Shown piece by piece: positions 1-64,000 of a DNA stretch of 64,000 bases; positions within the stretch are counted from its first letter, which is position 1, and each line of letters starts with the position of its first letter. The position numbers were made by a program, and so were the translations under genes. Under the pieces are notes generated by a model. It was not told the origin of the DNA, did not search any database, and saw only the letters and a list, made by a program, of their open reading frames with translations. The stretch comes from Calditrichota bacterium (GTDB lineage: Bacteria > CLD3): positions 70,431 through 134,430 of the forward strand of contig QQUF01000040.1 of assembly GCA_008501735.1 (NCBI GenBank), in the 5' to 3' direction.

Positions 1-135
1 CTTCACAATCTTTCTAAGAGATTTTCCCGAAAGCACTTTTAAATCTTACGTTGAGGAAGGTTTGCAATCGATAAAGTAGTTTTTTTATTCGATATAATGA
101 ATTTCAACTAATGATAGATAATAGGAGAAAATAAA

Positions 136-2406
136 ATGCCCTTTAGAGACTCAGATATTGCAAAAGCAATATATAATAGAAATGTTCAAAGTATAGTTTC
201 GTTATTCTTTAAAAACGAAAATAATATACCAAAAATAAAACATGGATTTAATACTGAAACTGAGCTTTGGGATTATAAAAGCAATTCTCCAAAAATAGCA
301 AGAAACGATAAAATAGCTTTAGAAGATTGGGCAGAGATGTGTAAAGATATTTTAGCTTTTCATAATCAAAAAGGAGGAATAATTTTTTTTGGTATTGATG
401 ATGATTTTAAATTTCTTGGGGCAAATACTACATTAGATAGTAAAAAAGTTAATGATAAAATTAAGAAATATTTACCTGATACAATTTGGGTTGAATACCA
501 TAGAGAATTTATACAATCAGATCAAAGGTATTTAGGTATTGCTATAATTCAACCTAGAGGACCTGTTTTTGAAAGATTTACTTACACATCTCCTAAAAAA
601 TATAACGGAAAGCTCATTTTTAAAAAAGGGGACTCAGCGATAAGACAAGGTGATTCTTCCATAATTATAAAACAAAATGAAGTGAATAAATTTCATAGTA
701 ATAAATTAAGCCCAATCCTAAATAAAATTTATACAGTTGATGAAAGTTATTTTAGAATACTACAACCAGATTACAATAAATTTGTAGAAAGAAAAGAACT
801 GTGTAAAGAAGTGTTAAACTCAATAAACGATCCAAGAGTCTCAGTAACATCTTTAATTGGAATTGGAGGAGTTGGTAAAACAGCAACAGCAACTTGGGCA
901 GTTTTAGAAGCCTATAAGAAAAGTCTATTTCGTTTTATTGTTTCAATTACTGCAAAAGACAGAGAACTTACAGCATTTGGTATAAAAGCTTTAGAACCTA
1001 AACTTACTAGCTTTGAGTCTTTGTTGAATGCAATTTTTGATGTACTAGGGTTTCCAGAATTAAAAACTAATAGTATTTTAGAAAAAGAAAAAGAGGCAAA
1101 GGAACTTCTTAAAAACTCTGACGGATTACTTTATGTTGATAATTTGGAAACAGTTGATGACTTAAGGATAATTATGTTTTTAGATTCATTACCTGTTGGA
1201 GTTCACGCGATTGTAACTTCAAGAAGGTCACGTGTTAGAGTTGCAACAAGACCAATTGAGGTAAAACAATTAAATGAGAAAGAGGCCATAAGTTTTATCA
1301 AAACCTTATCAGAAGAATCAGGGTTAAAATATTGTAGTTCATTTTCAAAAAATGAATATTTTAGAATAAGAAACTCATGTGATGGAATCCCATTGGCTAT
1401 GAGATGGACATTAACTAAATCTAAAACACCTCAAGATGCCTTAAGACTTGCTGAAAATATTACACATAGAAGTTTACAAGGGGAAGAGCTATTAGAGTTT
1501 TGTTTTAGGAGAGTTTTCCAAGAAATGGATTCCATTGAAAAAGAAATTTTACAGATTTTGTCAATTTTTAATCACCCAATACAATATGAAGCTATAATTG
1601 TTGGAATGAACATGGATGGGTTACATGAAAGAGTTTCTGATGTAATTGAAGGATTGATTGAAGATGCTTTAGTAAATAGGATTTTTGATACAGAAACGAA
1701 CGACTATAATTTTTTCTTGTCGCCAATTACAAAGTCTTTTATTTATGCTGATGTTAGAAAAGATAAACAATTTGAGAAAAATATTCGAAAGAAACTTACT
1801 CGGTATTTTGAAGCGAATGATATTCAGGGAGAAGAAAAAAGAAAAATTATTAGAGGTATTCGCCAAGGAGAAAGTAATAATGAATCCGCACTCATTGATT
1901 TAGCAATTTCTGCAAAGAGAAAGCATGATATAGATGGAGCCGAAATATTATTGAATCAAGCTCTAAATAGAAACCCGAGAAGTTGGAAAGCTTCGAGAGA
2001 ACTTGCAGAACTTTATAGAAAAAAAGAAAACCTTTCGGAGGCTCTAAAGTTATATGAGCAAGCAGCTATAAATTCTCCTAGAAGAGGCAATGATAAAGCT
2101 TTAATTTATAGAGAATGGGGAATGTTATTAAGACAATCAGGTTTACCTAAAGCAACTGACTACGCCATTGATAAATTTGAAGTCTCATTACTAGAGGCTC
2201 CAAATGATGAAATTACTCTTACGGCAGTTTCTCAACTTTATTATAAAAAAGGAATGAATAAAAAAGTTATAGAATATCTAGAACCATTGATAAATCATCC
2301 TAATCAAAGAACAAGAACCTTTGTTTTGCCTTTGCTTTTAAAAGCTTATAAAAACACAAACGATATTTTAAAAATTGCTCAGGTCAAAAAATTAATGGAA
2401 AATTAG
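136..2406 (+). CDS. STAND/NLR-like NTPase: N-terminal Schlafen/AlbA_2-like domain + NB-ARC P-loop NTPase + C-terminal TPR repeats (candidate antiviral Avs-like sensor)
   Basis: The N-terminus matches the AlbA_2 pattern (ELWDYKS ... FHNQKGGIIFFGIDDD ... GKLIFKKGDSAIR). The NB-ARC motifs are present: Walker A GIGGVGKTATA, Walker B LLYVDNLE, VTSRR, and the GLPLA-like GIPLAM. C-terminal TPR-like repeats are visible (NQALNRNPRSW..AELYRKK..ALKLYEQAA). A TATAAT-like box lies at ~96-101 upstream. Confidence 0.7.
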   Translation: MPFRDSDIAKAIYNRNVQSIVSLFFKNENNIPKIKHGFNTETELWDYKSNSPKIARNDKIALEDWAEMCKDILAFHNQKGGIIFFGIDDDFKFLGANTTLDSKKVNDKIKKYLPDTIWVEYHREFIQSDQRYLGIAIIQPRGPVFERFTYTSPKKYNGKLIFKKGDSAIRQGDSSIIIKQNEVNKFHSNKLSPILNKIYTVDESYFRILQPDYNKFVERKELCKEVLNSINDPRVSVTSLIGIGGVGKTATATWAVLEAYKKSLFRFIVSITAKDRELTAFGIKALEPKLTSFESLLNAIFDVLGFPELKTNSILEKEKEAKELLKNSDGLLYVDNLETVDDLRIIMFLDSLPVGVHAIVTSRRSRVRVATRPIEVKQLNEKEAISFIKTLSEESGLKYCSSFSKNEYFRIRNSCDGIPLAMRWTLTKSKTPQDALRLAENITHRSLQGEELLEFCFRRVFQEMDSIEKEILQILSIFNHPIQYEAIIVGMNMDGLHERVSDVIEGLIEDALVNRIFDTETNDYNFFLSPITKSFIYADVRKDKQFEKNIRKKLTRYFEANDIQGEEKRKIIRGIRQGESNNESALIDLAISAKRKHDIDGAEILLNQALNRNPRSWKASRELAELYRKKENLSEALKLYEQAAINSPRRGNDKALIYREWGMLLRQSGLPKATDYAIDKFEVSLLEAPNDEITLTAVSQLYYKKGMNKKVIEYLEPLINHPNQRTRTFVLPLLLKAYKNTNDILKIAQVKKLMEN

Positions 2407-2439
2407 TAACTTAATTAAATTCAATTCTCCATTTTAGTA

Positions 2440-3366
2440 CTAAGTATATTTTTCGTCACTCCAAGCAACAGAAGAAATTTTCCACTTCTGACTAACTTTG
2501 ACAAACTGAATTGTTTTTATTCCTCTTGAGGTGAAAAGCTCGTTATTTAGGATTCCTGATTTCTCATAAAAACTAAATCTTTGTGCAATGTTTCCGAAAA
2601 TTTTTGTCTCACCTGTGATTTCAAATTCACTGAAATTCGTGAGCGTTCCATCTATCAGCATCTTTTCTCTTGGAGCAATAAAATCTTGCAAATTAGAAAC
2701 AACAGGTTTTCCGTTTGTATTACTGATTAACATTCCTTCGGGAATGCACAAATCGAAAATTTTTTTAAAGTTTGGAACTTTTCCGTCAGTGTTTGTGAAC
2801 AAATCAAAAAATCTTGCAGTTAGTTCGTCAATTTTCTTTTTGTCTTCATTTTGGTTTGGCGGTGCAAAAACCAAAGTATCTCTTTCTTGTGAGTCTTTAA
2901 TACTTTTTTCAAATTGAAGACCAATTTTGTTCAAAAGTTTAATTGAAGTAACATTATTAGGTGCAGTGATTCCGAGAACCTTCTCTAAGTTTAAAGTGGT
3001 CTTTGCGTAAGTCATTGTTGCATTTGCACTCTCAAAACCAAACCCTAAACCTTCGTATTCAGGAAGCATTGCAAAACCAATGTCAACGTCTTCCAAATAA
3101 CCTCGATTGACCAAACCGCACATTCCAATTGGAATTTTTGAGTCTTTTAATTCAACTAACCAAAGTCCGTAACCAAATTTTTTATAACTGCTAATTATCA
3201 CTTTTTCTAAGTAGGTTTTTGCAGCTTCGACAGTTTTTGGTCCGTTTGTGCCAATGAATTTCCGCCAACCTTCCGAATTAACCAATTCAACAGTAAACTC
3301 AGCGTCATCAAAATTAAATTCACGAACTCCTAATCTTGCTGTCTCAAAAATCATTTTTGCATCCAT
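2440..3366 (-). CDS. GNAT family N-acetyltransferase (RimJ/RimL-like) fused to a C-terminal NTF2/SnoaL-like domain
   Basis: The N-terminal 170 aa show an Acetyltransf_3-like pattern (ARLGVREFNFDDAEF..GYGLWLVEL..IGMCGL). The C-terminal ~130 aa are an unrelated small domain. Confidence 0.6.
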   Translation of the reverse strand: MDAKMIFETARLGVREFNFDDAEFTVELVNSEGWRKFIGTNGPKTVEAAKTYLEKVIISSYKKFGYGLWLVELKDSKIPIGMCGLVNRGYLEDVDIGFAMLPEYEGLGFGFESANATMTYAKTTLNLEKVLGITAPNNVTSIKLLNKIGLQFEKSIKDSQERDTLVFAPPNQNEDKKKIDELTARFFDLFTNTDGKVPNFKKIFDLCIPEGMLISNTNGKPVVSNLQDFIAPREKMLIDGTLTNFSEFEITGETKIFGNIAQRFSFYEKSGILNNELFTSRGIKTIQFVKVSQKWKISSVAWSDEKYT

Positions 3367-3379
3367 TTAGTTTTTTAGG

Positions 3380-3862
3380 TTAAATTTTTAATGTTAATTC
3401 TGGAAAAAAAGGTTCTTCAAATCCTATGTTTTTGTAAACTCCAATTCCATCTTTTGTAGCGTGTAAATGCACAAACTCTAATTCCATTCCTTTTGCTTCT
3501 TCTTTTAACTTTTCTAATAAAATTGATGCTACACCTTTTTTTCTGAATTCTTTCAGAGTAAACATATTCAAAATGTATCCGCGTTTTCCTGATTTACCAA
3601 TTCCGGAATAACTTGGTGGAGCTTTCCAAATTACGAGACAACTTGTACCAATTACTTGATTTTTGTATTCTGCGAACCAAGCAATTAATGTTTTATCTGA
3701 CAATGCTTTGCTAAAATACTCGTTTAAGCAATTTCTAAGTTTTTCCGATTCTAATTCTGTCTTATTTGGAAATATTTCATTTAAAAATTCAATTCTGTAA
3801 TTTGTTAAAACAGAAATATCTTTTTCTTCTGCTTTTCTATAAGAAATCTTTTTTGAGTCCAT
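3380..3862 (-). CDS. GNAT family N-acetyltransferase
   Basis: 160 aa with the GNAT core motif (RKKGVASILLEKLKEEAKGMELEFVHLHAT). Confidence 0.7.
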   Translation of the reverse strand: MDSKKISYRKAEEKDISVLTNYRIEFLNEIFPNKTELESEKLRNCLNEYFSKALSDKTLIAWFAEYKNQVIGTSCLVIWKAPPSYSGIGKSGKRGYILNMFTLKEFRKKGVASILLEKLKEEAKGMELEFVHLHATKDGIGVYKNIGFEEPFFPELTLKI

Positions 3863-3889
3863 AAACTTACCTAAAACAAAATCAGTTAC

Positions 3890-6727
3890 TTATTTTAATA
3901 ATGTCATTCTTTTTCTAACGGAATAATTTCCTGCTTTGAGTCTGTAAAAATAAACTCCACTTCCAACTTGTTTTCCAAGCTCGTCAGTTCCGTTCCAAAC
4001 AACAGAACCTTTTGCTTTGTCCAAGACAAACTCTTTCACCTTTTTACCCAAAATATCAAAAATTACCAATTTACCTTTCTCGTAATTCGTAATTCGTAAT
4101 TCGTAATTTATAGAAGTTGAAGGGTTGAATGGGTTTGGGTAGTTTTGACTTAAGTAAAAATCCTCTGGAGTAGAGTTCAGATTTTCCTCTAAAGAAACAC
4201 CTGTGTCCACCAGAAAGCACTGAAAGTTTTCATTTGTAGTTTGTGAAGTTCCTTGTTCCTTGAAAAATTCTTCATTTTCAGCTTTGACACTAAAACAGTA
4301 ATTTCCAGTTGGCAAAGTTCCTGCCTGAATTGTTGCAAATGTGTCAGTTGTCGTAATTACTAAAAGTGAATCGGCAAAGTTAGAGGTTGAATCAATAACA
4401 ACGGTGTAAGTAACAACGCTTCCATTTGGCGAAGAAGTTGATTCCCAAGTCAAGTTGAAATCTGAATCAGTAAAAACGGTGTCGTTTTCGGAAGGCGTTA
4501 AAAGGCTAAAATCTTCTAAGAACAATTCATTCACATCAAGTGTAAACATTGACCTTCCGTAAGTTCCGACAAGTAAAGTTCGAGTTGGATTGTGAATTTT
4601 AATTTCGTTAATCGGAACAGTCGGAATTTGTTCTCCAAGAAAGTGCCAATCTTCACCCAAATTAGTTGTGTAAAACGGTCCAACGTCAGTTCCGATGTAA
4701 AGAACTTCGTTGTCAACAGAGTCAACAATTACAGAATTTATCGGAGCATCAGGCAAATTTGAAGCGATTGAAGTCCAAGTCTGACCGAAGTCTTCTGTTC
4801 TAAAAATGTGTGGAAGGTTTTCGTCAATTCTGAAACCTGAAAGCGTAACGTAAGCAACTGAATCGGCGTAAAGGTCAGTCATTACTCTTGTAATCCAACG
4901 AGTCGGAAGTTGGGCAGAAATTTCAGTCCAAGAAGTTCCGCCGTTTGTCGTTACTTGAACTGTTCCGTCGTCGCAACCAACATAAATTATGTCAGAGTTT
5001 ACAGGCGAAACGGCAATTGTAGTGATTGTTCCAAAAGTGTAACTTCCACTTCCCGGACCTTGTGTCAAGTCAGGTGAAATAGGACTCCAAGAAATTGCGG
5101 AATTTGTACTTTTGTAAAGTTTGTTGCTTCCATAAAAAAGTGTGTTCGGGTCAAAAGGATCGAAAACAACAGGAGTTTGCCAATTTTTTCTGTCTGAATT
5201 ACTAATTCCTTGAGTTGCACTTTGAAAACTAAAACCGCCGTCAGTTGAACGCTGTAAATTTCCGTACTGATATTCGCAATAAATTTTGTTTGAATTAGTT
5301 CTGTCCACTAAAACATAAAATCCGTCTCCGCCAAAAATATTCTGAAAATTCGTTCCGTTGACTTGTTGTAAAGTTCCGTTGTCTTGAGCTCCACCATAAA
5401 TTTTTGTTGGATTCAAGTAGTCAAATTCCACGTTGTAAAATTGGTTGTTGGGTAAGCCGTTTAGTTTGAACCAAGTGTTTCCGCCGTTGCTTGAAGTGTA
5501 AAGTCCTCCGTCGTTACCACAGAAAATTTTGTTCGGATTATTTGGGAAAATGTAAATTGCGTGATGGTCAACGTGCATTGAACTTCCTGTAATATTCCAC
5601 GAATTTCCGCCGTCAGTTGAATTGTAAAGATTCAAACCTGAAAGAAAAAGATTGTCGGGATTTGTTGGGTCAACCCAAAGTCTGTTGAACCACCAACCAA
5701 AAGATGAAAGTGCGTTGTTAAGGTCAGTTGTTGGACTTTGTGTCCACGAATTTCCACCATCAGTAGTTTTGTAAAATCCGTCAAAGTAACCGATTTGGTC
5801 AATGTAACTTGCGTAAAGAATGTTTGGACTTGAATTTGAAATTGCGAGACCGATTCTTCCACTGTTTGCACTTGCTTGTGGCAAGCCGTTTATTAGCAAA
5901 TTCCAAGTTGTTCCGCCGTCAGTTGAACGGTAAATTCCACTTCCTTCGCCTCCGTAAACTCTGTTCTCAGGAGTTCGGATTCGTTGCCACATTGCTGCAT
6001 AAATTGTATTTGGATTGTTAGGGTTTATCGCTAAATCAATTGCTCCTGTCGAATCGTTGACTGCCAAAACTTGTTGCCAAGTTTGACCTGCGTCTGTCGA
6101 GCGGTAAACTCCTCTTTCAGAATTTGTAGAAAAAAGTGAACCCATTGCCGCAACAAAAATGTTATTCGAGTTTTGCGGGTCAATTACGATTTTGCTAATG
6201 TAGTAAGAATCGGGCAAACCAATATTTGTCCAAGAATTTCCGCCGTCAGTTGACTTTGAAACTCCAAAACCTGCGTAACAAACACTTCCTCCTCCGGCAT
6301 TTGGCTCACCTTGTCCGACGTAAATTGTATTTTCGTCATTCGGGTCAATTGCAATGTCGCCGATTGAAAGCGAAAGCTCGGAATCAAAAATCGGAGTAAA
6401 ACTTGTGGCATTGTTTGTAGTCTTGAAAACTCCACCACTTGCACTTCCGATGTAAACTGTGCCTGGAGTATTTGGGTGAGCTTCAATGTCTGTAATTCTT
6501 CCGCCAATGTTTGTCGGGCCAACTTGAATCCAATCAGGTTGATTCTGAGTTTGAGCGATTTGCTGCATTCCCTTGGTTTTGAGAAGAGCTTCTTTGTAAG
6601 CACGTTGGTTTATGTCTTTTGCAGGATAAGATTTTTCAATAAAAAACCAATCGTTTGGTGCTTTAGGTGGCTTTTGTTCCGCACAAGAAATTGTGAAGAT
6701 TAGCGTTAAAAGTAAAAGTATTTTCAT
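3890..6727 (-). CDS. secreted BNR/sortilin (GH74-like) repeat protein with T9SS C-terminal sorting domain
   Basis: Multiple BNR motifs are present (STDGGNSW, STDAGQTW, TTDGGNSW, STDGGTTW). The C-terminus carries NYPNPFNPSTSINYEL..GVYFYRLKAG...LLK. The likely true start is MKILLLLTLIFTISC (lipoprotein-like signal) at 6727, not the 6808 of the ORF track. Confidence 0.75.
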   Translation of the reverse strand: MKILLLLTLIFTISCAEQKPPKAPNDWFFIEKSYPAKDINQRAYKEALLKTKGMQQIAQTQNQPDWIQVGPTNIGGRITDIEAHPNTPGTVYIGSASGGVFKTTNNATSFTPIFDSELSLSIGDIAIDPNDENTIYVGQGEPNAGGGSVCYAGFGVSKSTDGGNSWTNIGLPDSYYISKIVIDPQNSNNIFVAAMGSLFSTNSERGVYRSTDAGQTWQQVLAVNDSTGAIDLAINPNNPNTIYAAMWQRIRTPENRVYGGEGSGIYRSTDGGTTWNLLINGLPQASANSGRIGLAISNSSPNILYASYIDQIGYFDGFYKTTDGGNSWTQSPTTDLNNALSSFGWWFNRLWVDPTNPDNLFLSGLNLYNSTDGGNSWNITGSSMHVDHHAIYIFPNNPNKIFCGNDGGLYTSSNGGNTWFKLNGLPNNQFYNVEFDYLNPTKIYGGAQDNGTLQQVNGTNFQNIFGGDGFYVLVDRTNSNKIYCEYQYGNLQRSTDGGFSFQSATQGISNSDRKNWQTPVVFDPFDPNTLFYGSNKLYKSTNSAISWSPISPDLTQGPGSGSYTFGTITTIAVSPVNSDIIYVGCDDGTVQVTTNGGTSWTEISAQLPTRWITRVMTDLYADSVAYVTLSGFRIDENLPHIFRTEDFGQTWTSIASNLPDAPINSVIVDSVDNEVLYIGTDVGPFYTTNLGEDWHFLGEQIPTVPINEIKIHNPTRTLLVGTYGRSMFTLDVNELFLEDFSLLTPSENDTVFTDSDFNLTWESTSSPNGSVVTYTVVIDSTSNFADSLLVITTTDTFATIQAGTLPTGNYCFSVKAENEEFFKEQGTSQTTNENFQCFLVDTGVSLEENLNSTPEDFYLSQNYPNPFNPSTSINYELRITNYEKGKLVIFDILGKKVKEFVLDKAKGSVVWNGTDELGKQVGSGVYFYRLKAGNYSVRKRMTLLK
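4081..4108. repeat. perfect 4x heptanucleotide tandem repeat (cgtaatt)4 inside the T9SS CTD coding region
   Basis: Read directly from the sequence. It encodes ..INYELRITNYE.. on the minus strand. The unit length is not a multiple of 3. Confidence 0.9.
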
Positions 6728-6877
6728 TTTAAACTCTCTGTTTTGAATAGTTTCAATAAAATTTAAGCAAGAAACCCAAAAAATCACAACATTCAAATTT
6801 TTCACCAATCATTATCATTGCATTTTAGAGTCTTAGAAATTACATTTTCCACTTAATCAAAACAGCAAGGAAAACCA

Positions 6878-8221
6878 ATGCTAACTAAAGACCAATTTGC
6901 CGACCTTTCGGAAAAAATTATAAAATTATCTCCTGCAAATGAGACAGAAGTAAGTTATGCAGGAAGTGAAAATTCCCTGACAAGATTTTCGAATAATATC
7001 ATTACTCAAAATGTTATCAAAAAGGACGAATCAATTTCAATTTTATTAGTAAAAGAAGGTAAAACAAGTCGTGTGAGAATTCACGAATTTGACGACGAGT
7101 CAATTAATAAAGCCTTCAAAAATGGAATGGAAATTATGAGCCTTTCCAAAGAACACGATAAATTCCTTCCGTTGCCTGAAGCACAAAAATATCAAGAAAT
7201 CAGAAATTGCTTTTTTGAAGACACAGCCAATTTTTCACCGATTGAAAGAGCAGAGCAGATTTCATTCGCAGTGAAAGAAGCGGAAGCTAAAAAATTATCA
7301 ATGGCAGGAATTTATACTTCAGGTGAAACTCGTTCTGCAATGGCAAATTCAAATGGTTTAATAGCATTTGACAAAAGAACAAATGCACAAGTTTCATTAA
7401 CTGCACAATCTGAGACAAGTTATGGTTGGGCAGAAGACGGAAACAGAGACGTTGCCAAAATTGACATCGAAAAAGCAACTCAAACGGCAATCGAAAAATG
7501 CCTTACAAGCCAAAACCCAACCGAAATTGAACCCGGAAAATACGATGTAGTTTTGGAAGCTCCTTGTGTAACTGACTTTCTTTCTTACTTGAATTGGAAA
7601 GCATTCGGTGGACTTGCTTACTTGGAAAATAGAAGTTTTATGGCAGGTAAACTCGGTCAAAAAATCTTTGGTGAAAACATCACAATCAAAGAAAATGCTT
7701 TCAACGAAATGAATCCGGGAAAACCTTACGATGGAGAAGGAATGCCAAAGAAACCTGTAACTCTCATCGAAAACGGTGTTTTAAAAGAAATCGTTCACGA
7801 CCGATACACAGCTCAAAAAGTTGGGACTGAATCAACAGGTCACGGTTTTGGATTTCCAAATTCAATTGGACCTTACCCTTCAAATCTCGAACTTTCAGCA
7901 GGAAACTCAAGCCTTGAAGAAATGATTGCTTCAACAGAAAGAGGACTTTTGGTAACTCATTTTCACTACACGAACACACTTGACCATTTTAATTTAATTT
8001 TGACAGGAATGACTCGCGACGGACTTTGGTTAATCGAAAATGGTAAAATTTCAAGACCAGTGATGAATCTTCGTTTCACCGACAGTATTCCACGAGTTAT
8101 GAACAACATCGAATTGATTTCAAAAGAATTGCAATTCAAACACACATTTTGGGGAAGCGGATTCGTTGTTCCTTCAATCAAAGTAAAAGACTTCAACTTC
8201 TCAAGCAAAACGGAAAGGTAG
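6878..8221 (+). CDS. pmbA: TldE/PmbA family metalloprotease-like protein
   Basis: 447 aa in the TldD/PmbA fold without an HExxxH motif. It sits in the canonical neighbourhood with tldD. Confidence 0.75.
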   Translation: MLTKDQFADLSEKIIKLSPANETEVSYAGSENSLTRFSNNIITQNVIKKDESISILLVKEGKTSRVRIHEFDDESINKAFKNGMEIMSLSKEHDKFLPLPEAQKYQEIRNCFFEDTANFSPIERAEQISFAVKEAEAKKLSMAGIYTSGETRSAMANSNGLIAFDKRTNAQVSLTAQSETSYGWAEDGNRDVAKIDIEKATQTAIEKCLTSQNPTEIEPGKYDVVLEAPCVTDFLSYLNWKAFGGLAYLENRSFMAGKLGQKIFGENITIKENAFNEMNPGKPYDGEGMPKKPVTLIENGVLKEIVHDRYTAQKVGTESTGHGFGFPNSIGPYPSNLELSAGNSSLEEMIASTERGLLVTHFHYTNTLDHFNLILTGMTRDGLWLIENGKISRPVMNLRFTDSIPRVMNNIELISKELQFKHTFWGSGFVVPSIKVKDFNFSSKTER

Positions 8222-8229
8222 GAATTCCG

Positions 8230-9567
8230 ATGCTAATTTTAGAAGAACTCGAAATTGTAAAATTTAAAAACGATTACGGCGACGAACTCATCACAAACCA
8301 AAAGATGAAATTCGGCAAAAGTTTAAATTTACTCATCGGTCCAAATGGTGGTGGGAAAACTACTTTATTAAAAATTTTACAGGCTTGTGTTTCATTTGAT
8401 TTTGAGGAACTGAAAGAGAATGAATTTGAGATAAAAGTAAAAGGTGAAGTCTATTTTTTGGGTATTAAGCGAGCAAAAATCCAAGCAGAATTTGATTCAA
8501 TAAAGAAGAAAACAAAGATAGAAGAAAAGGTTGAGCTTCAAGCAATCAAGAAAAATACCGATAGAACTAGGCAAAAAAATATTTTAAACTTCAAAATCAA
8601 TTATAGCTTTGATGATGGAAATCCTAACTTCACTATTAATAAGAGAAGTAATGAAATTAATATTTACGAAAATGAAGCTCTTAAAAAAAATAAAGATTTT
8701 TATAGTGATAATTGGAACTTTGGTGATTTCTTTTCTGACTTAAAAGTAGAAACGCAAAATGATAAAAAGTTTTTAAACCATAGTAAGTTGTCTTTTCTCC
8801 AAACTCCTTCAATGTACCGTAGAGGAGTTGAAGATATTTCCGAATTAGAAGCTATCTTAAGAAAGACAATAAAAACTTATATTTTAGGAAAACCTAAATT
8901 TAATCCTTTTCCTTCTTACCTTTTCAGTGAACCAGAATATGGTGAGTTAAATAACATTATTTTTTGGGAACTTGGTAAGTTTTTAGAAAACCATAAAGAT
9001 TATAAAAAAATAATTGAAATTGATAATTTAGACTTAGAATTCAAAAGTGATTTTTTGCAAAGAATTAAGCAAAAATATACTTTTTTTGATTCTTTTATAA
9101 TCAGATTCAGTGATAAAATTACTTCCAAAGAGGAAATTGAATACCGAGATGGAAAAATTATTTTCTTTAAAAATAAAAGAGAAATGGATTTTAATAAAGC
9201 CACAACTTGGGGGCAAAAAAGATTCATTTATTTATTAAGTAAAATTGAGGCTCAAGATACACCTCTAATTGATGAAATAGAAAATGGCTTTCACCCGAAA
9301 ATGGTGAGGGATTTGATAAATAGTATTTATGAACAAAAGCCACAAAAACAAGCTTTTGTTACTACTCACAGTCATCACATTATCAACAGTCTAAATTACG
9401 ACTCAATGGAAGAACTTGGTAAGTCAATTGTGCTTTGTAAAATTAGCAAGGAAGAAAAGCTTACTTTCGCAAACTTGAAAGGTAAAAATCTAGAAGTTAA
9501 TTTTAATAAAGTCAGAACTGGGTTAGTAGATTTACCAGAATCTTTACTTTTTGAGGGAATTTGGTAG
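8230..9567 (+). CDS. ABC/AAA_21-type (SMC-like) ATPase, OLD/PARIS-AriA-like. First gene of an inserted 2-gene cassette.
   Basis: Walker A LLIGPNGGGKTTLLK follows an SMC-like N-terminus (LEELEIVKFKN). A signature-like TTWGQKRF, Walker B LIDEIENGFHP and H-loop AFVTTHSHH are present. The ORF-track start 8149 overlaps pmbA. The internal ATG at 8230 (MLILEEL) lies 8 nt after the pmbA stop. The region is AT-richer than its flanks. Confidence 0.7.
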   Translation: MLILEELEIVKFKNDYGDELITNQKMKFGKSLNLLIGPNGGGKTTLLKILQACVSFDFEELKENEFEIKVKGEVYFLGIKRAKIQAEFDSIKKKTKIEEKVELQAIKKNTDRTRQKNILNFKINYSFDDGNPNFTINKRSNEINIYENEALKKNKDFYSDNWNFGDFFSDLKVETQNDKKFLNHSKLSFLQTPSMYRRGVEDISELEAILRKTIKTYILGKPKFNPFPSYLFSEPEYGELNNIIFWELGKFLENHKDYKKIIEIDNLDLEFKSDFLQRIKQKYTFFDSFIIRFSDKITSKEEIEYRDGKIIFFKNKREMDFNKATTWGQKRFIYLLSKIEAQDTPLIDEIENGFHPKMVRDLINSIYEQKPQKQAFVTTHSHHIINSLNYDSMEELGKSIVLCKISKEEKLTFANLKGKNLEVNFNKVRTGLVDLPESLLFEGIW

Positions 9568-10266
9568 GTGAAGATTTTTTATTTTACAGAAGATGTAGCT
9601 TCACCTGAAGTTAACGAGAAGATTATCCAGTCAAGTTTAAACTTTTTAGGGTTCAGAGATGCAGTAGTTTTTCAGCAAGAAGGAATTAAAATACTTGGTG
9701 CAGATATAAATAATTTGAAAAATTTTCAGACTCTTATAAGTAATATTTTAGCAAAAGCAATTCTTGAAGAGGAGAAAGTTATATTCTGTTTTCATATAGA
9801 TACCGAAGTAAGTTTTGATATTTTTCAGCGTTCTTTGAACGGTGAAATTGATTTACTAGAAAATGGTACTATTTTGAAGAAATATTTAAGAGACTACCAA
9901 GAAATAATTAAGACCCTTTTTAAAGCTGCTATGCAAATTTCTGAAAATTTGAAATCTGATAGTTTTGTAGAAATGTTCCCTTGTCGCGCAATAGAAAGTT
10001 GGTGTGCGGCAAATCAACCTGAACTTATCATTCAGAATAGGCAAGTAAGAAAAGAACTAGCACAAATTATTAACTTACCGTTTTTAGATTACCTTCAAAA
10101 ACTTGATGAAATTGAAAAGTTTAAATTTGGAAAAACTGGAAGACAAGGGAAAGGTTTAGGTACGATGTTGAAACTTGTAAACAACAATTTCCCAACTAAA
10201 GAATTTTACGGAATTGAAAAGTCTTTTCACAGATTTGTGGAAAATTTAAGGTTAGCGATAAATTAG
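9568..10266 (+). CDS. ~232-aa partner protein, putative Toprim/DUF4276-like nuclease component
   Basis: A GTG start lies immediately after the ATPase stop (TAG GTG), so the genes are translationally coupled. The N-terminal hh-E-D (IFYFTEDV) and central D-T-E (FHIDTEV) motifs resemble Toprim acidic motifs. The family assignment is tentative. Confidence 0.45.
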   Translation: MKIFYFTEDVASPEVNEKIIQSSLNFLGFRDAVVFQQEGIKILGADINNLKNFQTLISNILAKAILEEEKVIFCFHIDTEVSFDIFQRSLNGEIDLLENGTILKKYLRDYQEIIKTLFKAAMQISENLKSDSFVEMFPCRAIESWCAANQPELIIQNRQVRKELAQIINLPFLDYLQKLDEIEKFKFGKTGRQGKGLGTMLKLVNNNFPTKEFYGIEKSFHRFVENLRLAIN

Positions 10267-10290
10267 AAAATTAAAATGAAAGATAAATAA

Positions 10291-11748
10291 ATGAAAAGAT
10301 TAGCCGAATTAGCGATTGACACAGCGGTTTTGAATGGAGCTTCTTATGCAGACATTAGAATAATTTACACTAAAAGAGAAAAGTTAGAAGTTACAACCGG
10401 TCACGTTACAGAAATGGATATTTCTGAAAATGTTGGCTTCGGAGTTAGAGTAATTGCAAATGGAGCTTGGGGGTTTGCAAGTTCAAACAATCTTAAAGTT
10501 GAAGAAATTCAAAAGACAGCAAAACTCGCAGTCCAAATTGCAAAAGCAAGTGCAATGCTCAAAAAACAAGATGTAAAACTTGCCAAAGAACCTGTTCACA
10601 ACGAGAGATGGCAAACACCTTACTTGATTGACCCATTTCAAGTTCCGATGCACGAAAAACTGGGTTTAATGCACCAAATTGATGACATTCTCAGAAGAGA
10701 CAGTCAAATTAAACGAACTTCCGTTTCAATGGATTTCTTGATGGAACACCAATGGCTTGCAACTTCAGAAGGAACTTTTATTGACCAAAAATTAATGAGA
10801 AGTGGAGTAGGTTACAGTGCAACAGCAGTCGGAAATAACGATATGCAAATTCGTTCTTACCCAAATTCTTTTAGAGGGCAGTATATGACAATGGGTTATG
10901 AATTGATTCACGGAATTCCACTTGTCGAAAATGCTGAAAGAGTCAGAGAGGAAGCGATTGCACTTTTGACAGCAAAAGAATGCCCTGAAGGCACAAAAGA
11001 TATAATTTTAGACGGAACTCAAATGGCTTTGCAAATCCACGAGTCAGTTGGACACGCAACAGAACTCGACAGAGTTTTGGGAATGGAAGCAAATTACGCA
11101 GGAATGAGTTTTGCGACATTAGAAAAGCTCAACAACTTTCGTTACGGTTCTGACGTTGTGAATTTAGTTTGTGATTCAACGGTTCCAAACGGACTTGCAA
11201 CAATCGGTTACGATGACGACGGAGTTCGTGCAAAACGTTATCATTTGGTGAAAGATGGTGATTTTGTCGGCTACCAATTTAACAGAGAACTTGCTCACAC
11301 AATCGAAGCAGAAGAGTCGAGCGGAAACAATAGAGCTCACGGTTGGAGCAATATTCCGATTGTAAGAATTACAAACCTGAGTTTAATGCCTGGTGAATGG
11401 GAATTTGATGATTTGGTTTCTGACACTGAAGATGGAATTTATATGGAAACCAACAAATGTTGGAGCATTGACCAATGGCGATTAAATTTTGAATTTGGAA
11501 CTGAAATCGGTTGGGAAATTAAAAACGGTAAAAAAGGTGAAATGCTCAAAAATTGCTCTTACCAAAGCATCACACCGAAATTCTGGGGTTCTTGCGACGC
11601 AATTTGTAACGACAATTATTGGACACTTTGGGGAGTAAGTAATTGCGGAAAAGGCCAACCTGGACAAACCGCCGAAATGTCTCACGGTGCTTCTCCAACA
11701 AGATTCAGAAACATAAATGTCGGAATTGGAAATTCAACTTTGAAATGA
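10291..11748 (+). CDS. tldD: TldD metalloprotease
   Basis: HESVGHATELD (HExxxH) is present. The 485 aa are typical TldD length and organisation. Confidence 0.85.
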   Translation: MKRLAELAIDTAVLNGASYADIRIIYTKREKLEVTTGHVTEMDISENVGFGVRVIANGAWGFASSNNLKVEEIQKTAKLAVQIAKASAMLKKQDVKLAKEPVHNERWQTPYLIDPFQVPMHEKLGLMHQIDDILRRDSQIKRTSVSMDFLMEHQWLATSEGTFIDQKLMRSGVGYSATAVGNNDMQIRSYPNSFRGQYMTMGYELIHGIPLVENAERVREEAIALLTAKECPEGTKDIILDGTQMALQIHESVGHATELDRVLGMEANYAGMSFATLEKLNNFRYGSDVVNLVCDSTVPNGLATIGYDDDGVRAKRYHLVKDGDFVGYQFNRELAHTIEAEESSGNNRAHGWSNIPIVRITNLSLMPGEWEFDDLVSDTEDGIYMETNKCWSIDQWRLNFEFGTEIGWEIKNGKKGEMLKNCSYQSITPKFWGSCDAICNDNYWTLWGVSNCGKGQPGQTAEMSHGASPTRFRNINVGIGNSTLK

Positions 11749-11837
11749 TTAACGACTAATAGAATTTAAAATTCATCGGATGGACTGAAAGTTATTTGAT
11801 GAAAAAATTACATTGTATTTGTTAGCAAAAATTTTGG

Positions 11838-11870
11838 TTTAGTGGTAGTTTTTTAAAAACTACCACTAAA
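11838..11870. terminator. AT-rich perfect inverted repeat (15-bp arms) between convergent tldD and the 11883 ORF, likely a bidirectional terminator
   Basis: tttagtggtagtttt / aaaactaccactaaa. Confidence 0.5.
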
Positions 11871-11882
11871 CTTCAAAAATTT

Positions 11883-12158
11883 TTAACTCTTAATTTTCAA
11901 TTCTTCAATAGAAGAGCCGTTTTTTAATTTATTGTAAGCCATAACAAGTTCGCGATTGTCAAAATCTGAAAGTCTTAAACCTTCTTTTCCGTAACCTTCG
12001 AGTAATTTTTCAAAAAATATTCCGTCTTCGTATTTTGTGAGTTGGTAGCGATTCCGAAGCCGAAGTTTGTATTCTTTCAATTTGTCTAAAAGTTCACCTT
12101 GTCGTTCGATTTTAACTCTTGTCGGATTTAACTCAGACACTTTCGACCTCCTTAGCAA
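11883..12158 (-). CDS. hypothetical small protein (91 aa) overlapping the 3' end of the nfnB-like gene
   Basis: The ORF is present in the track but has no recognisable motifs. It overlaps the upstream gene by 26 nt. Confidence 0.3.
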   Translation of the reverse strand: MLRRSKVSELNPTRVKIERQGELLDKLKEYKLRLRNRYQLTKYEDGIFFEKLLEGYGKEGLRLSDFDNRELVMAYNKLKNGSSIEELKIKS

Positions 12159-13599
12159 AGTAAGTGTGTTTCGCAGTTTTCTCTGTCAAGTAATGGTGAA
12201 TTGAACGAGCGGCAATTTTTGCTTGTCCCATTGCAGTAATCACTTTTGCTCCGCCTGTGATAATGTCACCTCCTGCAAAAACGCCTTTTTTTGAAGTTTC
12301 CAAAGTTTCTTCGTTCACCAAAACGACGCCCCATTTGTTTGTAACAATTTCCGGTGTTGAGTCAGGAATTAGAGGGTTTACGTTACAACCAAGCGAGAAA
12401 ATCACTGTATCAACTTCGTCAACAAATTGTTTGCCTGTTGGAGTTGGTCTTCTTCTACCTGAGTCGTCAGGTTCGCCAAGTTTCATTTCGTCACAAACGA
12501 TTTTTTTAACAAAATAATCTTCGTCCCCAACAAATTCTACAGGGTTTGACAAAAATTTAAAATTGATAAATTCTTCCATTGCGTGGCGAAGTTCTTCAGT
12601 TCTCGCTGGAGCTTCTTCTTTTGAGCGTCTGTAGTAAACTGTAACTTCTGCTCCAAGACGTTTTGCAGTTCTTGCAACGTCCATTGCAGTGTTTCCTGCT
12701 CCGATTACTCCGACTTTTTTGCCTTGGTTCAAAGGAGTTACGTTGTCTGGAAATCTGTCTGCTCCCATCAAATAAATTCTTGTCAAATACTCGTTTGCCG
12801 AATAAATTCCGTTTAAATTTTCACCTTTAATATTGAGCATTTTCGGTAAACCCGCTCCTGTTCCAATGAAAATTGCATCGAATCCAAATTCTTTACTGAG
12901 CATTTCATCTAAAGTCATTGATTTTCCAATGATTGTGTTGAATTCAAAATTTACTCCCATTTCTTCAAGAGCTTTTACATCTTCATCAATGATGTCAAGT
13001 GGAAGTCTGAATCTTGGAATTCCGTAAACCAAAACTCCACCTGCTCTGTGGAATGCTTCGTAAACTGTAACTTCGTGTCCACGTTTTCGGAGTTCGTAAG
13101 CTGCAGTAAGCCCTGCAGGTCCACTTCCGACAACTGCGACACTAAAACCTGTTGGAGCTTCGATTTCAGGTGTAACTCTAAGTCCGTGTTCTCTTTCGTA
13201 GTCAGCAACAAAACGTTCAAGATTCCCGATTGAAAGCGGTTTATTTTTCTTTCCAACGATGCAAGTAAGTTCGCATTGTTGGTCTTGTGGACAAACTCTT
13301 CCGCAAATTGCAGGCAAAAAATTTGTCTCACGAATTTTTGCAATCGCTCCCGCAAAATCGCCGTCTTCAACTTTTTTAAGAAATGCAGGAATGTCAATTC
13401 CAACGGGACAACCAACCATACATTTTGGGTCTTTGCAATCCAAACAACGAAGTGCTTCGATTTCCGCAAGGTCTTCTGAAAAACCAAGTGGAACTTCTCC
13501 GAATCCAAGAACTCTTTCTTCTGCCGTTCTTTCGGGCATCTCAGTTCTTTGGATTTTCATTTTTTCTTTTGGTTTTAATTTTGGCTTTTGGTCTTTCAT
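12133..13599 (-). CDS. NADPH-dependent glutamate synthase beta-chain-like oxidoreductase (NfnB/SudA/GltD family)
   Basis: An N-terminal Fe-S cysteine cluster (CLDCKDPKCMVGCPVG) is followed by two Rossmann dinucleotide-binding motifs (VAVVGSGPAGL, VGVIGAGNTAMD). Confidence 0.8.
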   Translation of the reverse strand: MKDQKPKLKPKEKMKIQRTEMPERTAEERVLGFGEVPLGFSEDLAEIEALRCLDCKDPKCMVGCPVGIDIPAFLKKVEDGDFAGAIAKIRETNFLPAICGRVCPQDQQCELTCIVGKKNKPLSIGNLERFVADYEREHGLRVTPEIEAPTGFSVAVVGSGPAGLTAAYELRKRGHEVTVYEAFHRAGGVLVYGIPRFRLPLDIIDEDVKALEEMGVNFEFNTIIGKSMTLDEMLSKEFGFDAIFIGTGAGLPKMLNIKGENLNGIYSANEYLTRIYLMGADRFPDNVTPLNQGKKVGVIGAGNTAMDVARTAKRLGAEVTVYYRRSKEEAPARTEELRHAMEEFINFKFLSNPVEFVGDEDYFVKKIVCDEMKLGEPDDSGRRRPTPTGKQFVDEVDTVIFSLGCNVNPLIPDSTPEIVTNKWGVVLVNEETLETSKKGVFAGGDIITGGAKVITAMGQAKIAARSIHHYLTEKTAKHTYFAKEVESV

Positions 13600-14435
13600 A
13601 CTAACACCTCGTTAAGTTGCTCAAGAGCAATTTTTTCTTGAACTTGAAACATTTTTTGTCTTGCTTGTAATTCTTCAAAATTAACTTCGTGTCCGTTAAA
13701 ATCTGGACCGTGGAAACAAGCGAATTGAGTTTTTCCGCCAACAGTGCAACGACAAGCTCCACACATTCCTGTTCCGTCAACCATAATTGCATTGAGCGAA
13801 ACCCAAGTTTGAATTCCGTTAGGTCTTGTCATTTCGGAAACTGCTTTCATCATCGGAACAGGTCCGACAGCCAAAACGTAAGAAACTTTTTCTCTTTCAA
13901 TGACTTTCGCCAAACCGTGAGTTACAAAACCTTCGATTCCCATTGAACCGTCGTTTGTTGTGGGAATTACTTCGTCACAAACTTCATTCATTTCATCTTG
14001 AAGCAAAAGTAAATCTTTGTTTCTTGCACCGACAATTCCGATGACTTTGTTTCCGAGAGCTTTCAAATCTCTTGCAGTTGGAATAATTGCTCCGGTTCCA
14101 TAACCGCCTCCAATCAAAACAGCTGTTCCGTCAAGTTCTTCAACATGAGAACGTTTACCAAGAGGTCCAACGATGTCTTGGAAACAATCACCAACTTTGA
14201 GCATTATTGCTTCAGCAGAAGTTCTTCCCGCTGCCATAATAATTATGCGAATTGAACCCTCATTTCGATTCCAACCTGAAATTGAAATAGGGATTCTTTC
14301 GCCATTTGCTGAAACTCGTAAAATTATAAATTGACCGCCTTGAATAGCTCTTGCTACTGTGGGTGCAAAAATGTTAAACATAATTGTTTTCGGGGCAAGT
14401 TCTTCACGAGTAAGAATTTCAAATAATTTGGGCAT
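13596..14435 (-). CDS. ferredoxin-NADP reductase-like small subunit (NfnA/SudB/PyrK-like), FAD + 2Fe-2S
   Basis: 279 aa with an FNR-like fold and a C-terminal Cys cluster (GMCGACRC). It overlaps the downstream GltD-like gene by 4 nt. Confidence 0.75.
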   Translation of the reverse strand: MPKLFEILTREELAPKTIMFNIFAPTVARAIQGGQFIILRVSANGERIPISISGWNRNEGSIRIIIMAAGRTSAEAIMLKVGDCFQDIVGPLGKRSHVEELDGTAVLIGGGYGTGAIIPTARDLKALGNKVIGIVGARNKDLLLLQDEMNEVCDEVIPTTNDGSMGIEGFVTHGLAKVIEREKVSYVLAVGPVPMMKAVSEMTRPNGIQTWVSLNAIMVDGTGMCGACRCTVGGKTQFACFHGPDFNGHEVNFEELQARQKMFQVQEKIALEQLNEVLV

Positions 14436-14585
14436 TTTCGTCTCCGTTTGAATTTAATTTTCAAAACACAGACTTTACAAAAGACATACCGAAAAAAATA
14501 GGTCTTTCAAGGCTTTACGAAAGGAGTCACAAATCTAAAAAAAGGATTTTTGAGAATTGTATTGCAAAACTAAGAGGAAGTGAAA

Positions 14586-15848
14586 TTATTTAATTAGGAA
14601 AAGGCTTAACTCAGGAATGTAAGTTATTAAAAGTAAAGCAACTAAAAGCAGTAGGATAAAAGGAATCGAAGCTGAGTAAAGGCTGAGAATTGGCTTTTTA
14701 AACCTGAAACTTGAAATGAAAAGATTGAGCCCAACAGGTGGAGTTAAGTAACCTATTTCGAGATTTGTCAGAAAAATAATTCCAAGATGCACGGGGTCAA
14801 TTCCAAATTCATTTGCAATCGGAACAATCAAAGGCACAACAACAACAATTGCCGAAAAAATATCCATCAGAGCACCAACAAGCAAAAGAAAAACATTCAG
14901 CAGAAGTAAAAATGCCCATTTGTTTGTAATGAATTCACGAATCAAGTCAAGCATTTGCATTGGAATTTGTTCGTCAATTAAGAAATTTGTTAAACCTAAA
15001 GCACAGCCTAAAATTATTATAATTCCGCCAACTAAAGTCATACTTTCCTGCATAATTCTTGGAACGTCTTTGGTCAGGCTTAGGTCTTTGTAAATAAAAA
15101 CTTCGACGACAAAAATGTAAAAAGCAGTAACTGCCGCAGCTTCTGTTGCTGTAAAGAATCCACCGTAAATTCCAATCAAAACAATGAAAGGCAAAGGAAT
15201 TTCCCAAGCTACTTCTTTTGCCGTCCTAAGAACTTCTGACATCGAAAATTCTGTTTTCTCAACTTCACCAAAATTTGCGTTTTTTACACTGTAAGCACCA
15301 AGAACAGCAATTAAAACAAAGCCCGGAACTATTCCAGCAACAAACAAATCGTCAATGCTAACTTGAGCGACAAGTCCGTAAAGAATTATCGGTAAACTCG
15401 GCGGAAAAAGTAAACCTAAACTTCCAGAAGCAGTGAGAAGTCCAAGTGTGAATTTTTCGCTATATTTTTCTTTTAACAAAATCGGGTAAAGAAGTCCGCC
15501 AAGAGCAATAATTGTTACTCCCGAAGCTCCTGTGAAAGCGGTAAAAAATGCACAAGAAACAAGTGAAACAATCGCAATTCCTCCAGGAATCCAACCGATT
15601 GTCGCACGAGCAAAATTCACAAGTCTTTTCGGCGAATTCGATTCCGCCATTAAATAACCTGCGAAAGTGAAAAGTGGAATTGCGAGTAAAGTTGGGATTG
15701 AGGAGATTCGGTAAAACTCTATGAAAATTCCCCAAGTTTCTAGGTCAAAAGTGTTGTAACAAAGTAAGGCAGCTGCTCCAAGAACGATAAAAAGAGGAGT
15801 TCCAAGTAGTGCAAGAATTACAATTAATATCGCAAAAACAAAAGTCAT
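14586..15848 (-). CDS. dctM: TRAP transporter large permease
   Basis: 420 aa polytopic membrane protein of DctM type. Its start overlaps the dctQ stop (15845-15848). Confidence 0.8.
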   Translation of the reverse strand: MTFVFAILIVILALLGTPLFIVLGAAALLCYNTFDLETWGIFIEFYRISSIPTLLAIPLFTFAGYLMAESNSPKRLVNFARATIGWIPGGIAIVSLVSCAFFTAFTGASGVTIIALGGLLYPILLKEKYSEKFTLGLLTASGSLGLLFPPSLPIILYGLVAQVSIDDLFVAGIVPGFVLIAVLGAYSVKNANFGEVEKTEFSMSEVLRTAKEVAWEIPLPFIVLIGIYGGFFTATEAAAVTAFYIFVVEVFIYKDLSLTKDVPRIMQESMTLVGGIIIILGCALGLTNFLIDEQIPMQMLDLIREFITNKWAFLLLLNVFLLLVGALMDIFSAIVVVVPLIVPIANEFGIDPVHLGIIFLTNLEIGYLTPPVGLNLFISSFRFKKPILSLYSASIPFILLLLVALLLITYIPELSLFLIK

Positions 15849-16384
15849 TCAGTAACCTCAAGCTCTTCTTCTTGTGTAAAGAATGTGATTCCAGCTTCAA
15901 TACCGTTTATCAAAAACCTTGCTGAAATTATTACAAACGCAACTGGTAAAATTGAAGCAAAAACCCAAGTGTGCACTTCTTCAAAATTCACAAATCCAAG
16001 TGAGATTTCTTGAAAGAGCACAGAACCAAATTCTTTCTCATCAAGAATAAAAGTATAAGCGGCTTGAGAAAGCAAGTAAGCGATGTAAACTGAAAAAAAG
16101 TTGGTAATGACTTTTGAAAGCATTTTGTATTTGAAAGGCAAAAATCTTGAAGCCGCGTCAATTGCAATATTTTTATCACTTTTGACGGAAAGAGAAGCAC
16201 CAATTAGCCCAACCCACAAAACCATTTGACGCAAAAAAATGTCTGCCCAGTCGATTCCTGTTCCCGCAAAGTTTCGCAAACAAACCTGCGTGAAAGAAAG
16301 CAAAACCATCGAAGTAAGCACCAGAACCAACAACCAACCTTCAAATTTTGCAACAATGGAATTAAGTTTTTGAATAAATTTCAT
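15845..16384 (-). CDS. dctQ: TRAP transporter small permease
   Basis: 179 aa with 4 TM segments, immediately upstream of and overlapping dctM. Confidence 0.7.
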   Translation of the reverse strand: MKFIQKLNSIVAKFEGWLLVLVLTSMVLLSFTQVCLRNFAGTGIDWADIFLRQMVLWVGLIGASLSVKSDKNIAIDAASRFLPFKYKMLSKVITNFFSVYIAYLLSQAAYTFILDEKEFGSVLFQEISLGFVNFEEVHTWVFASILPVAFVIISARFLINGIEAGITFFTQEEELEVTE

Positions 16385-16468
16385 TACGACTTCTCTTAGT
16401 GAAAAATTGAACTCGGAATTTAGTTAAGGAGGTTTTTAATAGCAATTTGAAAATAAAAGAATGAAAAT

Positions 16469-16505
16469 ACGTCAAAAGCAACGTGCGTCGTTTTTGACGT
16501 GCGTT
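16469..16505. promoter_or_regulatory. inverted repeat ACGTCAAAA-N14-TTTTGACGT carrying two ACGTGCGT direct repeats, in the divergent dctQ / pdp intergenic region
   Basis: Read directly: acgtcaaaagcaacgtgcgtcgtttttgacgtgcgtt. Confidence 0.5.
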
Positions 16506-16590
16506 AATTCTGACGGATTAAAACAAAAATGTTGAAAAAGGCTAATCATTAAGCTATAATTTTGAAATTTTAAAAAATTAGAGATAAAAA

Positions 16591-17934
16591 ATGAACCCTG
16601 TTGAAATAATTGTAAAAAAACGTGATGGCAAAAAATTAACAAAAGAAGAAATTAGTTTTCTCATAAAATCTTACGTTGACGGCTCGCTTGCGGATTACCA
16701 AATGTCAGCTTTTGCGATGGCAGTTTACTTTAACGGATTGACTGATGAAGAAACTTCAATTTTGACTTTTGAGATGATTAATTCGGGCGAAACAATCGAC
16801 CTTTCGCAAATTTCAGGTTTAAAAATTGACAAACACAGTACCGGAGGAGTTGGCGACAAAACTTCGATGATTCTCGCACCGCTTGTCGCAAGTTTTGGAA
16901 TTCCTGTTCCAATGATGTCAGGAAGAGGACTTGGTCACACAGGCGGAACTTTGGACAAACTTGAATCCATTCCAGGGTTTCGTGTTGATTTGGAAGTTAA
17001 TGAGTTTAAAAAAATCCTGAGTGAAGTCGGTTTTGCGATGATGGGACAAACAAAAGACATTTGTCCCGCAGACAAAAAACTCTACTCACTTCGAGACGTT
17101 ACGGGAACTGTTGCTTCGATTCCTTTAATTTGTGCAAGTATTATGGGCAAAAAAATTGCGGAAGGAATTGACGGGCTTGTGCTTGACGTGAAAACAGGAA
17201 GCGGAGCTTTCATTCCTGAAAAATCAGAAACAATCAAACTTGCTCAAGGTTTAGTCAGAATCGGCGAACTTGCTGGTAAAAAAACAATTGCACTATTGAC
17301 AGATATGAGTCAGCCACTCGGAAATTACGTCGGGAATTGGCTTGAAATTAAAGAGTGCATCGAAATTCTACAAGATGGGAAAGGTGCAAAAGATTTGGTA
17401 GATTTGACTTTGGCACTTTCAGGAGCAATGCTTTTACTTGGTAAGAAAACTGATTCGATTTCAGAAGGAATTGAACTTTGCCGAAAAAAACTTGAGTCAG
17501 GTGAGCCTTTTGAACTTTTCAAAAAATCTGTTGTTGCTCAAGGTGGAGATTTGAGTGTAATTGAAAAGCCTGATTCTTACCCAAAATCTAAATTTGAATT
17601 TGATTTCGTAGCAGAGAAAGACGGTTTCATTTCTGAATTCAACAACTACGAAATCGGAATGACTGCTGTAAACCTTGGAGCAGGAAGAATGAAAGTTACT
17701 GACAAAATTGAGCCAAAAGCTGGAATGATTTTTCAAAAACGAGTCGGCAGCAAAGTTAAAAAAGGTGAGGGCATAGCAAAAGTTTTTACTGAGTTAGAGA
17801 ATTCGATTGAGCCTGCAAAATTAAGACTTGCAAATTCAGTAGTGATTTCTGAAAAACAGTCTCAAAAAAGCGACCTGATTCAAAATCTAATCGATTCTGA
17901 AGGCATTCACGAGTGGAATGATTTTTGTAAGTAA
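16591..17934 (+). CDS. pdp: pyrimidine-nucleoside (thymidine) phosphorylase
   Basis: The STGGVGDKTS motif and the 447-aa DeoA/Pdp architecture are present. Confidence 0.85.
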   Translation: MNPVEIIVKKRDGKKLTKEEISFLIKSYVDGSLADYQMSAFAMAVYFNGLTDEETSILTFEMINSGETIDLSQISGLKIDKHSTGGVGDKTSMILAPLVASFGIPVPMMSGRGLGHTGGTLDKLESIPGFRVDLEVNEFKKILSEVGFAMMGQTKDICPADKKLYSLRDVTGTVASIPLICASIMGKKIAEGIDGLVLDVKTGSGAFIPEKSETIKLAQGLVRIGELAGKKTIALLTDMSQPLGNYVGNWLEIKECIEILQDGKGAKDLVDLTLALSGAMLLLGKKTDSISEGIELCRKKLESGEPFELFKKSVVAQGGDLSVIEKPDSYPKSKFEFDFVAEKDGFISEFNNYEIGMTAVNLGAGRMKVTDKIEPKAGMIFQKRVGSKVKKGEGIAKVFTELENSIEPAKLRLANSVVISEKQSQKSDLIQNLIDSEGIHEWNDFCK

Positions 17935-18014
17935 AATTAGCTTTTGTAAAATTAGTAAAAAGTTTGTTTTTCAAATACTCAAAACTATTTTAAAAAATAT
18001 CATAGGAGAACTAA

Positions 18015-18869
18015 ATGTCTAATAAATCAAATCTTCAAAATCGAAGAGAAGCCTTAAAAAGAATGGGACTTGCTGTCGCAGGAATTGCAGCAGCACCAGT
18101 TGTTACAAAGCTAACAGGAACTGATGAATTTTTCAGTTTCAGTGCTTTTGCAGGACCAAAAACAAAATACAAAGGTAAAGCTGGTTTTAAAGGCGTCACT
18201 TTAAGTGGAAGAATTACATTTTCTGGAACTGTGCCAAAACCAATTATGAAAGATATTACAGCAGATTTTGATGTTGCAGGAAAAGCACCAAGAGTTTGGG
18301 AAGCACTTAACGTTGGGACAGGAAATGGTGTTAAAGACCTTGTAGTTTTCATTGAAGAAGCGAAAACAGGAAAGAAATTTTCAGGAAAAGAAACAATTCT
18401 TGACCACAAAGGTGCAGTTATGATTCCAAGAGTTGATGTGATTGAACTTGCAAAAGTTTCTGGTGGGAAAATGATGGTTTACAACAATGACCCAGTTTTA
18501 CACCAGGTTAGAGCAGTGAATGAGAAAGGTAAACAAATCAAAAACTTGGCACTCCCAACAAAGGGAATGAAACTCCCTTTCAAAACTAAAAAGCCAGGAA
18601 CTTTGGAATGCACTTGCGACCCACATCCTTGGGAACGTTCATTCAGACTTGCTGCACAAAACCCTTACTATGCAATTACAAGTGAAGATGGAAGTTTTGA
18701 AATTTATGACTTAGCTGACGGAACTTATACTCTCAAAGTTTGGGGAGAAGGAATTAAAGAAGCAAGTGGAAAAGTTGTCAAACAAATCACAGTTGCAGGT
18801 GGAGCAGTAACGGCTAATCTTGAACTTACAAAGGCAGACTTAACTGATGCATTACAAAAGAATGCTTAA
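18015..18869 (+). CDS. Tat-signal periplasmic protein of unknown function with C-terminal carboxypeptidase-regulatory-like beta-sandwich
   Basis: A twin-arginine signal is present (RREALKRMGLAVAGIAAAPVV). A CTCDPHPWE Cys motif follows. Confidence 0.5.
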   Translation: MSNKSNLQNRREALKRMGLAVAGIAAAPVVTKLTGTDEFFSFSAFAGPKTKYKGKAGFKGVTLSGRITFSGTVPKPIMKDITADFDVAGKAPRVWEALNVGTGNGVKDLVVFIEEAKTGKKFSGKETILDHKGAVMIPRVDVIELAKVSGGKMMVYNNDPVLHQVRAVNEKGKQIKNLALPTKGMKLPFKTKKPGTLECTCDPHPWERSFRLAAQNPYYAITSEDGSFEIYDLADGTYTLKVWGEGIKEASGKVVKQITVAGGAVTANLELTKADLTDALQKNA

Positions 18870-18890
18870 ATAATTTTCTTTCTGAAAACA

Positions 18891-18927
18891 AAAAAGCCAC
18901 ACTAAATATTTAGTGTGGCTTTTTTTA
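18891..18927. terminator. rho-independent bidirectional terminator
   Basis: An A-run is followed by the gccacactaaata/tatttagtgtggc hairpin and then a T-run. Confidence 0.8.
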
Positions 18928-18945
18928 TCTAAAAAAAATTTCAGA

Positions 18946-21024
18946 CTATTTCAAGAAAGTCATTTTTTTAGTTTCATTAAAGTTAGGACCAGTAATTGAG
19001 TAGAAGTAAGTTCCACTTGAAACTACGTTTCCACTTAAGTCAGTAGCATCCCATTGAACTGATTTAGAACCTGAAACAGTTCCTTCAAACAATGTTTTAA
19101 CTAATTGACCTTTAATGTTGAAAATTTCAACTTTAACATTATTAATTCCTTCAACAGAAAACTCAATGTTAGTAGTTGGGTTGAATGGATTAGGGAAGTT
19201 TTGAGCTAATTCGTAACCTTTAGCAACTTCATTAGAATTTTCTTCTGAAGAAGTTACAAGAGCGATGTCATAAACTGTACCTGTTCCATTGTCGTGTTCG
19301 TAGAACATATAATCTGTTCCGTCCCCAGGAACTGCAGAAAGAGCACCTGTTCCATTGTAAGAATAAGAACCTGCAACGTCATCAGTTTGGAAAGAAACTG
19401 CAACTTTACCAGCAGTCATTCCCATTGGAGGACACATTGGGTATCTTTCATCTGTTCCAAGAGAGTTAGTTATGTTTTCGATTTGAGTTAAAGAACCAGC
19501 GATTTCAGAACCAAAACCCCAGCTTGAACCACCATCAGTTGACATTGTGTGCCAAACATCTCCGTGAGTCATTGCACTTGCAGAATCACCATTTGGCATA
19601 TTTGCCCAATCAACATCTCCTAAAGGAAAACCTTCAAAGATTACGTGCATATCGCCATTTGTGTCGAATCCGAGCATTGGAGTTCCAACGATTTGTTGGA
19701 AAGCACCACCAAGATCAGCACCACTTGGAGCGATTGTTGGGTTATTCCAAGAAGTTCCATCTTCAAAAACACTTCCAACTAACTCATTACCAGATTCGTG
19801 GTCATTGTAAGCGAAAATTTGAGTTTCTGTTCCAGTAGTGTTTTTATACATAAGTCTAAATGCATTTGGGAAGTAAGAGCCAGAAGAAGTTGATTTATGT
19901 TCAGTGTAAACATAGTGAAGGTCACCTTGAGCATCAAAAGAAGCATCAAAATGCTGCCAAGATCTCCATTCAAAATCTTCTACATTTGTACTTGGGTTGA
20001 AGTTAAGAGGTGTGTCTTCAGTTACGTTATCAAAAGCCCAAGTTGCTCCATTATCCATAGATTCAAATTTATAAAGAGCGTTTGAACCAACAGTAGTATC
20101 TTGGAAAGCACTTCCAGAAGCATTGAAGAATAATAATAAGATATGATCAGCACCATCAGAAACGAAAGCTTTTGCTCCGCCGTCAGGAACGATATAAACT
20201 CCTGGGAAGTTAGCCATTGCTTGCATTGGAGAGAATTGTTGTGCAAATGGGTTTGAAAGAGAAGCATAATAAGCTGCTAATGGAGAAGTTGCTTGGTCAG
20301 CAGGAGCAACAGAACCAACAGCGTGAACTACATCATTGTTTCCAACTGTACAAACTGGCCAAATTGGTTGATCATCTCCAGCAGGAAGTCCTGGAACGAG
20401 TGGGAACTCAGGATGTTCCCAAAGTCCTTGACCAGGGAAAAGGTCAATACTACCAACTGAGTGAACAGCACCATTCAAACTTGGGTCATTGTAGTGACTT
20501 ACTAAAGCTGCAGCTCCACCAACACCGTTGATAGAAGTATTTCTGAAATAATCGATAGCAGGAAAACCGCCACGAGCATTTTCAATTCTTGTCCAAGTTG
20601 GGCTAATTGTTCCTGTTCCTGTTCCGTCGTCAAGTCCCCAGTTAACTCCGTCATTTGAGAAAGAGTAAAAAGAACCACGAGTTGTGTTTGTTCCAGGATC
20701 AGAAGTGTAGATATTTGCACTGATAAATGTTAAGTGGTAATTTCCACTATCATCTATTACCATTCTTTTACCAATTGCTCCATTTGCTTGATAATCATAA
20801 AAGCCGTTACCAATAACAACACCAGGAGAATTATAATTTACTTGGAAAGGACCTGAGTTGTTTTGAGTTACTTGATTAGTATTACCTGTAGTCATAACAA
20901 CTGCATTTTCAGGCATTACTGGTTGTTTTGTAGCTTGTTTTGAAAGAAGCTCGCTTTGTCCGCCCATTGCTAAACCAACTGCTGTGAGTGTTAGCAATGA
21001 ACAAGTAGTAATTTGTTTATTCAT
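18946..21024 (-). CDS. secreted protein with T9SS C-terminal sorting domain
   Basis: A signal peptide is followed by a C-terminal NFPNPFNPTTNIEFS...GTYFYSI..TFLK. Confidence 0.7.
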   Translation of the reverse strand: MNKQITTCSLLTLTAVGLAMGGQSELLSKQATKQPVMPENAVVMTTGNTNQVTQNNSGPFQVNYNSPGVVIGNGFYDYQANGAIGKRMVIDDSGNYHLTFISANIYTSDPGTNTTRGSFYSFSNDGVNWGLDDGTGTGTISPTWTRIENARGGFPAIDYFRNTSINGVGGAAALVSHYNDPSLNGAVHSVGSIDLFPGQGLWEHPEFPLVPGLPAGDDQPIWPVCTVGNNDVVHAVGSVAPADQATSPLAAYYASLSNPFAQQFSPMQAMANFPGVYIVPDGGAKAFVSDGADHILLLFFNASGSAFQDTTVGSNALYKFESMDNGATWAFDNVTEDTPLNFNPSTNVEDFEWRSWQHFDASFDAQGDLHYVYTEHKSTSSGSYFPNAFRLMYKNTTGTETQIFAYNDHESGNELVGSVFEDGTSWNNPTIAPSGADLGGAFQQIVGTPMLGFDTNGDMHVIFEGFPLGDVDWANMPNGDSASAMTHGDVWHTMSTDGGSSWGFGSEIAGSLTQIENITNSLGTDERYPMCPPMGMTAGKVAVSFQTDDVAGSYSYNGTGALSAVPGDGTDYMFYEHDNGTGTVYDIALVTSSEENSNEVAKGYELAQNFPNPFNPTTNIEFSVEGINNVKVEIFNIKGQLVKTLFEGTVSGSKSVQWDATDLSGNVVSSGTYFYSITGPNFNETKKMTFLK

Positions 21025-21069
21025 TTTAATCCCTCCACGGATTAAATTAAGGTTAATAGTCTTGTTAAA

Positions 21070-21915
21070 TTACTTTAAATATACTGCTTTTTTTATACTT
21101 ACAAATGAACCCGCTTCGATTTTGTAGAGGTAAACTCCACTTGAAACAGGATTGTTGTTTTTATCTAAACCATTCCATTTAACATTGTGAAAACCTGCGT
21201 TGAAATTTTCATCTACGAGTTGATTGACCTCTTGTCCCAATAAATTATAAATTTTGAGGCTGACAAATTCAGAAACAGGAAGTGCAAATTGAATTGTTGT
21301 TGAAGGGTTAAATGGGTTTGGGAAGTTTTGGTTCAAAGAAAAACTTGTCGGTAAAGAATTATTCTCATCTTCAATGCCTACAAGTGTAACATCAATTGTT
21401 CCATTTACTAAAGTCGTTGGGACAGAACCAGAGTTAAAAACAAAACCGTTTGGCGTTGTGTTTGCATTGAACTCTGTAAATTCGATTTGTCCATTGGTAA
21501 CACTACTGTTTACTTTAAAAATTAAGTTTGCCAAAATTCCTGAAGTTTGACCTTGTGGCAAAGTGATTTGGTTTTGTCCACCAGCAGCGGCAAATCTAAC
21601 TTGTTGAGCAAAAGTTTTGTTCAAAGCTGTTTGATAAGAATTTGCTCCTGTTGAAGGAGTAATTGTGTTAGTAACTTCGACATTTTCTAATTGTAATCCA
21701 TTTGGATAAGAGATGTCAAAACTGTAACCTGTTATCAAATCTTGAGAAGTAATTCCTGTAACCTCAATTGGCACAGTGAATGAAAACCCTACGCTGTCAG
21801 CATTGAAATTTCCACCAAGGATTGTTACAGTACCTTGAGCATTGGCAAACCCAAAACTCAAAAAGACATAAGAAATGATTAAAAGTAATGATTTTCGCAT
21901 TTTTGTAAATTCCAT
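21070..21915 (-). CDS. secreted protein with T9SS C-terminal sorting domain
   Basis: A signal peptide is followed by a C-terminal NFPNPFNPSTTIQFAL..GVYLYKIEAG..YLK. Confidence 0.7.
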   Translation of the reverse strand: MEFTKMRKSLLLIISYVFLSFGFANAQGTVTILGGNFNADSVGFSFTVPIEVTGITSQDLITGYSFDISYPNGLQLENVEVTNTITPSTGANSYQTALNKTFAQQVRFAAAGGQNQITLPQGQTSGILANLIFKVNSSVTNGQIEFTEFNANTTPNGFVFNSGSVPTTLVNGTIDVTLVGIEDENNSLPTSFSLNQNFPNPFNPSTTIQFALPVSEFVSLKIYNLLGQEVNQLVDENFNAGFHNVKWNGLDKNNNPVSSGVYLYKIEAGSFVSIKKAVYLK

Positions 21916-22040
21916 TAAAATTAATGGTTAAGTAGTATTTTATCTAACTAATGAAAAGGAATTCCCGTAAAAAAATCTGTAAGTTACAAGATAGTTACAA
22001 TTTTTTTAGATGTAAACCCAAAATTTGTAACCTTTTGAAT

Positions 22041-23699
22041 TTAATGTGTTTCCTTTTCACCAATAATCGCTGTCGTAAACAGTTTCTCTTGGTATTTAGA
22101 ATTGTTTACAAGCAATTTCTTTGCCAACTTGATTTCCGAATCAACCTTGACTGAATACTCAAGTTTAGAGGCAAAATTCAAGGTTGTTCCTAAAAATTCA
22201 ATTTGAAGTGAGTCATTAATCTTCTGTTTGTTAAGTTCCATCTCATTTTGTTTTAGTGAAGCCAAAACATTTTTTAATTCTTGAACTTTAGAAGAGACAT
22301 TAAGAGAATCCATTTTTGGTAAATTCATTTCAGTCAGAATTTCGTCTAAGTTTTTCTCCCAACGATTTGTGTAGTTAAAAGAATTTTCCTCTAAGAAATT
22401 TACAAATTCAGCAAAAGAACTTTCAGGTAAAACTTTTGCCTCAGGATTTTCACTTAAATATTTTGTGATAAATTTTGAATACATTCCTTTGCGTTTAAGT
22501 TCCGAAAGAAGTTTAGGTTCTTTTTCTTCTTTAAAAATAACATCTGGTGAAACACCTTGACCTCCAAAAACAGTTCTTCCATTAAGTGTAGTGAAAGAAT
22601 TGTTTTCTTTAATTTTGAACCCTTCTTCAAAAATATCATTTTTTGAGTAATCAATTTTCTGTACACAACGACCACTTGGAACGTAATATTTTGCAGTTGT
22701 AATCTTTAAAACGTCTCCACTTTTCAAAGAAATTTCTGATTGAACAAGTCCTTTGCCATAAGTTGTTGTCCCAATAACAATTCCTCTGTCTAAGTCTTGT
22801 ATTGCTCCTGCAACAATTTCAGAAGCACTTGCACTTCCTTCGTCAACAAGAATTGCCAATGGTTTGTCTAAGAAAACAGGTTTCCCAGATGTAAAGTAAT
22901 CTCGTTTTCCTGTCGCAGATTTTGGTTTGGTGTAAACTACGAGTTCATTGGGTGGTAAAAAGCAACTTAGAATTTTTACTGCAACGTCAAGTAATCCACC
23001 TGGATTGCCTCTTAAATCTAAAATTAATCCGTTTAACTCGCCTTCTTCTTTGAGTTTTAAAATTGCTTCACGAACCTCGTAATCAGAACTTCTCGAAAAT
23101 TTTGTCAATTTTACGTAACCAATTCCCTCTTCTACAAAACCAGAGTAAGGAACGTTGTGAATGGTAATTTCTTCTGTTTTAAGAACGTAATCCAGAGATT
23201 CGTCTTCTGTGAAACGTTTTATTTTTAAACTGATTTCACTTCCCAAAGGAACTCGAAGTAGTTTTTGACCTTGTTTCAAAGTTTTGTTTTTCATTGAAAC
23301 GCCGTTAATTTCGAGTAAAATGTCTCCGATTTGAATTCCTTTTCTGTGTGCAGGAGCATCTTCAATTAATGAAATTACTGTAATTACTTCATCTTCCATA
23401 GAAACTTGAACGCCAATTCCTGTGTATTTTCCATACTTCAAAATGTCAAGTTCTCTTGTGTCTTCTTTTTCAAAAAGAACAGTGTAAGGGTCAAGAGTTT
23501 TGAGCATTCCGTTAATCCCGCTTTTCAAGAATTTTCCAGTGTCAATCTCATCAACGTAATTTGCATTTACTTGCTTGTAAACCTCGTAGAAATTTTGAAG
23601 GTTTTTTTGGACTTCTCGGTATTTATCTTGCCCAAAACCAATGTTTGCAAGGCATAGAAAAATCAAAAAGAACAATGTTTTTTGGTATTTTTGAAACAT
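22041..23699 (-). CDS. ctpA: carboxyl-terminal processing protease (S41 family, PDZ domain)
   Basis: GYVKLTKFS..LILDLRGNPGGLLD and a PDZ-like segment are present. Confidence 0.8.
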   Translation of the reverse strand: MFQKYQKTLFFLIFLCLANIGFGQDKYREVQKNLQNFYEVYKQVNANYVDEIDTGKFLKSGINGMLKTLDPYTVLFEKEDTRELDILKYGKYTGIGVQVSMEDEVITVISLIEDAPAHRKGIQIGDILLEINGVSMKNKTLKQGQKLLRVPLGSEISLKIKRFTEDESLDYVLKTEEITIHNVPYSGFVEEGIGYVKLTKFSRSSDYEVREAILKLKEEGELNGLILDLRGNPGGLLDVAVKILSCFLPPNELVVYTKPKSATGKRDYFTSGKPVFLDKPLAILVDEGSASASEIVAGAIQDLDRGIVIGTTTYGKGLVQSEISLKSGDVLKITTAKYYVPSGRCVQKIDYSKNDIFEEGFKIKENNSFTTLNGRTVFGGQGVSPDVIFKEEKEPKLLSELKRKGMYSKFITKYLSENPEAKVLPESSFAEFVNFLEENSFNYTNRWEKNLDEILTEMNLPKMDSLNVSSKVQELKNVLASLKQNEMELNKQKINDSLQIEFLGTTLNFASKLEYSVKVDSEIKLAKKLLVNNSKYQEKLFTTAIIGEKETH

Positions 23700-23700
23700 T

Positions 23701-24327
23701 TTAAAGTCCTTTGAGTCTCGTGGATAAAATTTTACAAATTTCTAAATGAATCTTTTCAATAACTCCGTTAGAGTCAACAACGCAAAAATTTTCAAATTCA
23801 TTCACTAAATTTAAGTAGGCTTTGCGAACTTCTGTAAAAAATGAAGCGTTTTCTTGTTCAATTCGGTCAAGATTTTTGCGAGACCAATTTTTTCTTTGTG
23901 CGTAAGTCTCAAAAGAAATGTCTGTGAAAAATGTAAAGTCAGGCAACAAATCTCCTGTTGCAAAGCTGCAAAGACTTTTCAAAGAGTCTTTTGAAATTAG
24001 TCTTCCGCCACCTTGATAAGCTAAACTTGAAAAGATATAACGATCTGCGATGACAACTTTTCCTTCTTTAAGAGCAGGTAGAATTTTTTCGTTAACAAGT
24101 TGAGCTCTACTTGCTTGAAAGAGAAGAGCTTCTGTTTTTTCGTGCATTTCTATATTTTTGTTGTCAAGAATGATTTTTCTAATTTTTTCAGAAATATTTG
24201 TTCCGCCCGGTTCTCTGACATTGAGAACTTCATAACCCTTTTCAATTAATTTTTTACTAAGGAGTCTAACTTGAGTTGATTTTCCTGAGTGGTCAATTCC
24301 TTCAAAGACAATAAAAGTACCGTTCAA
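23701..24327 (-). CDS. tmk: thymidylate kinase
   Basis: P-loop FIVFEGIDHSGKSTQ with a dTMP-kinase fold over 208 aa. Confidence 0.85.
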   Translation of the reverse strand: MNGTFIVFEGIDHSGKSTQVRLLSKKLIEKGYEVLNVREPGGTNISEKIRKIILDNKNIEMHEKTEALLFQASRAQLVNEKILPALKEGKVVIADRYIFSSLAYQGGGRLISKDSLKSLCSFATGDLLPDFTFFTDISFETYAQRKNWSRKNLDRIEQENASFFTEVRKAYLNLVNEFENFCVVDSNGVIEKIHLEICKILSTRLKGL

Positions 24328-24419
24328 AATTTCCTCTAACTTAAAAATGAATTGTTACGTTGCGAGGTCAAAGTAATTAAAATCTCTTGAAATTTCTAAT
24401 TTTTTTGTAACTTCAAAAA

Positions 24420-24797
24420 ATGGAAAATTATGTCGGAAAACATTGGCTCGTTGATTTAATCACTTTGGATAAGTTCTTACTCGAAAAAGTAGATTTAGTT
24501 CAGGAGAAAATCTTGGAGGTTGCAAAAAAATCTTCATTAAATATTTTAAAAACAGCTTTTCACCAATTTGAACCAGAAGGTGTAACAGGGATTTTACTTC
24601 TTACAGAATCTCACCTTTCGATTCATACTTGGCCCGAAAAAAATCTTGTAACTTTAGATTTGTTTAGCTGCAACGATGATTTTGATTTTGAAAGTTTCCT
24701 TGAACTTCTTAAAGATACTTTCAAAGCTAATGAAATTAATTTTTCTGAAACCAAACGCGGATTTACAAAAAAAACGGAGACAAATTTTGTCAGATAA
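24420..24797 (+). CDS. speH: S-adenosylmethionine decarboxylase proenzyme (class 1b, SpeH-type)
   Basis: The [11 protein letters not shown] autoprocessing motif is present. Confidence 0.8.
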
Positions 24798-25599
24798 AAA
24801 TACTAATTCAAGATGGGAAAAAGTACAGTTAGCACGAAATCCCAAAAGACCTTTCTCGTTAGACTACATAGAAAGAATCGTAACTGATTTTAAAGAACTT
24901 CACGGAGACAGATATTTCGGCGATGACAAAGCGATGATTTCAGGTTTCGGTAAGATTGACGGCGAAACTTTTGCAATTATAGGACAGCAAAAAGGTCGTT
25001 CGACAAAAGAAAATATTGAGCGAAATTTTGGAATGGCAAATCCAGAAGGCTACCGAAAAGCACTTCGAGTGATGAAGTTAGCTGTAAAATTTAACAAACC
25101 GATTTTGACTTTAATTGACACACCAGGAGCTTATCCAGGAATCGGAGCGGAAGAAAGAGGACAAGCCGAAGCCATTGCAAAAAACCTTTTTGAAATGGCA
25201 ATTATGCCTGTTCCGATAATTTGTGTAATTATTGGAGAAGGTGCAAGTGGTGGAGCTTTGGGAATCGGAGTTGGTGACAAACTTTTGATGATGGAAAATT
25301 CTTGGTTTTCAGTAATTGCACCTGAATCTTGTTCAAGCATTCTTTGGAGAACTTGGGAGAAAAAAGAAGTTGCTGCCGATGCTCTTAAGCTCACAGTTGA
25401 CGATTTGATTGAGCAAGGAATTATCGATGAAAAAATTGAAGAGCCAAAAGGCGGAGCTCACGAGGATTACGACAAAGCTGCTGATTTTGTAAAAGACAGC
25501 ATTCTTAAAAATTACAAAGCTCTCAAAAAACTCTCAGCAAAAAAGTTAGTTGACCAAAGAATCGAAAAGTATTCTCAAATTGGCTTTTACGAAGAATAA
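24787..25599 (+). CDS. accA: acetyl-CoA carboxylase carboxyltransferase alpha subunit
   Basis: The protein has a crotonase-like CT-alpha fold ([15 protein letters not shown]). The start is probably TTG at 24787, which overlaps the speH stop. The ORF-track start 24676 lies inside speH. Confidence 0.8.
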
Positions 25600-25611
25600 A
25601 ACTTAATTTCT

Positions 25612-25637
25612 TAGAGACGCACAGCCGTGCGTCTCTA
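25612..25637. repeat. palindromic stem-loop element copy 1 (tagagacgcac-agcc-gtgcgtctcta), terminator-like, between convergent genes
   Basis: An 11-bp perfect stem. The stop codon of the minus-strand gene lies within the stem. Confidence 0.8.
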
Positions 25638-26699
25638 ATTAAAAACTTCGCTTAACATTTTTTCAACTAATTCAGGCTTTAATGAACTTTGAGTTGGTTT
25701 TGATTCTGAATTTAAAAACGAAAGAATCACAGGGAATCCTCTACCTTTAATACTTGAAAAAGGCGTTAATTCTTTTGCCAAAACCCAAATTCCAAAATTA
25801 GTTTCTAACTCTCGAAGTTCAGAAACAACTTTTTCAAGTTTGGGAAAACCATAAAAATAACCGTTTGTGCTTCCGCTAAACTCAAAACCCTCAGCTCTCC
25901 AAACATTCACCGTTTCTGCCCACATAAAACCTGGATAATGAAGGTCGTAAAACCAACCATTCTCATTTTCGGCACAAACCAGTTGGACTTTTTCTTTGTC
26001 GAATTTGTTTCGGGCTTGAGGCAAAAGCAAAGTCTCTTCCGAAAGCAAAGAATTGAATTTGGGAACATTCAAAGCCGAATTTAAATTCTTTTTTGCCAAA
26101 TTTTGGGGGATTGAGTAACTGACAAATCTTTGATTAAAAACTTTTCTTTCGATTTCTGATTTTTCGATTTTTGAGACGGATTTTTTCAAAGCGGAAATTC
26201 CTTCTTCAATTTCAGAAGTTATTTTTCCGTCGAGTAAAAGAAAAACTTCCTCAAGGCATTTTTTGTAATTTTTAAAAACATCTAAATTTTTAGATTTCCC
26301 TTCGAGCATTTTTAAAGTCAAACCTTGAAAAAGAATTTGTGCTTCGGTTTTTCCATAGCTTGAGAAATCGCCCATTTCGGCAGCTTGAACCAAAATTTCA
26401 CGATTTTGTAAAGCAGTTTCGTTGTGCAGAATTGTAAAGACAGAAAGAATTCCGTCAACGTCAATGTGATTGTTTACAACCAAATCCCAATTTCCTGACA
26501 AAGGGTTTGAAGCAAAATTCAAACAAATTTCGGTTGAAGTGTCAGCTTTGAATTTCTTCGGAGTTCGGTTAGGAAGCCAATGACTAAGCTCAATGTCTTT
26601 TCCTTCGCGAAAAACTTCAGGAGAACCGTCAACAAAAATCGTTTGCTTACTTTTAGGTTGTTCAAATTTTGAACCGAGAATGTAGAATTTGTCTAACAA
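25635..26699 (-). CDS. hypothetical protein (354 aa)
   Basis: ORF only. No confident family was recognised. Confidence 0.4.
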   Translation of the reverse strand: MLDKFYILGSKFEQPKSKQTIFVDGSPEVFREGKDIELSHWLPNRTPKKFKADTSTEICLNFASNPLSGNWDLVVNNHIDVDGILSVFTILHNETALQNREILVQAAEMGDFSSYGKTEAQILFQGLTLKMLEGKSKNLDVFKNYKKCLEEVFLLLDGKITSEIEEGISALKKSVSKIEKSEIERKVFNQRFVSYSIPQNLAKKNLNSALNVPKFNSLLSEETLLLPQARNKFDKEKVQLVCAENENGWFYDLHYPGFMWAETVNVWRAEGFEFSGSTNGYFYGFPKLEKVVSELRELETNFGIWVLAKELTPFSSIKGRGFPVILSFLNSESKPTQSSLKPELVEKMLSEVFN

Positions 26700-26755
26700 T
26701 TTTACGCCTTTTGGGTTGTTAAAGAGACAAACCTTGCGTCTTTACGTTTTAGAAT

Positions 26756-27166
26756 TTAACTTTGATTTTCGTAATTTCTTTTGACCATTCCGACACACTT
26801 TGCAAGGTTGTGCTTTTCGTAAAAAGGCACAACGGATTCGTCGCAAACAACGTCAATTGCATACATTCCTTTTAAACTTTCAAGCATTTTTTTTACTAAC
26901 TCTGAGCCGATTCCTTGACCTTTAAAATCAGGTAAAACTTCCAACAACGGAATGAAAGAGTAGTAAACTCCATCTGAAATTGCATTGATAAAACCGACAC
27001 ATTTTTCACCTTCAAAAGCAAGCCAAATTTTGTAACTATTTTGCAAAATTTCTAAATGCTTTTTTGAATTTGGGTGATTAGGCCAACCGACAAAAAAGCC
27101 ATTGAGTTGTTTGTGAGAAATGTTTTTCAAACTGTCAGTGTAAGTAATTTCCATTTTTAGAAACAT
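26756..27166 (-). CDS. GNAT family N-acetyltransferase
   Basis: 136 aa with the GNAT motif (QGIGSELVKKMLESLKG). Confidence 0.7.
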   Translation of the reverse strand: MFLKMEITYTDSLKNISHKQLNGFFVGWPNHPNSKKHLEILQNSYKIWLAFEGEKCVGFINAISDGVYYSFIPLLEVLPDFKGQGIGSELVKKMLESLKGMYAIDVVCDESVVPFYEKHNLAKCVGMVKRNYENQS

Positions 27167-27393
27167 TCTTTCTTTGGTAAAACTCTTTTGGTGGAAGCAG
27201 GATATTTTTGCAAAAGTGTTGTTGGGCGAATTGGTCTTCTGACAAGTTCACCACCACAGTTTGGGCAAACTAAACTCATCTTTTCAGAACAGTCTTTGCA
27301 AAAAGTGCATTCGAAAGTACAAATCATAACTTCATTAGAATTTGGTTCTAAGTCTTTGTTGCAACATTCGCAGTTCGGTCTAATTTCTAACAT
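27157..27393 (-). CDS. DUF1272-type zinc-ribbon protein
   Basis: The Cys pattern is PNCECCNKDL..ICTFECTFCKDC..CPNCGGEL. Confidence 0.65.
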   Translation of the reverse strand: MLEIRPNCECCNKDLEPNSNEVMICTFECTFCKDCSEKMSLVCPNCGGELVRRPIRPTTLLQKYPASTKRVLPKKECF

Positions 27394-27477
27394 TTAAACT
27401 TCCTTTGTTTTTGATAAATTTAATTAGTTAAGTTTCAATTTAAATCAAATTCTTTGACAAAAAAATTTGGAGACAAA

Positions 27478-28050
27478 ATGAAAATTTTCCTTGAAACTGA
27501 AAGAATGATTCTTCGCCAATTCACAGAAAAAGATGCACAAAATATTTTTGAATTAGACGGCGACCCAGAAGTGATGAGATTTCTGACCAATGGAAGAGGA
27601 ACTTCGATGGACACAATCAAAGATAAAATTTTACCGCACACTTTTGAGTTTTATGAAAATCACGACCACTTTGGTTATTGGGCAGTTGACGAAAAATTGA
27701 GTGGGAAGTTCATTGGCTGGTTTCTTTTTCGCCCCGATAAAGAAGAACCGAATAATTTTGATAAAATTGAGCTTGGTTATCGTCTAAAAAAATCTGCTTG
27801 GGGAAAAGGTTTTGCCACCGAAGGTTCTAAGGTTTTCCTTGAAAAAGGATTTAGGAATTGGAAAGTAAATTACATTTTTGCTGTTACTTTACTTGAAAAT
27901 ATCGGTTCTCAAAGAGTGATGCAGAAAATAGGTTTGAATCTCGAAAAGGAATTTATCGAACCCTTAGAACTACTACCTGATTTTCCGAGTGAGGAAGAAA
28001 GAAAAGCAGTTTGGTATTCTCAGACGAGAGATGAGTATTTGAAATTGTGA
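27478..28050 (+). CDS. GNAT family N-acetyltransferase (RimJ/RimL-like)
   Basis: An Acetyltransf_3-like pattern. The likely start is MKIFLETER at 27478. Confidence 0.65.
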   Translation: MKIFLETERMILRQFTEKDAQNIFELDGDPEVMRFLTNGRGTSMDTIKDKILPHTFEFYENHDHFGYWAVDEKLSGKFIGWFLFRPDKEEPNNFDKIELGYRLKKSAWGKGFATEGSKVFLEKGFRNWKVNYIFAVTLLENIGSQRVMQKIGLNLEKEFIEPLELLPDFPSEEERKAVWYSQTRDEYLKL

Positions 28051-28056
28051 AAATGT

Positions 28057-32694
<4,638 letters not shown>

Positions 32695-32807
32695 TCAAAA
32701 AATCTGGCTTTTTATAATTGAGGCGAAAATGCTAAAAGTAAACTTCCAAAAAGGAAAACAAATTTTTGGAAAATTAAATTTCTACGAAATTTGTTTTGTT
32801 TTGAGTT

Positions 32808-32906
32808 TTAATAAATTCTTCCTTCGACGAACCAAAAAAGAATTATGTAAAGAACTATTGTAGTAACGAAAATTAATGCGAGTTTTTTTATTTTTGAAGA
32901 CATCAT
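32808..32906 (-). CDS. possible 32-aa single-TM micropeptide (MMSSKIKKLALIFVTTIVLYIILFWFVEGRIY)
   Basis: A short ORF below the track cutoff. Its start lies 5 nt after the stop of the next micropeptide. Confidence 0.25.
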   Translation of the reverse strand: MMSSKIKKLALIFVTTIVLYIILFWFVEGRIY

Positions 32907-32910
32907 ATTT

Positions 32911-33006
32911 TTACCTCTGAAAGAACCAAAGAAGGATTCCTATAATCATTACAAGAATTGGGAAAGCAATAAATGCCATAGCTAAAATGTGTTTTACTTT
33001 TTCCAT
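32911..33006 (-). CDS. possible 31-aa single-TM micropeptide (MEKVKHILAMAFIAFPILVMIIGILLWFFQR)
   Basis: A short ORF in the intergenic region between the orphan REC gene and the hybrid kinase. Confidence 0.25.
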   Translation of the reverse strand: MEKVKHILAMAFIAFPILVMIIGILLWFFQR

Positions 33007-33135
33007 AACTGCAAATTTAAGAATAAAAAGGAGACTTTTGGAAAAAACTTGAATGAAAATGAGAAGCCCTCAAATTTCTTAAATTTGAGGGCTTCTGAGC
33101 GAGAAAGGGGTAAGAAATGAACTGTATTCTAATTT

Positions 33136-33597
33136 CTAAATAAATCTTGCAGTTAAAGCTATTCTAAAATTGCGTGAGATTTTTCTAAAGGTTTTAATTT
33201 GTTTAATCTGTGTTTGTTCTTTTTTTACATTACTTTTTTCTAACTGGTTTGTAATTGAGAAAAGGATTTCATTGGTTTGAATTGGTTTTAGTAAGTAATC
33301 GTCAGCACCCAAAAGCATTCCTTTTCTAAGGTTTTCATAGGAAACATCTGAACTGTAAAAGATGAATGGAATTGATTTTGTTCGAGTAGAATTCTTTAAC
33401 TTTTTTAAAACATCGTAACCGTTTAAAATTGGCATATTTACATCACAAATTATTAAGTCAGGTAAAAGTTTGTGAGCCATTTGAAGACCAATTTTACCAT
33501 TTTCAGCTACATTTACCTCAAAGCCATTGTCTTTGAGAAGTTTTTTGGTTTGCATTCTGATTAATGCGTCGTCGTCAATGATTAATATTTTTGCCAT
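33136..33597 (-). CDS. stand-alone response-regulator receiver (CheY-like)
   Basis: REC domain with D-box IIDDD and LIICDVNMP. The likely start is MAKILIIDDD. Confidence 0.75.
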   Translation of the reverse strand: MAKILIIDDDALIRMQTKKLLKDNGFEVNVAENGKIGLQMAHKLLPDLIICDVNMPILNGYDVLKKLKNSTRTKSIPFIFYSSDVSYENLRKGMLLGADDYLLKPIQTNEILFSITNQLEKSNVKKEQTQIKQIKTFRKISRNFRIALTARFI

Positions 33598-33775
33598 TTC
33601 TTTATTTCCAATATTTTGATTAACAATAGTTGTTTTAACTTTTGACAAGGTATTGGGTTCATGGCTTTTGAAAAATGGCTACTCGTTAGAATGAATTTTT
33701 TACTCGTTGAAAAGAAAGAAAAACTCGTTACTTTTAGAATCAGTTTTAAGGTATAAATTTTATTAAGGCAAAAAA

Positions 33776-34465
33776 ATGAAGTGTGTCGTTGTTGACGATG
33801 AAAAAATGTCAAGGCAAGTCATTAAACATTGTATTGAGAAAACGGAATCACTCAGTTTAGTGAAAGAATTTGGTAACTCAGTTGAAGCATTTGAATTCCT
33901 AAACGGCAATGAGATTGATTTACTTTTTTTAGACGTTGAAATGCCAGATTTGAATGGAATTGAGCTTCTGCAAAATTTGGAAAATAAACCACTTGTTATC
34001 TTGATTACCTCAAAAGAAGAATTTGCACTTGACGCTTACCGAAATGATGTTGTCGATTACCTTGTAAAACCTGTAACTCTTCCACGTTTTTTAAAAGCAG
34101 TTGTGAAAACACAAAGGCTTTTTCATAACGTTGAAACTATTGAGGACTCTTCTAAAGATTTCATTTTTATCCGCGAAAATCAAAAATTAGTCAAAATTTA
34201 TGTAACTGATATTTATTGGATTGAGTCGCTTGGCGATTACGTTGTGATTCACACCGAAAGTAAAAAACACACGATTTATACAACTTTGACAAATATTTTA
34301 AGTAAGTTGCCGAAAGACCAATTTGTGAGAGTTCACCGCTCGTTTATTGTTAGAATTGATAAAATTTCTCTAATCGAAGGCAACTCAATAATTATTAAAA
34401 AAGAATTAATTCCAATTAGCAAATCCTACAAAAATATTTTGATTGAAAAGCTAAATTTGATTTAG
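33776..34465 (+). CDS. LytTR-family response regulator (REC + LytTR DNA-binding domain)
   Basis: The N-terminal REC has VVVDDE and LLFLDVEMPDLNG. The C-terminal LytTR domain is recognisable. Confidence 0.8.
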   Translation: MKCVVVDDEKMSRQVIKHCIEKTESLSLVKEFGNSVEAFEFLNGNEIDLLFLDVEMPDLNGIELLQNLENKPLVILITSKEEFALDAYRNDVVDYLVKPVTLPRFLKAVVKTQRLFHNVETIEDSSKDFIFIRENQKLVKIYVTDIYWIESLGDYVVIHTESKKHTIYTTLTNILSKLPKDQFVRVHRSFIVRIDKISLIEGNSIIIKKELIPISKSYKNILIEKLNLI

Positions 34466-34481
34466 CGAATATGAGATTTTT

Positions 34482-34841
34482 ATGAATTCAATTATTGATT
34501 TAGATTACCTAGAAAGTTTAATCGAAGGCTACGAAGAAGACAGAGCAGAATTTCTTGAAATGATGATTGAAACTTTTCTTGAAGAAATGCCAAAGGAACT
34601 CAAGAATTTAGAACTTCATTACAAAAATGGTGATTGGGATTCTGTTCAAAAAAATGCACACAAAATCAAGTCAATGATTGCTTCAATGGGAATGAAAGAG
34701 ACCTTAGAAATTATCAATAAAATCGAACTTTGTGCTGAGACAGAAGAATTAGATTTGATTAAAGAAATGATTTTGGAAGTTAAAATAAGATGTGAAATCG
34801 CTTTTGAAGAATCGAACCAAATTCTCAAAGAGCTAAAATAA
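34482..34841 (+). CDS. Hpt histidine-phosphotransfer protein
   Basis: A 119-aa helical protein with the HKIKSMIASMG phosphorylatable His motif. Confidence 0.7.
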   Translation: MNSIIDLDYLESLIEGYEEDRAEFLEMMIETFLEEMPKELKNLELHYKNGDWDSVQKNAHKIKSMIASMGMKETLEIINKIELCAETEELDLIKEMILEVKIRCEIAFEESNQILKELK

Positions 34842-34846
34842 AAAAA

Positions 34847-34915
34847 GCCTGTCAAATAAATTCGACAGGCTTGGGAGAAAAGAGGAGTTTAATTCAGTGT
34901 AAATAACACTGAATT
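34847..34915. terminator. two hairpins between the convergent Hpt and OM-barrel genes
   Basis: The two hairpins are gcctgtc..gacaggc, preceded by an A-run (a T-run on the minus strand), and aattcagtg..cactgaatt. Confidence 0.55.
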
Positions 34916-34935
34916 AGGTTTTGCAAAAGAATTTG

Positions 34936-35457
34936 CTAAAAATTGTAACCAACATTGATTCCAAGATAAGTTAAGTTTGAACCATCAATGAGGTGGTATT
35001 CAGCATTGAAATCTAAATTTCCCATTTCCATTCCAACACCCGGAGCGAAGCCAATTTCGCCTGAGCTTGAACTCGCACTACCAACGTCAACAGAAACAAA
35101 GTAGTAACCAGCACTTAAACTACCGTAAAATCTCATACTTTCGCTACCACCAAAGTAGTAATTAGTTTTTGCAACGACAGGAATCATTGAGTAAGAGTAT
35201 TCTGTAGAACCTCCAAAAGCATCTACATCTTTGCCACCAAAAGTCAAGTAGCTAACTTTTGCTGCGTAAGTCATATTTTCGTTAAGTTCTCTTGTCCAAC
35301 TAACTCCACCACCAAATCCAAGTCCAGCAAAGTCACTAAAATCGCCCATTGGTAAACCAAGTGTTCCGTGAACTCCAAGTCCTTCTGCATTTGCTTCATT
35401 AATGCTTAAAGTTGCTACTAAAGGTAATGCTAATGCTAATAATGTTAATTTTTTCAT
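34936..35457 (-). CDS. outer-membrane beta-barrel protein (OmpW/OmpA-like small barrel)
   Basis: A signal peptide, alternating hydrophobic strands and a C-terminal F (..GINVGYNF). Confidence 0.6.
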   Translation of the reverse strand: MKKLTLLALALPLVATLSINEANAEGLGVHGTLGLPMGDFSDFAGLGFGGGVSWTRELNENMTYAAKVSYLTFGGKDVDAFGGSTEYSYSMIPVVAKTNYYFGGSESMRFYGSLSAGYYFVSVDVGSASSSSGEIGFAPGVGMEMGNLDFNAEYHLIDGSNLTYLGINVGYNF

Positions 35458-35523
35458 TTTATTAATTCCTAATTTTAAAATTTGTAAAAAATACGGAGGA
35501 AAATTATTTGTTAAGTTTTTTGA

Positions 35524-36333
35524 CTAACAGTCGCTTGTTGCACCGTTAGAGTTCCATTCTACACAGTAAGAACCATTTTGGGTTTGTCCTGCACTTGTAA
35601 CTTTGTAAGTAGTTTCGGCTTTTCCTGATCTGTCAGCATTAACAGTAAGTGTTCCGCCATAAACAGTTTCAGATTCAAAGCTAATTCCTTGAACTACACC
35701 AGATGAAGAGATGTCATAACTGTAAACAACAGTAAGTTTTCCATCTTCAACAATTGTGTAGTTTGCTTCGTAAAAGCCGTCATAAGTGTAACCTGCTTGC
35801 TCAGTGTTAATTTCTGAGAAAAGCCCAAAATCATACTTCATATATCCACCACGTCTGTTTTTAAGAACAGTTGCTTCGTAAAAAGTTCCGTCAACAGAGT
35901 TACCAGTAATTTCAGATGTTCCTTTTGCATCGTAAGTAATTTTATACTTATTTCCGTCATCAATCATTGTGTAAGTGTAAGTAATTCCATTACTTGTGCT
36001 TGACCAAGTTGTGTCAGAAAGTTGTGCAACACCTTTAGAAATTATTGGTGCAGAAGGCATTCCTGCGATAATTCCTGAAAACTGTGCAGTCACCGACTTT
36101 GCTTGAGCAATTGCTGCTGAACCATTTGGATCAGAAACATTTGGAACCTCGCTTAAAGCTAATTTTGTGTTCACTTCTGAGCTTGAAAGTTCTGGACCCG
36201 AAACATCTTCTACAGTAGAAGAAACTTCAGTTGATGAAGACGAACCTTTGTCGTCGTCGTCACTTCCGCAAGAGTAAAGTGCGAGTGATGTTGACATCAA
36301 ACTGAACATTAAAAATTTGTTGAAAGTTTTCAT
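35524..36333 (-). CDS. lipoprotein of unknown function
   Basis: A lipobox is present (LALYSCGSDDDD). Confidence 0.45.
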   Translation of the reverse strand: MKTFNKFLMFSLMSTSLALYSCGSDDDDKGSSSSTEVSSTVEDVSGPELSSSEVNTKLALSEVPNVSDPNGSAAIAQAKSVTAQFSGIIAGMPSAPIISKGVAQLSDTTWSSTSNGITYTYTMIDDGNKYKITYDAKGTSEITGNSVDGTFYEATVLKNRRGGYMKYDFGLFSEINTEQAGYTYDGFYEANYTIVEDGKLTVVYSYDISSSGVVQGISFESETVYGGTLTVNADRSGKAETTYKVTSAGQTQNGSYCVEWNSNGATSDC

Positions 36334-36362
36334 TTTGCAAAACCTTTCGATTAGTTAATTAA

Positions 36363-36728
36363 TTATTTAAGAGAATAAAGTTTCTCTGTGAATTGTGGTT
36401 TTTCAGTGTTCACTTGAACAATGAATTTTTCATTTTCATTGACTGATTTGTTATCGCTATTTTTTGAATCCCATTTGATTGAGTAATTTCCCGAAGGCAA
36501 AAATCCTGAAAACAAACTTCTTACTAAATTTCCGTTTCGGCTAAGAATGAGAAGTTCAACTTGTTGTAAGCCTCTTTTGAGATTCGGAACAGAAAACTCA
36601 ATATTGACGTTTTTTGATTCACCTAATGTAAGCTCAAATTCATTGTGTGAATTTGCTTGAGCAAAACTGTTTTGAACTGTAAGTGTTACCAAAGTGATTA
36701 AGATTAGAATTAAAACTGAACGTCGCAT
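36363..36728 (-). CDS. small secreted hypothetical protein
   Basis: A signal peptide and an Ig-like beta-rich region. Confidence 0.4.
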   Translation of the reverse strand: MRRSVLILILITLVTLTVQNSFAQANSHNEFELTLGESKNVNIEFSVPNLKRGLQQVELLILSRNGNLVRSLFSGFLPSGNYSIKWDSKNSDNKSVNENEKFIVQVNTEKPQFTEKLYSLK

Positions 36729-37003
36729 TTTTTTTGCCTTAGAGTTTATTGTTACGTTTTCAGTTATTCTCCTATCAAGTCGTGTGCCAAAAACAATTTA
36801 AAATATGTAAGTTACTATAAAACAAATATTTGGGTTGGACTCCGTTGCTGGGGAGAAATAAAAAGTATTTTGTCTCGCTATAGAGCAAAATAAGAATTTT
36901 TATTAGGTAGGTTGTTTTAAAATAGTGTTTCTGAGAATTGTATCGAACCAGAGCAAAATAAATTTTGTAACGCTGTGGAGCAAAGGAGTTTTGAAAGCAA
37001 AAC

Positions 37004-37045
37004 CCATCTGATGGCTCAAAGCCATCAGATGGGTGAAATTCGCAA
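37004..37045 (-). terminator. rho-independent terminator downstream of the ADH-family gene
   Basis: A cccatctgatggc..gccatcagatggg hairpin with a T-run on the minus strand. Confidence 0.65.
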
Positions 37046-37049
37046 AAAT

Positions 37050-38003
37050 CTAAAAATTCAAAATTACTTTGAGGGTATTTCTTTGAGCAGAATTTTCAAA
37101 TGCTTCTAAGGCTTTTGAAAATTCAAATTCGGAGTGAATCATTTTTTCGAGTGTTGGTTTGTGGTTTTGCAAAAATTTTACAGCGTCTTCAAATCTGCCA
37201 CAACGTGAACCAATCATTGTAATTTCATTTACAACAACCAAAGCAGGGTTGAAATTGATTCCGCCTGCGTAAGTACTTTTGAGAACAAAAGTTCCTCTTG
37301 GCTTTGTGCAGCTAAGTCCAAGTTCAAAAGCAGTTGAATTTCCTGAAGCCTCAACCACAACGTCAAAAGTCTTAGGAGTAAAGTTTTCCAAAAGCACTGT
37401 TGAAATTCCGACTTCCCCTAAAGTCTCCAACTTGTCTTGGTGCTTTCCCAAAACTTTAAGTTTGCAACCTGTTGAGTGTAAAACCCTTGCAATCAGCAAA
37501 GCCAATTTTCCATCGCCAATTAGTAAAACTTCGTGATTTGGAAGAATCTTTACTTGCTCTAAAATCTCACAAGCAGCTGCTAAAGGTTCAATGAAAACAG
37601 CTCTTTCGTCAGGAATTTCACTTGGAATTTCGATTACATTTTCTTTGGGCAAAGTTACGTATTCTGAAAAAGCTCCGTTTCTGTTAATGATTCCAAAAAC
37701 ACTTCGGTTTGGGCAGTGTCTTCCAAGCCCTTTTTCACAAAATTCACAAGTTCCACAAGCAAGATTAATTTCTCCGCTGACTCGTTTGCCAATGAGATTT
37801 TTGTCTTGAGCTTCTTTGACGTAACCGAAAAATTCGTGTCCCAAAATTCCATTGAAGTTTGGAATGTAACCTTTTATAATTTCGTGGTCAGTGTTACAAA
37901 TTCCTGCTTTGGCGACTTTAATCAAAACTTCGTTTTCAGTTGGAACAGGTTTTGGAATTTCAGTGAGTTTTAGTTCTTTACCGTCAAAAGTTAATGCTTT
38001 CAT
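37050..38003 (-). CDS. zinc-dependent alcohol/threonine dehydrogenase family (MDR) oxidoreductase
   Basis: Catalytic Zn ligands (GICNTDHE) and structural Zn cysteines (CGTCEFCEKGLGRHC) are present. Confidence 0.75.
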   Translation of the reverse strand: MKALTFDGKELKLTEIPKPVPTENEVLIKVAKAGICNTDHEIIKGYIPNFNGILGHEFFGYVKEAQDKNLIGKRVSGEINLACGTCEFCEKGLGRHCPNRSVFGIINRNGAFSEYVTLPKENVIEIPSEIPDERAVFIEPLAAACEILEQVKILPNHEVLLIGDGKLALLIARVLHSTGCKLKVLGKHQDKLETLGEVGISTVLLENFTPKTFDVVVEASGNSTAFELGLSCTKPRGTFVLKSTYAGGINFNPALVVVNEITMIGSRCGRFEDAVKFLQNHKPTLEKMIHSEFEFSKALEAFENSAQRNTLKVILNF

Positions 38004-38004
38004 T

Positions 38005-38823
38005 TTAAAATCCCCAAAGTTCTCTGTCAAACCAAGACTCTAGTTTTTCCTCTTCCGAATCGGGTAGAGCAGGGAAAAAGTCAATTCCTGTCAAGGTTTC
38101 GAGTGAGTCAATGTTTACAAAATAATTTCTAAGTTTTGCACGTTTCGGTGGTTTGCGATTTGGCATTACAAAGGCGATTGCTTTTCTTTCTGGCAAAGTG
38201 TAGTCGAGAATTGCTTTGTAGTAAAATGGTGGAACTGCGACATCGTTTTCGCCGATTCTTTTATTCCTTTTTCCAAAAATCGGACCTGTAACAACGTAAA
38301 GTTCATTTTCAATTTCAACCCAATCCCTGACTTGTTCTTCTAGTTTTTTCCAAATTCCTCTGTTCAAATCTTTGTGTTGTGGGCTCATATTACTCATAAA
38401 AAATGTTTCTGACATCGCTTCTTTGGAAAATTTCATATCAGCAGCAGGGAGCAAATGACCTCTGTCGTAACCTGATTTTTTGTAATCTTTTAGAGAAGCC
38501 GAACCTGTTTTGACTTTTTTGTCTTCGCGAAAATTATCTTTTCTTTTCACATCACCTTCAGTCATTTTTTTAGTCAATTTGTGAGCGACCCAATTTGCTT
38601 GTTCATATTCTTCGTTGTAAGAAAGTGTGTAGTAAGTATGTTTTATGATTTGGTCTTTTTCTGTAATTTTCGGAAGTTCCAAATCTGGAATTACAACTTC
38701 TTGAGGTTTCTTAACTTCTTCTGTTTGAGTAGTTTGTGGGTCAATTGTTTTTTGTTGTGTTTCTTTTTTGTCGCCACAAGCTACAAAAGTTAGCGATAAG
38801 AAAAGAATTAGTAAAAATTGCAT
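38005..38823 (-). CDS. secreted DNA/RNA non-specific endonuclease (Serratia NucA / Endonuclease_NS family) lipoprotein
   Basis: The DRGHLLPAADM active-site motif and a lipoprotein signal (FVACGDKKE) are present. Confidence 0.75.
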   Translation of the reverse strand: MQFLLILFLSLTFVACGDKKETQQKTIDPQTTQTEEVKKPQEVVIPDLELPKITEKDQIIKHTYYTLSYNEEYEQANWVAHKLTKKMTEGDVKRKDNFREDKKVKTGSASLKDYKKSGYDRGHLLPAADMKFSKEAMSETFFMSNMSPQHKDLNRGIWKKLEEQVRDWVEIENELYVVTGPIFGKRNKRIGENDVAVPPFYYKAILDYTLPERKAIAFVMPNRKPPKRAKLRNYFVNIDSLETLTGIDFFPALPDSEEEKLESWFDRELWGF

Positions 38824-39244
38824 TGATTGTAAACCTTACTTTAATAAATTTGCCTTGAAGTTAATTTTTTAGTAATTAAAAACAAATTCTCATTACTAAA
38901 ATTTTTCTGTCCACGCAATGCACGCAAAAGAATTGAAAATAGGTGTTAGGTAAAATGAAAAGTTGATTACGAAACTTTGAGTTGTTTTAACCACCCCGAT
39001 TTTTTCATTTTCAAAAACCTTTGGTTTTAAAACGAAAAAATTCCCCTCCTTGAAAATGAGGGGAGAAAAGCATTTGTGCTTTGCACTGCCCAAAATCCTC
39101 GCCTTTTCAAGGAGAGGGCAAAATAAAATTCAAGCAAAGCGTTAGAAATTTTATTCAGGTGTGGTTAAACAAATGTCAAAATTCTTTTTCGTGTGTTTCG
39201 TGGGCAATTTTCTTTTTTTGAAATTTATACAGTAGGCAAAAATT

Positions 39245-39745
39245 ATGGAAAAAATTTGGGCTCCTTGGCGAATCGAATACATTGAAACTTTAAGCGAAGA
39301 AAAAAGTGAAGGTTGTATTTTTTGCGACAAGCCAAAGGAAAATAAGGATTTTGAAAATAAAATCTTAATTCAAGGCAAACTTTGTTTTGTGATAATGAAT
39401 ATTTTCCCTTACACAAACGGTCATTTGATGGTGATTCCTTACAGACACATTTCCAAACTTTCGGAAATGACACCTGAAGAGCATTTGGAATCAATGAAAC
39501 TGACTTCAATTTCGTGTGAAGTTTTGGCGGAAAGTTTTAAGGCTCAAGGTTTTAATGTTGGACTTAATCTTGGTTCTGCTGCTGGAGCGGGAATTGACGC
39601 TCACATTCATTTTCACGTTGTTCCTCGTTGGAATGGCGACACAAATTTTATGCCTGTTGTTGGAAATATAAAAGTAATTTCGGAAGGTCTCGAAAGAAGT
39701 TACCACAAACTAAAATCAAAATTTGACGAACTTTGCAAGGAGTAA
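39245..39745 (+). CDS. HIT (histidine triad) family nucleotide hydrolase/transferase
   Basis: The HIHFHVVPRW histidine triad is present. The N-terminal IWAPWRIEYI..CIFCD motif is typical of an Ap4A-phosphorylase/HIT subgroup. Confidence 0.7.
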   Translation: MEKIWAPWRIEYIETLSEEKSEGCIFCDKPKENKDFENKILIQGKLCFVIMNIFPYTNGHLMVIPYRHISKLSEMTPEEHLESMKLTSISCEVLAESFKAQGFNVGLNLGSAAGAGIDAHIHFHVVPRWNGDTNFMPVVGNIKVISEGLERSYHKLKSKFDELCKE

Positions 39746-39748
39746 AAG

Positions 39749-40606
39749 ATGTTTAGAAGTATAAAAAATGAAACTTGGGTTTTCGATTGTGAATGGGTTC
39801 CTGACCCACTTGTTGGAAGAGTTCTTTACAAATTAGATGAAAGTCTTTCCGATGCAGAAGTAATTAAAGTAATGCGGGAAAAAGGCGGAGCAACAAAAGA
39901 AAATCCAAAACCTTTTTTGAAATTGGTTTTGTGTAGGATTGTTTCAATTTCGGCAGTTATCCGCAAAGTCAAAAGCAATGGTGAAACAACTCTTCATCTT
40001 TTGTCACTTCCGAAAGACGTTGACGACCCGAACCAAGTAAGCGAAAAAAATATCATCGAAACATTTTTGAATGCAATCGGAGACAAGAAGCCTCAACTTG
40101 TTGGTTACAATTCAATCGGCTCAGATTTGAAAATCCTTTTGCAAAGAGCTTTGGTTCACGGTTTACAGATTCCGAGCTTTTTTGAAAGACCTGACAAACC
40201 TTGGATTGATGAACCTGGTTACATTGAAAATGCCTCTACGGATTGGAATGTTGATTTAATGAAAATCATTGGTGGTGGAAAAAGCTCTTTTCCTTCTTTA
40301 GATGAGCTTGCAGTTGCTTGTGGAATTCCAGGAAAATTTCACACTGATGGAATGGAAGTTGCAGAAATTTGGCTTGACGGAAGATTACAGGAAATTGTGA
40401 ATTACAGCGAACACGATGTTTTGACAACGTATTTAATTTGGTTAAGACTTGCTCACTTGGCTGGACTTTTTGATTCCGAAAAATACAAATCCGAACAAAA
40501 ATCGGTTGCAGAGTTAATCAAAGACTTAGGAGAAAAACCTGAAAACAGTCACTTGAAAAAATACTTAAAAGTGTGGCTCCAATTAAGAAAATCAATGCAA
40601 AGTTAG
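39749..40606 (+). CDS. predicted 3'-5' exonuclease related to the PolB exonuclease domain (DEDD-like)
   Basis: The Exo I-like VFDCEW and Exo III-like YSEHDVLTTYLIW motifs are present. The gene starts 4 nt after the HIT gene. Confidence 0.5.
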   Translation: MFRSIKNETWVFDCEWVPDPLVGRVLYKLDESLSDAEVIKVMREKGGATKENPKPFLKLVLCRIVSISAVIRKVKSNGETTLHLLSLPKDVDDPNQVSEKNIIETFLNAIGDKKPQLVGYNSIGSDLKILLQRALVHGLQIPSFFERPDKPWIDEPGYIENASTDWNVDLMKIIGGGKSSFPSLDELAVACGIPGKFHTDGMEVAEIWLDGRLQEIVNYSEHDVLTTYLIWLRLAHLAGLFDSEKYKSEQKSVAELIKDLGEKPENSHLKKYLKVWLQLRKSMQS

Positions 40607-40642
40607 AAAGTAGGGAACAAAAATCTTTGTTCCCTACAAGTC

Positions 40643-42796
40643 TTATTTTAACAATAACATCTTTTTAGTTCTACTTTCGTTGCCAACTTTCAAATTGTAG
40701 AGATAAACTCCTGAACTGACGCTTTTGCCAAAGTTGTCTGTTCCGTCCCAAGTGACAGAGTTCTTACCAGAATTGCTTGGCAAAGTCCATTCCCGAACCA
40801 GTTGCCCGAGAACATTAAAAATTGATAATTTCGCCAATTCGTAATTCGTATTTTTCAATTCGTAATTAATTGTCGTTGTAGGGTTGAACGGATTTGGATA
40901 ATTTTCGAGAAGTTGGATTGTGCTTGGCAGTTGCGGGATTTCAGAGTTTGTTTCTTCGGAAATTGAGACGACTTCACCACCAGTTGTAGTTTTAAGGATT
41001 GTTCCTCCAGCACCAACAATAAATCCAGTGTTTGAATCAATAAATTTTATAGATTGAAGCGAGTTATTTGTACCTGAATTCGATTGAATCCAAGTGTCTC
41101 CTTCATCTGTAGTTTGCAACAAAATACCATCTTGCCCAACAATGAAACCTGTATAAGAATTTGCGAAATGAATTGAGTTTAAAGTTTTGGTTGTTCCTGA
41201 ATTTTTAAGAAACCAATTATCTCCACCATTAGAAGTTTTTAAAATAATTCCATTTGCTCCAACTATAAAACCAGTATTAGAATCTGAAAAATAAACTGAT
41301 TTTAATAAATGTGGAGTCGGCGAAACTTTAGGAATCCAAGTATTGCCTTGATCAATTGTTTTTAAAAGTGTGCCGTATTCACCAACAGTAAATCCGGTAT
41401 TAGAATCAGTAAAACAAACCGAGAAGAGAGACCAAGTAGTTCCAGAACTAAGAGAGTTCCAAGTATTGCCTTGGTCATTTGTTCTCAAAATTTTTCCATT
41501 GGTTCCAACTGCAAATCCGACTGTTTCATTTGAAAACACAATAGAATTAAGGTCTTCTATGGTTGGCGAACTAACATAATTCCAAGAATTGCCTTGGTTA
41601 TTTGTTTTTAAAATATTCCCATTACTTCCAACAATAAAACCGGTTGTAGAATTCAAGAATTGAATAGAGAAAAATTGAGCAATAAAGTTACCATAATTTA
41701 TTAATTGGTTAGTTAATCCACCATTTGTAGTCTTGTAAAGAGTACCATTTTGTCCAACCGCAAATCCCTTTAACTCATCAAAGAAAAAAGAGGAATAAAG
41801 TATATTTGTCGTTCCATAATTCAACGAACCCCAAGAGTATCCTCCATTAGTTGTCTTAAGAATTATGCCTTTTCTACCAATGATTAATCCATTATTTATG
41901 TCATAAAATTTCATTTTAATTAGCTGGTCACTGACCCCAATATCATCAATTTTAAACCAATTTAATCCTCCGTCATTGCTTCGATAAATTTTTCCGGAAT
42001 TGCTCAATGAAAATCCAGTGTAAGAATTAGGAAAATCTATGGATAATAATTCATCGGAAGATATTTGATTAAAAGAAAACCAATTATTCCCTCCATCAAG
42101 AGATTTTAACATTTTACTTTCAGGAAAATAACCGTTGAATCCTCCACCAACAGCATAGCCAATATTTGAATCAGTAAAAAAAATAGAATTTAAAGAAACT
42201 CCGCCAAAAGATGCTTTGTTATCCCAATTTATTCCACCATCAGAAGTTTTAAAGATATTTCCATTGTTACCGATAATAAATCCGGTAGTATCATCTACAA
42301 AATAAACAGATTTTAGGTTGACTGAATTTCCAACTGTTGAAGTACTCCAATTTGTTCCTCCATCTAAGGTTTTAAGAATTGTACCATTTGCTCCGACAAT
42401 AAATCCTGTATTTGTATTAATGATATTAATGGAGTTAAAATCTTCAATAATTCCAGAGTTTAAAATATTCCACGTAATTCCACCATCATCGGTTTTTAAA
42501 ATAATTCCTTGATTACCAACAATAAACCCAATATTTGGATCTATAAAACTAATAGAGTTAAGATCTTCAGCAGTTTCTGAAGAAATGGGATTCCAAGTGT
42601 TGCCCATATTATTAGAGAGAAGAATAGAACCTTTTTTCCCAACCGCTACTATGTTATTTGTATTTAAAATCTGAGCAATATCGTTCAATGTATTCCCTTG
42701 AGGTCTTGGATTTACCCATTCCCAAGCGGCTTGTTGTGCATTTACTTTGAAAATAAAAACAAAGATTAAAAGAAGTGCTAAGGTTAAGACTTTCAT
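40643..42796 (-). CDS. secreted BNR/Ycf48-like beta-propeller repeat protein with T9SS C-terminal sorting domain
   Basis: Many copies of (S/T)xDGGxxW are present. The C-terminus is NYPNPFNPTTTINYELKNTNYELAKLS...LLK. Confidence 0.75.
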   Translation of the reverse strand: MKVLTLALLLIFVFIFKVNAQQAAWEWVNPRPQGNTLNDIAQILNTNNIVAVGKKGSILLSNNMGNTWNPISSETAEDLNSISFIDPNIGFIVGNQGIILKTDDGGITWNILNSGIIEDFNSINIINTNTGFIVGANGTILKTLDGGTNWSTSTVGNSVNLKSVYFVDDTTGFIIGNNGNIFKTSDGGINWDNKASFGGVSLNSIFFTDSNIGYAVGGGFNGYFPESKMLKSLDGGNNWFSFNQISSDELLSIDFPNSYTGFSLSNSGKIYRSNDGGLNWFKIDDIGVSDQLIKMKFYDINNGLIIGRKGIILKTTNGGYSWGSLNYGTTNILYSSFFFDELKGFAVGQNGTLYKTTNGGLTNQLINYGNFIAQFFSIQFLNSTTGFIVGSNGNILKTNNQGNSWNYVSSPTIEDLNSIVFSNETVGFAVGTNGKILRTNDQGNTWNSLSSGTTWSLFSVCFTDSNTGFTVGEYGTLLKTIDQGNTWIPKVSPTPHLLKSVYFSDSNTGFIVGANGIILKTSNGGDNWFLKNSGTTKTLNSIHFANSYTGFIVGQDGILLQTTDEGDTWIQSNSGTNNSLQSIKFIDSNTGFIVGAGGTILKTTTGGEVVSISEETNSEIPQLPSTIQLLENYPNPFNPTTTINYELKNTNYELAKLSIFNVLGQLVREWTLPSNSGKNSVTWDGTDNFGKSVSSGVYLYNLKVGNESRTKKMLLLK

Positions 42797-42814
42797 TTTC
42801 GAGACTCCAATTTT

Positions 42815-44158
42815 TTATTTTAAAAGCAACATTTTCTTAGTTTGACTTTCATTACCGATTTTCAATCTGTAGAGATAAACTCCTGAACTGACGCTTTTGC
42901 CAAAGTTGTCTGTTCCGTCCCAAATTACAGAGTTTTTACCTGAATTGCTTGGCAAAATCCATTCTCTCACCTTTTGTCCAAGAACATTAAAAATTGATAA
43001 TTTCGCCAATTCATAATTCGTATTTTTCAACTCGTAATTGATTGTCGTGGAAGGGTTGAACGGATTCGGATAATTTTCGAGAAGTTGGATTGTGTTTGGC
43101 AGTTGTGGAATTTCCGAGTTTGTTTCTTCGGAGATTGAGACGACTCCTCCATTAAGAGTTCTAATTATTGTTCCGTCATTTCCAACAGCAAAACCAATAT
43201 CTTGATTTATAAAATGAAAATTATTCATTCTTTTATTCGTTGGAATTGAATTTAAATCCCAGGTGTATCCTCCATTTAATGTTTTTTTAAAGTAAGAAAT
43301 TGTAGAATCTGGGTATTGAAACGAATTCCACTGACGACAAATTATGTATCCAATATTATCATTTAGAAAATAGATTTTATCTATACCAAAAGCGTCATCG
43401 TAATGTATTTCAGACCAATTGTTTCCGCCATCAATTGTTTTTTGAATTTTTCCAACTAAAAATAATTCCAACCAACCCACAATATTCTTAACTTTAACTC
43501 CACTTGTTATAACATACCCATTATTATTTCTAAAAAAAATATCTTGGTACTCTATAGAAAAATTAACTTGTTGAAAAAAAATAGAGTTCCAATTTAATCC
43601 ATAGTCAAAAGTTCGTTCTAACCATGCTCCTATTAATTGAAACGCTGTTGAATCATTTTTAAAATGAAATTTATGACTCAAAGAACTTGGTAAAGCTGAA
43701 AATGGAAACCAATTAATTCCTCCGTCAATAGTTTTATATAAATTTTGTTGTTCTATTACGAACCCTATATCTTCTGTTACAAATTGAATATCATAAATAA
43801 TTTGTCCTAAAAAATTATTTATTTCAAACCAAGAATAACCTGCATCTTCAGTTTTGAGAATTTTAGCTCCTGTACCAAGTATAAAACCGTCACTTGGACT
43901 AACAAAAATTATTTTTTTAAAGTCAATATTTGGTAAAGTAAATTCTGGAAGTTTTTGCCAAGTAATGCCTAAATCATTTGAAGATAAGATGGTTGCTGAG
44001 TCACCAACAGCAAAGAGTTTATTGCTGTCAAATAAACTTGTAATGGAATTCAAATTATTATTTTGAATTTTTGGTAATAACTCCCAAATTGTTTGCTGTG
44101 CTTTCACTTTAAAATTCAAAGCAAATATCAAAAGAAGTGAAAAGGTTAAGACTTTCAT
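42815..44158 (-). CDS. paralogous secreted BNR-like repeat protein with T9SS C-terminal sorting domain
   Basis: The signal MKVLTFSLLLIF begins at 44158. The C-terminal ~110 aa and the 5' leader are near-identical to the 40643 gene. Confidence 0.7.
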   Translation of the reverse strand: MKVLTFSLLLIFALNFKVKAQQTIWELLPKIQNNNLNSITSLFDSNKLFAVGDSATILSSNDLGITWQKLPEFTLPNIDFKKIIFVSPSDGFILGTGAKILKTEDAGYSWFEINNFLGQIIYDIQFVTEDIGFVIEQQNLYKTIDGGINWFPFSALPSSLSHKFHFKNDSTAFQLIGAWLERTFDYGLNWNSIFFQQVNFSIEYQDIFFRNNNGYVITSGVKVKNIVGWLELFLVGKIQKTIDGGNNWSEIHYDDAFGIDKIYFLNDNIGYIICRQWNSFQYPDSTISYFKKTLNGGYTWDLNSIPTNKRMNNFHFINQDIGFAVGNDGTIIRTLNGGVVSISEETNSEIPQLPNTIQLLENYPNPFNPSTTINYELKNTNYELAKLSIFNVLGQKVREWILPSNSGKNSVIWDGTDNFGKSVSSGVYLYRLKIGNESQTKKMLLLK

Positions 44159-44242
44159 TTCGAGACTCCAAATTTTTAATGTTACAATCTTAAATGCTTT
44201 TCGAGGTAAAAAAGTTCCCAACTTTTTTAAAATCAATGAAAT

Positions 44243-44275
44243 AAAAAAGCCCCGACAAAATTTGTCGGGGCTTTT
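44243..44275 (-). terminator. rho-independent terminator after rpoD
   Basis: A gccccgacaaa/tttgtcggggc hairpin flanked by an A-run and a T-run. Confidence 0.8.
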
Positions 44276-44282
44276 AAAAGTT

Positions 44283-45140
44283 TTAACCTAAGTAGCTTCT
44301 TAAAGGTCTGCTTCTTGACTTGTGTCTAAGTCTGCGAATTGCCTTTTTCTTGATTTGTCGCACGCGTTCACGAGTGAGGTTGAATTGCTCGCCGATTTCT
44401 TCAAGTGTAAGAGGTTTTTCTCTGTCAATTCCGAAGTAAAGCTGAATGACTTTTTTCTCTCTTTCTGTAAGAGTGTCTAAAACTCTTTCGATTTCGATTT
44501 TGAGAGATTCTGTCAATAAAGCTGTGTCAGGAGAAGGTTTTTGGTCACTTGGAATTACGTCCAAAAGACTGTTCTTTTCACCTGCTTGGAAAGGTTCGTC
44601 AAGTGAAGAATGTCTGCTTGAAATCTTCAAAGTATTAGAAACTTCGTAAGGATTCAAGTTAAGTTCTTCAGCAATTTCTGTTGTTGTTGGTTCACGTTCA
44701 CTGATTTGCTCAAGTTCGCTTGCAACTTTGCTGATTTTGTTGAGAGTTCCAACTCTGTTCAGCGGAAGTCTTACCACTCTTGAGTGTTCTGCCAAAGCCT
44801 GTAAAATCGATTGGCGAATCCACCAAACAGCGTAAGAAATAAATTTGAATCCTCTAGTTTCATCAAATCTTTTCGCAGCTTTAATCAATCCCAAATTACC
44901 TTCGTTAATAAGGTCACCAAGGGAAAGACCTTGATTTTGATATTCTTTTGCCACACTAACAACGAATCTCAAGTTAGAGATTGTCATTTTTTCAAGAGCC
45001 CAAGAATCACCTTCACGAATTTTCTTTGCAAGGTCAATCTCTTCCTGAGGTGTCAAAAGATTGACATCGCTGATTTCTTGCAAATATCTTTCTAAGGATT
45101 GATTCTCTCTTGTTTTATTCTTTGTGGTAATTACCGACAT
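44283..45140 (-). CDS. rpoD: primary sigma-70 factor, short FCB/Bacteroidota-type (~285 aa)
   Basis: Regions 2-4 are recognisable ([10 protein letters not shown] in region 2.4, [16 protein letters not shown] in region 4.2). The short length is typical of FCB-group sigma-A. Confidence 0.8.
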
Positions 45141-45326
45141 CTATAATCCTGTTCTTTTAATAAGTTAATTTCTTCAAAATGTGATAGACCTCACAAAAAA
45201 GGTCGGGACTTAAACAAAGCAAACTCCAAATAGTTCCCAAAAATTTTCATTTTTTTCATTTTTTTATAAAATCACTCTTGTAAATTACGCAATCGTGAAT
45301 TTTAAATCAAAACGCGGAGTTAAAAA

Positions 45327-46817
45327 GTGCGAAAAATAAAAAAAGTATTAATAGCAAACAGAGGCGAAATCGCTGTCAGAGTGATTCGGGCTTGTCACGA
45401 ACTCGGAATCGAAACAGTTGCAGTTTTCAGTGATGCAGACAGACTTGCAAAACACGTAAAATTAGCAGATTACGCTTACTACATTGGCGAAAGCCCTTCC
45501 TCAAAAAGTTATTTGGTTGCAGATAAAATCTTAAAAGTTGCTCAAGAATCCAAAGCTGATGCAATTCATCCGGGTTATGGATTTATGTCGGAAAACGGAG
45601 AATTTGCAGATTTGGTCAGAAGTCTTGGAATTGCTTTCATAGGACCTTCTTCCTATGCAATGAAAGCTATGGGAAATAAAACTTCTGCTCGTGAATTAAT
45701 GATCAAAGCAGGAGTTCCTGTTGTTCCCGGAACAGAATCAGGAATCACTGACATCGAAGAAGCAAAAGTTGTTGCTGACGAAATCGGTTATCCAATTTTA
45801 ATCAAAGCGGCTTCTGGTGGTGGTGGAAAGGGAATGCGAGTTGTTGAGCAAAAAGAAGATTTTGAAAAAATGATGAGAATGGCTCAAAGTGAAGCAGGTT
45901 CTTCGTTTGGTGACTCAACAGTTTACATCGAAAAGTATTTGGAAAAACCAAGACACATCGAATTTCAAATTCTTGGAGACCAACAAGGAAACGTTGTTTA
46001 CTTAGGAGAAAGAGAATGTTCAATCCAAAGACGACACCAAAAAGTTGTTGAAGAGGCTCTTTCGGCTGTTTTGACTCCTGAACTTCGTAAAAAAATGGGT
46101 GAAATGGCTGTTAAGAGTGCAAAAGCAGTTGGTTACTACAATGCTGGAACAATCGAATGTTTGATTGACAAAGATTTGAATTACTACTTTTTGGAAATGA
46201 ACACTCGTTTACAAGTAGAACATCCTGTTACAGAAATGGTTACAGGAATTGACCTTGTGAAAGAACAAATCAATATCGCAGAAGGTGGCGAATTACCTTT
46301 CACTCAAGAAGACATTAAGTTCAACGGACACGCAATTGAATGCAGAATTTACGCTGAAGATTGTGTGAATAATTTTGCTCCTTCTATCGGAAAAATCACG
46401 AGTTTAATTCCCGCCGATGGCTTTGGAATTCGTGAAGACAGTGGAATTTATCAAGGACAGGAAGTTAGTGTTTATTACGATCCAATGCTTTCAAAGCTTT
46501 GTGCTTGGGGACGAGATAGAAACGAAGCAATTGCGAGAATGAAACGTGCTTTGGACGAATACGAAATCAGAGGAGTGAACACAACAATTCCATTTTGCCG
46601 ATTTGTTTTGAACCACGAAGCATTTGTTTCAGGAGATTTTGACACTCATTTTGTAAAAAATTATTTTGACCCGAAATATTTAACGGAAATTGGCGAAGAG
46701 GAAGAAAATGCTTTGATTGCGGGAGCGGCAGCTTTTTCTGAACTCAAAACTAAGAAAATTGTAAACATTCCAAACAACGGTCAAAGTAACTGGAAACTTA
46801 AGAGAATTAAGAATTAA
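45327..46817 (+). CDS. accC: biotin carboxylase (AccC or PycA-like subunit), GTG start
   Basis: An ATP-grasp domain with KVLIANRGEIAVRVIRAC, the GGGGKGMRVV glycine-rich loop, and EMNTRLQVEHPVTE. The C-terminal ~45-aa extension and the absence of an adjacent accB leave PycA-type possible. Confidence 0.8.
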   Translation: MRKIKKVLIANRGEIAVRVIRACHELGIETVAVFSDADRLAKHVKLADYAYYIGESPSSKSYLVADKILKVAQESKADAIHPGYGFMSENGEFADLVRSLGIAFIGPSSYAMKAMGNKTSARELMIKAGVPVVPGTESGITDIEEAKVVADEIGYPILIKAASGGGGKGMRVVEQKEDFEKMMRMAQSEAGSSFGDSTVYIEKYLEKPRHIEFQILGDQQGNVVYLGERECSIQRRHQKVVEEALSAVLTPELRKKMGEMAVKSAKAVGYYNAGTIECLIDKDLNYYFLEMNTRLQVEHPVTEMVTGIDLVKEQINIAEGGELPFTQEDIKFNGHAIECRIYAEDCVNNFAPSIGKITSLIPADGFGIREDSGIYQGQEVSVYYDPMLSKLCAWGRDRNEAIARMKRALDEYEIRGVNTTIPFCRFVLNHEAFVSGDFDTHFVKNYFDPKYLTEIGEEEENALIAGAAAFSELKTKKIVNIPNNGQSNWKLKRIKN

Positions 46818-46829
46818 GAATTTATTTTT

Positions 46830-46905
46830 GTAGAGACGTAATGCATTGCGTCTCTACAAGCAAAATTTTGGGTAGTAGTGCTTTTGGTGTTACTACCTTT
46901 TTTGT
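46830..46905 (+). terminator. tandem hairpins after accC: palindromic element copy 2 (gtagagacg..cgtctctac) followed by a ggtagta..tactacc + T-run terminator
   Basis: Read directly from the sequence. Confidence 0.7.
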
Positions 46906-47047
46906 TTTCAAGAGTTTGTTTCAGAACTTTAATTAATGATTTGGAGGTTTGGGAAATCTTTTTTTCAAATTGGTGCAACTTTTTGAGGACTCGGATTGTT
47001 CAAGTTTAAACTAAGTCCCCAAAAAATTCTAAAAAGTGGAGAATCTT

Positions 47048-48232
47048 ATGCATCTGATTCAACAAATCCAAAATGAACTTTCTTCCAAAAGTCTTGACGG
47101 TTGGTTGTTTTATGATTTTCGAGGAACAAATATTTTAATGAGAAGGATTCTGAAACTTCCTGAAAATCAAGTTCTTACGAGACGTTACCTGTATTACGTT
47201 CCTGCAATCGGTGAGCCTGTTAAAATTGTTCACAAAATTGAAGCTGGAAATCTTGACACACTTCCCGGAGACAAAAGAACTTACAGCAGTTGGCAAGATT
47301 ACGAAATGGCAATTCACCACACTTTACCAAGAGGTTCAAGAGTCGCAATGGAATTTTCGCCGAAAAATGCAATTCCTTACGTCTCGAGAGTTGATGCAGG
47401 AACTGTTGATATGATTAGAGAATTTGGAGTCGAAGTTGTTTCTTCAGCGGATTTGGTTCAACTTTTTGAAGCTGTTTGGGACGATTACAAATGGGAAACT
47501 CACCAAAGAGCCGCAAAACTTGTGATTGAAACAAAAGACGAAGCATTTAATTTTATCCGAGAGAAAATTACAGCAAAAGAACAACTTACAGAATACGATG
47601 TTCAGCAATTTATTTTACAAAAATTTGAAGAAAAAGATTTGTACACCGACCACTCACCGATTGTTGCAGTGAATGGAAACAGTGGAAATCCTCATTACGA
47701 ACCGCAAATTGACAAACACGATGAAATTAAAGAAAACGATTTTGTTCTGATTGACCTTTGGGCAAAAACTAAAGAGAAAGGTTCTGTTTTTGCAGACTAC
47801 ACTTGGACAGGTTTTGTCGGTACAGAAGTCCCTGAAGAACATTCAAAGATTTTTGAAATTGTTGCAGGGGCAAGAGATACAGCAGTTGAGTTTTTGAAAA
47901 GTCAATTTTCAAAAGGGCAATTTGTCGCTGGCTGGGAAGTTGACAGAATTACAAGAAAATATATAATTGAGCACGGTTACGGAGATAAATTTATTCACAG
48001 AACAGGACATTCTATTGGTGAAGAGGACCACGGAAATGGTGCGAATATTGACGACTTAGAAAACCACGACACAAGGCAAATTTTACCTCAAACTTGTTTT
48101 TCGATTGAACCCGGGATTTATTTGGATAAATTTGGAGTTAGGAGTGAAATCAATGTTTTTATTACCAAAGATAGAGAAGTAATTGAAACAGGAACTCCAA
48201 AACAAATTGAAGTTTTAAAAATTTTAAGTTGA
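47048..48232 (+). CDS. Xaa-Pro aminopeptidase / M24B family metallopeptidase
   Basis: Pita-bread fold metal ligands are present (DLWAK..D, HRTGHSIG, E..E). The start MHLIQQ at 47048 follows a GGAGA. Confidence 0.75.
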   Translation: MHLIQQIQNELSSKSLDGWLFYDFRGTNILMRRILKLPENQVLTRRYLYYVPAIGEPVKIVHKIEAGNLDTLPGDKRTYSSWQDYEMAIHHTLPRGSRVAMEFSPKNAIPYVSRVDAGTVDMIREFGVEVVSSADLVQLFEAVWDDYKWETHQRAAKLVIETKDEAFNFIREKITAKEQLTEYDVQQFILQKFEEKDLYTDHSPIVAVNGNSGNPHYEPQIDKHDEIKENDFVLIDLWAKTKEKGSVFADYTWTGFVGTEVPEEHSKIFEIVAGARDTAVEFLKSQFSKGQFVAGWEVDRITRKYIIEHGYGDKFIHRTGHSIGEEDHGNGANIDDLENHDTRQILPQTCFSIEPGIYLDKFGVRSEINVFITKDREVIETGTPKQIEVLKILS

Positions 48233-48819
48233 AAATGACACAAGTTCAAGAAAAAAAATACTACACTTTAGAAGAATACTTTGAATTAGAAAGTAAATCT
48301 GATGAAAAGCACGAGTTTTACAAAGGTGAGATTTTTGCAATGTCGGGTGGTTCTTTCAATCACAATTTGATTGCTTCGAATATTTTAGGTGAGTTTAGGA
48401 ATTTGCTTAAAGGTAAGCCTTGCATAGTGCTTGGAAGTGACTTAAAAGTTCAAGTTAAAGAAAATGGGCTTTACACTTATCCTGACGTAAGTGTAATTTG
48501 TGGTGAACCTGAATTTGTTGAGGAAAGAAATGACACTGTTAAGAATCCACTTTTGATTGTTGAAGTTCTTTCGGAATCAACGGCAGATTATGACAAAGGT
48601 GGGAAATTCACGCTTTACAGAGACATTGATTCGCTAAGGCACTATATTTTGGTTGAGCAAAAAGAAGCTCGTGTGGAGTATTTTTACAAAAATGAAAAAG
48701 AGCATTGGGAGTTGGTAGAGTTTAGAAATGTTAGCGAAACTTTGAAAATTGAGAATCTGAATATCGAAATCCCTTTAGATGAAATTTATCAGAAAATTAC
48801 TTTTGAAGAAAAGAACTGA
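48229..48819 (+). CDS. Uma2-family (DUF820) restriction-endonuclease-like protein
   Basis: A PD-(D/E)xK-like core is present (YPDVSVIC..LLIVEVLSEST). The start overlaps the M24 stop by 4 nt. Confidence 0.6.
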   Translation: MKMTQVQEKKYYTLEEYFELESKSDEKHEFYKGEIFAMSGGSFNHNLIASNILGEFRNLLKGKPCIVLGSDLKVQVKENGLYTYPDVSVICGEPEFVEERNDTVKNPLLIVEVLSESTADYDKGGKFTLYRDIDSLRHYILVEQKEARVEYFYKNEKEHWELVEFRNVSETLKIENLNIEIPLDEIYQKITFEEKN

Positions 48820-48850
48820 CAGGTTTTTGAACCTGTCAGTTCTGGTTTGT

Positions 48851-49342
48851 TTAATCAATAAAAGTGTGAAGCGTCTTTTGACTTTTTGGGTCTAAGGAAT
48901 CCATCGTAGTTACGACGAACAAATCGCCTGCAATATCTTCAATCAAAACACTTCCATCTTCACGAAGTTTGGGCCAAGCGTCAAGTTTTGTGTGAAAAAC
49001 TCTTTGACCTTGTTTAGTCATTACTTCCCAAACTCGAAGCTCAATTTCGTCCTCAACACGTAAAATGCTTGTAATTTCCATCACGAATGAAATCCGTTCA
49101 AGATAAGTTTGAATGACTGACTTTGTTTCTTTGTCCAAAGTATTTACGTCTTCAATCAAAAATACTTCATTTTCATCGTCGTTTCTAAGAGAAAGAAATT
49201 TTGTTGGGTCTGACCAAGGGAAGCATTGTTTTACACTAACTTCCATTTCCCCTTTACCATTTTTGAAGTAAAGGAGATTGTTTTCTTTAAGATAAATTTT
49301 ATAATTTTTGCTCATTATTTTTTCCGTTTTTTGATACATCAA
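48851..49342 (-). CDS. hypothetical protein (163 aa) immediately downstream of the ABC exporter
   Basis: ORF only. It is co-oriented with the ABC gene. Confidence 0.4.
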   Translation of the reverse strand: MMYQKTEKIMSKNYKIYLKENNLLYFKNGKGEMEVSVKQCFPWSDPTKFLSLRNDDENEVFLIEDVNTLDKETKSVIQTYLERISFVMEITSILRVEDEIELRVWEVMTKQGQRVFHTKLDAWPKLREDGSVLIEDIAGDLFVVTTMDSLDPKSQKTLHTFID

Positions 49343-49386
49343 ATTTAAAAAATTTGATGTAGAGACGCACGGCGGTGCGTCTCTAC
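49337..49386. repeat. palindromic element copy 3 (gtagagacgcac-ggcg-gtgcgtctctac) preceded by a second hairpin (catcaaattt..aaatttgatg)
   Basis: Read directly. It lies between the ABC exporter stop and the downstream 163-aa gene. Confidence 0.8.
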
Positions 49387-49506
49387 TAAAAGATAAACTG
49401 AAATTCTATTTTCCAGATTCTAAAAACAATTTTATTTCTACTTGTGGAGATGAAAAGCCATTCGTCTCCACCGACTAATTTTTCAGAATACTCGTTAATC
49501 TCCACT

Positions 49507-51795
49507 TTAAACTGGGAAGAGTTCGTGCATCTGATGCTGTAATTCGTGTAATTTGCGATAAACTCCATTTTCGATTTCCAGTAATTCTAAATGGTTTCCA
49601 CGTTCAACTATTTTACCGTCTTCGATTACGAAAATTCTGTTTGTCTTTCGTAAAGTAGAGAGTCGGTGAGCAATTGCAAACACTGTTCGACCTTCAATTA
49701 GTCTGTCGAGTGCTTCTTGAATTTTAAATTCTGTTTCGGTATCAACAGCACTTGTTGCTTCGTCCAAAATCAAGATTTTCGGATTGTGCAAAATCGCACG
49801 TGCAATCGAAATTCTTTGTCTTTCGCCACCTGAAAGAGTATGACCTCTTTCTCCAACAACTGTGTCGTAGCCGTAAGGAAGTTTCAAGATAAATTCGTGA
49901 GCATTCGAGATTTTTGCAGCTTCGATAATTTGCATCATTGTTGGGTTCTCAATTCCGTAACCGATATTCTCGGAAATTGTTCCGTGAAAAAGGTAAGGGT
50001 CTTGCAAAACCATTCCAACTTGTTGCCTGTAAGAACCGATTTCAATGTCTTTGATGTTGTGTCCGTCAATCAAGATTTCTCCGCCAACTGCATCGTAAAA
50101 ACGTGCAATTAGTTTTGTGATTGTTGTTTTTCCTCCTCCAGAAGGACCAACCAAACCAATCATTTCACCTTCTTTGACAGAAAAATTCATATCCTTGATG
50201 ATTTTACGAACACCATCGTAACTGAAAGCAACATTTTTGAAATCAACGTTTCCTTTGAGGTCTTCAATTTTAACCGCACTTTCTTTTTCGGTTACAGTCG
50301 GATTTGTGTCGAGAATCTCGAAAATCCTGTAAGCCGAACTTGTCGCCCTATTTAACATTCTTGCCATTTGACCGATTACTTCAATTGGTTGAGTAAACAT
50401 CGTCATATAAAGCAAAAATGACACGAAAGTTCCCGCAGTTAAGTGCGAAGCAGAAGTTTCAGGACTGATTAATCTTGGAACAGCAAAAACCCAAACACCA
50501 AGAATTAACATCTGAATTCCAAGCATTAAAAAGGGCCAAAACTTTGTCCAAGATTCGTGAATCACAAAGAATTCCTCCGTTACAGTTTCGTTCCTTTGGC
50601 TGAATCTTTCAGTTTCGTGTTGTTCCTGATTAAAAGCCTTTACTACTTGCATCCCTGGAATTGTGTCTGAAAGAACGTCAGTCAAGTTTGACCATTTTCG
50701 CCAAGCCTTCAAAAACATCTTCTTCATTCGTTCTCCGTGAAGGAAAATCGAATAGAGTAGAAAAGGAACAGGCAAAGTGATAAAAAGACCGAGTTTCCAA
50801 TCCATCGAAATCAAGACTGTACTAAGCCCAATCAAAGTAATGATTGAAATCGAGACTTCAACAACTCCAAATGCAACAAAATCCCAAATCCTATCAGTGT
50901 CAGAACTAACACGACTGATTATGCTTCCTGTTTGCTTTTTAGAGTAAAAGTCAAGACTCAAAGTTTGCAAATGTCGATAAAGTTCGTCACGTAAATCTCG
51001 TGCAACTTTTTCACCCATAATTGACATTTTATTCAAACGAATCCAAATGAAAAATTCTCTCAAAACGTAGATTAAAGCGATTGTTGCCACTAAAGTCCAA
51101 GCAATTTCACTTGCTTCGTCTGAGGTGAGATTTCCATCTTGAAAAGGTTGAATTACCGAGTCAATTAAGTAACCTGAAATGTATGCAGGAACCAAAGAAA
51201 CAATTGTTGTCAAAACTGCACCAATCATTCCGATTGTCAGTTCTTTTTTGTAAGGAAGCAAGTAGCTTAAAAGCCTCCATAAAACTGAATTTTTATCCTT
51301 CGAGAAACTGTTTTGAGCTTCGGTTACGGGTTTTAAAATTGCGTTTACGTACTCTGTGTCTGCATCAAAAGAAGAATTTCCGAAAACACCGTCTTCAATT
51401 TTCTCTTCAACTACGTACTTCAAATGACCCATAATTATTTTTTGTCTATGAGTGTATGAAACTGAAATTAGTGGTTGAACGTCATCGCTTGCCAAAAAGA
51501 GTAGAGTTGTGCAACTTACCGACTCAACTTCTTTGACGCTTTTGATTTCAGCAATTTTAATTTTTGATTTTAATTTGTACTCTCTGTTTTCTTCTAAAAT
51601 TAAGTAGAGAAATTCAGGAGTAAGGACTAACCAAGAGCCTCTAAACATTAAGTTTTCGTCAAGGTCAGAAAATGCATAAAGTTTGATTTCGTTGTTCTTT
51701 TCTTGTTTAAGAACTAGCTCTCGGACTTCCTTAGGAAGTTTACTTTTTTGTTTTAAATATTTTTCAATGTATTCAAATTTTAGATTTGTTTCCAT
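49507..51795 (-). CDS. ABC transporter fused permease/ATP-binding protein (type I exporter) with ~190-aa N-terminal cytosolic extension
   Basis: 6 TM helices follow an unusual N-terminal domain. Walker A GPSGGGKTT, signature LSGGERQR and Walker B ILILDEATSAVD are present. Confidence 0.8.
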   Translation of the reverse strand: METNLKFEYIEKYLKQKSKLPKEVRELVLKQEKNNEIKLYAFSDLDENLMFRGSWLVLTPEFLYLILEENREYKLKSKIKIAEIKSVKEVESVSCTTLLFLASDDVQPLISVSYTHRQKIIMGHLKYVVEEKIEDGVFGNSSFDADTEYVNAILKPVTEAQNSFSKDKNSVLWRLLSYLLPYKKELTIGMIGAVLTTIVSLVPAYISGYLIDSVIQPFQDGNLTSDEASEIAWTLVATIALIYVLREFFIWIRLNKMSIMGEKVARDLRDELYRHLQTLSLDFYSKKQTGSIISRVSSDTDRIWDFVAFGVVEVSISIITLIGLSTVLISMDWKLGLFITLPVPFLLYSIFLHGERMKKMFLKAWRKWSNLTDVLSDTIPGMQVVKAFNQEQHETERFSQRNETVTEEFFVIHESWTKFWPFLMLGIQMLILGVWVFAVPRLISPETSASHLTAGTFVSFLLYMTMFTQPIEVIGQMARMLNRATSSAYRIFEILDTNPTVTEKESAVKIEDLKGNVDFKNVAFSYDGVRKIIKDMNFSVKEGEMIGLVGPSGGGKTTITKLIARFYDAVGGEILIDGHNIKDIEIGSYRQQVGMVLQDPYLFHGTISENIGYGIENPTMMQIIEAAKISNAHEFILKLPYGYDTVVGERGHTLSGGERQRISIARAILHNPKILILDEATSAVDTETEFKIQEALDRLIEGRTVFAIAHRLSTLRKTNRIFVIEDGKIVERGNHLELLEIENGVYRKLHELQHQMHELFPV

Positions 51796-52465
51796 CTTTG
51801 TAGCCTATGATTTAAAAGTTTCAAACTTGGTGGATGTTTTAGTTGCGATAGTTTATGTGACAAAATCAGTCTTAGTTTATCAAATCTATTGGGAACAAAT
51901 TCGAAATTAGCGACTCTAAATTTCCAAACATCAACAGCAATATTTTGATTGCCAGAATTAAAAACAGCACTTAAGGCTGTCATTGCGTAAGTTTTTGTGT
52001 TAAACATTTCTGTTTACTCCATAATTTTATTAAACAAAGTGAATCAAAGGCACAAAATTAGCCAATAATTCGACAATTATCGAAATCCAAAAAAGAGGAC
52101 TTCCAGTGTATTAAAAAGTTAAAAAAGTGATTTTAAAGAGAGAGAAAAGAGGTTGCTTTTAGCAATCGGTTTTGGGGTTAAACCAATGATTGGCTAAAGC
52201 GTTTGGATTGCCAAAATCTCTCGAAGCTACCACTCTAACTGCACTGACTTTTGGTCCGTAAAATCTTTGTAGGATTTGCATTAGTAATCTCCGAGTTTTT
52301 GGAAGTTGAATTATTTGTAAAAAATAAGTTCGGCTATTTTAAGGCTTTTTGACAAATTTTGCAAGAAATAATTTTCCATTATAAAAATTTTATTGGAAAT
52401 TTTCTCAAATTTTTACGTTCTTAGTTTCTTCACAGGGTAAAAATATTCTATAAAAATCAAATTTT

Positions 52466-53239
52466 ATGACAAAAGTAACAATAATTTTTTTACTAATTTT
52501 TGTGGTGAATTTGCAAGGGCAGAGTAATTCTATTTCTGAAATCGAAAAAGCAATTTTCAGATTCACAAACAAAGAACGAACAGAGCGTGGACTTAAATCA
52601 CTAAAGTTCAACCAAGAACTTCAAGAACTTGCAAAAATTCACAATAAAAATATGAATGACTACGATTTCTTCGACCACGAAGACCAAAATGGAATGAAAA
52701 TTGGCGAAAGAAGGAAAGCATTTTTTCCTGAAATTCTCGGAGGTATTGGAGAAAATATTGCTTTTAACAAAGGTTACGAAATCGAAGGGACTGCTAAAAG
52801 ATTAGTCAAACAATGGATGAATTCTCCCGGTCATCGAGAAAATATTTTACGTAAAGAATTTACACAACTTGGAGTTGGAATTTTGGTTGAAGGAAACAAA
52901 ATTTACGGAACTCAAGTGTTCGGAAGTTTAGTTGCGAAAATTCTGACTCCGATTCCCCAAAAATTAGATTTTGGGGCAGAAAAAGAATTTACGTTTGAAT
53001 TCCTTGGTGATTTTGAGAAAAAGGACATCACAATTTTTGTTAATTTTCCTGATGAAAACGCAAAATTTTATGTGAGTAAAACTCAATACTACACAGGAGT
53101 TGGGAGCTATAAAGCAGAGTGGAATGGAAATAATTTTAAGTTCAAAGTTCGCTTCGACAAAGGAAAAGGGATTTACAAAATTCAAATTGGAAGCAAAGGA
53201 GAAGTCTTTCAAGAAGGAATTGAAATTTTAGTTGAGTAA
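52466..53239 (+). CDS. secreted CAP/SCP/PR-1 superfamily protein with extra C-terminal domain
   Basis: A signal peptide and the CAP motifs HNKNMNDYDFFDHED and GHRENIL are present. Confidence 0.65.
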   Translation: MTKVTIIFLLIFVVNLQGQSNSISEIEKAIFRFTNKERTERGLKSLKFNQELQELAKIHNKNMNDYDFFDHEDQNGMKIGERRKAFFPEILGGIGENIAFNKGYEIEGTAKRLVKQWMNSPGHRENILRKEFTQLGVGILVEGNKIYGTQVFGSLVAKILTPIPQKLDFGAEKEFTFEFLGDFEKKDITIFVNFPDENAKFYVSKTQYYTGVGSYKAEWNGNNFKFKVRFDKGKGIYKIQIGSKGEVFQEGIEILVE

Positions 53240-53254
53240 GGAAAAAAAGTTTTT

Positions 53255-53752
53255 TTATTTCTTGAATCTCAACTCGTAAATCAAGATTCCAACCACAACA
53301 AAGTAAGAAGTGTACATCAAAATTCCTGAAATCATTGTTACGTAAACAAAACTTGGATGTAGAAATCTCATTCCCCAAATTGAGCCGAAAGTTAAGACAA
53401 CTGAAATCATTGGTTCAAAAAGTAAAAATCCTTTCCAAAATCCACTAACAACTGTGTTAAAGTAAAAAATCATTCCAATCGCTAAGAAAATCAAAGACAT
53501 TGATATTATGTGGTTGTGAGTTGTAATTAAAAGTTCAGAGATTGGTTTTGGATAGTGCTCAGGAATTTCAAACTCGTCTTCTGATTCACTGGCTTGAGAA
53601 CCGTTGTAGCGAGTTACTGTTCCACTTGAGCTCATTCCTGTTGTTGTGTAAAGAAAAACCAAACCTGTTCCAACTCCTGTTGTCATCACAAGAACAAAAA
53701 TTAGGAGAAAATTTTTAAGTTGTCGGTCAAGCTTGTAAAGTTCAATTTTCAT
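53255..53752 (-). CDS. 4-TM integral membrane protein with conserved His residues (possible heme/cofactor-binding)
   Basis: Hydropathy shows 4 helices. His residues occur in TM2 (ITTHNHIISM) and after TM3 (MRFLHPSF). The start lies 2 nt after the FMN_bind gene's stop. Confidence 0.45.
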   Translation of the reverse strand: MKIELYKLDRQLKNFLLIFVLVMTTGVGTGLVFLYTTTGMSSSGTVTRYNGSQASESEDEFEIPEHYPKPISELLITTHNHIISMSLIFLAIGMIFYFNTVVSGFWKGFLLFEPMISVVLTFGSIWGMRFLHPSFVYVTMISGILMYTSYFVVVGILIYELRFKK

Positions 53753-53753
53753 T

Positions 53754-54293
53754 TTATGGTTTTTCCTTAATGGCTTTTGCCAAAATACACAATTTTTGGA
53801 TCCCTTTTGAAACTGAATTTACAGAAATTGTTGCTCCACTAATTCCATCAACGTCTTTTCCAACTGTGAAGGAAGATTCAGCATTTCTGCCAATGAATTG
53901 TTCATTCCAATTTCTATTCCCGACTTGACCGCCGTAAGCTTCACGGTATTTTATAATTTCAGAAGAAAGAATTTTAGCTTCTTTGTCAAAGATTATAAGA
54001 AAAGTTATTGGCATTGCCTTACCAAGAACGTTGTCAAGAATTGCAAAACCTAAACTTGAATCGTTTTTTGTTATTTTCCAAAGATAAACCTCATCACGGA
54101 AAAATTTTTGCTTAGCCTCTTTTTCAATGGAGTTTTTCAATTCATTCTGAAGTTTGAATTTTTCAAAAGTAAGAGTTGATTCTTCACCGAAAATATTTTT
54201 AATCGAAGTTTCTGCATCATTCTTAATTGAGGAAAAAACATTCCCTGTCAAAGTGAAAAGCAAAAGTAAAATGTAAAAATTAGAAAATTTCAT
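53754..54293 (-). CDS. periplasmic FMN-binding (FMN_bind) domain protein with ApbE-type flavinylation motif
   Basis: A signal peptide is present. The DVDGISGATIS motif matches the D-x-x-(S/T)-G-A-T threonine flavinylation site. Confidence 0.65.
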   Translation of the reverse strand: MKFSNFYILLLLFTLTGNVFSSIKNDAETSIKNIFGEESTLTFEKFKLQNELKNSIEKEAKQKFFRDEVYLWKITKNDSSLGFAILDNVLGKAMPITFLIIFDKEAKILSSEIIKYREAYGGQVGNRNWNEQFIGRNAESSFTVGKDVDGISGATISVNSVSKGIQKLCILAKAIKEKP

Positions 54294-54386
54294 TAACGTA
54301 AAATTTAAGTTTGTTGAAAAGAAAAGCCTAACAACTAAAATTGTTAGGCTTATTCTTAATTTTTAAAGGAGGCAAATTTATAAAAT

Positions 54387-55472
54387 TTAGAACATATAAC
54401 CAGCACCAAAATTAAACATTTTGGTTTTAGCATCCGAAAGCTCGTTTTTTGAAACTCCGTAATCAACTTTGAAAACTACTTGGTCAATTGGTTTGACTGA
54501 AAGCCCAACCATCCAAGTTGTAAGATGATTTGCTTTTTCAGAATCTCCACCAGCTTCTGTTTTTGCTGCTGTGTTGTAGTCTTCCCAACGGAAAAATGGA
54601 ATTATTTTTGTGTCGCAATTCATAAAACTTCCGACATTGTAACCTAAATCTAAGTAGTAACCAAAAGACGATTCAACACCACCGATTAAATCAGGTTCTC
54701 CATAAGTAATGTTTCCAAGTTCAAAAACACCAACGAAGTTATTAGCATCGTATTTTGCGTGAAACTCAAAAAGTGAAACAGAGTTGTTGCTACTCGAATC
54801 AACGTGAGTTGCATTATTATAAGAAAAAGAAGTTCCAACAAGCAAACCGTTTACGCCAGTGTAGTTTAATCTAAAATTGTAAAGTAAATCTTCTGCGTTT
54901 GATTCAAATCCTTTTTGCCTTCCGCTACGGATTCCAGAAGAAGAAAATCCAGTTGCATCTAAACCTTCCATAACTGTGAACTTGTAATCGAACCCTTTGA
55001 CATTTCCATAAATTGCGGCTCCGTTTCCGAACCAAGTTGTTGGAATAATATTTTTGCTGTAAGAAGGTCTTTCAACACTTAAAAATAATGGTGGCTCGTG
55101 CCATTCGTTAATTAAACCGACTGAAGGCAAAACAACTCCAACTTGAAATCCAAATTCATCAGAATGATGGTAATCAATGTAAGCTTGTTCGAGTTCAAGT
55201 TCTCCTTGACCTTCTTTAACAAAGTTGTGTTCGAGTTCTACTTCAGATTTGAAAGACCATTTTGGCGTCCAAGCGTGAGAATAAAAAAGAACGAATCTGT
55301 GAAAGTCTAATATCTTTTCAGCATCAGAACCGTCAGCTTTTGAGTGATTGTAGTGAAGTTCACCATAACCACCAATTGTTGATTTTGGTGTGAAAAATTC
55401 ATCATCTTCTGCGAATAAAATCGCAGGAATTGTTAAGGTTGCAAGTGCAGTAATTTTTAAAAAGTTATTCAT
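54387..55472 (-). CDS. outer-membrane porin-like beta-barrel protein
   Basis: A signal peptide, an alternating beta-strand pattern and a C-terminal aromatic (..GAGYMF). Confidence 0.55.
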   Translation of the reverse strand: MNNFLKITALATLTIPAILFAEDDEFFTPKSTIGGYGELHYNHSKADGSDAEKILDFHRFVLFYSHAWTPKWSFKSEVELEHNFVKEGQGELELEQAYIDYHHSDEFGFQVGVVLPSVGLINEWHEPPLFLSVERPSYSKNIIPTTWFGNGAAIYGNVKGFDYKFTVMEGLDATGFSSSGIRSGRQKGFESNAEDLLYNFRLNYTGVNGLLVGTSFSYNNATHVDSSSNNSVSLFEFHAKYDANNFVGVFELGNITYGEPDLIGGVESSFGYYLDLGYNVGSFMNCDTKIIPFFRWEDYNTAAKTEAGGDSEKANHLTTWMVGLSVKPIDQVVFKVDYGVSKNELSDAKTKMFNFGAGYMF

Positions 55473-55492
55473 TTTAGAGAATACTCCGATTT

Positions 55493-55819
55493 TTAATTTT
55501 GTGAAAATTGTGAAAGTTTTACTATTTGTTTAATTTTTAAAGAAAGTTCAGCTCTGTTTAGTAGTGATTTTAGTTCATCAATTTCTTCTTTGTGGAATGC
55601 AAGAGTAACTCCAGAAAGAGAAACTAAAATCTTCCTGTTTTTATTTTTGTTAAGCTCCGACTTCTCGAATTTCTCAACATTCATTTCTTGAATGAAGGAT
55701 TTAAATTTTGTAAAAGCTTCGGGCTTAAATTTTAGAAAAAAGTTCCCAAATTCAAGGTTCACAGTTTGGCATTTTGGGTTGATTGAAACACAACCATTCG
55801 TGGAATTTTTTATTGTCAT
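55493..55819 (-). CDS. hypothetical small protein
   Basis: ORF only. Confidence 0.35.
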   Translation of the reverse strand: MTIKNSTNGCVSINPKCQTVNLEFGNFFLKFKPEAFTKFKSFIQEMNVEKFEKSELNKNKNRKILVSLSGVTLAFHKEEIDELKSLLNRAELSLKIKQIVKLSQFSQN

Positions 55820-55975
55820 TTTTTATTTAATTCTTATTGAGACTAAATTTCAATAGAAAGTTAATTGAATTCTTAAAAATGTCAAAACAATTTTTCAAAA
55901 GTTTTGAATTAAATTTTTTCTTAATCGTATTATCTTTTACAAAATTTAACGTGAAAACATTTTAGAGAGGATTTA

Positions 55976-56821
55976 ATGAAAATCTTAATTAGTTTATTTT
56001 TAGCAATCAATTTTATGTTCTTTCAAAGTTGCGAAACTTCAAACGCTCAAAGCAAGACGGAAGAAGATGCAATGAAAGCTTATAATCAGAAGAATTTTTC
56101 TGAGGCTGTAAAAATTATGAAAGACATTCTCAAAGTTCGGGAAACTGATTTTCGTTCTTTGACATTGGTTGGGCAGCTTTCCATTAGTGAAAATGACAAA
56201 GAAGGTTACGAGTTGACAATTAAACAATTGAAGAAAAATCCTGATGCTCCTGATTATGAAAAGGCATTTTTAGCTTATTTACAAGGTCAAGCAGCACTTT
56301 CTTTTGATAAAGATTACGACAAAGCAAAAGAGTTTGTAAAAGAAGCGTGGTTCTTGAGTCCGCAACTTCAAATGGTCAGCAAACTTAGAGACGAAATAAT
56401 TTCCTCTCAAAAACTTGGCAGACCAGCTCCAGACTTTGTTTTGGAAAAAGTCGGTACAAATGGCACTGAAAAAGTTTCACTAAAATCACTTCGAGGAAAA
56501 ACTGTAATTATTGATTTTTGGGCAACTTGGTGTGGTCCTTGTAGGCAAACAATGCCGAAAACAGAATCTCTTTATAAGAAAAGTCTTGAAAGTGATAAAG
56601 TCGTTGTCTTGACTGTTAATTTGAGAGAAGATGAAGCCAAAATTGCAGATTTTATGGGTAAAAATAAATACCAAATGACAGTTCTTTTGGATAAAGACGG
56701 AGCAATTGGTCAGGCTTACGAAGCAGTTTCAATTCCAAAATTAGTTGTAATTGACCCAGAAGGAAATTTGCAATTTGAAGGACACCCAAATCAGTTTAAT
56801 GAAAACTCTTTAACATTTTAA
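55976..56821 (+). CDS. TlpA/ResA-like thiol-disulfide oxidoreductase lipoprotein with N-terminal TPR-like region
   Basis: A lipobox (FFQSCETS) and the thioredoxin motif WATWCGPC are present. Confidence 0.75.
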   Translation: MKILISLFLAINFMFFQSCETSNAQSKTEEDAMKAYNQKNFSEAVKIMKDILKVRETDFRSLTLVGQLSISENDKEGYELTIKQLKKNPDAPDYEKAFLAYLQGQAALSFDKDYDKAKEFVKEAWFLSPQLQMVSKLRDEIISSQKLGRPAPDFVLEKVGTNGTEKVSLKSLRGKTVIIDFWATWCGPCRQTMPKTESLYKKSLESDKVVVLTVNLREDEAKIADFMGKNKYQMTVLLDKDGAIGQAYEAVSIPKLVVIDPEGNLQFEGHPNQFNENSLTF

Positions 56822-56836
56822 AAAAAAATAAGATTT

Positions 56837-58675
56837 ATGAGAGATTTTATAAGAAAGAAGCTGATAATTTTAAAATCTTCGTCTGTTTTAATTCTTTTAT
56901 TTCTTGCGACTTTAAACTTATTTGCTAATTCTTATATTGGAACTGCAACTTGTCCAATAAAAGCAGATTTGGAAGAACAGAAAAAAGCTAATGATATTGC
57001 ACTTTCCGAGATGCTTTCACAAATTGCTGTTAGTGTTCAAAGTGACTTTACAAATTCAATTGAAGAAAATGTTTCTGCCAATGAAACGGAATTCAAAAGA
57101 CGTTGTGAGTCAATTCTCAAAACTTATTCTTCCGCTTCTTTGACAAACGCCAAGCTTAACAAAAGGCGAACCGACAAAGAAATTATTTTTCAGTGGTCAA
57201 TTCCAAAAAGTGAAGTTCAAAAAATCTTTTCTTCGAGGCTTCACCAAGCAGAAGGTTTATTCTTTTCTGCGGAAGAAGCTGAAAGTAAAAATCAACTTGA
57301 ACAAGCTCTAAGGTGGTTTTACCAAGCTGATTTACTTTTCAAAAGCGTTCCTGCAACTTTCCAACAGAATCAAAATGGAGTCAACGAACTTTCTTGCATC
57401 AAAAAAATTACAAAAATTTTGAACGGATTGGATTTCAAATTAAAAGATGATTGGCTTGAGGCAGATTCAAGAAAAATTTCATTTGAAACATTGTTCCAAA
57501 ATAAACCTGTTTCGAGTCTAAAAGTTCATTACGACAATGGATTTGATTGGATTCCAACAGAGGTTAATCACTCTGAACTTTTGATTTGGCTTGACGGTTC
57601 TGCAAAGAGTAAAAATGAAGTTGTTTTGGAAATTGAGTACAAATTTTCGTCTCACAAAGACCAAAACAGTACAGTCTCGGAAATTTGGGATTTGGTTGCA
57701 AAACCTAAATTTGATTCAAGAAAAGGTTTATCGTTTGCAAAAGAATCACAACCAAAATTAGAGCCAAAGATTGAACCACAAAAACCCAGAGATTTTGGTG
57801 TAAGAATCGCATTTGAAGAAAATTCTCCAAAAGGTTTCAAAGAAAATTCGCCTAAAAATTGTGCGTCTTTGGTGAAGCAATTTAAAGACGAGAAAATTAA
57901 CGATGAAAGCATTTTTGCCGATAAATTTGCAATCGCGAAAGCAAAAGATATTTTGCGTCTGACAAAGCCGAAACCACAGTCTGAAAATTTTAATCTCAAA
58001 TCTTACAAAAATAACGAAGGTTGGGAAGTTCGTGAAATTCCAGTGAGCCTTTCAAAGAAAGGCTTAAAGGGAATTGTTGACAATTTGGTTGTGGATTTTG
58101 ATGAAAACGGGAAAATTACCGACGTGAACTTTAGTATTGGAGAAGCAGATTTTCAGCGATTTTATGAAATTGGGCAAGAAGTTGAAGATTGGGAAAAGAG
58201 GCAAAAGATTGTAAAGTTTTTGGAGACTTTCAAAACAGCTTACAACTCAAGGCAAATCGAAGCAGTTGAGCAAATGTATTCTGACAACGCAGAAATTATT
58301 GTTGGAAAAGTCATCAAAAGCCAGCCTTTAAGTGTGGAAATAAAATCGCACTTACCACAAGAACGAATTGAATATTTGCATTTTACAAAACAAGATTACA
58401 TCCGAAGGCTTGGCAATATTTTTTCAGAAAACGTGAATTCATTTCTTTACTACCAATACGACCAACTCGAAGTGATTAAAGGAGCAAGAGGAAGTGAGAT
58501 TTACGGAGTTCACGTTAGGCAAAACTACATTTCTCAAAATTATGCCGATGAAGGTTATCTTTGCCTTGTGATAAATTTTGGTGAAGAACCTCCGTTGATT
58601 CACGTAAGAGCTTGGCTTCCACAAGAGTGGAGTGAAGAGCAATTAATTAAAGTAACGGATTTTGAAATTAAGTAA
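56837..58675 (+). CDS. secreted hypothetical protein (612 aa), LPP20-like N-terminal region and NTF2-like C-terminus
   Basis: A signal peptide is present. No catalytic motifs were recognised. Confidence 0.4.
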   Translation: MRDFIRKKLIILKSSSVLILLFLATLNLFANSYIGTATCPIKADLEEQKKANDIALSEMLSQIAVSVQSDFTNSIEENVSANETEFKRRCESILKTYSSASLTNAKLNKRRTDKEIIFQWSIPKSEVQKIFSSRLHQAEGLFFSAEEAESKNQLEQALRWFYQADLLFKSVPATFQQNQNGVNELSCIKKITKILNGLDFKLKDDWLEADSRKISFETLFQNKPVSSLKVHYDNGFDWIPTEVNHSELLIWLDGSAKSKNEVVLEIEYKFSSHKDQNSTVSEIWDLVAKPKFDSRKGLSFAKESQPKLEPKIEPQKPRDFGVRIAFEENSPKGFKENSPKNCASLVKQFKDEKINDESIFADKFAIAKAKDILRLTKPKPQSENFNLKSYKNNEGWEVREIPVSLSKKGLKGIVDNLVVDFDENGKITDVNFSIGEADFQRFYEIGQEVEDWEKRQKIVKFLETFKTAYNSRQIEAVEQMYSDNAEIIVGKVIKSQPLSVEIKSHLPQERIEYLHFTKQDYIRRLGNIFSENVNSFLYYQYDQLEVIKGARGSEIYGVHVRQNYISQNYADEGYLCLVINFGEEPPLIHVRAWLPQEWSEEQLIKVTDFEIK

Positions 58676-58747
58676 ATTTTTTTTAAAAAATACTTTTGTT
58701 AAAAACTTTGGAATAGTTTACTTTTTAGAAAACCAAAAGGTAAACTA

Positions 58748-59047
58748 ATGAAAAACCTAAAAGAAATCCGAAGAGTTCTCCAAAATGAAAAACCGTTTTT
58801 AATCCAAAAGTATGGCATAAAAGATATAAAAATCTTTGGTTCATTTGTGAGAGGTGAACAAAATTCCAAAAGCGATTTAGACATTTTGATTGATTTGGAG
58901 AAACCAGTCAAAATGGATTTAATAGGTTTAATTGAATTAGAAAATTACCTTTCAGATTTAATAAATATTAAGGTTGAAATTTCCATTAAAGAAAATTTAA
59001 AGCAGCGAATCGGGAAACACATTCTTAGAGAAGCAATTGAAGTATGA
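58748..59047 (+). CDS. mntA: MntA-type minimal nucleotidyltransferase (antitoxin of HepT/MntA type VII TA)
   Basis: The NTase motif GSFVRGEQNSKSDLDILI (G[S/G]x9-13DxD) is present. Confidence 0.75.
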   Translation: MKNLKEIRRVLQNEKPFLIQKYGIKDIKIFGSFVRGEQNSKSDLDILIDLEKPVKMDLIGLIELENYLSDLINIKVEISIKENLKQRIGKHILREAIEV

Positions 59048-59385
59048 AAAAGGAGTTTTTAGATTACTTAATAGATATTTTGGACGTTTCAGAAAAAGCA
59101 CAAGAGTTCGTAAAGGGAATGACTTTTGAAGAATTTAAAATTGATTTTAGAACCAATTTTGCAGTTGCGAGGTCTTTGGAAATTATTGGAGAAGCTGTAA
59201 AAAGAATTCCTGACGATGTTAAAATAAATTATCCACAAATTCCTTGGAGAGCAATTGCTGGAATGAGAGACAAAATAATCCACGGTTACGATAACATTAA
59301 TTTGCTCTTGGTTTGGGAAACAGTAACTGTAAAACTTCCTAAAATTCATAAAGAGTTTGAACAGATTTTACAAGATTATTCGTAA
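59044..59385 (+). CDS. hepT: HepT-type (DUF86) HEPN toxin
   Basis: The Rx4HxY HEPN motif RDKIIHGY is present. The start overlaps the mntA stop by 4 nt. Confidence 0.75.
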   Translation: MKKEFLDYLIDILDVSEKAQEFVKGMTFEEFKIDFRTNFAVARSLEIIGEAVKRIPDDVKINYPQIPWRAIAGMRDKIIHGYDNINLLLVWETVTVKLPKIHKEFEQILQDYS

Positions 59386-59550
59386 ATATTTTCGGAGAAA
59401 TTAATGGAAAATTTAAACTTAAAAATAGTTCATAACTTCCCAAAAAATTGTAAAAATATAATTTTTTTAAAAGGCAGTTTTCTAAAAGATAAAGCAGATT
59501 TCAAAATCATATTTTTTAGGTAATTATTGCAAAAAATAGGAAAATTCAAA

Positions 59551-62022
59551 ATGAGAACACTGTTACTAATATTTATAATTTTATCCTTTTCTTCTTGTTA
59601 TGAAGAACCTGACGGACTAAATCCTTTTGAAGAAAATTACATTCCACCTGCTCCAACTAACTTAAAACTCACACAAATTTCCGATTCAGAAGTTAGACTT
59701 TCTTGGAATTTTGTATACGAAGGAGAATACCAAGGAGAATTTCAAAAAGCACTTCAAGGTTTTAAAATTGAGAAAAAAACTAACAGTGGAAGTTTTGTTG
59801 AAATTGCAAGTGTGGATTCTGATTCAACAAGTTTTATTGATACTGGACTTTCAATTTTAGATACTTGTTTTTATCGAGTTAAGGCTTTTACAGAGACAAA
59901 TGTTTCTGATTTTTCTACTGAAAAAAGCATTAAAACAAATTTTCTCGCTCCAACTGATTTAGTAATCACTCTAGTTTCGGATTCAAAGGTAAGTCTTAAT
60001 TGGAAAGATAACACAACTTTTGAAGATGGATTTAAAGTTGAAAGAAAAGAAGGAAGTGGAGATTTTACAGAAATAGTAGTTTTACCCTCTGATTCAACGA
60101 GTTTTACTGATTCTGAACTTTCGACTTTACAAACTTATTTTTATCGAGTCAGAGCTTTTACTGAGGTGAATATTTCTGAATTTTCAAATGAGGGAAATAC
60201 TCAAACAAATTTTCCTGCTCCTTCAAACTTAGGAATTACTCAAATTACAGATTCAGAAGTTCTATTGACTTGGCAAGACAATACAATTTTTGGGGAAGGA
60301 TTTATTGTCGAAAGAAAAGAGGATAGTGGAAGTTTTACTGAAATTGCAACTGTTGGAAAAGATTCAACAGATTTTATTGATACAGGACTTTTGATTACTA
60401 AAGTTTACTCTTACAGAGTCAAAGCTGTAAGCCTTGTTAATTCTTCAAATTTTAGTCAAGAGCAAAGCATTCAAACTGATTTTCCTGCACCTACAAATTT
60501 GCAAATTACAGATTTAAGCGATTCTGAGGTTCAGCTTACTTGGTCTGATAATTCAACATTTGAAGATGGATTTAAAATTGAAAGAAAATATGTTAATAAC
60601 GAATTTTTGGAAATTGCAATAATAGACAAAAATATAAATGAATATATTGATAACGAAGTATTAATCGAAACCACATATTTTTATCGAGTCAGAGCCTTTA
60701 CACAAACTAATAATTCTATTTTTACGAACGAGGAGCCTATACAAACCCATTTTCCAGCTCCAACAAATTTGCAAATAACCAGCGTTTCTCATTCAGAAGT
60801 TTTGCTTAACTGGGAAGACAATTCGACTTTTGAAGAAGGGTTTAAAATTGAGAGGCAAGCTAATGGAGGTGGTTTTATGGAAGTAGGAATTGTAAGTAGT
60901 AATTTAACACAATTTTCTGATTTTGATTTGGATGTAACTAAGTCCTATTCCTATAAAATTAGAGCATTTACAAATCTAAACCTTTCTACTGGTGAAGCCA
61001 AAACAATACATTATAACTCATTTTATTCTAAAAAATGGGCAGGTAGTCACACTGGTGATGTTGTTGCTGTTGAATTCAGTCCTAATCAAAATAAAGTTTT
61101 GAGTGCAAGTTCTGATAATACGCTTAGATTATGGAATGTTGAAACAGGTTTATCTTTTTGGTCAAGAACTCATATAGATGATGTTAGTTCAATTGCTTTT
61201 AATTATGACGGTAGTGTCATTGCCAGTGGAGGAAATGATAAATTCTTAAAAGTTTGGAATGAAAGTGGTACAGAAATGTGGAGTAAATTACACTCATCTC
61301 ACGTAAAACAAGTAGCATTTAGTCCTGATGGAAGCAAAATTGCAAGCGGTACATCCAGTGGTGAATTGAAAGTATGGAATGTCGTTGATGGTGCATTAAT
61401 TTGGAGTGAAAATCAAACGGAAGAAATAATTTCTCTTGAGTTCAGTCCTACTGAAGATAAATTAGCTAGTGCAAGCTTAGATGATACTTTGAAATTATGG
61501 AATGTGACAACTGGTTTACTACATTGGGAAGAACCTCATTCAAATGATGTTGGTTCTATTAGTTTTAGTCCTGACGGAGAAAAGATAGTTAGTGTCGGTA
61601 AAGATTTCGCATTGAAAATGTGGAATGTCAGTAATGATTCACTCCTATGGATACAAAATAACTCTAGTCTTAACACGCAAGTTTGTTTCAGTCCTGATGG
61701 AAGTAAAATTCTAATTGGAACAGTAGGAAATCGAATTGAAATGAGAGATTCAAATAATGGCTCTTTTCTTTGGTTTGGAAATCACATAGGCGATATAACT
61801 TCAATAACATTTAATGAATTAGGGACTTTGGCTTTTAGTACAAGTTTAGATAATACAATTAAAGTCTGGAACTCTTCTTCTGGTGAATTACTTTGGACTG
61901 GGAATCACAATAATATTGTTTATTCTTGTTCATCAAATAATGAAGGTAATAGAATTGTTAGTGGAGGTAAGGATAACGTATTAAACTTATGGGAGTTAGG
62001 TGGAGAATGGGTGATAGAATAA
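59551..62022 (+). CDS. lipoprotein with ~6 tandem fibronectin type III domains followed by a WD40 beta-propeller
   Basis: A lipobox (SFSSCYEE) is present. Each Fn3 unit of ~80 aa begins PAPTNLxIT..DSEVxLxW. The WD40 repeats carry LWNV/VWN tails. Confidence 0.7.
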   Translation: MRTLLLIFIILSFSSCYEEPDGLNPFEENYIPPAPTNLKLTQISDSEVRLSWNFVYEGEYQGEFQKALQGFKIEKKTNSGSFVEIASVDSDSTSFIDTGLSILDTCFYRVKAFTETNVSDFSTEKSIKTNFLAPTDLVITLVSDSKVSLNWKDNTTFEDGFKVERKEGSGDFTEIVVLPSDSTSFTDSELSTLQTYFYRVRAFTEVNISEFSNEGNTQTNFPAPSNLGITQITDSEVLLTWQDNTIFGEGFIVERKEDSGSFTEIATVGKDSTDFIDTGLLITKVYSYRVKAVSLVNSSNFSQEQSIQTDFPAPTNLQITDLSDSEVQLTWSDNSTFEDGFKIERKYVNNEFLEIAIIDKNINEYIDNEVLIETTYFYRVRAFTQTNNSIFTNEEPIQTHFPAPTNLQITSVSHSEVLLNWEDNSTFEEGFKIERQANGGGFMEVGIVSSNLTQFSDFDLDVTKSYSYKIRAFTNLNLSTGEAKTIHYNSFYSKKWAGSHTGDVVAVEFSPNQNKVLSASSDNTLRLWNVETGLSFWSRTHIDDVSSIAFNYDGSVIASGGNDKFLKVWNESGTEMWSKLHSSHVKQVAFSPDGSKIASGTSSGELKVWNVVDGALIWSENQTEEIISLEFSPTEDKLASASLDDTLKLWNVTTGLLHWEEPHSNDVGSISFSPDGEKIVSVGKDFALKMWNVSNDSLLWIQNNSSLNTQVCFSPDGSKILIGTVGNRIEMRDSNNGSFLWFGNHIGDITSITFNELGTLAFSTSLDNTIKVWNSSSGELLWTGNHNNIVYSCSSNNEGNRIVSGGKDNVLNLWELGGEWVIE
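59640..61000 (+). repeat. tandem ~240-nt coding repeats (Fn3 units)
   Basis: A recurring DNA/protein periodicity is seen directly (e.g. the FYRVRAFT recurrence). Confidence 0.7.
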
Positions 62023-62051
62023 AAAATATTTTAATTGAAAAGTTTAAGATT

Positions 62052-63668
62052 ATGGGATTATTAAAATTTACATTTTGCTTTTTGGTAATTTTTTTTCAAA
62101 GTGCTTTCGCAGAAGAATCGTCAAAATTTAAAATTTTACAGACTCCTGAAAAAATTGCTCAAATTAGAATTTGGGGCGATTTTGAAGATGGAAAGTCCAA
62201 AAAAGATGAAAATGGGAAATGGCTTTCGGGAATAAGAATTATTACTCCGATTGACAACATTGTTGTTGATTCGAGAAGTGGAGTTTATGGCAGAGAAACA
62301 AAACCCGGTGAGGTTTTTGTTTACGTCTCACCTTATGAAACGGCTTTGACAATTTATGCAAGTGGGCACGAACCTTTAAAAATTATTCTTAGAGAACAAG
62401 GAATTAGGCTAAAAGAATCTGAGGCTTGGGAAATCAAATTGAAAACCAACTCCACCAAAAAAATATCCGATGAAAAGGGGAATTTCATTCTTGATTCCAA
62501 ACCGACAGGAGCAACAATCACGATTGACGGATTTCCAACTTTTAGCGAAAAAACTCCTTTTACTTTCAAAAATTGGATTGCACAACCTTACAAAATTAAA
62601 ATGGAACTTGAAGGCAATGAAGATTACCAAATTCTGGAAAGTGTAATTCTGATTGAAGGAAATCAAACTTTAGAAAACACTTACTCACTTGAGCCTGCAT
62701 TTGGCTTTGTGAAATTTAGTGCAGAAAATGGTGCAAAATTCATTCTTGACCAAGAGGAAGTCGGAACAACAACTTACTCAGGAAAAGTCGGAATCGGCGA
62801 GCACAGTTTGACAATTAAAAAAGAGTGGTACAGAACTTTAGACACTCTTTTTACAATTGAAGGCGGAGAAAATCTAGAAAGAGATTTCAAACTTGAACCA
62901 ACTTTTGGGAATATCGAAATTGTAACAAACGAAGGTGCAGAAATCTACCTTGACGGAGAATTAGTTGGAAAAGGAAGTTATTCAGGAAAAGTGAAAATTG
63001 GTGAGCATAATTTGAAAATCGGCTCAGGCAAAAAATTCAACTACCATTTGGAAACTTTTCAAATCTCAGCTTTAGAGAACAAAAGAATCAATCGTTTGGT
63101 TAATGCAAAAACAGGTAGGCTTTTGGCAAGTTCACTTCCGACAGAAGCAGAATTGTTTTTGAATGGAGAACTAAGAGGAAATACGATTAACGAAGAATTG
63201 ACAGTTGGAATTTACAACTTAAAATCCCAACTTTTTCCTCGTTACATCACTCAAGAACAAACTGTAACGATTGAAGAAGGCAAGACTTCAAAAGTAATTT
63301 TCAAACTTACTTCTCAAAGCAAATCTTTAACACAAAATTTTGACAAATGGAAATCAAGACGAAATATTTTTCTCTATTCTTCACTTGCATTTTTGGCTTC
63401 GGGAGTTTCGAGCCAATTCCTAAATAATTCGGCAGTTAACGACTACAAAACAGCAACTTCAACTTCTGCTGTGAATTCTTCAAAAGACAGTGCTGACAGG
63501 TGGAAAATGATTTCTCTCGGAACTTACGCTGTTGGCGGAGTCTTGAGCCTTGCAACAATTTATTCTTTCTTCAAAGAACAAAGTTATAAAAATGAGCTGA
63601 ATAGTTTTAGTCTGAATTTTGTTCCGTCGAATGATAAATTTGCTGTTGAGTTTAGAATTTGGAATTAA
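62052..63668 (+). CDS. PEGA-domain repeat protein with signal peptide and C-terminal TM anchor
   Basis: At least 4 PEGA-like units are present (TITIDGFPT, KFILDQEEVGTT, EIYLDGELVGKG, ELFLNGELRGNT). The start MGLLKF is at 62052. Confidence 0.65.
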   Translation: MGLLKFTFCFLVIFFQSAFAEESSKFKILQTPEKIAQIRIWGDFEDGKSKKDENGKWLSGIRIITPIDNIVVDSRSGVYGRETKPGEVFVYVSPYETALTIYASGHEPLKIILREQGIRLKESEAWEIKLKTNSTKKISDEKGNFILDSKPTGATITIDGFPTFSEKTPFTFKNWIAQPYKIKMELEGNEDYQILESVILIEGNQTLENTYSLEPAFGFVKFSAENGAKFILDQEEVGTTTYSGKVGIGEHSLTIKKEWYRTLDTLFTIEGGENLERDFKLEPTFGNIEIVTNEGAEIYLDGELVGKGSYSGKVKIGEHNLKIGSGKKFNYHLETFQISALENKRINRLVNAKTGRLLASSLPTEAELFLNGELRGNTINEELTVGIYNLKSQLFPRYITQEQTVTIEEGKTSKVIFKLTSQSKSLTQNFDKWKSRRNIFLYSSLAFLASGVSSQFLNNSAVNDYKTATSTSAVNSSKDSADRWKMISLGTYAVGGVLSLATIYSFFKEQSYKNELNSFSLNFVPSNDKFAVEFRIWN

Positions 63669-63713
63669 ATCGTTCTAAGCAGAAACATTTGAATGAGAGA
63701 AATTACTTTTCTC

Positions 63714-64000
63714 CTAATTTTTTGATTCAACAAAATTCTTTAACTTTATAAAATCTTTTTCTTGCCGTTTTTGCATTTCATTTTTCATTAAAGGAAGCAA
63801 AAGTTTCCAAAGAAGATTATTTCCTTTTGCTTGAACTCTACTCAAAACTTCCGTTTGCGTGGCAAGTCTTCTAAATCGAATTTTGTTTTCACTTGAAAAA
63901 GAATCGTGGTGCATTCTAAAGGAAAATTCTTCGTTTTCTTTAATTCCTGTTACTTCTTCAATGAAAAAAATCTCTTTTCCATCTTCTTCAAAAGTGATTC
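63714..64000 (-). CDS. C-terminal part of a gene running off the window end (hypothetical)
   Basis: The minus-strand ORF is still open at 64000. The track shows only its last 66 aa. Confidence 0.35.
   Translation of the reverse strand, partial: ITFEEDGKEIFFIEEVTGIKENEEFSFRMHHDSFSSENKIRFRRLATQTEVLSRVQAKGNNLLWKLLLPLMKNEMQKRQEKDFIKLKNFVESKN

What the first reader, a model, noticed from the sequence alone, without database searches (positions are those of the whole stretch)
136..2406. NLR-like STAND NTPase with Schlafen/AlbA_2 N-terminal domain and TPR C-terminus at the window edge
The tripartite architecture is the hallmark of antiviral STAND (Avs/bNLR-type) defence proteins: a putative effector or nucleic-acid-binding AlbA_2/Schlafen domain, an NB-ARC NTPase (GIGGVGKT, hhhhD, TSRR, GLPLA-like GIPLAM), and a TPR sensor. 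A Schlafen-type N-terminal module on a prokaryotic NB-ARC is not one of the commonly listed Avs effector types. It is next to a cluster of GNAT genes.
Basis: partly seen in the sequence, partly recalled or inferred. Interest (0 to 1): 0.7.

Follow-up and report, generated by a model that had tools for sequence, protein, structure and literature searches.

The report
Schlafen-RNase NLR-like defence protein
This gene encodes a compact bacterial NLR-like switch protein (Schlafen-type RNase head, NB-ARC ATPase core, short TPR tail) that most likely is a single-gene anti-phage suicide RNase; the general design is already known from other bacterial and human proteins, but this particular family has not been described or tested.

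Summary
Window 136-2406 (+) is a 756-aa ORF with SLFN_AlbA_2 (47.6 bits), NB-ARC (34 bits) and about 5.5 TPRs to the C-terminus, and no HTH. The N-domain model matches only SAMD9/Schlafen/AlbA_2 structures, and the Schlafen catalytic motif Ex4DxK (E41, D46, K48) is invariant across the family. Walker A, Walker B and TSRR are invariant too.

Orthologues (37-56% identity, about 750 aa) are scattered over at least 12 phyla with almost no phylum signal, and they have no conserved neighbour. About 5 of 8 annotated contexts are defence or mobile-element regions. One orthologue is translationally coupled inside hsdM-hsdS-X-hsdR. Relatives with the same NB-ARC-TPR body carry HEPN RNase heads instead.

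Best reading: a single-gene Avs-like abortive-infection sensor whose oligomerisation assembles a tRNA-cleaving Schlafen nuclease. The trigger is unknown.

Schlafen heads on bacterial STANDs are published (bNACHT34 and Avs9), and prokaryotic Schlafens are proven tRNase defence effectors. This NB-ARC/AfsR-like compact family gets no PADLOC hit and does not appear in the papers I could read. The GNATs are not partners. It is a new variant of a known kind, of moderate interest.

The parts
123..127 (+). Shine-Dalgarno-like AGGAG, 8 nt before the ATG
   Evidence: Read directly from the sequence (L001 9988-9992 = window 123-127). No sigma-70 promoter or terminator signal above chance was found in 1-2700.
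136..2406 (+). Complete CDS, 756 aa: Schlafen/AlbA_2 - NB-ARC - TPR STAND protein (MAG Calditrichaeota 'hypothetical protein DWQ06_10245')
   Evidence: ORF. 100% identical database entry P0001. Pfam domains. AlphaFold model with mean pLDDT 87.7.
136..207 (+). N-terminal two-helix extension (aa 1-24) packed on the AlbA_2 domain
   Evidence: Helices 2-14 and 17-24, pLDDT 86-97, in the N-domain model. It is the least conserved segment (column conservation 0.49).
208..705 (+). Single-lobe Schlafen/AlbA_2 domain (aa ~25-190; Pfam match aa 41-175), the predicted RNase effector
   Evidence: Pfam PF04326 47.6 bits. N-domain model pLDDT 92.9, pTM 0.89. The top 34 Foldseek PDB hits are all AlbA_2/SAMD9/SLFN structures, after which E jumps from 0.02 to 0.37. 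The family profile hits only Schlafens in PDB sequences.
256..279 (+). Schlafen catalytic motif Ex4(E/D)xK: E41-TELW-D46-Y-K48
   Evidence: E41, W45, D46 and K48 are invariant in 46 homologues. The motif is present in ~54 of 78 full-length cluster representatives of the wider family. The motif definition is from PMC13056530.
397..405 (+). Acidic loop D88-D89-D90 after the AFHNxxGG strand; D89 aligns with the third catalytic Asp of Schlafens
   Evidence: The HMM alignment places D89 opposite the Asp of the GVHD segment in SLFN5 (residue 233 in 6rr9 chain numbering), and the same segment of SLFN13 aligns. D89 is Asp in 72% of the family, and 27 of 28 sequences have an acidic residue in this loop.
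808..1479 (+). NB-ARC nucleotide-binding domain plus helical domain (aa 225-448)
859..882 (+). Walker A / P-loop GIGGVGKT (aa 242-249)
   Evidence: G244, G245, G247, K248 and T249 are invariant.
1126..1149 (+). Walker B LLYVDNLE (aa 331-338), followed by invariant T339, D341, D342
   Evidence: L331, D335, N336, L337 and E338 are invariant.
1216..1227 (+). TSRR (aa 361-364), in the sensor-1 / RNBS-B-like position
   Evidence: Invariant in 46 sequences. The functional assignment is by analogy with NB-ARC proteins (inference).
1384..1401 (+). GIPLAM (aa 417-422), GLPLA-like motif of the helical domain
   Evidence: C415 is invariant; D416, P419, L420 and A421 are >= 90% conserved.
1480..1815 (+). 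Winged-helix / ARC2-like region and linker helices (aa 449-560)
   Evidence: Model helices 449-509, beta-hairpin 514-527, helices 530-558. The 6mfv profile match covers aa 442-537. No canonical MHD histidine could be identified (manual reading, inconclusive).
1816..2403 (+). C-terminal TPR array (aa 561-756, 11 helices, about 5.5 repeats), the predicted sensor; no domain follows it

Best explanation
The gene encodes a stand-alone, horizontally mobile, Avs-like (bacterial NLR-like) immune sensor whose killing module is a Schlafen-type RNase.

**Proposed mechanism**
1. At rest the protein is an ADP-bound, autoinhibited monomer, with the short TPR array folded back on the NB-ARC/winged-helix core (inferred from STAND-TPR precedent).
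2. A trigger binds the TPR array. The trigger is unknown. It is most likely a conserved phage protein or peptide, or possibly a host complex disturbed by infection.
3. Nucleotide exchange lets the NB-ARC modules oligomerise (inferred from the invariant Walker A, Walker B and sensor motifs).
4. Oligomerisation brings the single-lobe AlbA_2 domains together into the paired arrangement that forms an active Schlafen nuclease. That nuclease cleaves tRNA, shuts down translation and aborts the infection.

**Shown here:** the domain identities and folds, the invariance of the catalytic and NTPase residues, the single-gene nature, the HGT pattern, the frequent defence and mobile-element contexts, and the exchange of the Schlafen head for HEPN RNase heads on the same chassis.

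**Inferred:** RNase activity, tRNA as the substrate, oligomerisation-dependent activation, the trigger, and phage protection.
For: **Effector identity**
- Pfam SLFN_AlbA_2 scores above its gathering score.
- The N-domain model (pLDDT 92.9) matches only AlbA_2/SAMD9 tRNase/SLFN5, 11, 12, 13, 14 structures.
- Ex4DxK is invariant and retained in ~54 of 78 wider-family representatives.
- The same motif is the catalytic signature of prokaryotic Schlafens proven to cleave tRNA and protect against phage (PMC13056530).

**Effector role**
- Proteins sharing the NB-ARC-TPR body carry instead an N-terminal HEPN RNase. P0221 has HEPN_Swt1.
- 16 + 7 relatives carry Rx4-6H motifs, and the head matches the PADLOC candidate-defence protein PDC-M34B at 3.8e-24.

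**Switch**
- NB-ARC scores above its gathering score, and the fold is closest to 6mfv, Apaf-1 and plant NLRs.
- Walker A, Walker B and TSRR are invariant.

**Activation by oligomerisation: precedent**
- ATP-driven tetramerisation reconstitutes the Slfn nuclease in SLFN-pAgo.
- cA4-induced filaments align the catalytic interfaces in Cash.
- RorSlfn5 is a hexamer.
- Avs9 toxicity depends on the AlbA_2 active site.

**Accessory, defence-like genomics**
- No neighbour or small ORF is conserved in 35-40 loci.
- Orthologues lie inside hsdM-hsdS-X-hsdR with an ATGA overlap.
- Others lie between T4SS genes and a type I R-M plus a second AlbA_2 gene, next to GmrSD, and in integrase/HNH/PIN/HicA islands.
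- The commonest neighbour families in 13 loci are type I R-M, MADS, AAA_21/AAA_15 and HNH.
- Mean identity within a phylum (49.9%) is about the same as between phyla (47.2%).
- Only ~37 orthologues turned up in 185,579 species genomes.
- In this window a PtuA/AriA/AbiLi-like ATPase cassette lies 6 kb away, and the gene has the lowest GC3 of the window.
Against: - There is no experimental datum for any member of this family.
- PADLOC-DB v2 gives no hit.
- No homologue is found on cultured phages, PLSDB plasmids (full-length) or IMG/VR contigs.
One lies directly after thrS-infC-rplT-pheST. The window locus itself is flanked by TPR/NHL, GNAT and protease genes.
- The closest solved NTPase by sequence is AfsR, a transcriptional activator.
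- The TPR 'sensor' is short (~195 aa) and as conserved as the effector. That is unlike the large and more variable sensors of characterised Avs proteins.
- The third catalytic Asp (D89) is Asn in about a quarter of family members.
- The inter-domain geometry of the model is uncertain (pTM 0.46).
Confidence: 0.62

Rival explanations
1. A PrrC/RloC-like guard. The protein does not sense a phage protein directly. Its TPR array instead holds on to a conserved host machine, a type I R-M complex in some lineages. It is released and activated when a phage anti-restriction factor or other insult disturbs that machine, and the Schlafen RNase then cuts tRNA.
For: - One orthologue sits in exactly the prr gene order hsdM-hsdS-X-hsdR, with its stop overlapping the hsdR start.
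- Type I R-M genes are the only recurrent neighbours, in L010, L012/L013 and L083.
- PrrC is an NTPase-regulated tRNA anticodon nuclease kept latent by EcoprrI and activated by a T4 inhibitor of EcoprrI (PMC1484252 abstract).
- A short TPR array that is highly conserved across phyla fits a conserved host ligand better than fast-evolving phage proteins.
Against: - R-M linkage is seen in only ~3 independent cases out of 40 loci, so it cannot be an obligate partner. This resembles RloC ('rarely linked', PMC3458546 abstract).
- Adjacency to R-M is common for any defence gene.
- The protein is not homologous to PrrC.
- The window locus has no R-M genes within the 10 kb seen upstream or the flanking genes downstream.
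Confidence: 0.12
2. An AfsR/MalT-style signal-transducing regulator. Here the AlbA_2 domain is a non-catalytic nucleic-acid-binding head (DNA or RNA), and the NB-ARC-TPR body couples ligand sensing to gene regulation rather than to cell killing.
For: - The best sequence match of the NTPase among solved structures is AfsR (E 6.3e-7, aa 226-505), which has the same order: nucleic-acid-binding head, NB-ARC, TPR.
- The SAMD9 AlbA_2 domain was crystallised as a DNA-binding domain (7ksp).
- Most bacterial AlbA_2 proteins are fused to HisKinase-like and HTH modules (PMC13056530).
- Some contexts are housekeeping.
- D89 is Asn in ~25% of members.
Against: - E41, D46 and K48 are invariant over at least 12 phyla, which makes little sense for a mere binding module.
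- There is no HTH, SARP or LuxR domain.
- There is no conserved neighbouring target operon.
- The gene is rare and patchy, with an HGT pattern.
- The head is exchanged for HEPN RNases, not for DNA-binding domains, in the nearest relatives.
Confidence: 0.08
3. A non-antiviral conflict or stress toxin. The same sensor-switch-RNase logic would be used for something other than phage defence, for example addiction or competition between mobile elements, or stress-induced dormancy.
For: - One copy sits on a conjugative element next to T4SS genes.
- Other copies sit among toxin-antitoxin, integrase and transposase genes.
- One copy is next to Hen1_L, an RNA-repair methyltransferase.
- About 30% of prokaryotic Schlafen genes are not near known defence genes (PMC13056530).
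Against: - Every prokaryotic Schlafen or STAND-effector fusion tested so far behaves as anti-phage or abortive-infection.
- No cognate antitoxin-like small ORF is conserved.
Confidence: 0.1

Closest known systems
Avs9 (bacterial SAMD9/9L analogue; P. fluorescens A0A7T4VS34) and human SAMD9/SAMD9L
   Same: - N-terminal AlbA_2/Schlafen-type nuclease head with the acidic active site, then a STAND P-loop NTPase, then TPRs.
- Avs9 kills E. coli in an AlbA_2-active-site-dependent way (PMC12680541).
- The window N-domain is structurally among the closest to the SAMD9 tRNase domain (9o0d, 7ksp).
   Different: - Avs9 and SAMD9 are ~1,400-1,600 aa and have a SIR2-like domain between head and NTPase, plus a C-terminal OB fold. 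Here the linker is ~30 aa and the protein ends in TPRs.
- The NTPase here scores as NB-ARC and is closest to AfsR, 6mfv, Apaf-1 and plant NLRs. The SAMD9-like AVAST5 filament (9nc9) is only rank 31.
- This is probably an independent fusion.
bNACHT34 and other SLFN-NACHT proteins (Kibby et al.; Cash paper cluster 5; SLFN-pAgo paper)
   Same: A Schlafen RNase at the N-terminus of a bacterial STAND/NLR-related NTPase, proposed as an enzymatic effector.
   Different: - The NTPase there is NACHT. Here Pfam NACHT gives no hit at E <= 1 and NB-ARC passes its threshold.
- The C-terminal sensor here is a short TPR array.
Characterised prokaryotic Schlafens: RorSlfn5/EcoSlfn7 (pSlfn), Cash, SLFN-pAgo
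   Same: - PF04326 domain with the Ex4(E/D)xK motif.
- Sensor-effector fusion logic.
- tRNA cleavage and oligomer-dependent activation in the tested systems.
   Different: - Their sensors are an Ig-like domain, DUF262, Csx15 (cA4) or an Argonaute+GHKL module. None is a STAND NTPase with TPRs.
- I could not verify whether an NTPase-TPR composition is among the 55 listed pSlfn types, because Supplementary Table 2 is not held.
Avs1-5 / Avs7-21 antiviral STANDs (Gao lab)
   Same: N-effector, STAND NTPase, C-terminal TPR-like sensor, single-gene, abortive-infection logic. HEPN_Swt1 is on their effector list.
   Different: - There are no PADLOC Avs/AVAST HMM hits.
- The sensor here is ~195 aa, whereas their analysis took sensors >= 400 aa.
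- pfam04326 is absent from the held part of their effector list.
AfsR (SARP-NB-ARC-TPR transcriptional activator, Streptomyces) and PH0952 (6mfv, archaeal STAND-TPR)
   Same: They are the closest solved NB-ARC/winged-helix/TPR chassis by sequence (8k60 E 6.3e-7; 6mfv E 4.3e-6) and by fold (6mfv is the top Foldseek hit, E 1.4e-14).
   Different: AfsR has an N-terminal SARP DNA-binding domain, and PH0952 has no nuclease head. Here the head is a Schlafen RNase domain with an intact catalytic motif, and no DNA-binding HTH is detected.
PrrC / RloC anticodon nucleases
   Same: - An NTPase-regulated latent tRNase used against phage.
- One orthologue occupies the same slot (hsdM-hsdS-X-hsdR) as prrC.
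   Different: - The folds are unrelated: an ABC-ATPase plus its own ACNase domain.
- prrC is always R-M-linked, whereas this family is linked in only ~3 of 40 loci.

Membership tests
Prokaryotic Schlafen nucleases (pSlfn; PF04326) | Significant match to Pfam SLFN_AlbA_2 | tested here: met
   47.6 bits against a cut-off of 25.3, aa 41-175.
Prokaryotic Schlafen nucleases (pSlfn; PF04326) | Catalytic Ex4(E/D)xK motif (PMC13056530) | tested here: met
   E41-x4-D46-x-K48, invariant in 46 homologues. The third acidic residue D89 is present here but is Asn in ~25% of the family.
Prokaryotic Schlafen nucleases (pSlfn; PF04326) | AlbA_2/Schlafen fold | tested here: met
   With the N-domain model (pLDDT 92.9), the top 34 PDB hits are all AlbA_2/SAMD9/SLFN (TMq up to 0.50). 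The next hit has E 0.37.
Prokaryotic Schlafen nucleases (pSlfn; PF04326) | tRNA cleavage and phage protection | not testable with these tools
   This needs biochemistry and phage assays.
Mammalian Schlafen core | Two-lobed (N-lobe + C-lobe) pseudo-dimeric nuclease domain in one chain | tested here: not met
   There is only one AlbA_2 lobe (aa ~25-190) before the NTPase. A second lobe would have to come from another subunit.
STAND NTPase, NB-ARC type | Match to Pfam NB-ARC; Walker A, Walker B, sensor Arg and GxP motifs | tested here: met
   34 bits against a cut-off of 23.5. GIGGVGKT, LLYVD, TSRR and GIPLA are conserved or invariant.
STAND NTPase, NB-ARC type | NBD-HD-WHD fold like Apaf-1, CED-4 and plant NLRs | tested here: met
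STAND NTPase, NB-ARC type | MHD-type motif in the winged-helix domain | tested here: inconclusive
   N522 and D523 are invariant, and a conserved 'LLPITR' segment follows the WHD hairpin, but no conserved His could be placed there by eye. No structural superposition was available.
Avs1-5 (AVAST) as modelled in PADLOC | Match to the family HMMs | tested here: not met
   0 PADLOC families at E <= 1.
Avs-type antiviral STAND (functional class) | N-terminal effector that is swapped among relatives sharing the NTPase-sensor body | tested here: met
   Relatives matching aa ~203-730 carry HEPN heads instead.
Avs-type antiviral STAND (functional class) | Enrichment in defence islands | tested here: inconclusive
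   5 of 8 Pfam-annotated contexts are clearly defence or mobile-element regions and 3 of 8 are not. Type I R-M, MADS, AAA_21 and HNH are the top neighbour families in 13 loci. No matched genomic control was run.
Avs-type antiviral STAND (functional class) | Activation by a phage protein; phage protection | not testable with these tools
   This needs co-expression screens and plaque assays.
Avs9 / SAMD9 family | SIR2-like domain between AlbA_2 and the NTPase, and a C-terminal OB fold; ~1,400 aa | tested here: not met
   The protein is 756 aa with a 30-aa linker. There is no SIR2 or OB hit, and the chain ends in TPR helices.
bNACHT (bacterial NACHT) proteins | NACHT module | tested here: not met
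   No PF05729 hit at E <= 1. NB-ARC is the only STAND family above its threshold.
AfsR/SARP or MalT-type STAND transcription regulators | DNA-binding domain (SARP wHTH + BTAD at the N-terminus, or LuxR HTH at the C-terminus) | tested here: not met
   No such Pfam hit at E <= 1. The C-terminus is all TPR. The NB-ARC itself is AfsR-like (8k60 E 6.3e-7).
PrrC-type R-M-linked anticodon nuclease | Obligate linkage to a type I R-M operon | tested here: not met
   Linked in L010, L012/L013 and L083 only, ~3 independent cases of 40. There is none at this locus.

The most novel reading that the evidence does not exclude
This is a third, independent fusion of a Schlafen RNase to a STAND switch, this time on the NB-ARC/AfsR-like chassis shared with plant NLRs and Apaf-1. 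It would define a minimal (~750 aa) bacterial NLR. Its short TPR array is ~47% identical across at least 12 phyla, and on this reading it recognises not a variable phage protein but a universally conserved cue: a host machine such as a type I R-M complex or a translation or tRNA component, or a short conserved peptide. It would then be a guard-type tRNase that is functionally convergent with both PrrC and human SAMD9.
Probability: 0.15. Interest if true: 0.7.

Novelty: new variant of a known kind. Interest (0 to 1): 0.45.

Why it matters
If it is confirmed, several things follow.

- The family would add an NB-ARC-type member to the short list of Schlafen-armed NLR-like proteins (bNACHT34, Avs9, SAMD9/9L). 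That would strengthen the case that 'STAND switch + Schlafen tRNase' has been assembled repeatedly in evolution.
- At ~750 aa, with a ~195-aa sensor, it would be one of the smallest complete sensor-switch-effector NLR-like proteins. That makes it attractive for structural work on how NB-ARC oligomerisation assembles a Schlafen nuclease.
- The parallel HEPN-headed relatives give a natural effector-swap series on one chassis.
- Its unusual cross-phylum conservation, sensor included, raises a tractable question about what conserved signal is sensed.
- It lives almost entirely in uncultured soil, peat and groundwater lineages, which is probably why current defence-finder models miss it.

Tried and rejected
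- **PADLOC on the protein:** no hit. NCBIfam gave only sub-threshold TPR/FxSxx_TPR matches.
- **phmmer of the whole protein against PDB:** only TPR hits.
- **Promoter and terminator scan of 1-2700:** nothing above shuffles.
- **tRNA and Rfam scans of the whole window:** nothing.
- **Conserved partner genes:** clustering 582 neighbour ORFs from 40 loci found none. Small ORFs of 25-120 aa beside 35 loci gave none except between near-identical loci. I therefore rejected the GNAT genes and the upstream NHL/TPR and YfiO-like genes as system components.
- **Mobility on phages and plasmids:** no full-length homologue in INPHARED phages, PLSDB plasmids or IMG/VR.
- **Alternative N-termini as divergent AlbA_2:** an HMM of the AlbA_2 head finds nothing in them. 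They are HEPN-like.
- **Literature gaps:** Supplementary Table 2 of PMC13056530 (the 55 pSlfn compositions) is not held, PMC7685563 (Burroughs & Aravind 2020) is not held, and the STAND survey's supplement is truncated. I could not prove that the family is absent from those tables.
- **The 232-aa gene next to the PtuA-like ATPase:** no Pfam, PADLOC or PDB match.
- **HMM summaries of the other two neighbour batches (225 proteins)** were not run. The tool reports counts per family rather than per locus, so they would not have given a per-locus defence score.


Full report

Yes. Window 136-2406 (+) is a single 756-aa ORF with an ATG start. An AGGAG lies 8 nt upstream. An identical protein is deposited as a 'hypothetical protein' of a Calditrichaeota MAG (P0001).

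Pfam gives SLFN_AlbA_2 at aa 41-175 (47.6 bits, cut-off 25.3) and NB-ARC at aa 225-448 (34 bits, cut-off 23.5). It also gives a set of TPR families over aa ~583-660.

An AlphaFold2 model built on 46 homologues is confident (mean pLDDT 87.7). It shows one alpha/beta head (aa 25-190), a Rossmann-like NTPase with helical and winged-helix domains (aa 220-560), and 11 TPR-type helices running to the last residue.

- GIGGVGKT at aa 242-249
- LLYVD at aa 331-335
- TSRR at aa 361-364
- GIPLAM at aa 417-422

Nothing resembling an HTH, SARP or LuxR domain is detected even at E <= 1.

**2. The head is a bona fide Schlafen-type domain with an intact active site.**

The full-length fold searches were swamped by TPR and NTPase hits. 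I therefore modelled aa 1-200 alone (pLDDT 92.9, pTM 0.89).

Its 34 best PDB matches are exclusively AlbA_2-fold proteins: bacterial DIP2311 (3lmm), the rat and human SAMD9 tRNase/DNA-binding domain (9o0d, 7ksp; TMq up to 0.50), and SLFN13, 11, 12, 5 and 14. After these the E-value jumps from 0.02 to 0.37.

A profile of the head finds only Schlafens among PDB sequences. The E-values are marginal (0.017-0.28), but all ten best hits are Schlafens. The alignment falls on the AFxNxxGG...G(V/I)xD strand and puts D89 opposite the Asp of the GVHD segment in SLFN5 (residue 233 in 6rr9 chain numbering).

PMC13056530 defines Ex4(E/D)xK as the catalytic signature of prokaryotic Schlafens. Here it is E41-TELW-D46-Y-K48. 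E41, W45, D46 and K48 are invariant in 46 homologues from many phyla.

The motif also sits ~190-200 residues upstream of Walker A in ~54 of 78 full-length representatives of the wider family.

One caveat: D89 is Asn in about a quarter of members. Even so, 27 of 28 aligned sequences keep an acidic residue in that loop, and the window protein has D88-D89-D90.

The head is a single lobe. Mammalian Schlafens need two lobes.

**3. The body is an NB-ARC-type STAND with a short TPR array.**

By sequence, the family profile's best non-TPR PDB hit is the Streptomyces regulator AfsR (8k60, E 6.3e-7, aa 226-505). Next come 6mfv and NRC1.

So the chassis is of the AfsR/NB-ARC kind. But the DNA-binding SARP head of AfsR is replaced here by the Schlafen domain.

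Walker A (G244, G245, G247, K248, T249), Walker B (D335 and its neighbours) and TSRR are invariant. This argues for a working nucleotide switch.

Conservation is high along the whole chain:

| Region | Column conservation |
|---|---|
| NBD | 0.73 |
| Head | 0.64 |
| TPR | 0.64 |

**4. Family, distribution, context.**

The word-indexed search returned 391 hits. The best 120 are all ~750 aa and 46-55% identical over the full length.

The exhaustive profile search found 747 clusters at E <= 1e-30. About 20 of them form a tight core.

A scan of one genome per species (185,579 species) found ~37 full-length orthologues. They come from Omnitrophota, Nitrospirota, Acidobacteriota, Latescibacterota, Desulfobacterota, Actinomycetota, Eremiobacterota, Verrucomicrobiota, Planctomycetota, Armatimonadota, Gemmatimonadota and Myxococcota.

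Mean identity within a phylum (49.9%) is hardly above that between phyla (47.2%). The gene is therefore rare, patchy and horizontally spread. Three copies look split.

Clustering 582 neighbouring ORFs from 40 loci shows no conserved partner. Only type I R-M subunits recur, in L010, L012/L013 and L083. No small ORF is conserved either. The GNAT genes and the upstream NHL/TPR genes of this window are bystanders.

Five Pfam-annotated neighbourhoods are clearly defence or mobile-element regions:
- One orthologue lies inside hsdM-hsdS-X-hsdR, with its stop overlapping the hsdR start.
- One lies between T4SS conjugation genes and a type I R-M plus a second AlbA_2 gene.
- One lies next to GmrSD.
- Two lie in integrase/HNH/PIN or HicA islands.

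HMM summaries of 131 neighbours from 13 loci put type I R-M, MADS, AAA_21/AAA_15 and HNH on top.

In the window itself, a PtuA/AriA/AbiLi-like ATPase plus an unknown 232-aa gene are wedged between two TldD/PmbA genes ~6 kb away, in a GC trough. The focal gene has the lowest GC3 of the window.

The family is absent from cultured phages, IMG/VR contigs and, at full length, from PLSDB plasmids.

**5. Effector swapping.**

Proteins of 820-940 aa match the family profile only from residue ~203 onward. Ten of them were scanned. All are NB-ARC + TPR, and one has an N-terminal HEPN_Swt1 domain.

Their heads form two clusters of 16 and 7 members. Both carry the HEPN Rx4-6H signature, and none matches an AlbA_2 HMM. 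The HEPN head matches the PADLOC candidate-defence protein PDC-M34B at 3.8e-24.

Two unrelated RNase folds occupy the same slot on one chassis. This is the strongest internal argument that the AlbA_2 head is an RNA-cutting effector rather than a DNA-binding regulator module.

**6. Mechanism.**

I propose the following, with steps marked as inferred where they are.
1. The resting form is an autoinhibited ADP-bound monomer (inferred).
2. An unknown trigger binds the TPR array (inferred).
3. Nucleotide exchange leads to NB-ARC oligomerisation (inferred).
4. The single-lobe heads pair into an active Schlafen nuclease that cleaves tRNA and aborts infection (inferred).

The last step has direct precedent:
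- ATP-driven tetramerisation 'reconstitutes the canonical SLFN nuclease architecture' in SLFN-pAgo.
- cA4-induced filaments 'align catalytic interfaces' in Cash.
- RorSlfn5 is a hexameric, trigger-activated tRNase.
- Avs9 kills E. coli unless its AlbA_2 active site is mutated.

Three rivals remain open: a PrrC/RloC-like guard of R-M or another host machine, an AfsR-like regulator with a non-catalytic head, and a non-antiviral conflict toxin.

**7. Comparison with what is known, and novelty.**

The concept is not new.
- Kibby et al. noted a Schlafen RNase on bNACHT34.
- PMC12680541 named Avs9 for bacterial AlbA_2-SIR2-STAND-TPR-OB proteins analogous to SAMD9/9L.
- Three 2026 papers establish prokaryotic Schlafens as tRNase defence effectors.

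This protein is not a member of any of those families:
- It has no NACHT domain.
- It has no SIR2 or OB domain, and it is half the size of Avs9.
- It gets no Avs/AVAST HMM hit.

The 2026 STAND survey clustered only sensors >= 400 aa, and the held part of its effector list lacks pfam04326.

I found no description of an AlbA_2-NB-ARC-TPR family in the texts available. However, the decisive supplementary tables are not held. It may therefore be catalogued, unnamed, in large surveys.

I rate it a new variant of a known kind, with moderate interest.

The points a specialist might find notable are:
- the compact size
- the cross-phylum conservation of the sensor
- the HEPN-swapped sister group
- the prrC-like placement in one type I R-M operon

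Noticed in passing
window 8149-10266 (+): A 472-aa AAA_15/AAA_21 ABC-type ATPase is followed at once by a 232-aa gene with no Pfam, PADLOC or PDB match. The ATPase hits PADLOC PtuA at 4e-17, AriA at 6e-16, and also AbiLi and GajA. The pair is wedged between two PmbA/TldD genes (6878-8221 and 10291-11748) in a GC trough (0.27-0.30). It looks like an inserted two-gene Septu/PARIS/AbiL-like defence cassette with an unknown effector. The listed TTG start overlaps the preceding gene and is probably too far upstream.
   Followed up: partly
P0221, P0213, P0193 and ~20 further proteins (not in the window): Sister proteins share this NB-ARC-TPR chassis but carry N-terminal HEPN RNase domains. They form two sequence clusters, both with Rx4-6H, and one matches HEPN_Swt1 and PADLOC PDC-M34B. 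P0254 additionally has a C-terminal cold-shock (OB) domain.
   Followed up: partly
L086 7144-15450 (Verrucomicrobia bacterium Tous-C9LFEB): The orthologue is embedded as hsdM-hsdS-[gene]-hsdR. It starts 20 nt after hsdS, and its stop overlaps the hsdR start (ATGA). This is the same gene order as the prrA-prrB-prrC-prrD anticodon-nuclease locus.
   Followed up: partly
L083 1-22256 (JGI metagenome contig): The closest homologue (55% identity) sits on what looks like a conjugative element. T4SS genes (VirB4, VirB8, TrbL, TraG-like coupling protein, relaxase) lie on one side. On the other side are a type I R-M, a SprT-like gene, a Dev_Cell_Death-domain gene and a second, different AlbA_2 gene.
   Followed up: no
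L089 7712-8482: A Hen1_L (bacterial Hen1 RNA-repair methyltransferase family) gene lies ~1.5 kb upstream of one orthologue. This is intriguing next to a putative tRNase, but it was seen in only one locus.
   Followed up: no
L029, L035, L038 (focal gene): In three genomes the orthologue is split into two ORFs (426+372, 442+266 and 227+334 aa). These may be pseudogenes or frameshift assembly errors.
   Followed up: no
family alignment A1/A3, position 89 of the window protein: The residue aligned with the third catalytic Asp of Schlafens is Asn in about a quarter of family members, while E41, D46 and K48 stay invariant. Most of those members have an Asp one residue away. The register of the catalytic loop may differ, or some members may be attenuated.
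   Followed up: partly
window 2440-3366 (-) and 3380-3862 (-): There are two adjacent GNAT acetyltransferase genes. The first (308 aa) has an Acetyltransf_3 domain in aa 11-151 and a ~150-aa C-terminal extension with no Pfam match. Neither has a PADLOC hit. They are conserved next to the gene only in a second contig carrying the identical protein (L002).
   Followed up: partly
window 3890-6808 (-): A 972-aa Sortilin/Vps10 (BNR-type) repeat protein with a C-terminal Por_Secre_tail, so a type IX secretion substrate. The listed TTG start lies upstream of an obvious signal-peptide-like MKILLLL, so the true start is probably later.
   Followed up: no
window 136-2406 versus the rest of the window: The focal gene has the lowest third-position GC of all 46 long ORFs in the window (0.174; mean 0.266, z = -2.5). 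This is compatible with foreign origin but is not proof of it.
   Followed up: partly

Follow-up and report, generated by a model that had tools for sequence, protein, structure and literature searches.

Several anti-phage and candidate anti-phage systems combine an ABC-type ATPase with a Toprim-type protein. HEC-01 (Hma-embedded candidate 01), a candidate system that pairs an ABC ATPase with a TOPRIM protein, failed to protect against the phages assayed (Payne et al., 2024, bioRxiv 10.1101/2024.01.29.577857). In PARIS, the split ABC ATPase AriA is accompanied by a small Toprim-type effector, and insertion sequences of AriA have been proposed to recognise the trigger. In MADS, the methylation-associated defence system, the AAA/ABC ATPase mad3 adjoins the DUF4276 protein Mad4, a member of the Toprim superfamily, while P2 Old and GajA (class 2 OLD; Gabija) are single polypeptides with ATPase fused to Toprim. 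Here we describe a two-gene cassette, rare and fast-diverging, in a Calditrichota-like bacterium, which looks like a new putative relative of the known ATPase-plus-nuclease anti-phage modules, sited in a variable hotspot.

The cassette lies at 8230-10266 of the window, the whole 64,000-nt stretch of DNA that was analysed, and comprises two translationally coupled genes, for an ATPase and a 232-aa partner, between a pmbA-like and a tldD-like gene (Table 1). As the initial annotation had described, the four genes form an uninterrupted co-directional block in the order pmbA-like, ATPase, partner, tldD-like (6878-11748), and the partner GTG immediately follows the ATPase TAG (9565-9567; junction 9565-9570). 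That annotation had given the cassette a span of 8149-10291; the two coupled genes stand, but the start does not, as TTG 8149 is the start of the longest open reading frame only and overlaps pmbA. The ATPase likely begins at ATG 8230, because its homologues begin there (MLILEELEI...); 8 nt then separate it from the pmbA stop, and GGAAAGGTAGG lies upstream. All three PmbA_TldD Pfam domains match both flanking proteins, the first of them scoring 18.4 bits in the PmbA-like protein, just under the 20.9 cut-off, and HExxxH occurs in TldD only, as expected of a TldD/TldE pair. Beyond pmbA and tldD, the window encodes a Sortilin/T9SS protein and gltD-like genes.

Table 1. Positions of genes, motifs and the hairpin at the pmbA-tldD locus of the window.
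Feature	Position	Strand	Remarks
pmbA/tldE-like gene, 447 aa	6878..8221	+	PmbA_TldD_3rd 1.2e-57; upstream flank, operon gene 1, outside cassette
ABC-type ATPase gene, AAA_21/AAA_15 class, 445 aa	8230..9567	+	Pfam, PADLOC, homologue alignment
Walker A, GPNGGGKTT (K43)	8338..8364	+	kept in all module ATPases
Hypervariable insert, residues ~68-306	8431..9147	+	DNA comparison with L001/L002
ABC signature-like, TWGQKR	9205..9222	+	[ST][YFW]GQKR kept in all module ATPases
Walker B and D-loop, LIDEIENGFHP	9265..9297	+	kept in module ATPases
H-loop region, TTHSH	9361..9375	+	kept in module ATPases
Partner gene, 232 aa, GTG right after ATPase stop	9568..10266	+	member of an unannotated family
Partner motif 1, FTED (E8, D9), right after strand beta1	9583..9594	+	candidate Toprim glutamate
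Partner motif 2, FHIDTE (H76, D78, E80), end of strand beta3	9790..9807	+	candidate Toprim DxD
Partner motif 3, EMFPCRAIESWCAAN (E135, P138, E143, W145, N149), strand beta4 and next helix	9970..10014	+	
Partner motif 4, LDEI (D180, E181), C-terminal helical part	10102..10113	+	E181 invariant, D180 nearly
Partner motif 5, EKSF (K218, S219)	10216..10227	+	K218 invariant, S219 nearly
tldD-like gene, 485 aa	10291..11748	+	PmbA_TldD domains; downstream flank, outside cassette
HESVGH zinc motif, intact, TldD residues 250-255	11038..11055	+	motif search
Hairpin, 16-bp stem, 3' of tldD	11837..11871	.	scan reports minus strand

Across 6500-12300, terminator-like sites on the + strand were absent and promoter-like sites were not enriched (12 found vs 16.7 expected). 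The hairpin beyond tldD is the likely terminator of a four-gene operon and, because it is sited between convergent genes, may serve both. The cassette has a GC content of 0.290, whereas the flanking genes have 0.367 and 0.392 and the window as a whole has 0.344; just 0.39% of the 2037-bp segments of the window have GC that low, all of them at the cassette or at 58.6-60.7 kb. The AT-richness, which had been noted by eye, is real and beyond chance fluctuation, and it recurs in 3/3 genomes compared. The earlier view that a compositionally foreign insertion separates pmbA from tldD is supported.

The ATPase matched Pfam families AAA_21 (1e-15; 59 bits, cut-off 27) and AAA_15 (1.1e-10; 42.2 bits, cut-off 32.1), both above the gathering score. 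Among PADLOC models it matched PtuA (4e-17), AriA (6e-16), AbiLi (4e-15), mad3 (3.8e-11), several HEC-01A models (2.2e-11 to 9e-10) and GajA models, and all of its significant matches in this defence-system library were to defence or candidate-defence ATPases. Weak sequence matches in the PDB were led by PtuA and included AriA. These results place the protein among the ABC ATPases of the OLD/PARIS/Septu/AbiL class, in line with the OLD/PARIS-like reading first made by eye. Defective Walker motifs had been named as evidence that would count against that reading; on alignment, Walker A, the ABC signature, Walker B with the D-loop and the H-loop are intact and common to the nine module ATPases aligned, and a C-terminal G[LIV]W-stop tail is also common to module ATPases. 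The insert between Walker A and the ABC signature is a putative sensor or arm region.

The partner matched none of the Pfam, PADLOC, NCBIfam or PDB models, and Toprim, DUF4276, DUF4435 and HEC-01B models gave no match to it even at E ≤ 10. Foldseek returned no PDB match below E 0.09; the longest structural alignment was to the C-terminal region of OLD. The chain is ordered beta1-alpha-beta2-alpha-beta3-alpha-beta4, with beta1 at residues 2-7, beta3 at 71-76 and beta4 at 133-136. The acidic positions that define Toprim follow beta1 and beta3 (PMC12065111), and because E8/D9 and H76-x-D78-x-E/D fall at these positions, the partner can be read as Toprim-like. IFYFTEDV and FHIDTEV, singled out in the initial annotation, are both present, with cores that are invariant in the family: FTED is invariant in the four close members, with ED kept in full-length distant members, and across 18 sequences D78 is invariant and H76 nearly so, with D or E at the third position. 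The DxD position reads DxE in the window partner and DxD in other members. In motif 3, E143, W145 and N149 are invariant in 18/18 sequences.

Distant relatives of the partner carry traces of described families. One of them, P0015, matched HEC-01B at 5.9e-5 over its residues 73-175, a region that includes motif 3, and another, P0022, matched it at 0.04. PDC-M31B and, below threshold, DUF4276 are also touched by distant relatives. DUF4276 is the sole Pfam family matched by more than one member (3/18), with a best match among the 18 relatives of 14.7 bits (E 0.037) against a gathering score of 30.2, while DUF4435 was matched by 1/18 (E 0.11). The proposal that the system is undescribed therefore needs qualification: although the window partner itself matches no model, these traces mean that it is not entirely undescribed. 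Judged from its motifs and their placement, the most likely fold for the partner, a small α/β protein, is that of a Toprim-type metal-dependent nuclease.

Among the described systems, the nearest named candidate is HEC-01, with which the cassette shares the gene order, an ABC ATPase first and a small TOPRIM-like protein (predicted in the window) second, the embedding between genes of another operon, the HEC-01A matches, less strong than those to PtuA or AriA, and the HEC-01B matches of its two distant relatives. In contrast, the window partner itself matches no HEC-01B model, and the genes around the cassette are those of a housekeeping protease pair rather than of a defence system. PARIS offers the same split ATPase and small effector, the latter putative here, as well as the AriA matches and a parallel between the variable insertions of the window ATPase and those of AriA. 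However, a DUF4435 or AriB match, the mark of a PARIS effector, is missing from the partner, which has 232 aa where AriB has 35 kDa, and neither a phage nor a satellite context was found. The mad3 match and the recurrence of DUF4276 among partner relatives recall MADS, but DUF4276 is far below its gathering score in the relatives and absent from the window protein, and neither a methyltransferase nor any other MADS gene lies in the pmbA-to-tldD block or its immediate neighbours. OLD and GajA share the logic of ABC ATPase plus Toprim; here, unlike in those proteins, two open reading frames are involved, a UvrD-like helicase partner is lacking, and the partner has no sequence-level Toprim_Old match. 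Finally, PtuA and AbiLi are among the top PADLOC matches of the ATPase, as is PtuA in the PDB, but the partner matches neither HNH or PtuB, as for Septu, nor any AbiLii model.

The partner superfamily is very rare, with 17 clusters among 1.84 billion representatives. Strict pairing and coupling with the ATPase was found in 10/10 loci with a superfamily member: in the pmbA/tldD loci and in all six further loci (L004, L006-L010), the partner gene lies 0-25 nt 3' of an ATPase of the same type of ~410-445 aa. Among standalone relatives L004 is the closest (ATPase 39%, partner 42% identical); it lacks both pmbA and tldD and has its own terminator and a non-coding upstream region. The five more distant modules sit in unrelated contexts. 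Neighbours of these other modules include DoxX, DprA, an AbiEii-like gene and, in L010, a second PtuA/AriA-like module, and the ATPase of L007 has mad3 as its best match (1.9e-18). Guilt by association is thin evidence here because most related contigs are only 2-7 kb. Viral contigs, phage records and plasmids yielded no family member.

The pmbA-ATPase-partner-tldD block is also present in three other assemblies (L001/L002 and L003), with gaps of 4-24 nt kept throughout; in L003 the order persists though PmbA is 62% and TldD 82% identical and wider synteny is lost. Between the window and L001, PmbA and TldD are 96.6% and 97.7% identical in amino acid sequence, the ATPase 47% and the partner 70%. 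Values of dS are 0.43-0.47 for the flanks, 1.06 for the partner and >1.6 for the ATPase, although AT-biased, saturated sites could partly inflate those of the cassette. Within the ATPase insert, dN reaches 0.73, compared to a flank dS of 0.45, and over 8430-9149 DNA similarity to L001/L002 is absent though the flanks are 87-97% identical. Nucleotide identity to L001 falls at ~8220 and returns at ~10220, and the divergence stops exactly at either edge of the cassette; the flanks are under strong purifying selection, decoupled from the evolution of the cassette.

The cassette was found in 0/80 metagenome tldD loci (48-70% identity). The statement that tldD and pmbA are normally adjacent fits 46 of these 80 (16 pmbA>tldD, 30 tldD>pmbA), but two are interrupted and 32 are without pmbA in the available sequence. 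A conserved native operon of uniform composition had been named as the alternative to insertion; the block does recur in related genomes, yet its cassette is AT-rich in every case and absent from the more distant tldD loci. The junction carries a PDC-S05/RhuM gene (1.8e-149) with a Schlafen-AlbA_2 gene in L011, and GNAT, HNH and BACON genes in L015, and thus behaves as a variable-cargo hotspot.

The explanation that we consider probable, with some reserve, is a self-contained module of an ATPase and a putative Toprim-like nuclease, with a defence-type mechanism, inserted in a hotspot. If PARIS, Septu, OLD and HEC-type systems are a guide, an ATPase oligomer would hold or gate the partner, the hypervariable insert would sense an invader-derived cue, and ATP binding or hydrolysis would release or activate the partner to cut nucleic acid, resulting in abortive-infection-type defence against phages or mobile elements. 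Nuclease chemistry, sensing by the insert and defence are all predicted functions. The module may have entered the short pmbA>tldD intergenic junction once, in the ancestor of a small Calditrichota-like clade, would be co-transcribed with the protease genes, and its alleles may since have turned over, by exchange or diversification, at a far higher rate than the flanks.

Microcin B17 and CcdA are targets of TldD/E, and the four genes might form one functional unit, in which TldD/TldE works with the pair, for example by processing or degrading the effector or else an inhibitor or trigger peptide, and the placement is adaptive. The block order and short gaps kept as far as L003, along with an operon free of internal + strand terminator-like sites and of promoter enrichment, agree with such a unit. 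We nevertheless consider it very unlikely: the standalone L004 module has neither pmbA nor tldD, its five more distant counterparts lie in unrelated contexts, the module is missing from all 80 metagenome tldD loci (48-70% identity), unrelated cargo fills the same junction in L011 and L015, and the constrained flanks evolve apart from the cassette. Furthermore, PADLOC models recognise neither TldD nor PmbA, and a literature search found no paper tying TldD to anti-phage defence. The suggestion that the location is functionally meaningful is not supported, and the location does not indicate a partnership with TldD/E.

Two further explanations, each judged unlikely, concern the module itself. The partner might be a non-nuclease, Rossmann-like adaptor or regulator that binds a ligand or nucleotide, resembling a MID domain, with the ATPase or an unlinked protein as effector; the lack of a significant Foldseek match in the PDB and the DxE of the window partner would fit this. 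However, invariant acidic residues stand at the strand ends expected of Toprim, relatives match HEC-01B and DUF4276 across the motif region, the longest structural alignment is to OLD, and all characterised systems of this ATPase class have nuclease partners. Alternatively, the cassette could be a selfish addiction or stabilisation module built on an ATPase-regulated toxic nuclease, which would persist through its place within a useful operon, where it is difficult to delete, or a factor for nucleic-acid housekeeping or repair. Its tight embedding, such that pmbA or tldD would be harmed if it were deleted imprecisely, its retention in three diverged genomes, the failure of HEC-01, the nearest candidate system, to protect, and the fact that viral contigs, phage records and plasmids yielded no member are in keeping with this. 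Against it, the ATPase has library matches to defence-type proteins only, with PtuA and AriA leading in the PDB, and such rarity and patchiness are unlike housekeeping genes. Hypervariable regions with allele turnover are typical of conflict genes, and the ATPase carries such an insert; moreover, defence-type cargo occupies the L011 junction, and in L010 another defence-type ATPase module is located close by.

In the window, which derives from a MAG named 'Calditrichaeota bacterium', the pmbA/tldE-like and tldD-like genes are separated by a two-gene cassette; the initial annotation described this arrangement correctly, although its interpretation was only partly correct. Sequence comparisons show an ABC ATPase with intact catalytic motifs strictly coupled to a small, predicted α/β protein with invariant acidic residues, and this pair is mobile, rare, compositionally foreign and fast-diverging. 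The ATPase ATG lies 8 nt from the pmbA stop, the ATPase stop and partner start abut (TGG-TAG-GTG), and 24 nt separate the partner stop from the tldD ATG. The ATPase start was assigned by homologue alignment (MLILEELEI / MFLEELEI) to the ATG at 8230; the earlier proposal of 8149 corresponds to a TTG that does open the longest ORF, but this overlaps pmbA, and homologues begin at the equivalent of the ATG. Because no plus-strand terminator-like site and no enrichment of promoter-like sites was found across 6500-12300, the gaps are tight and a hairpin follows tldD, we infer that the four genes are read as one operon; internal promoter enrichment was likewise not found. Between the hairpin and a gltD-like gene, whose start it overlaps by 26 nt, lies a 91-aa ORF, possibly a small gene that is co-transcribed, possibly not a real one.

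Positions of the cassette, its flanks and features of the compared loci
Feature	Sequence	Position	Strand	Description
pmbA/tldE-like gene	window	6878-8221	+ (co-directional with next three)	447 aa
ATPase gene	window	8230-9567	+	445 aa
Partner gene	window	9568-10266	+	232 aa
tldD-like gene	window	10291-11748	+	485 aa
Hairpin	window	11837-11871		16-bp stem, 3' of tldD, likely terminator
91-aa ORF	window	11883-12158	-	no family match
gltD-like gene	window	12133-13599	-
AT-rich stretch	window	58616-60715		GC <= 0.29 in 2037-bp windows
ORF-poor gap	window	58676-59526		no ORF >= 150 aa
fn3 + WD40 beta-propeller gene	window	59527-62022		831 aa
PEGA-domain gene	window	61989-63668
Scaffold gap	L001	1567-1576		10 N, in 5' part of ATPase gene
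Second module	L010	59-2233	-	349-aa ABC ATPase (PtuA 8e-27, AriA 5e-24), unannotated 239-aa and 138-aa genes
ATPase-partner module	L010	3245-5280
Unannotated gene	L010	5277-5948		223 aa, directly 3' of partner
Junction cargo	L011	250-6001		5.75 kb; RhuM/PDC-S05 gene (PADLOC 1.8e-149), CoiA_N-domain gene, unknown 223-aa gene, Schlafen-AlbA_2 gene
Junction cargo	L015	1253-6001		4.7 kb; GNAT, HNH endonuclease (weak PtuB matches), BACON-domain protein

The cassette is clearly AT-richer than its flanks, as had been noted by eye: its GC content is 0.290 (ATPase 0.283, partner 0.302), compared with 0.367 for pmbA, 0.392 for tldD and a window mean of 0.344. Only 0.39% of 2037-bp windows are equally AT-rich, and all of these lie at the cassette locus or at 58.6-60.7 kb. 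The contrast recurs in L001 (GCA_964351555.1; cassette genes 0.295 and 0.288, flanks 0.375 and 0.397) and in L003 (0.273 and 0.280, flanks 0.367 and 0.409), two other loci with the same gene block. In the rest of the window only one stretch matches the cassette in AT-richness; it includes an ORF-poor gap and the 5' part of an fn3 + WD40 beta-propeller gene, after which a PEGA-domain protein is encoded.

The pmbA-ATPase-partner-tldD block recurs in L003/L005 and in two assemblies whose partners are identical, L001 and L002, but the synteny check proposed earlier gave a divided answer, as the block is absent from 80 surveyed metagenome loci with TldD 48-70% identical to that of the window. Neither the ATPase nor the partner is encoded at any of the 80; pmbA>tldD are adjacent in 16 (gaps 16-212 bp) and tldD>pmbA in 30, while 32 have no pmbA within the available DNA. 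The exact junction holds other cargo in two (L011 and L015), both with a TldD that shares about 70% identity with the window protein. With the cassette at none of these loci, adjacency at 46 and other cargo at two, adjacency is the ancestral state, with an insertion in the window's clade, and the junction is a site of variable cargo, which suggests a recurrent variable-cargo or defence hotspot. A native conserved operon with uniform GC was rejected because all three genomes have an AT-rich cassette and none of the 80 loci has one; an accidental one-off insertion was rejected because genomes with PmbA proteins only 62% identical still keep the block. No meaningful direct or inverted repeats flank the cassette and no tRNA or Rfam element was found in the window, so that nothing bears the signature of insertion of the integrase or tRNA type; nor was an integrase marking the insertion found.

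Outside the protease operon, the partner gene lies directly 3' of a same-type ATPase of 410-445 aa in all six further loci examined (L004, L006, L007, L008, L009 and L010). In L004 the module stands alone, without pmbA or tldD, preceded by 173 nt of non-coding, AT-rich DNA and followed by a hairpin terminator. Elsewhere the module is accompanied by a weak AbiEii-like gene (L007), by DoxX (L009), or by DprA and a PtuA/AriA-like ATPase module that lies back-to-back with it (L010); the surroundings of the last, on a 7-kb contig, look like a defence island. Scanning genome contigs with the partner alignment returned nothing beyond the already known L003 contig, viral-contig scans with two alignment profiles (A2 and A4) returned no module member, and tblastn of the partner and its distant relative P0015 against plasmids and phages gave nothing useful; viral contigs, phage records and plasmids thus yielded no member of the partner superfamily. 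A Bacillus thuringiensis plasmid match to the ATPase was set aside as a Septu-like ATPase + HNH pair outside the partner family.

Model searches recommended for both proteins placed only the ATPase, which passes Pfam cut-offs for AAA_21 (1e-15) and AAA_15 (1.1e-10). Its best PADLOC matches are PtuA (4e-17), AriA (6e-16) and AbiLi (4e-15), followed by PDC-M25A, GajA, HEC-02A/HEC-01A (about 1e-11) and mad3 (4e-11), and the PDB structures nearest by sequence are PtuA and AriA, with the matched region confined to the core motifs. Alignment confirmed that Walker A (GPNGGGKTT, K43), the signature (TWGQKR), Walker B/D-loop (LIDEIENGFHP) and the H-loop (TTHSH) are intact and kept in all homologues, while the stretch that separates Walker A from the signature (residues about 68-306) is hypervariable. 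Besides sharing these core motifs, every module ATPase closes with G[LIV]W (or GLF) directly before the stop (window 9553-9570, L003, L004 and L006-L010), a conserved tail that may have a role in coupling or partner binding. The partner start overlaps or abuts the ATPase stop (TGGTAGGTG, TGGTAAGTG, TGGTAATG, CTGATG), L004 has the window's arrangement (TGG-TAA-GTG), and in related modules the two lie 0-25 nt apart. The L001 ATPase gene call (P0005) is truncated at 360 aa because of a scaffold gap; L002 carries the same allele without it.

The partner itself has no match in Pfam (E <= 10), PADLOC (E <= 1, or E <= 10 as a member of alignment A3) or NCBIfam (E <= 0.1), and in the PDB the A2, A3 and A4 profiles gave chance matches only. 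Among 5.8 billion proteins, a word-indexed search recovered no more than four members; among 1.84 billion representatives, 17 relatives with E <= 1e-3 emerged from an exhaustive profile search (3 close, 14 distant), with lengths of about 236-269 aa and a GNAT fusion in one. In the 18-sequence alignment D78, E143, W145, N149, E181, L203, P209 and K218 are invariant and H76, D180 and S219 nearly so, and an N-terminal ED (E8, D9) is kept in full-length members. The AlphaFold2 model from this alignment (pLDDT 86.4, pTM 0.88) has the order beta1(2-7)-alpha-beta2(34-37)-alpha-beta3(71-76)-alpha...beta4(133-136), then a helical C-terminal part. E8/D9 directly follow beta1 and H-x-D-x-[D/E] stands at the end of beta3, so that the Toprim-defining positions described for DUF4276 and RloB (PMC12065111) would be occupied. 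Foldseek found no significant match of the model in the PDB, and structural-comparison scores were no higher than for generic Rossmann-like domains. DUF4276 was the only Pfam family matched more than once, by 3 of the 18 members and below threshold (best E 0.037); DUF4435 was matched by one (E 0.11). Two distant members matched PADLOC models, P0015 with HEC-01B (5.9e-5) and PDC-M31B (1.2e-3), and P0022 with HEC-01B (0.04). Given the placement of acidic residues and the DUF4276 and HEC-01B matches among relatives, the partner is, with moderate confidence, most likely a Toprim-like metal-dependent nuclease in fold and function. The GNAT fusion is C-terminal in P0014, a distant member of 424 aa (Acetyltransf_1 3.3e-12), and a separate GNAT gene also occurs at the L015 junction, which may be coincidence or a recurring association.

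The closest described systems are HEC-01, PARIS, the MAD3/MAD4 (DUF4276) pair and OLD/Gabija, but the window partner matches no effector model of theirs, such matches being limited to relatives (HEC-01B, DUF4276, DUF4435). HEC-01 combines an ABC ATPase with a TOPRIM protein and is likewise embedded inside another operon, and no defence was detected for it in published assays (bioRxiv 10.1101/2024.01.29.577857). The cassette is a plausible candidate defence-like module of familiar architecture, its partner best described as a putative effector family of the ABC-ATPase + Toprim-like class that is new and that no model covers. If active, the pair would add such a family to the class of OLD, Gabija, PARIS, HEC-01 and MAD3/4, and because the partner wholly escapes current models in Pfam, PADLOC and NCBIfam, cassettes of this kind are invisible to standard defence annotation. 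By analogy with PARIS, Septu, OLD and HEC systems, an ATPase oligomer would bind and restrain the partner, the variable ATPase insert would recognise an invader cue, and an ATP-dependent change would then free or activate the partner nuclease. Set inside a housekeeping protease operon, the cassette illustrates cleanly how 'embedding' occurs in nature beyond defence operons; it would borrow the host operon's transcription for its expression and be protected from deletion.

The suggestion that the location reflects a functional link to TldD/E was not supported and is considered improbable, since the module also occurs standalone and in other contexts and the junction carries unrelated cargo elsewhere; a literature search for TldD together with 'anti-phage' found no paper. 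Slightly less probable still is a protease-gated immune module maintained as a four-gene operon in diverged genomes, in which TldD/TldE would be an integral third component that, for instance, licenses or degrades either a trigger derived from phage or the Toprim-like effector itself. In a weaker version of that reading, the pmbA-tldD junction would be a dedicated defence hotspot in the phylum and the pair would found a new functional defence family.

The cassette has diverged far more than its flanks. Between the window and L001, PmbA and TldD are 96.6% and 97.7% identical (Nei-Gojobori dS 0.47 and 0.43, dN 0.018 and 0.016), the partner 70% (dS 1.06, dN 0.17) and the ATPase 47%, with dS above 1.6 or saturated and dN 0.07-0.73 by segment when compared with the identical, gap-free L002 allele. 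Sliding nucleotide identity of 0.87-0.97 in the flanks drops at about 8220 to 0.39-0.57 in the ATPase insert, where DNA similarity is wholly lost at 8430-9149, holds between 0.68 and 0.81 over the C-terminal part of the ATPase and the whole partner, and is back at 0.95 by about 10220. Since dS and dN exceed those of the flanks, insert dN (0.73) exceeds flank dS, and identity drops at the cassette edges, the cassette alleles are older than the flanks, through allelic exchange across conserved flanks, or are under diversifying selection, or both. Such divergence is typical of conflict genes, although dS at AT-rich saturated sites may be inflated, and the combination of hotspot, embedding and old alleles would be of little surprise to a specialist. 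Against L003, the ATPase is 46%, the partner 38%, PmbA 62% and TldD 82% identical. Flank identity to L001 is highest (0.94-0.97) at 7850-8150 and 10220-10300 and lower (0.86-0.90) deeper in pmbA, which would fit recent recombination tracts ending at the cassette borders.
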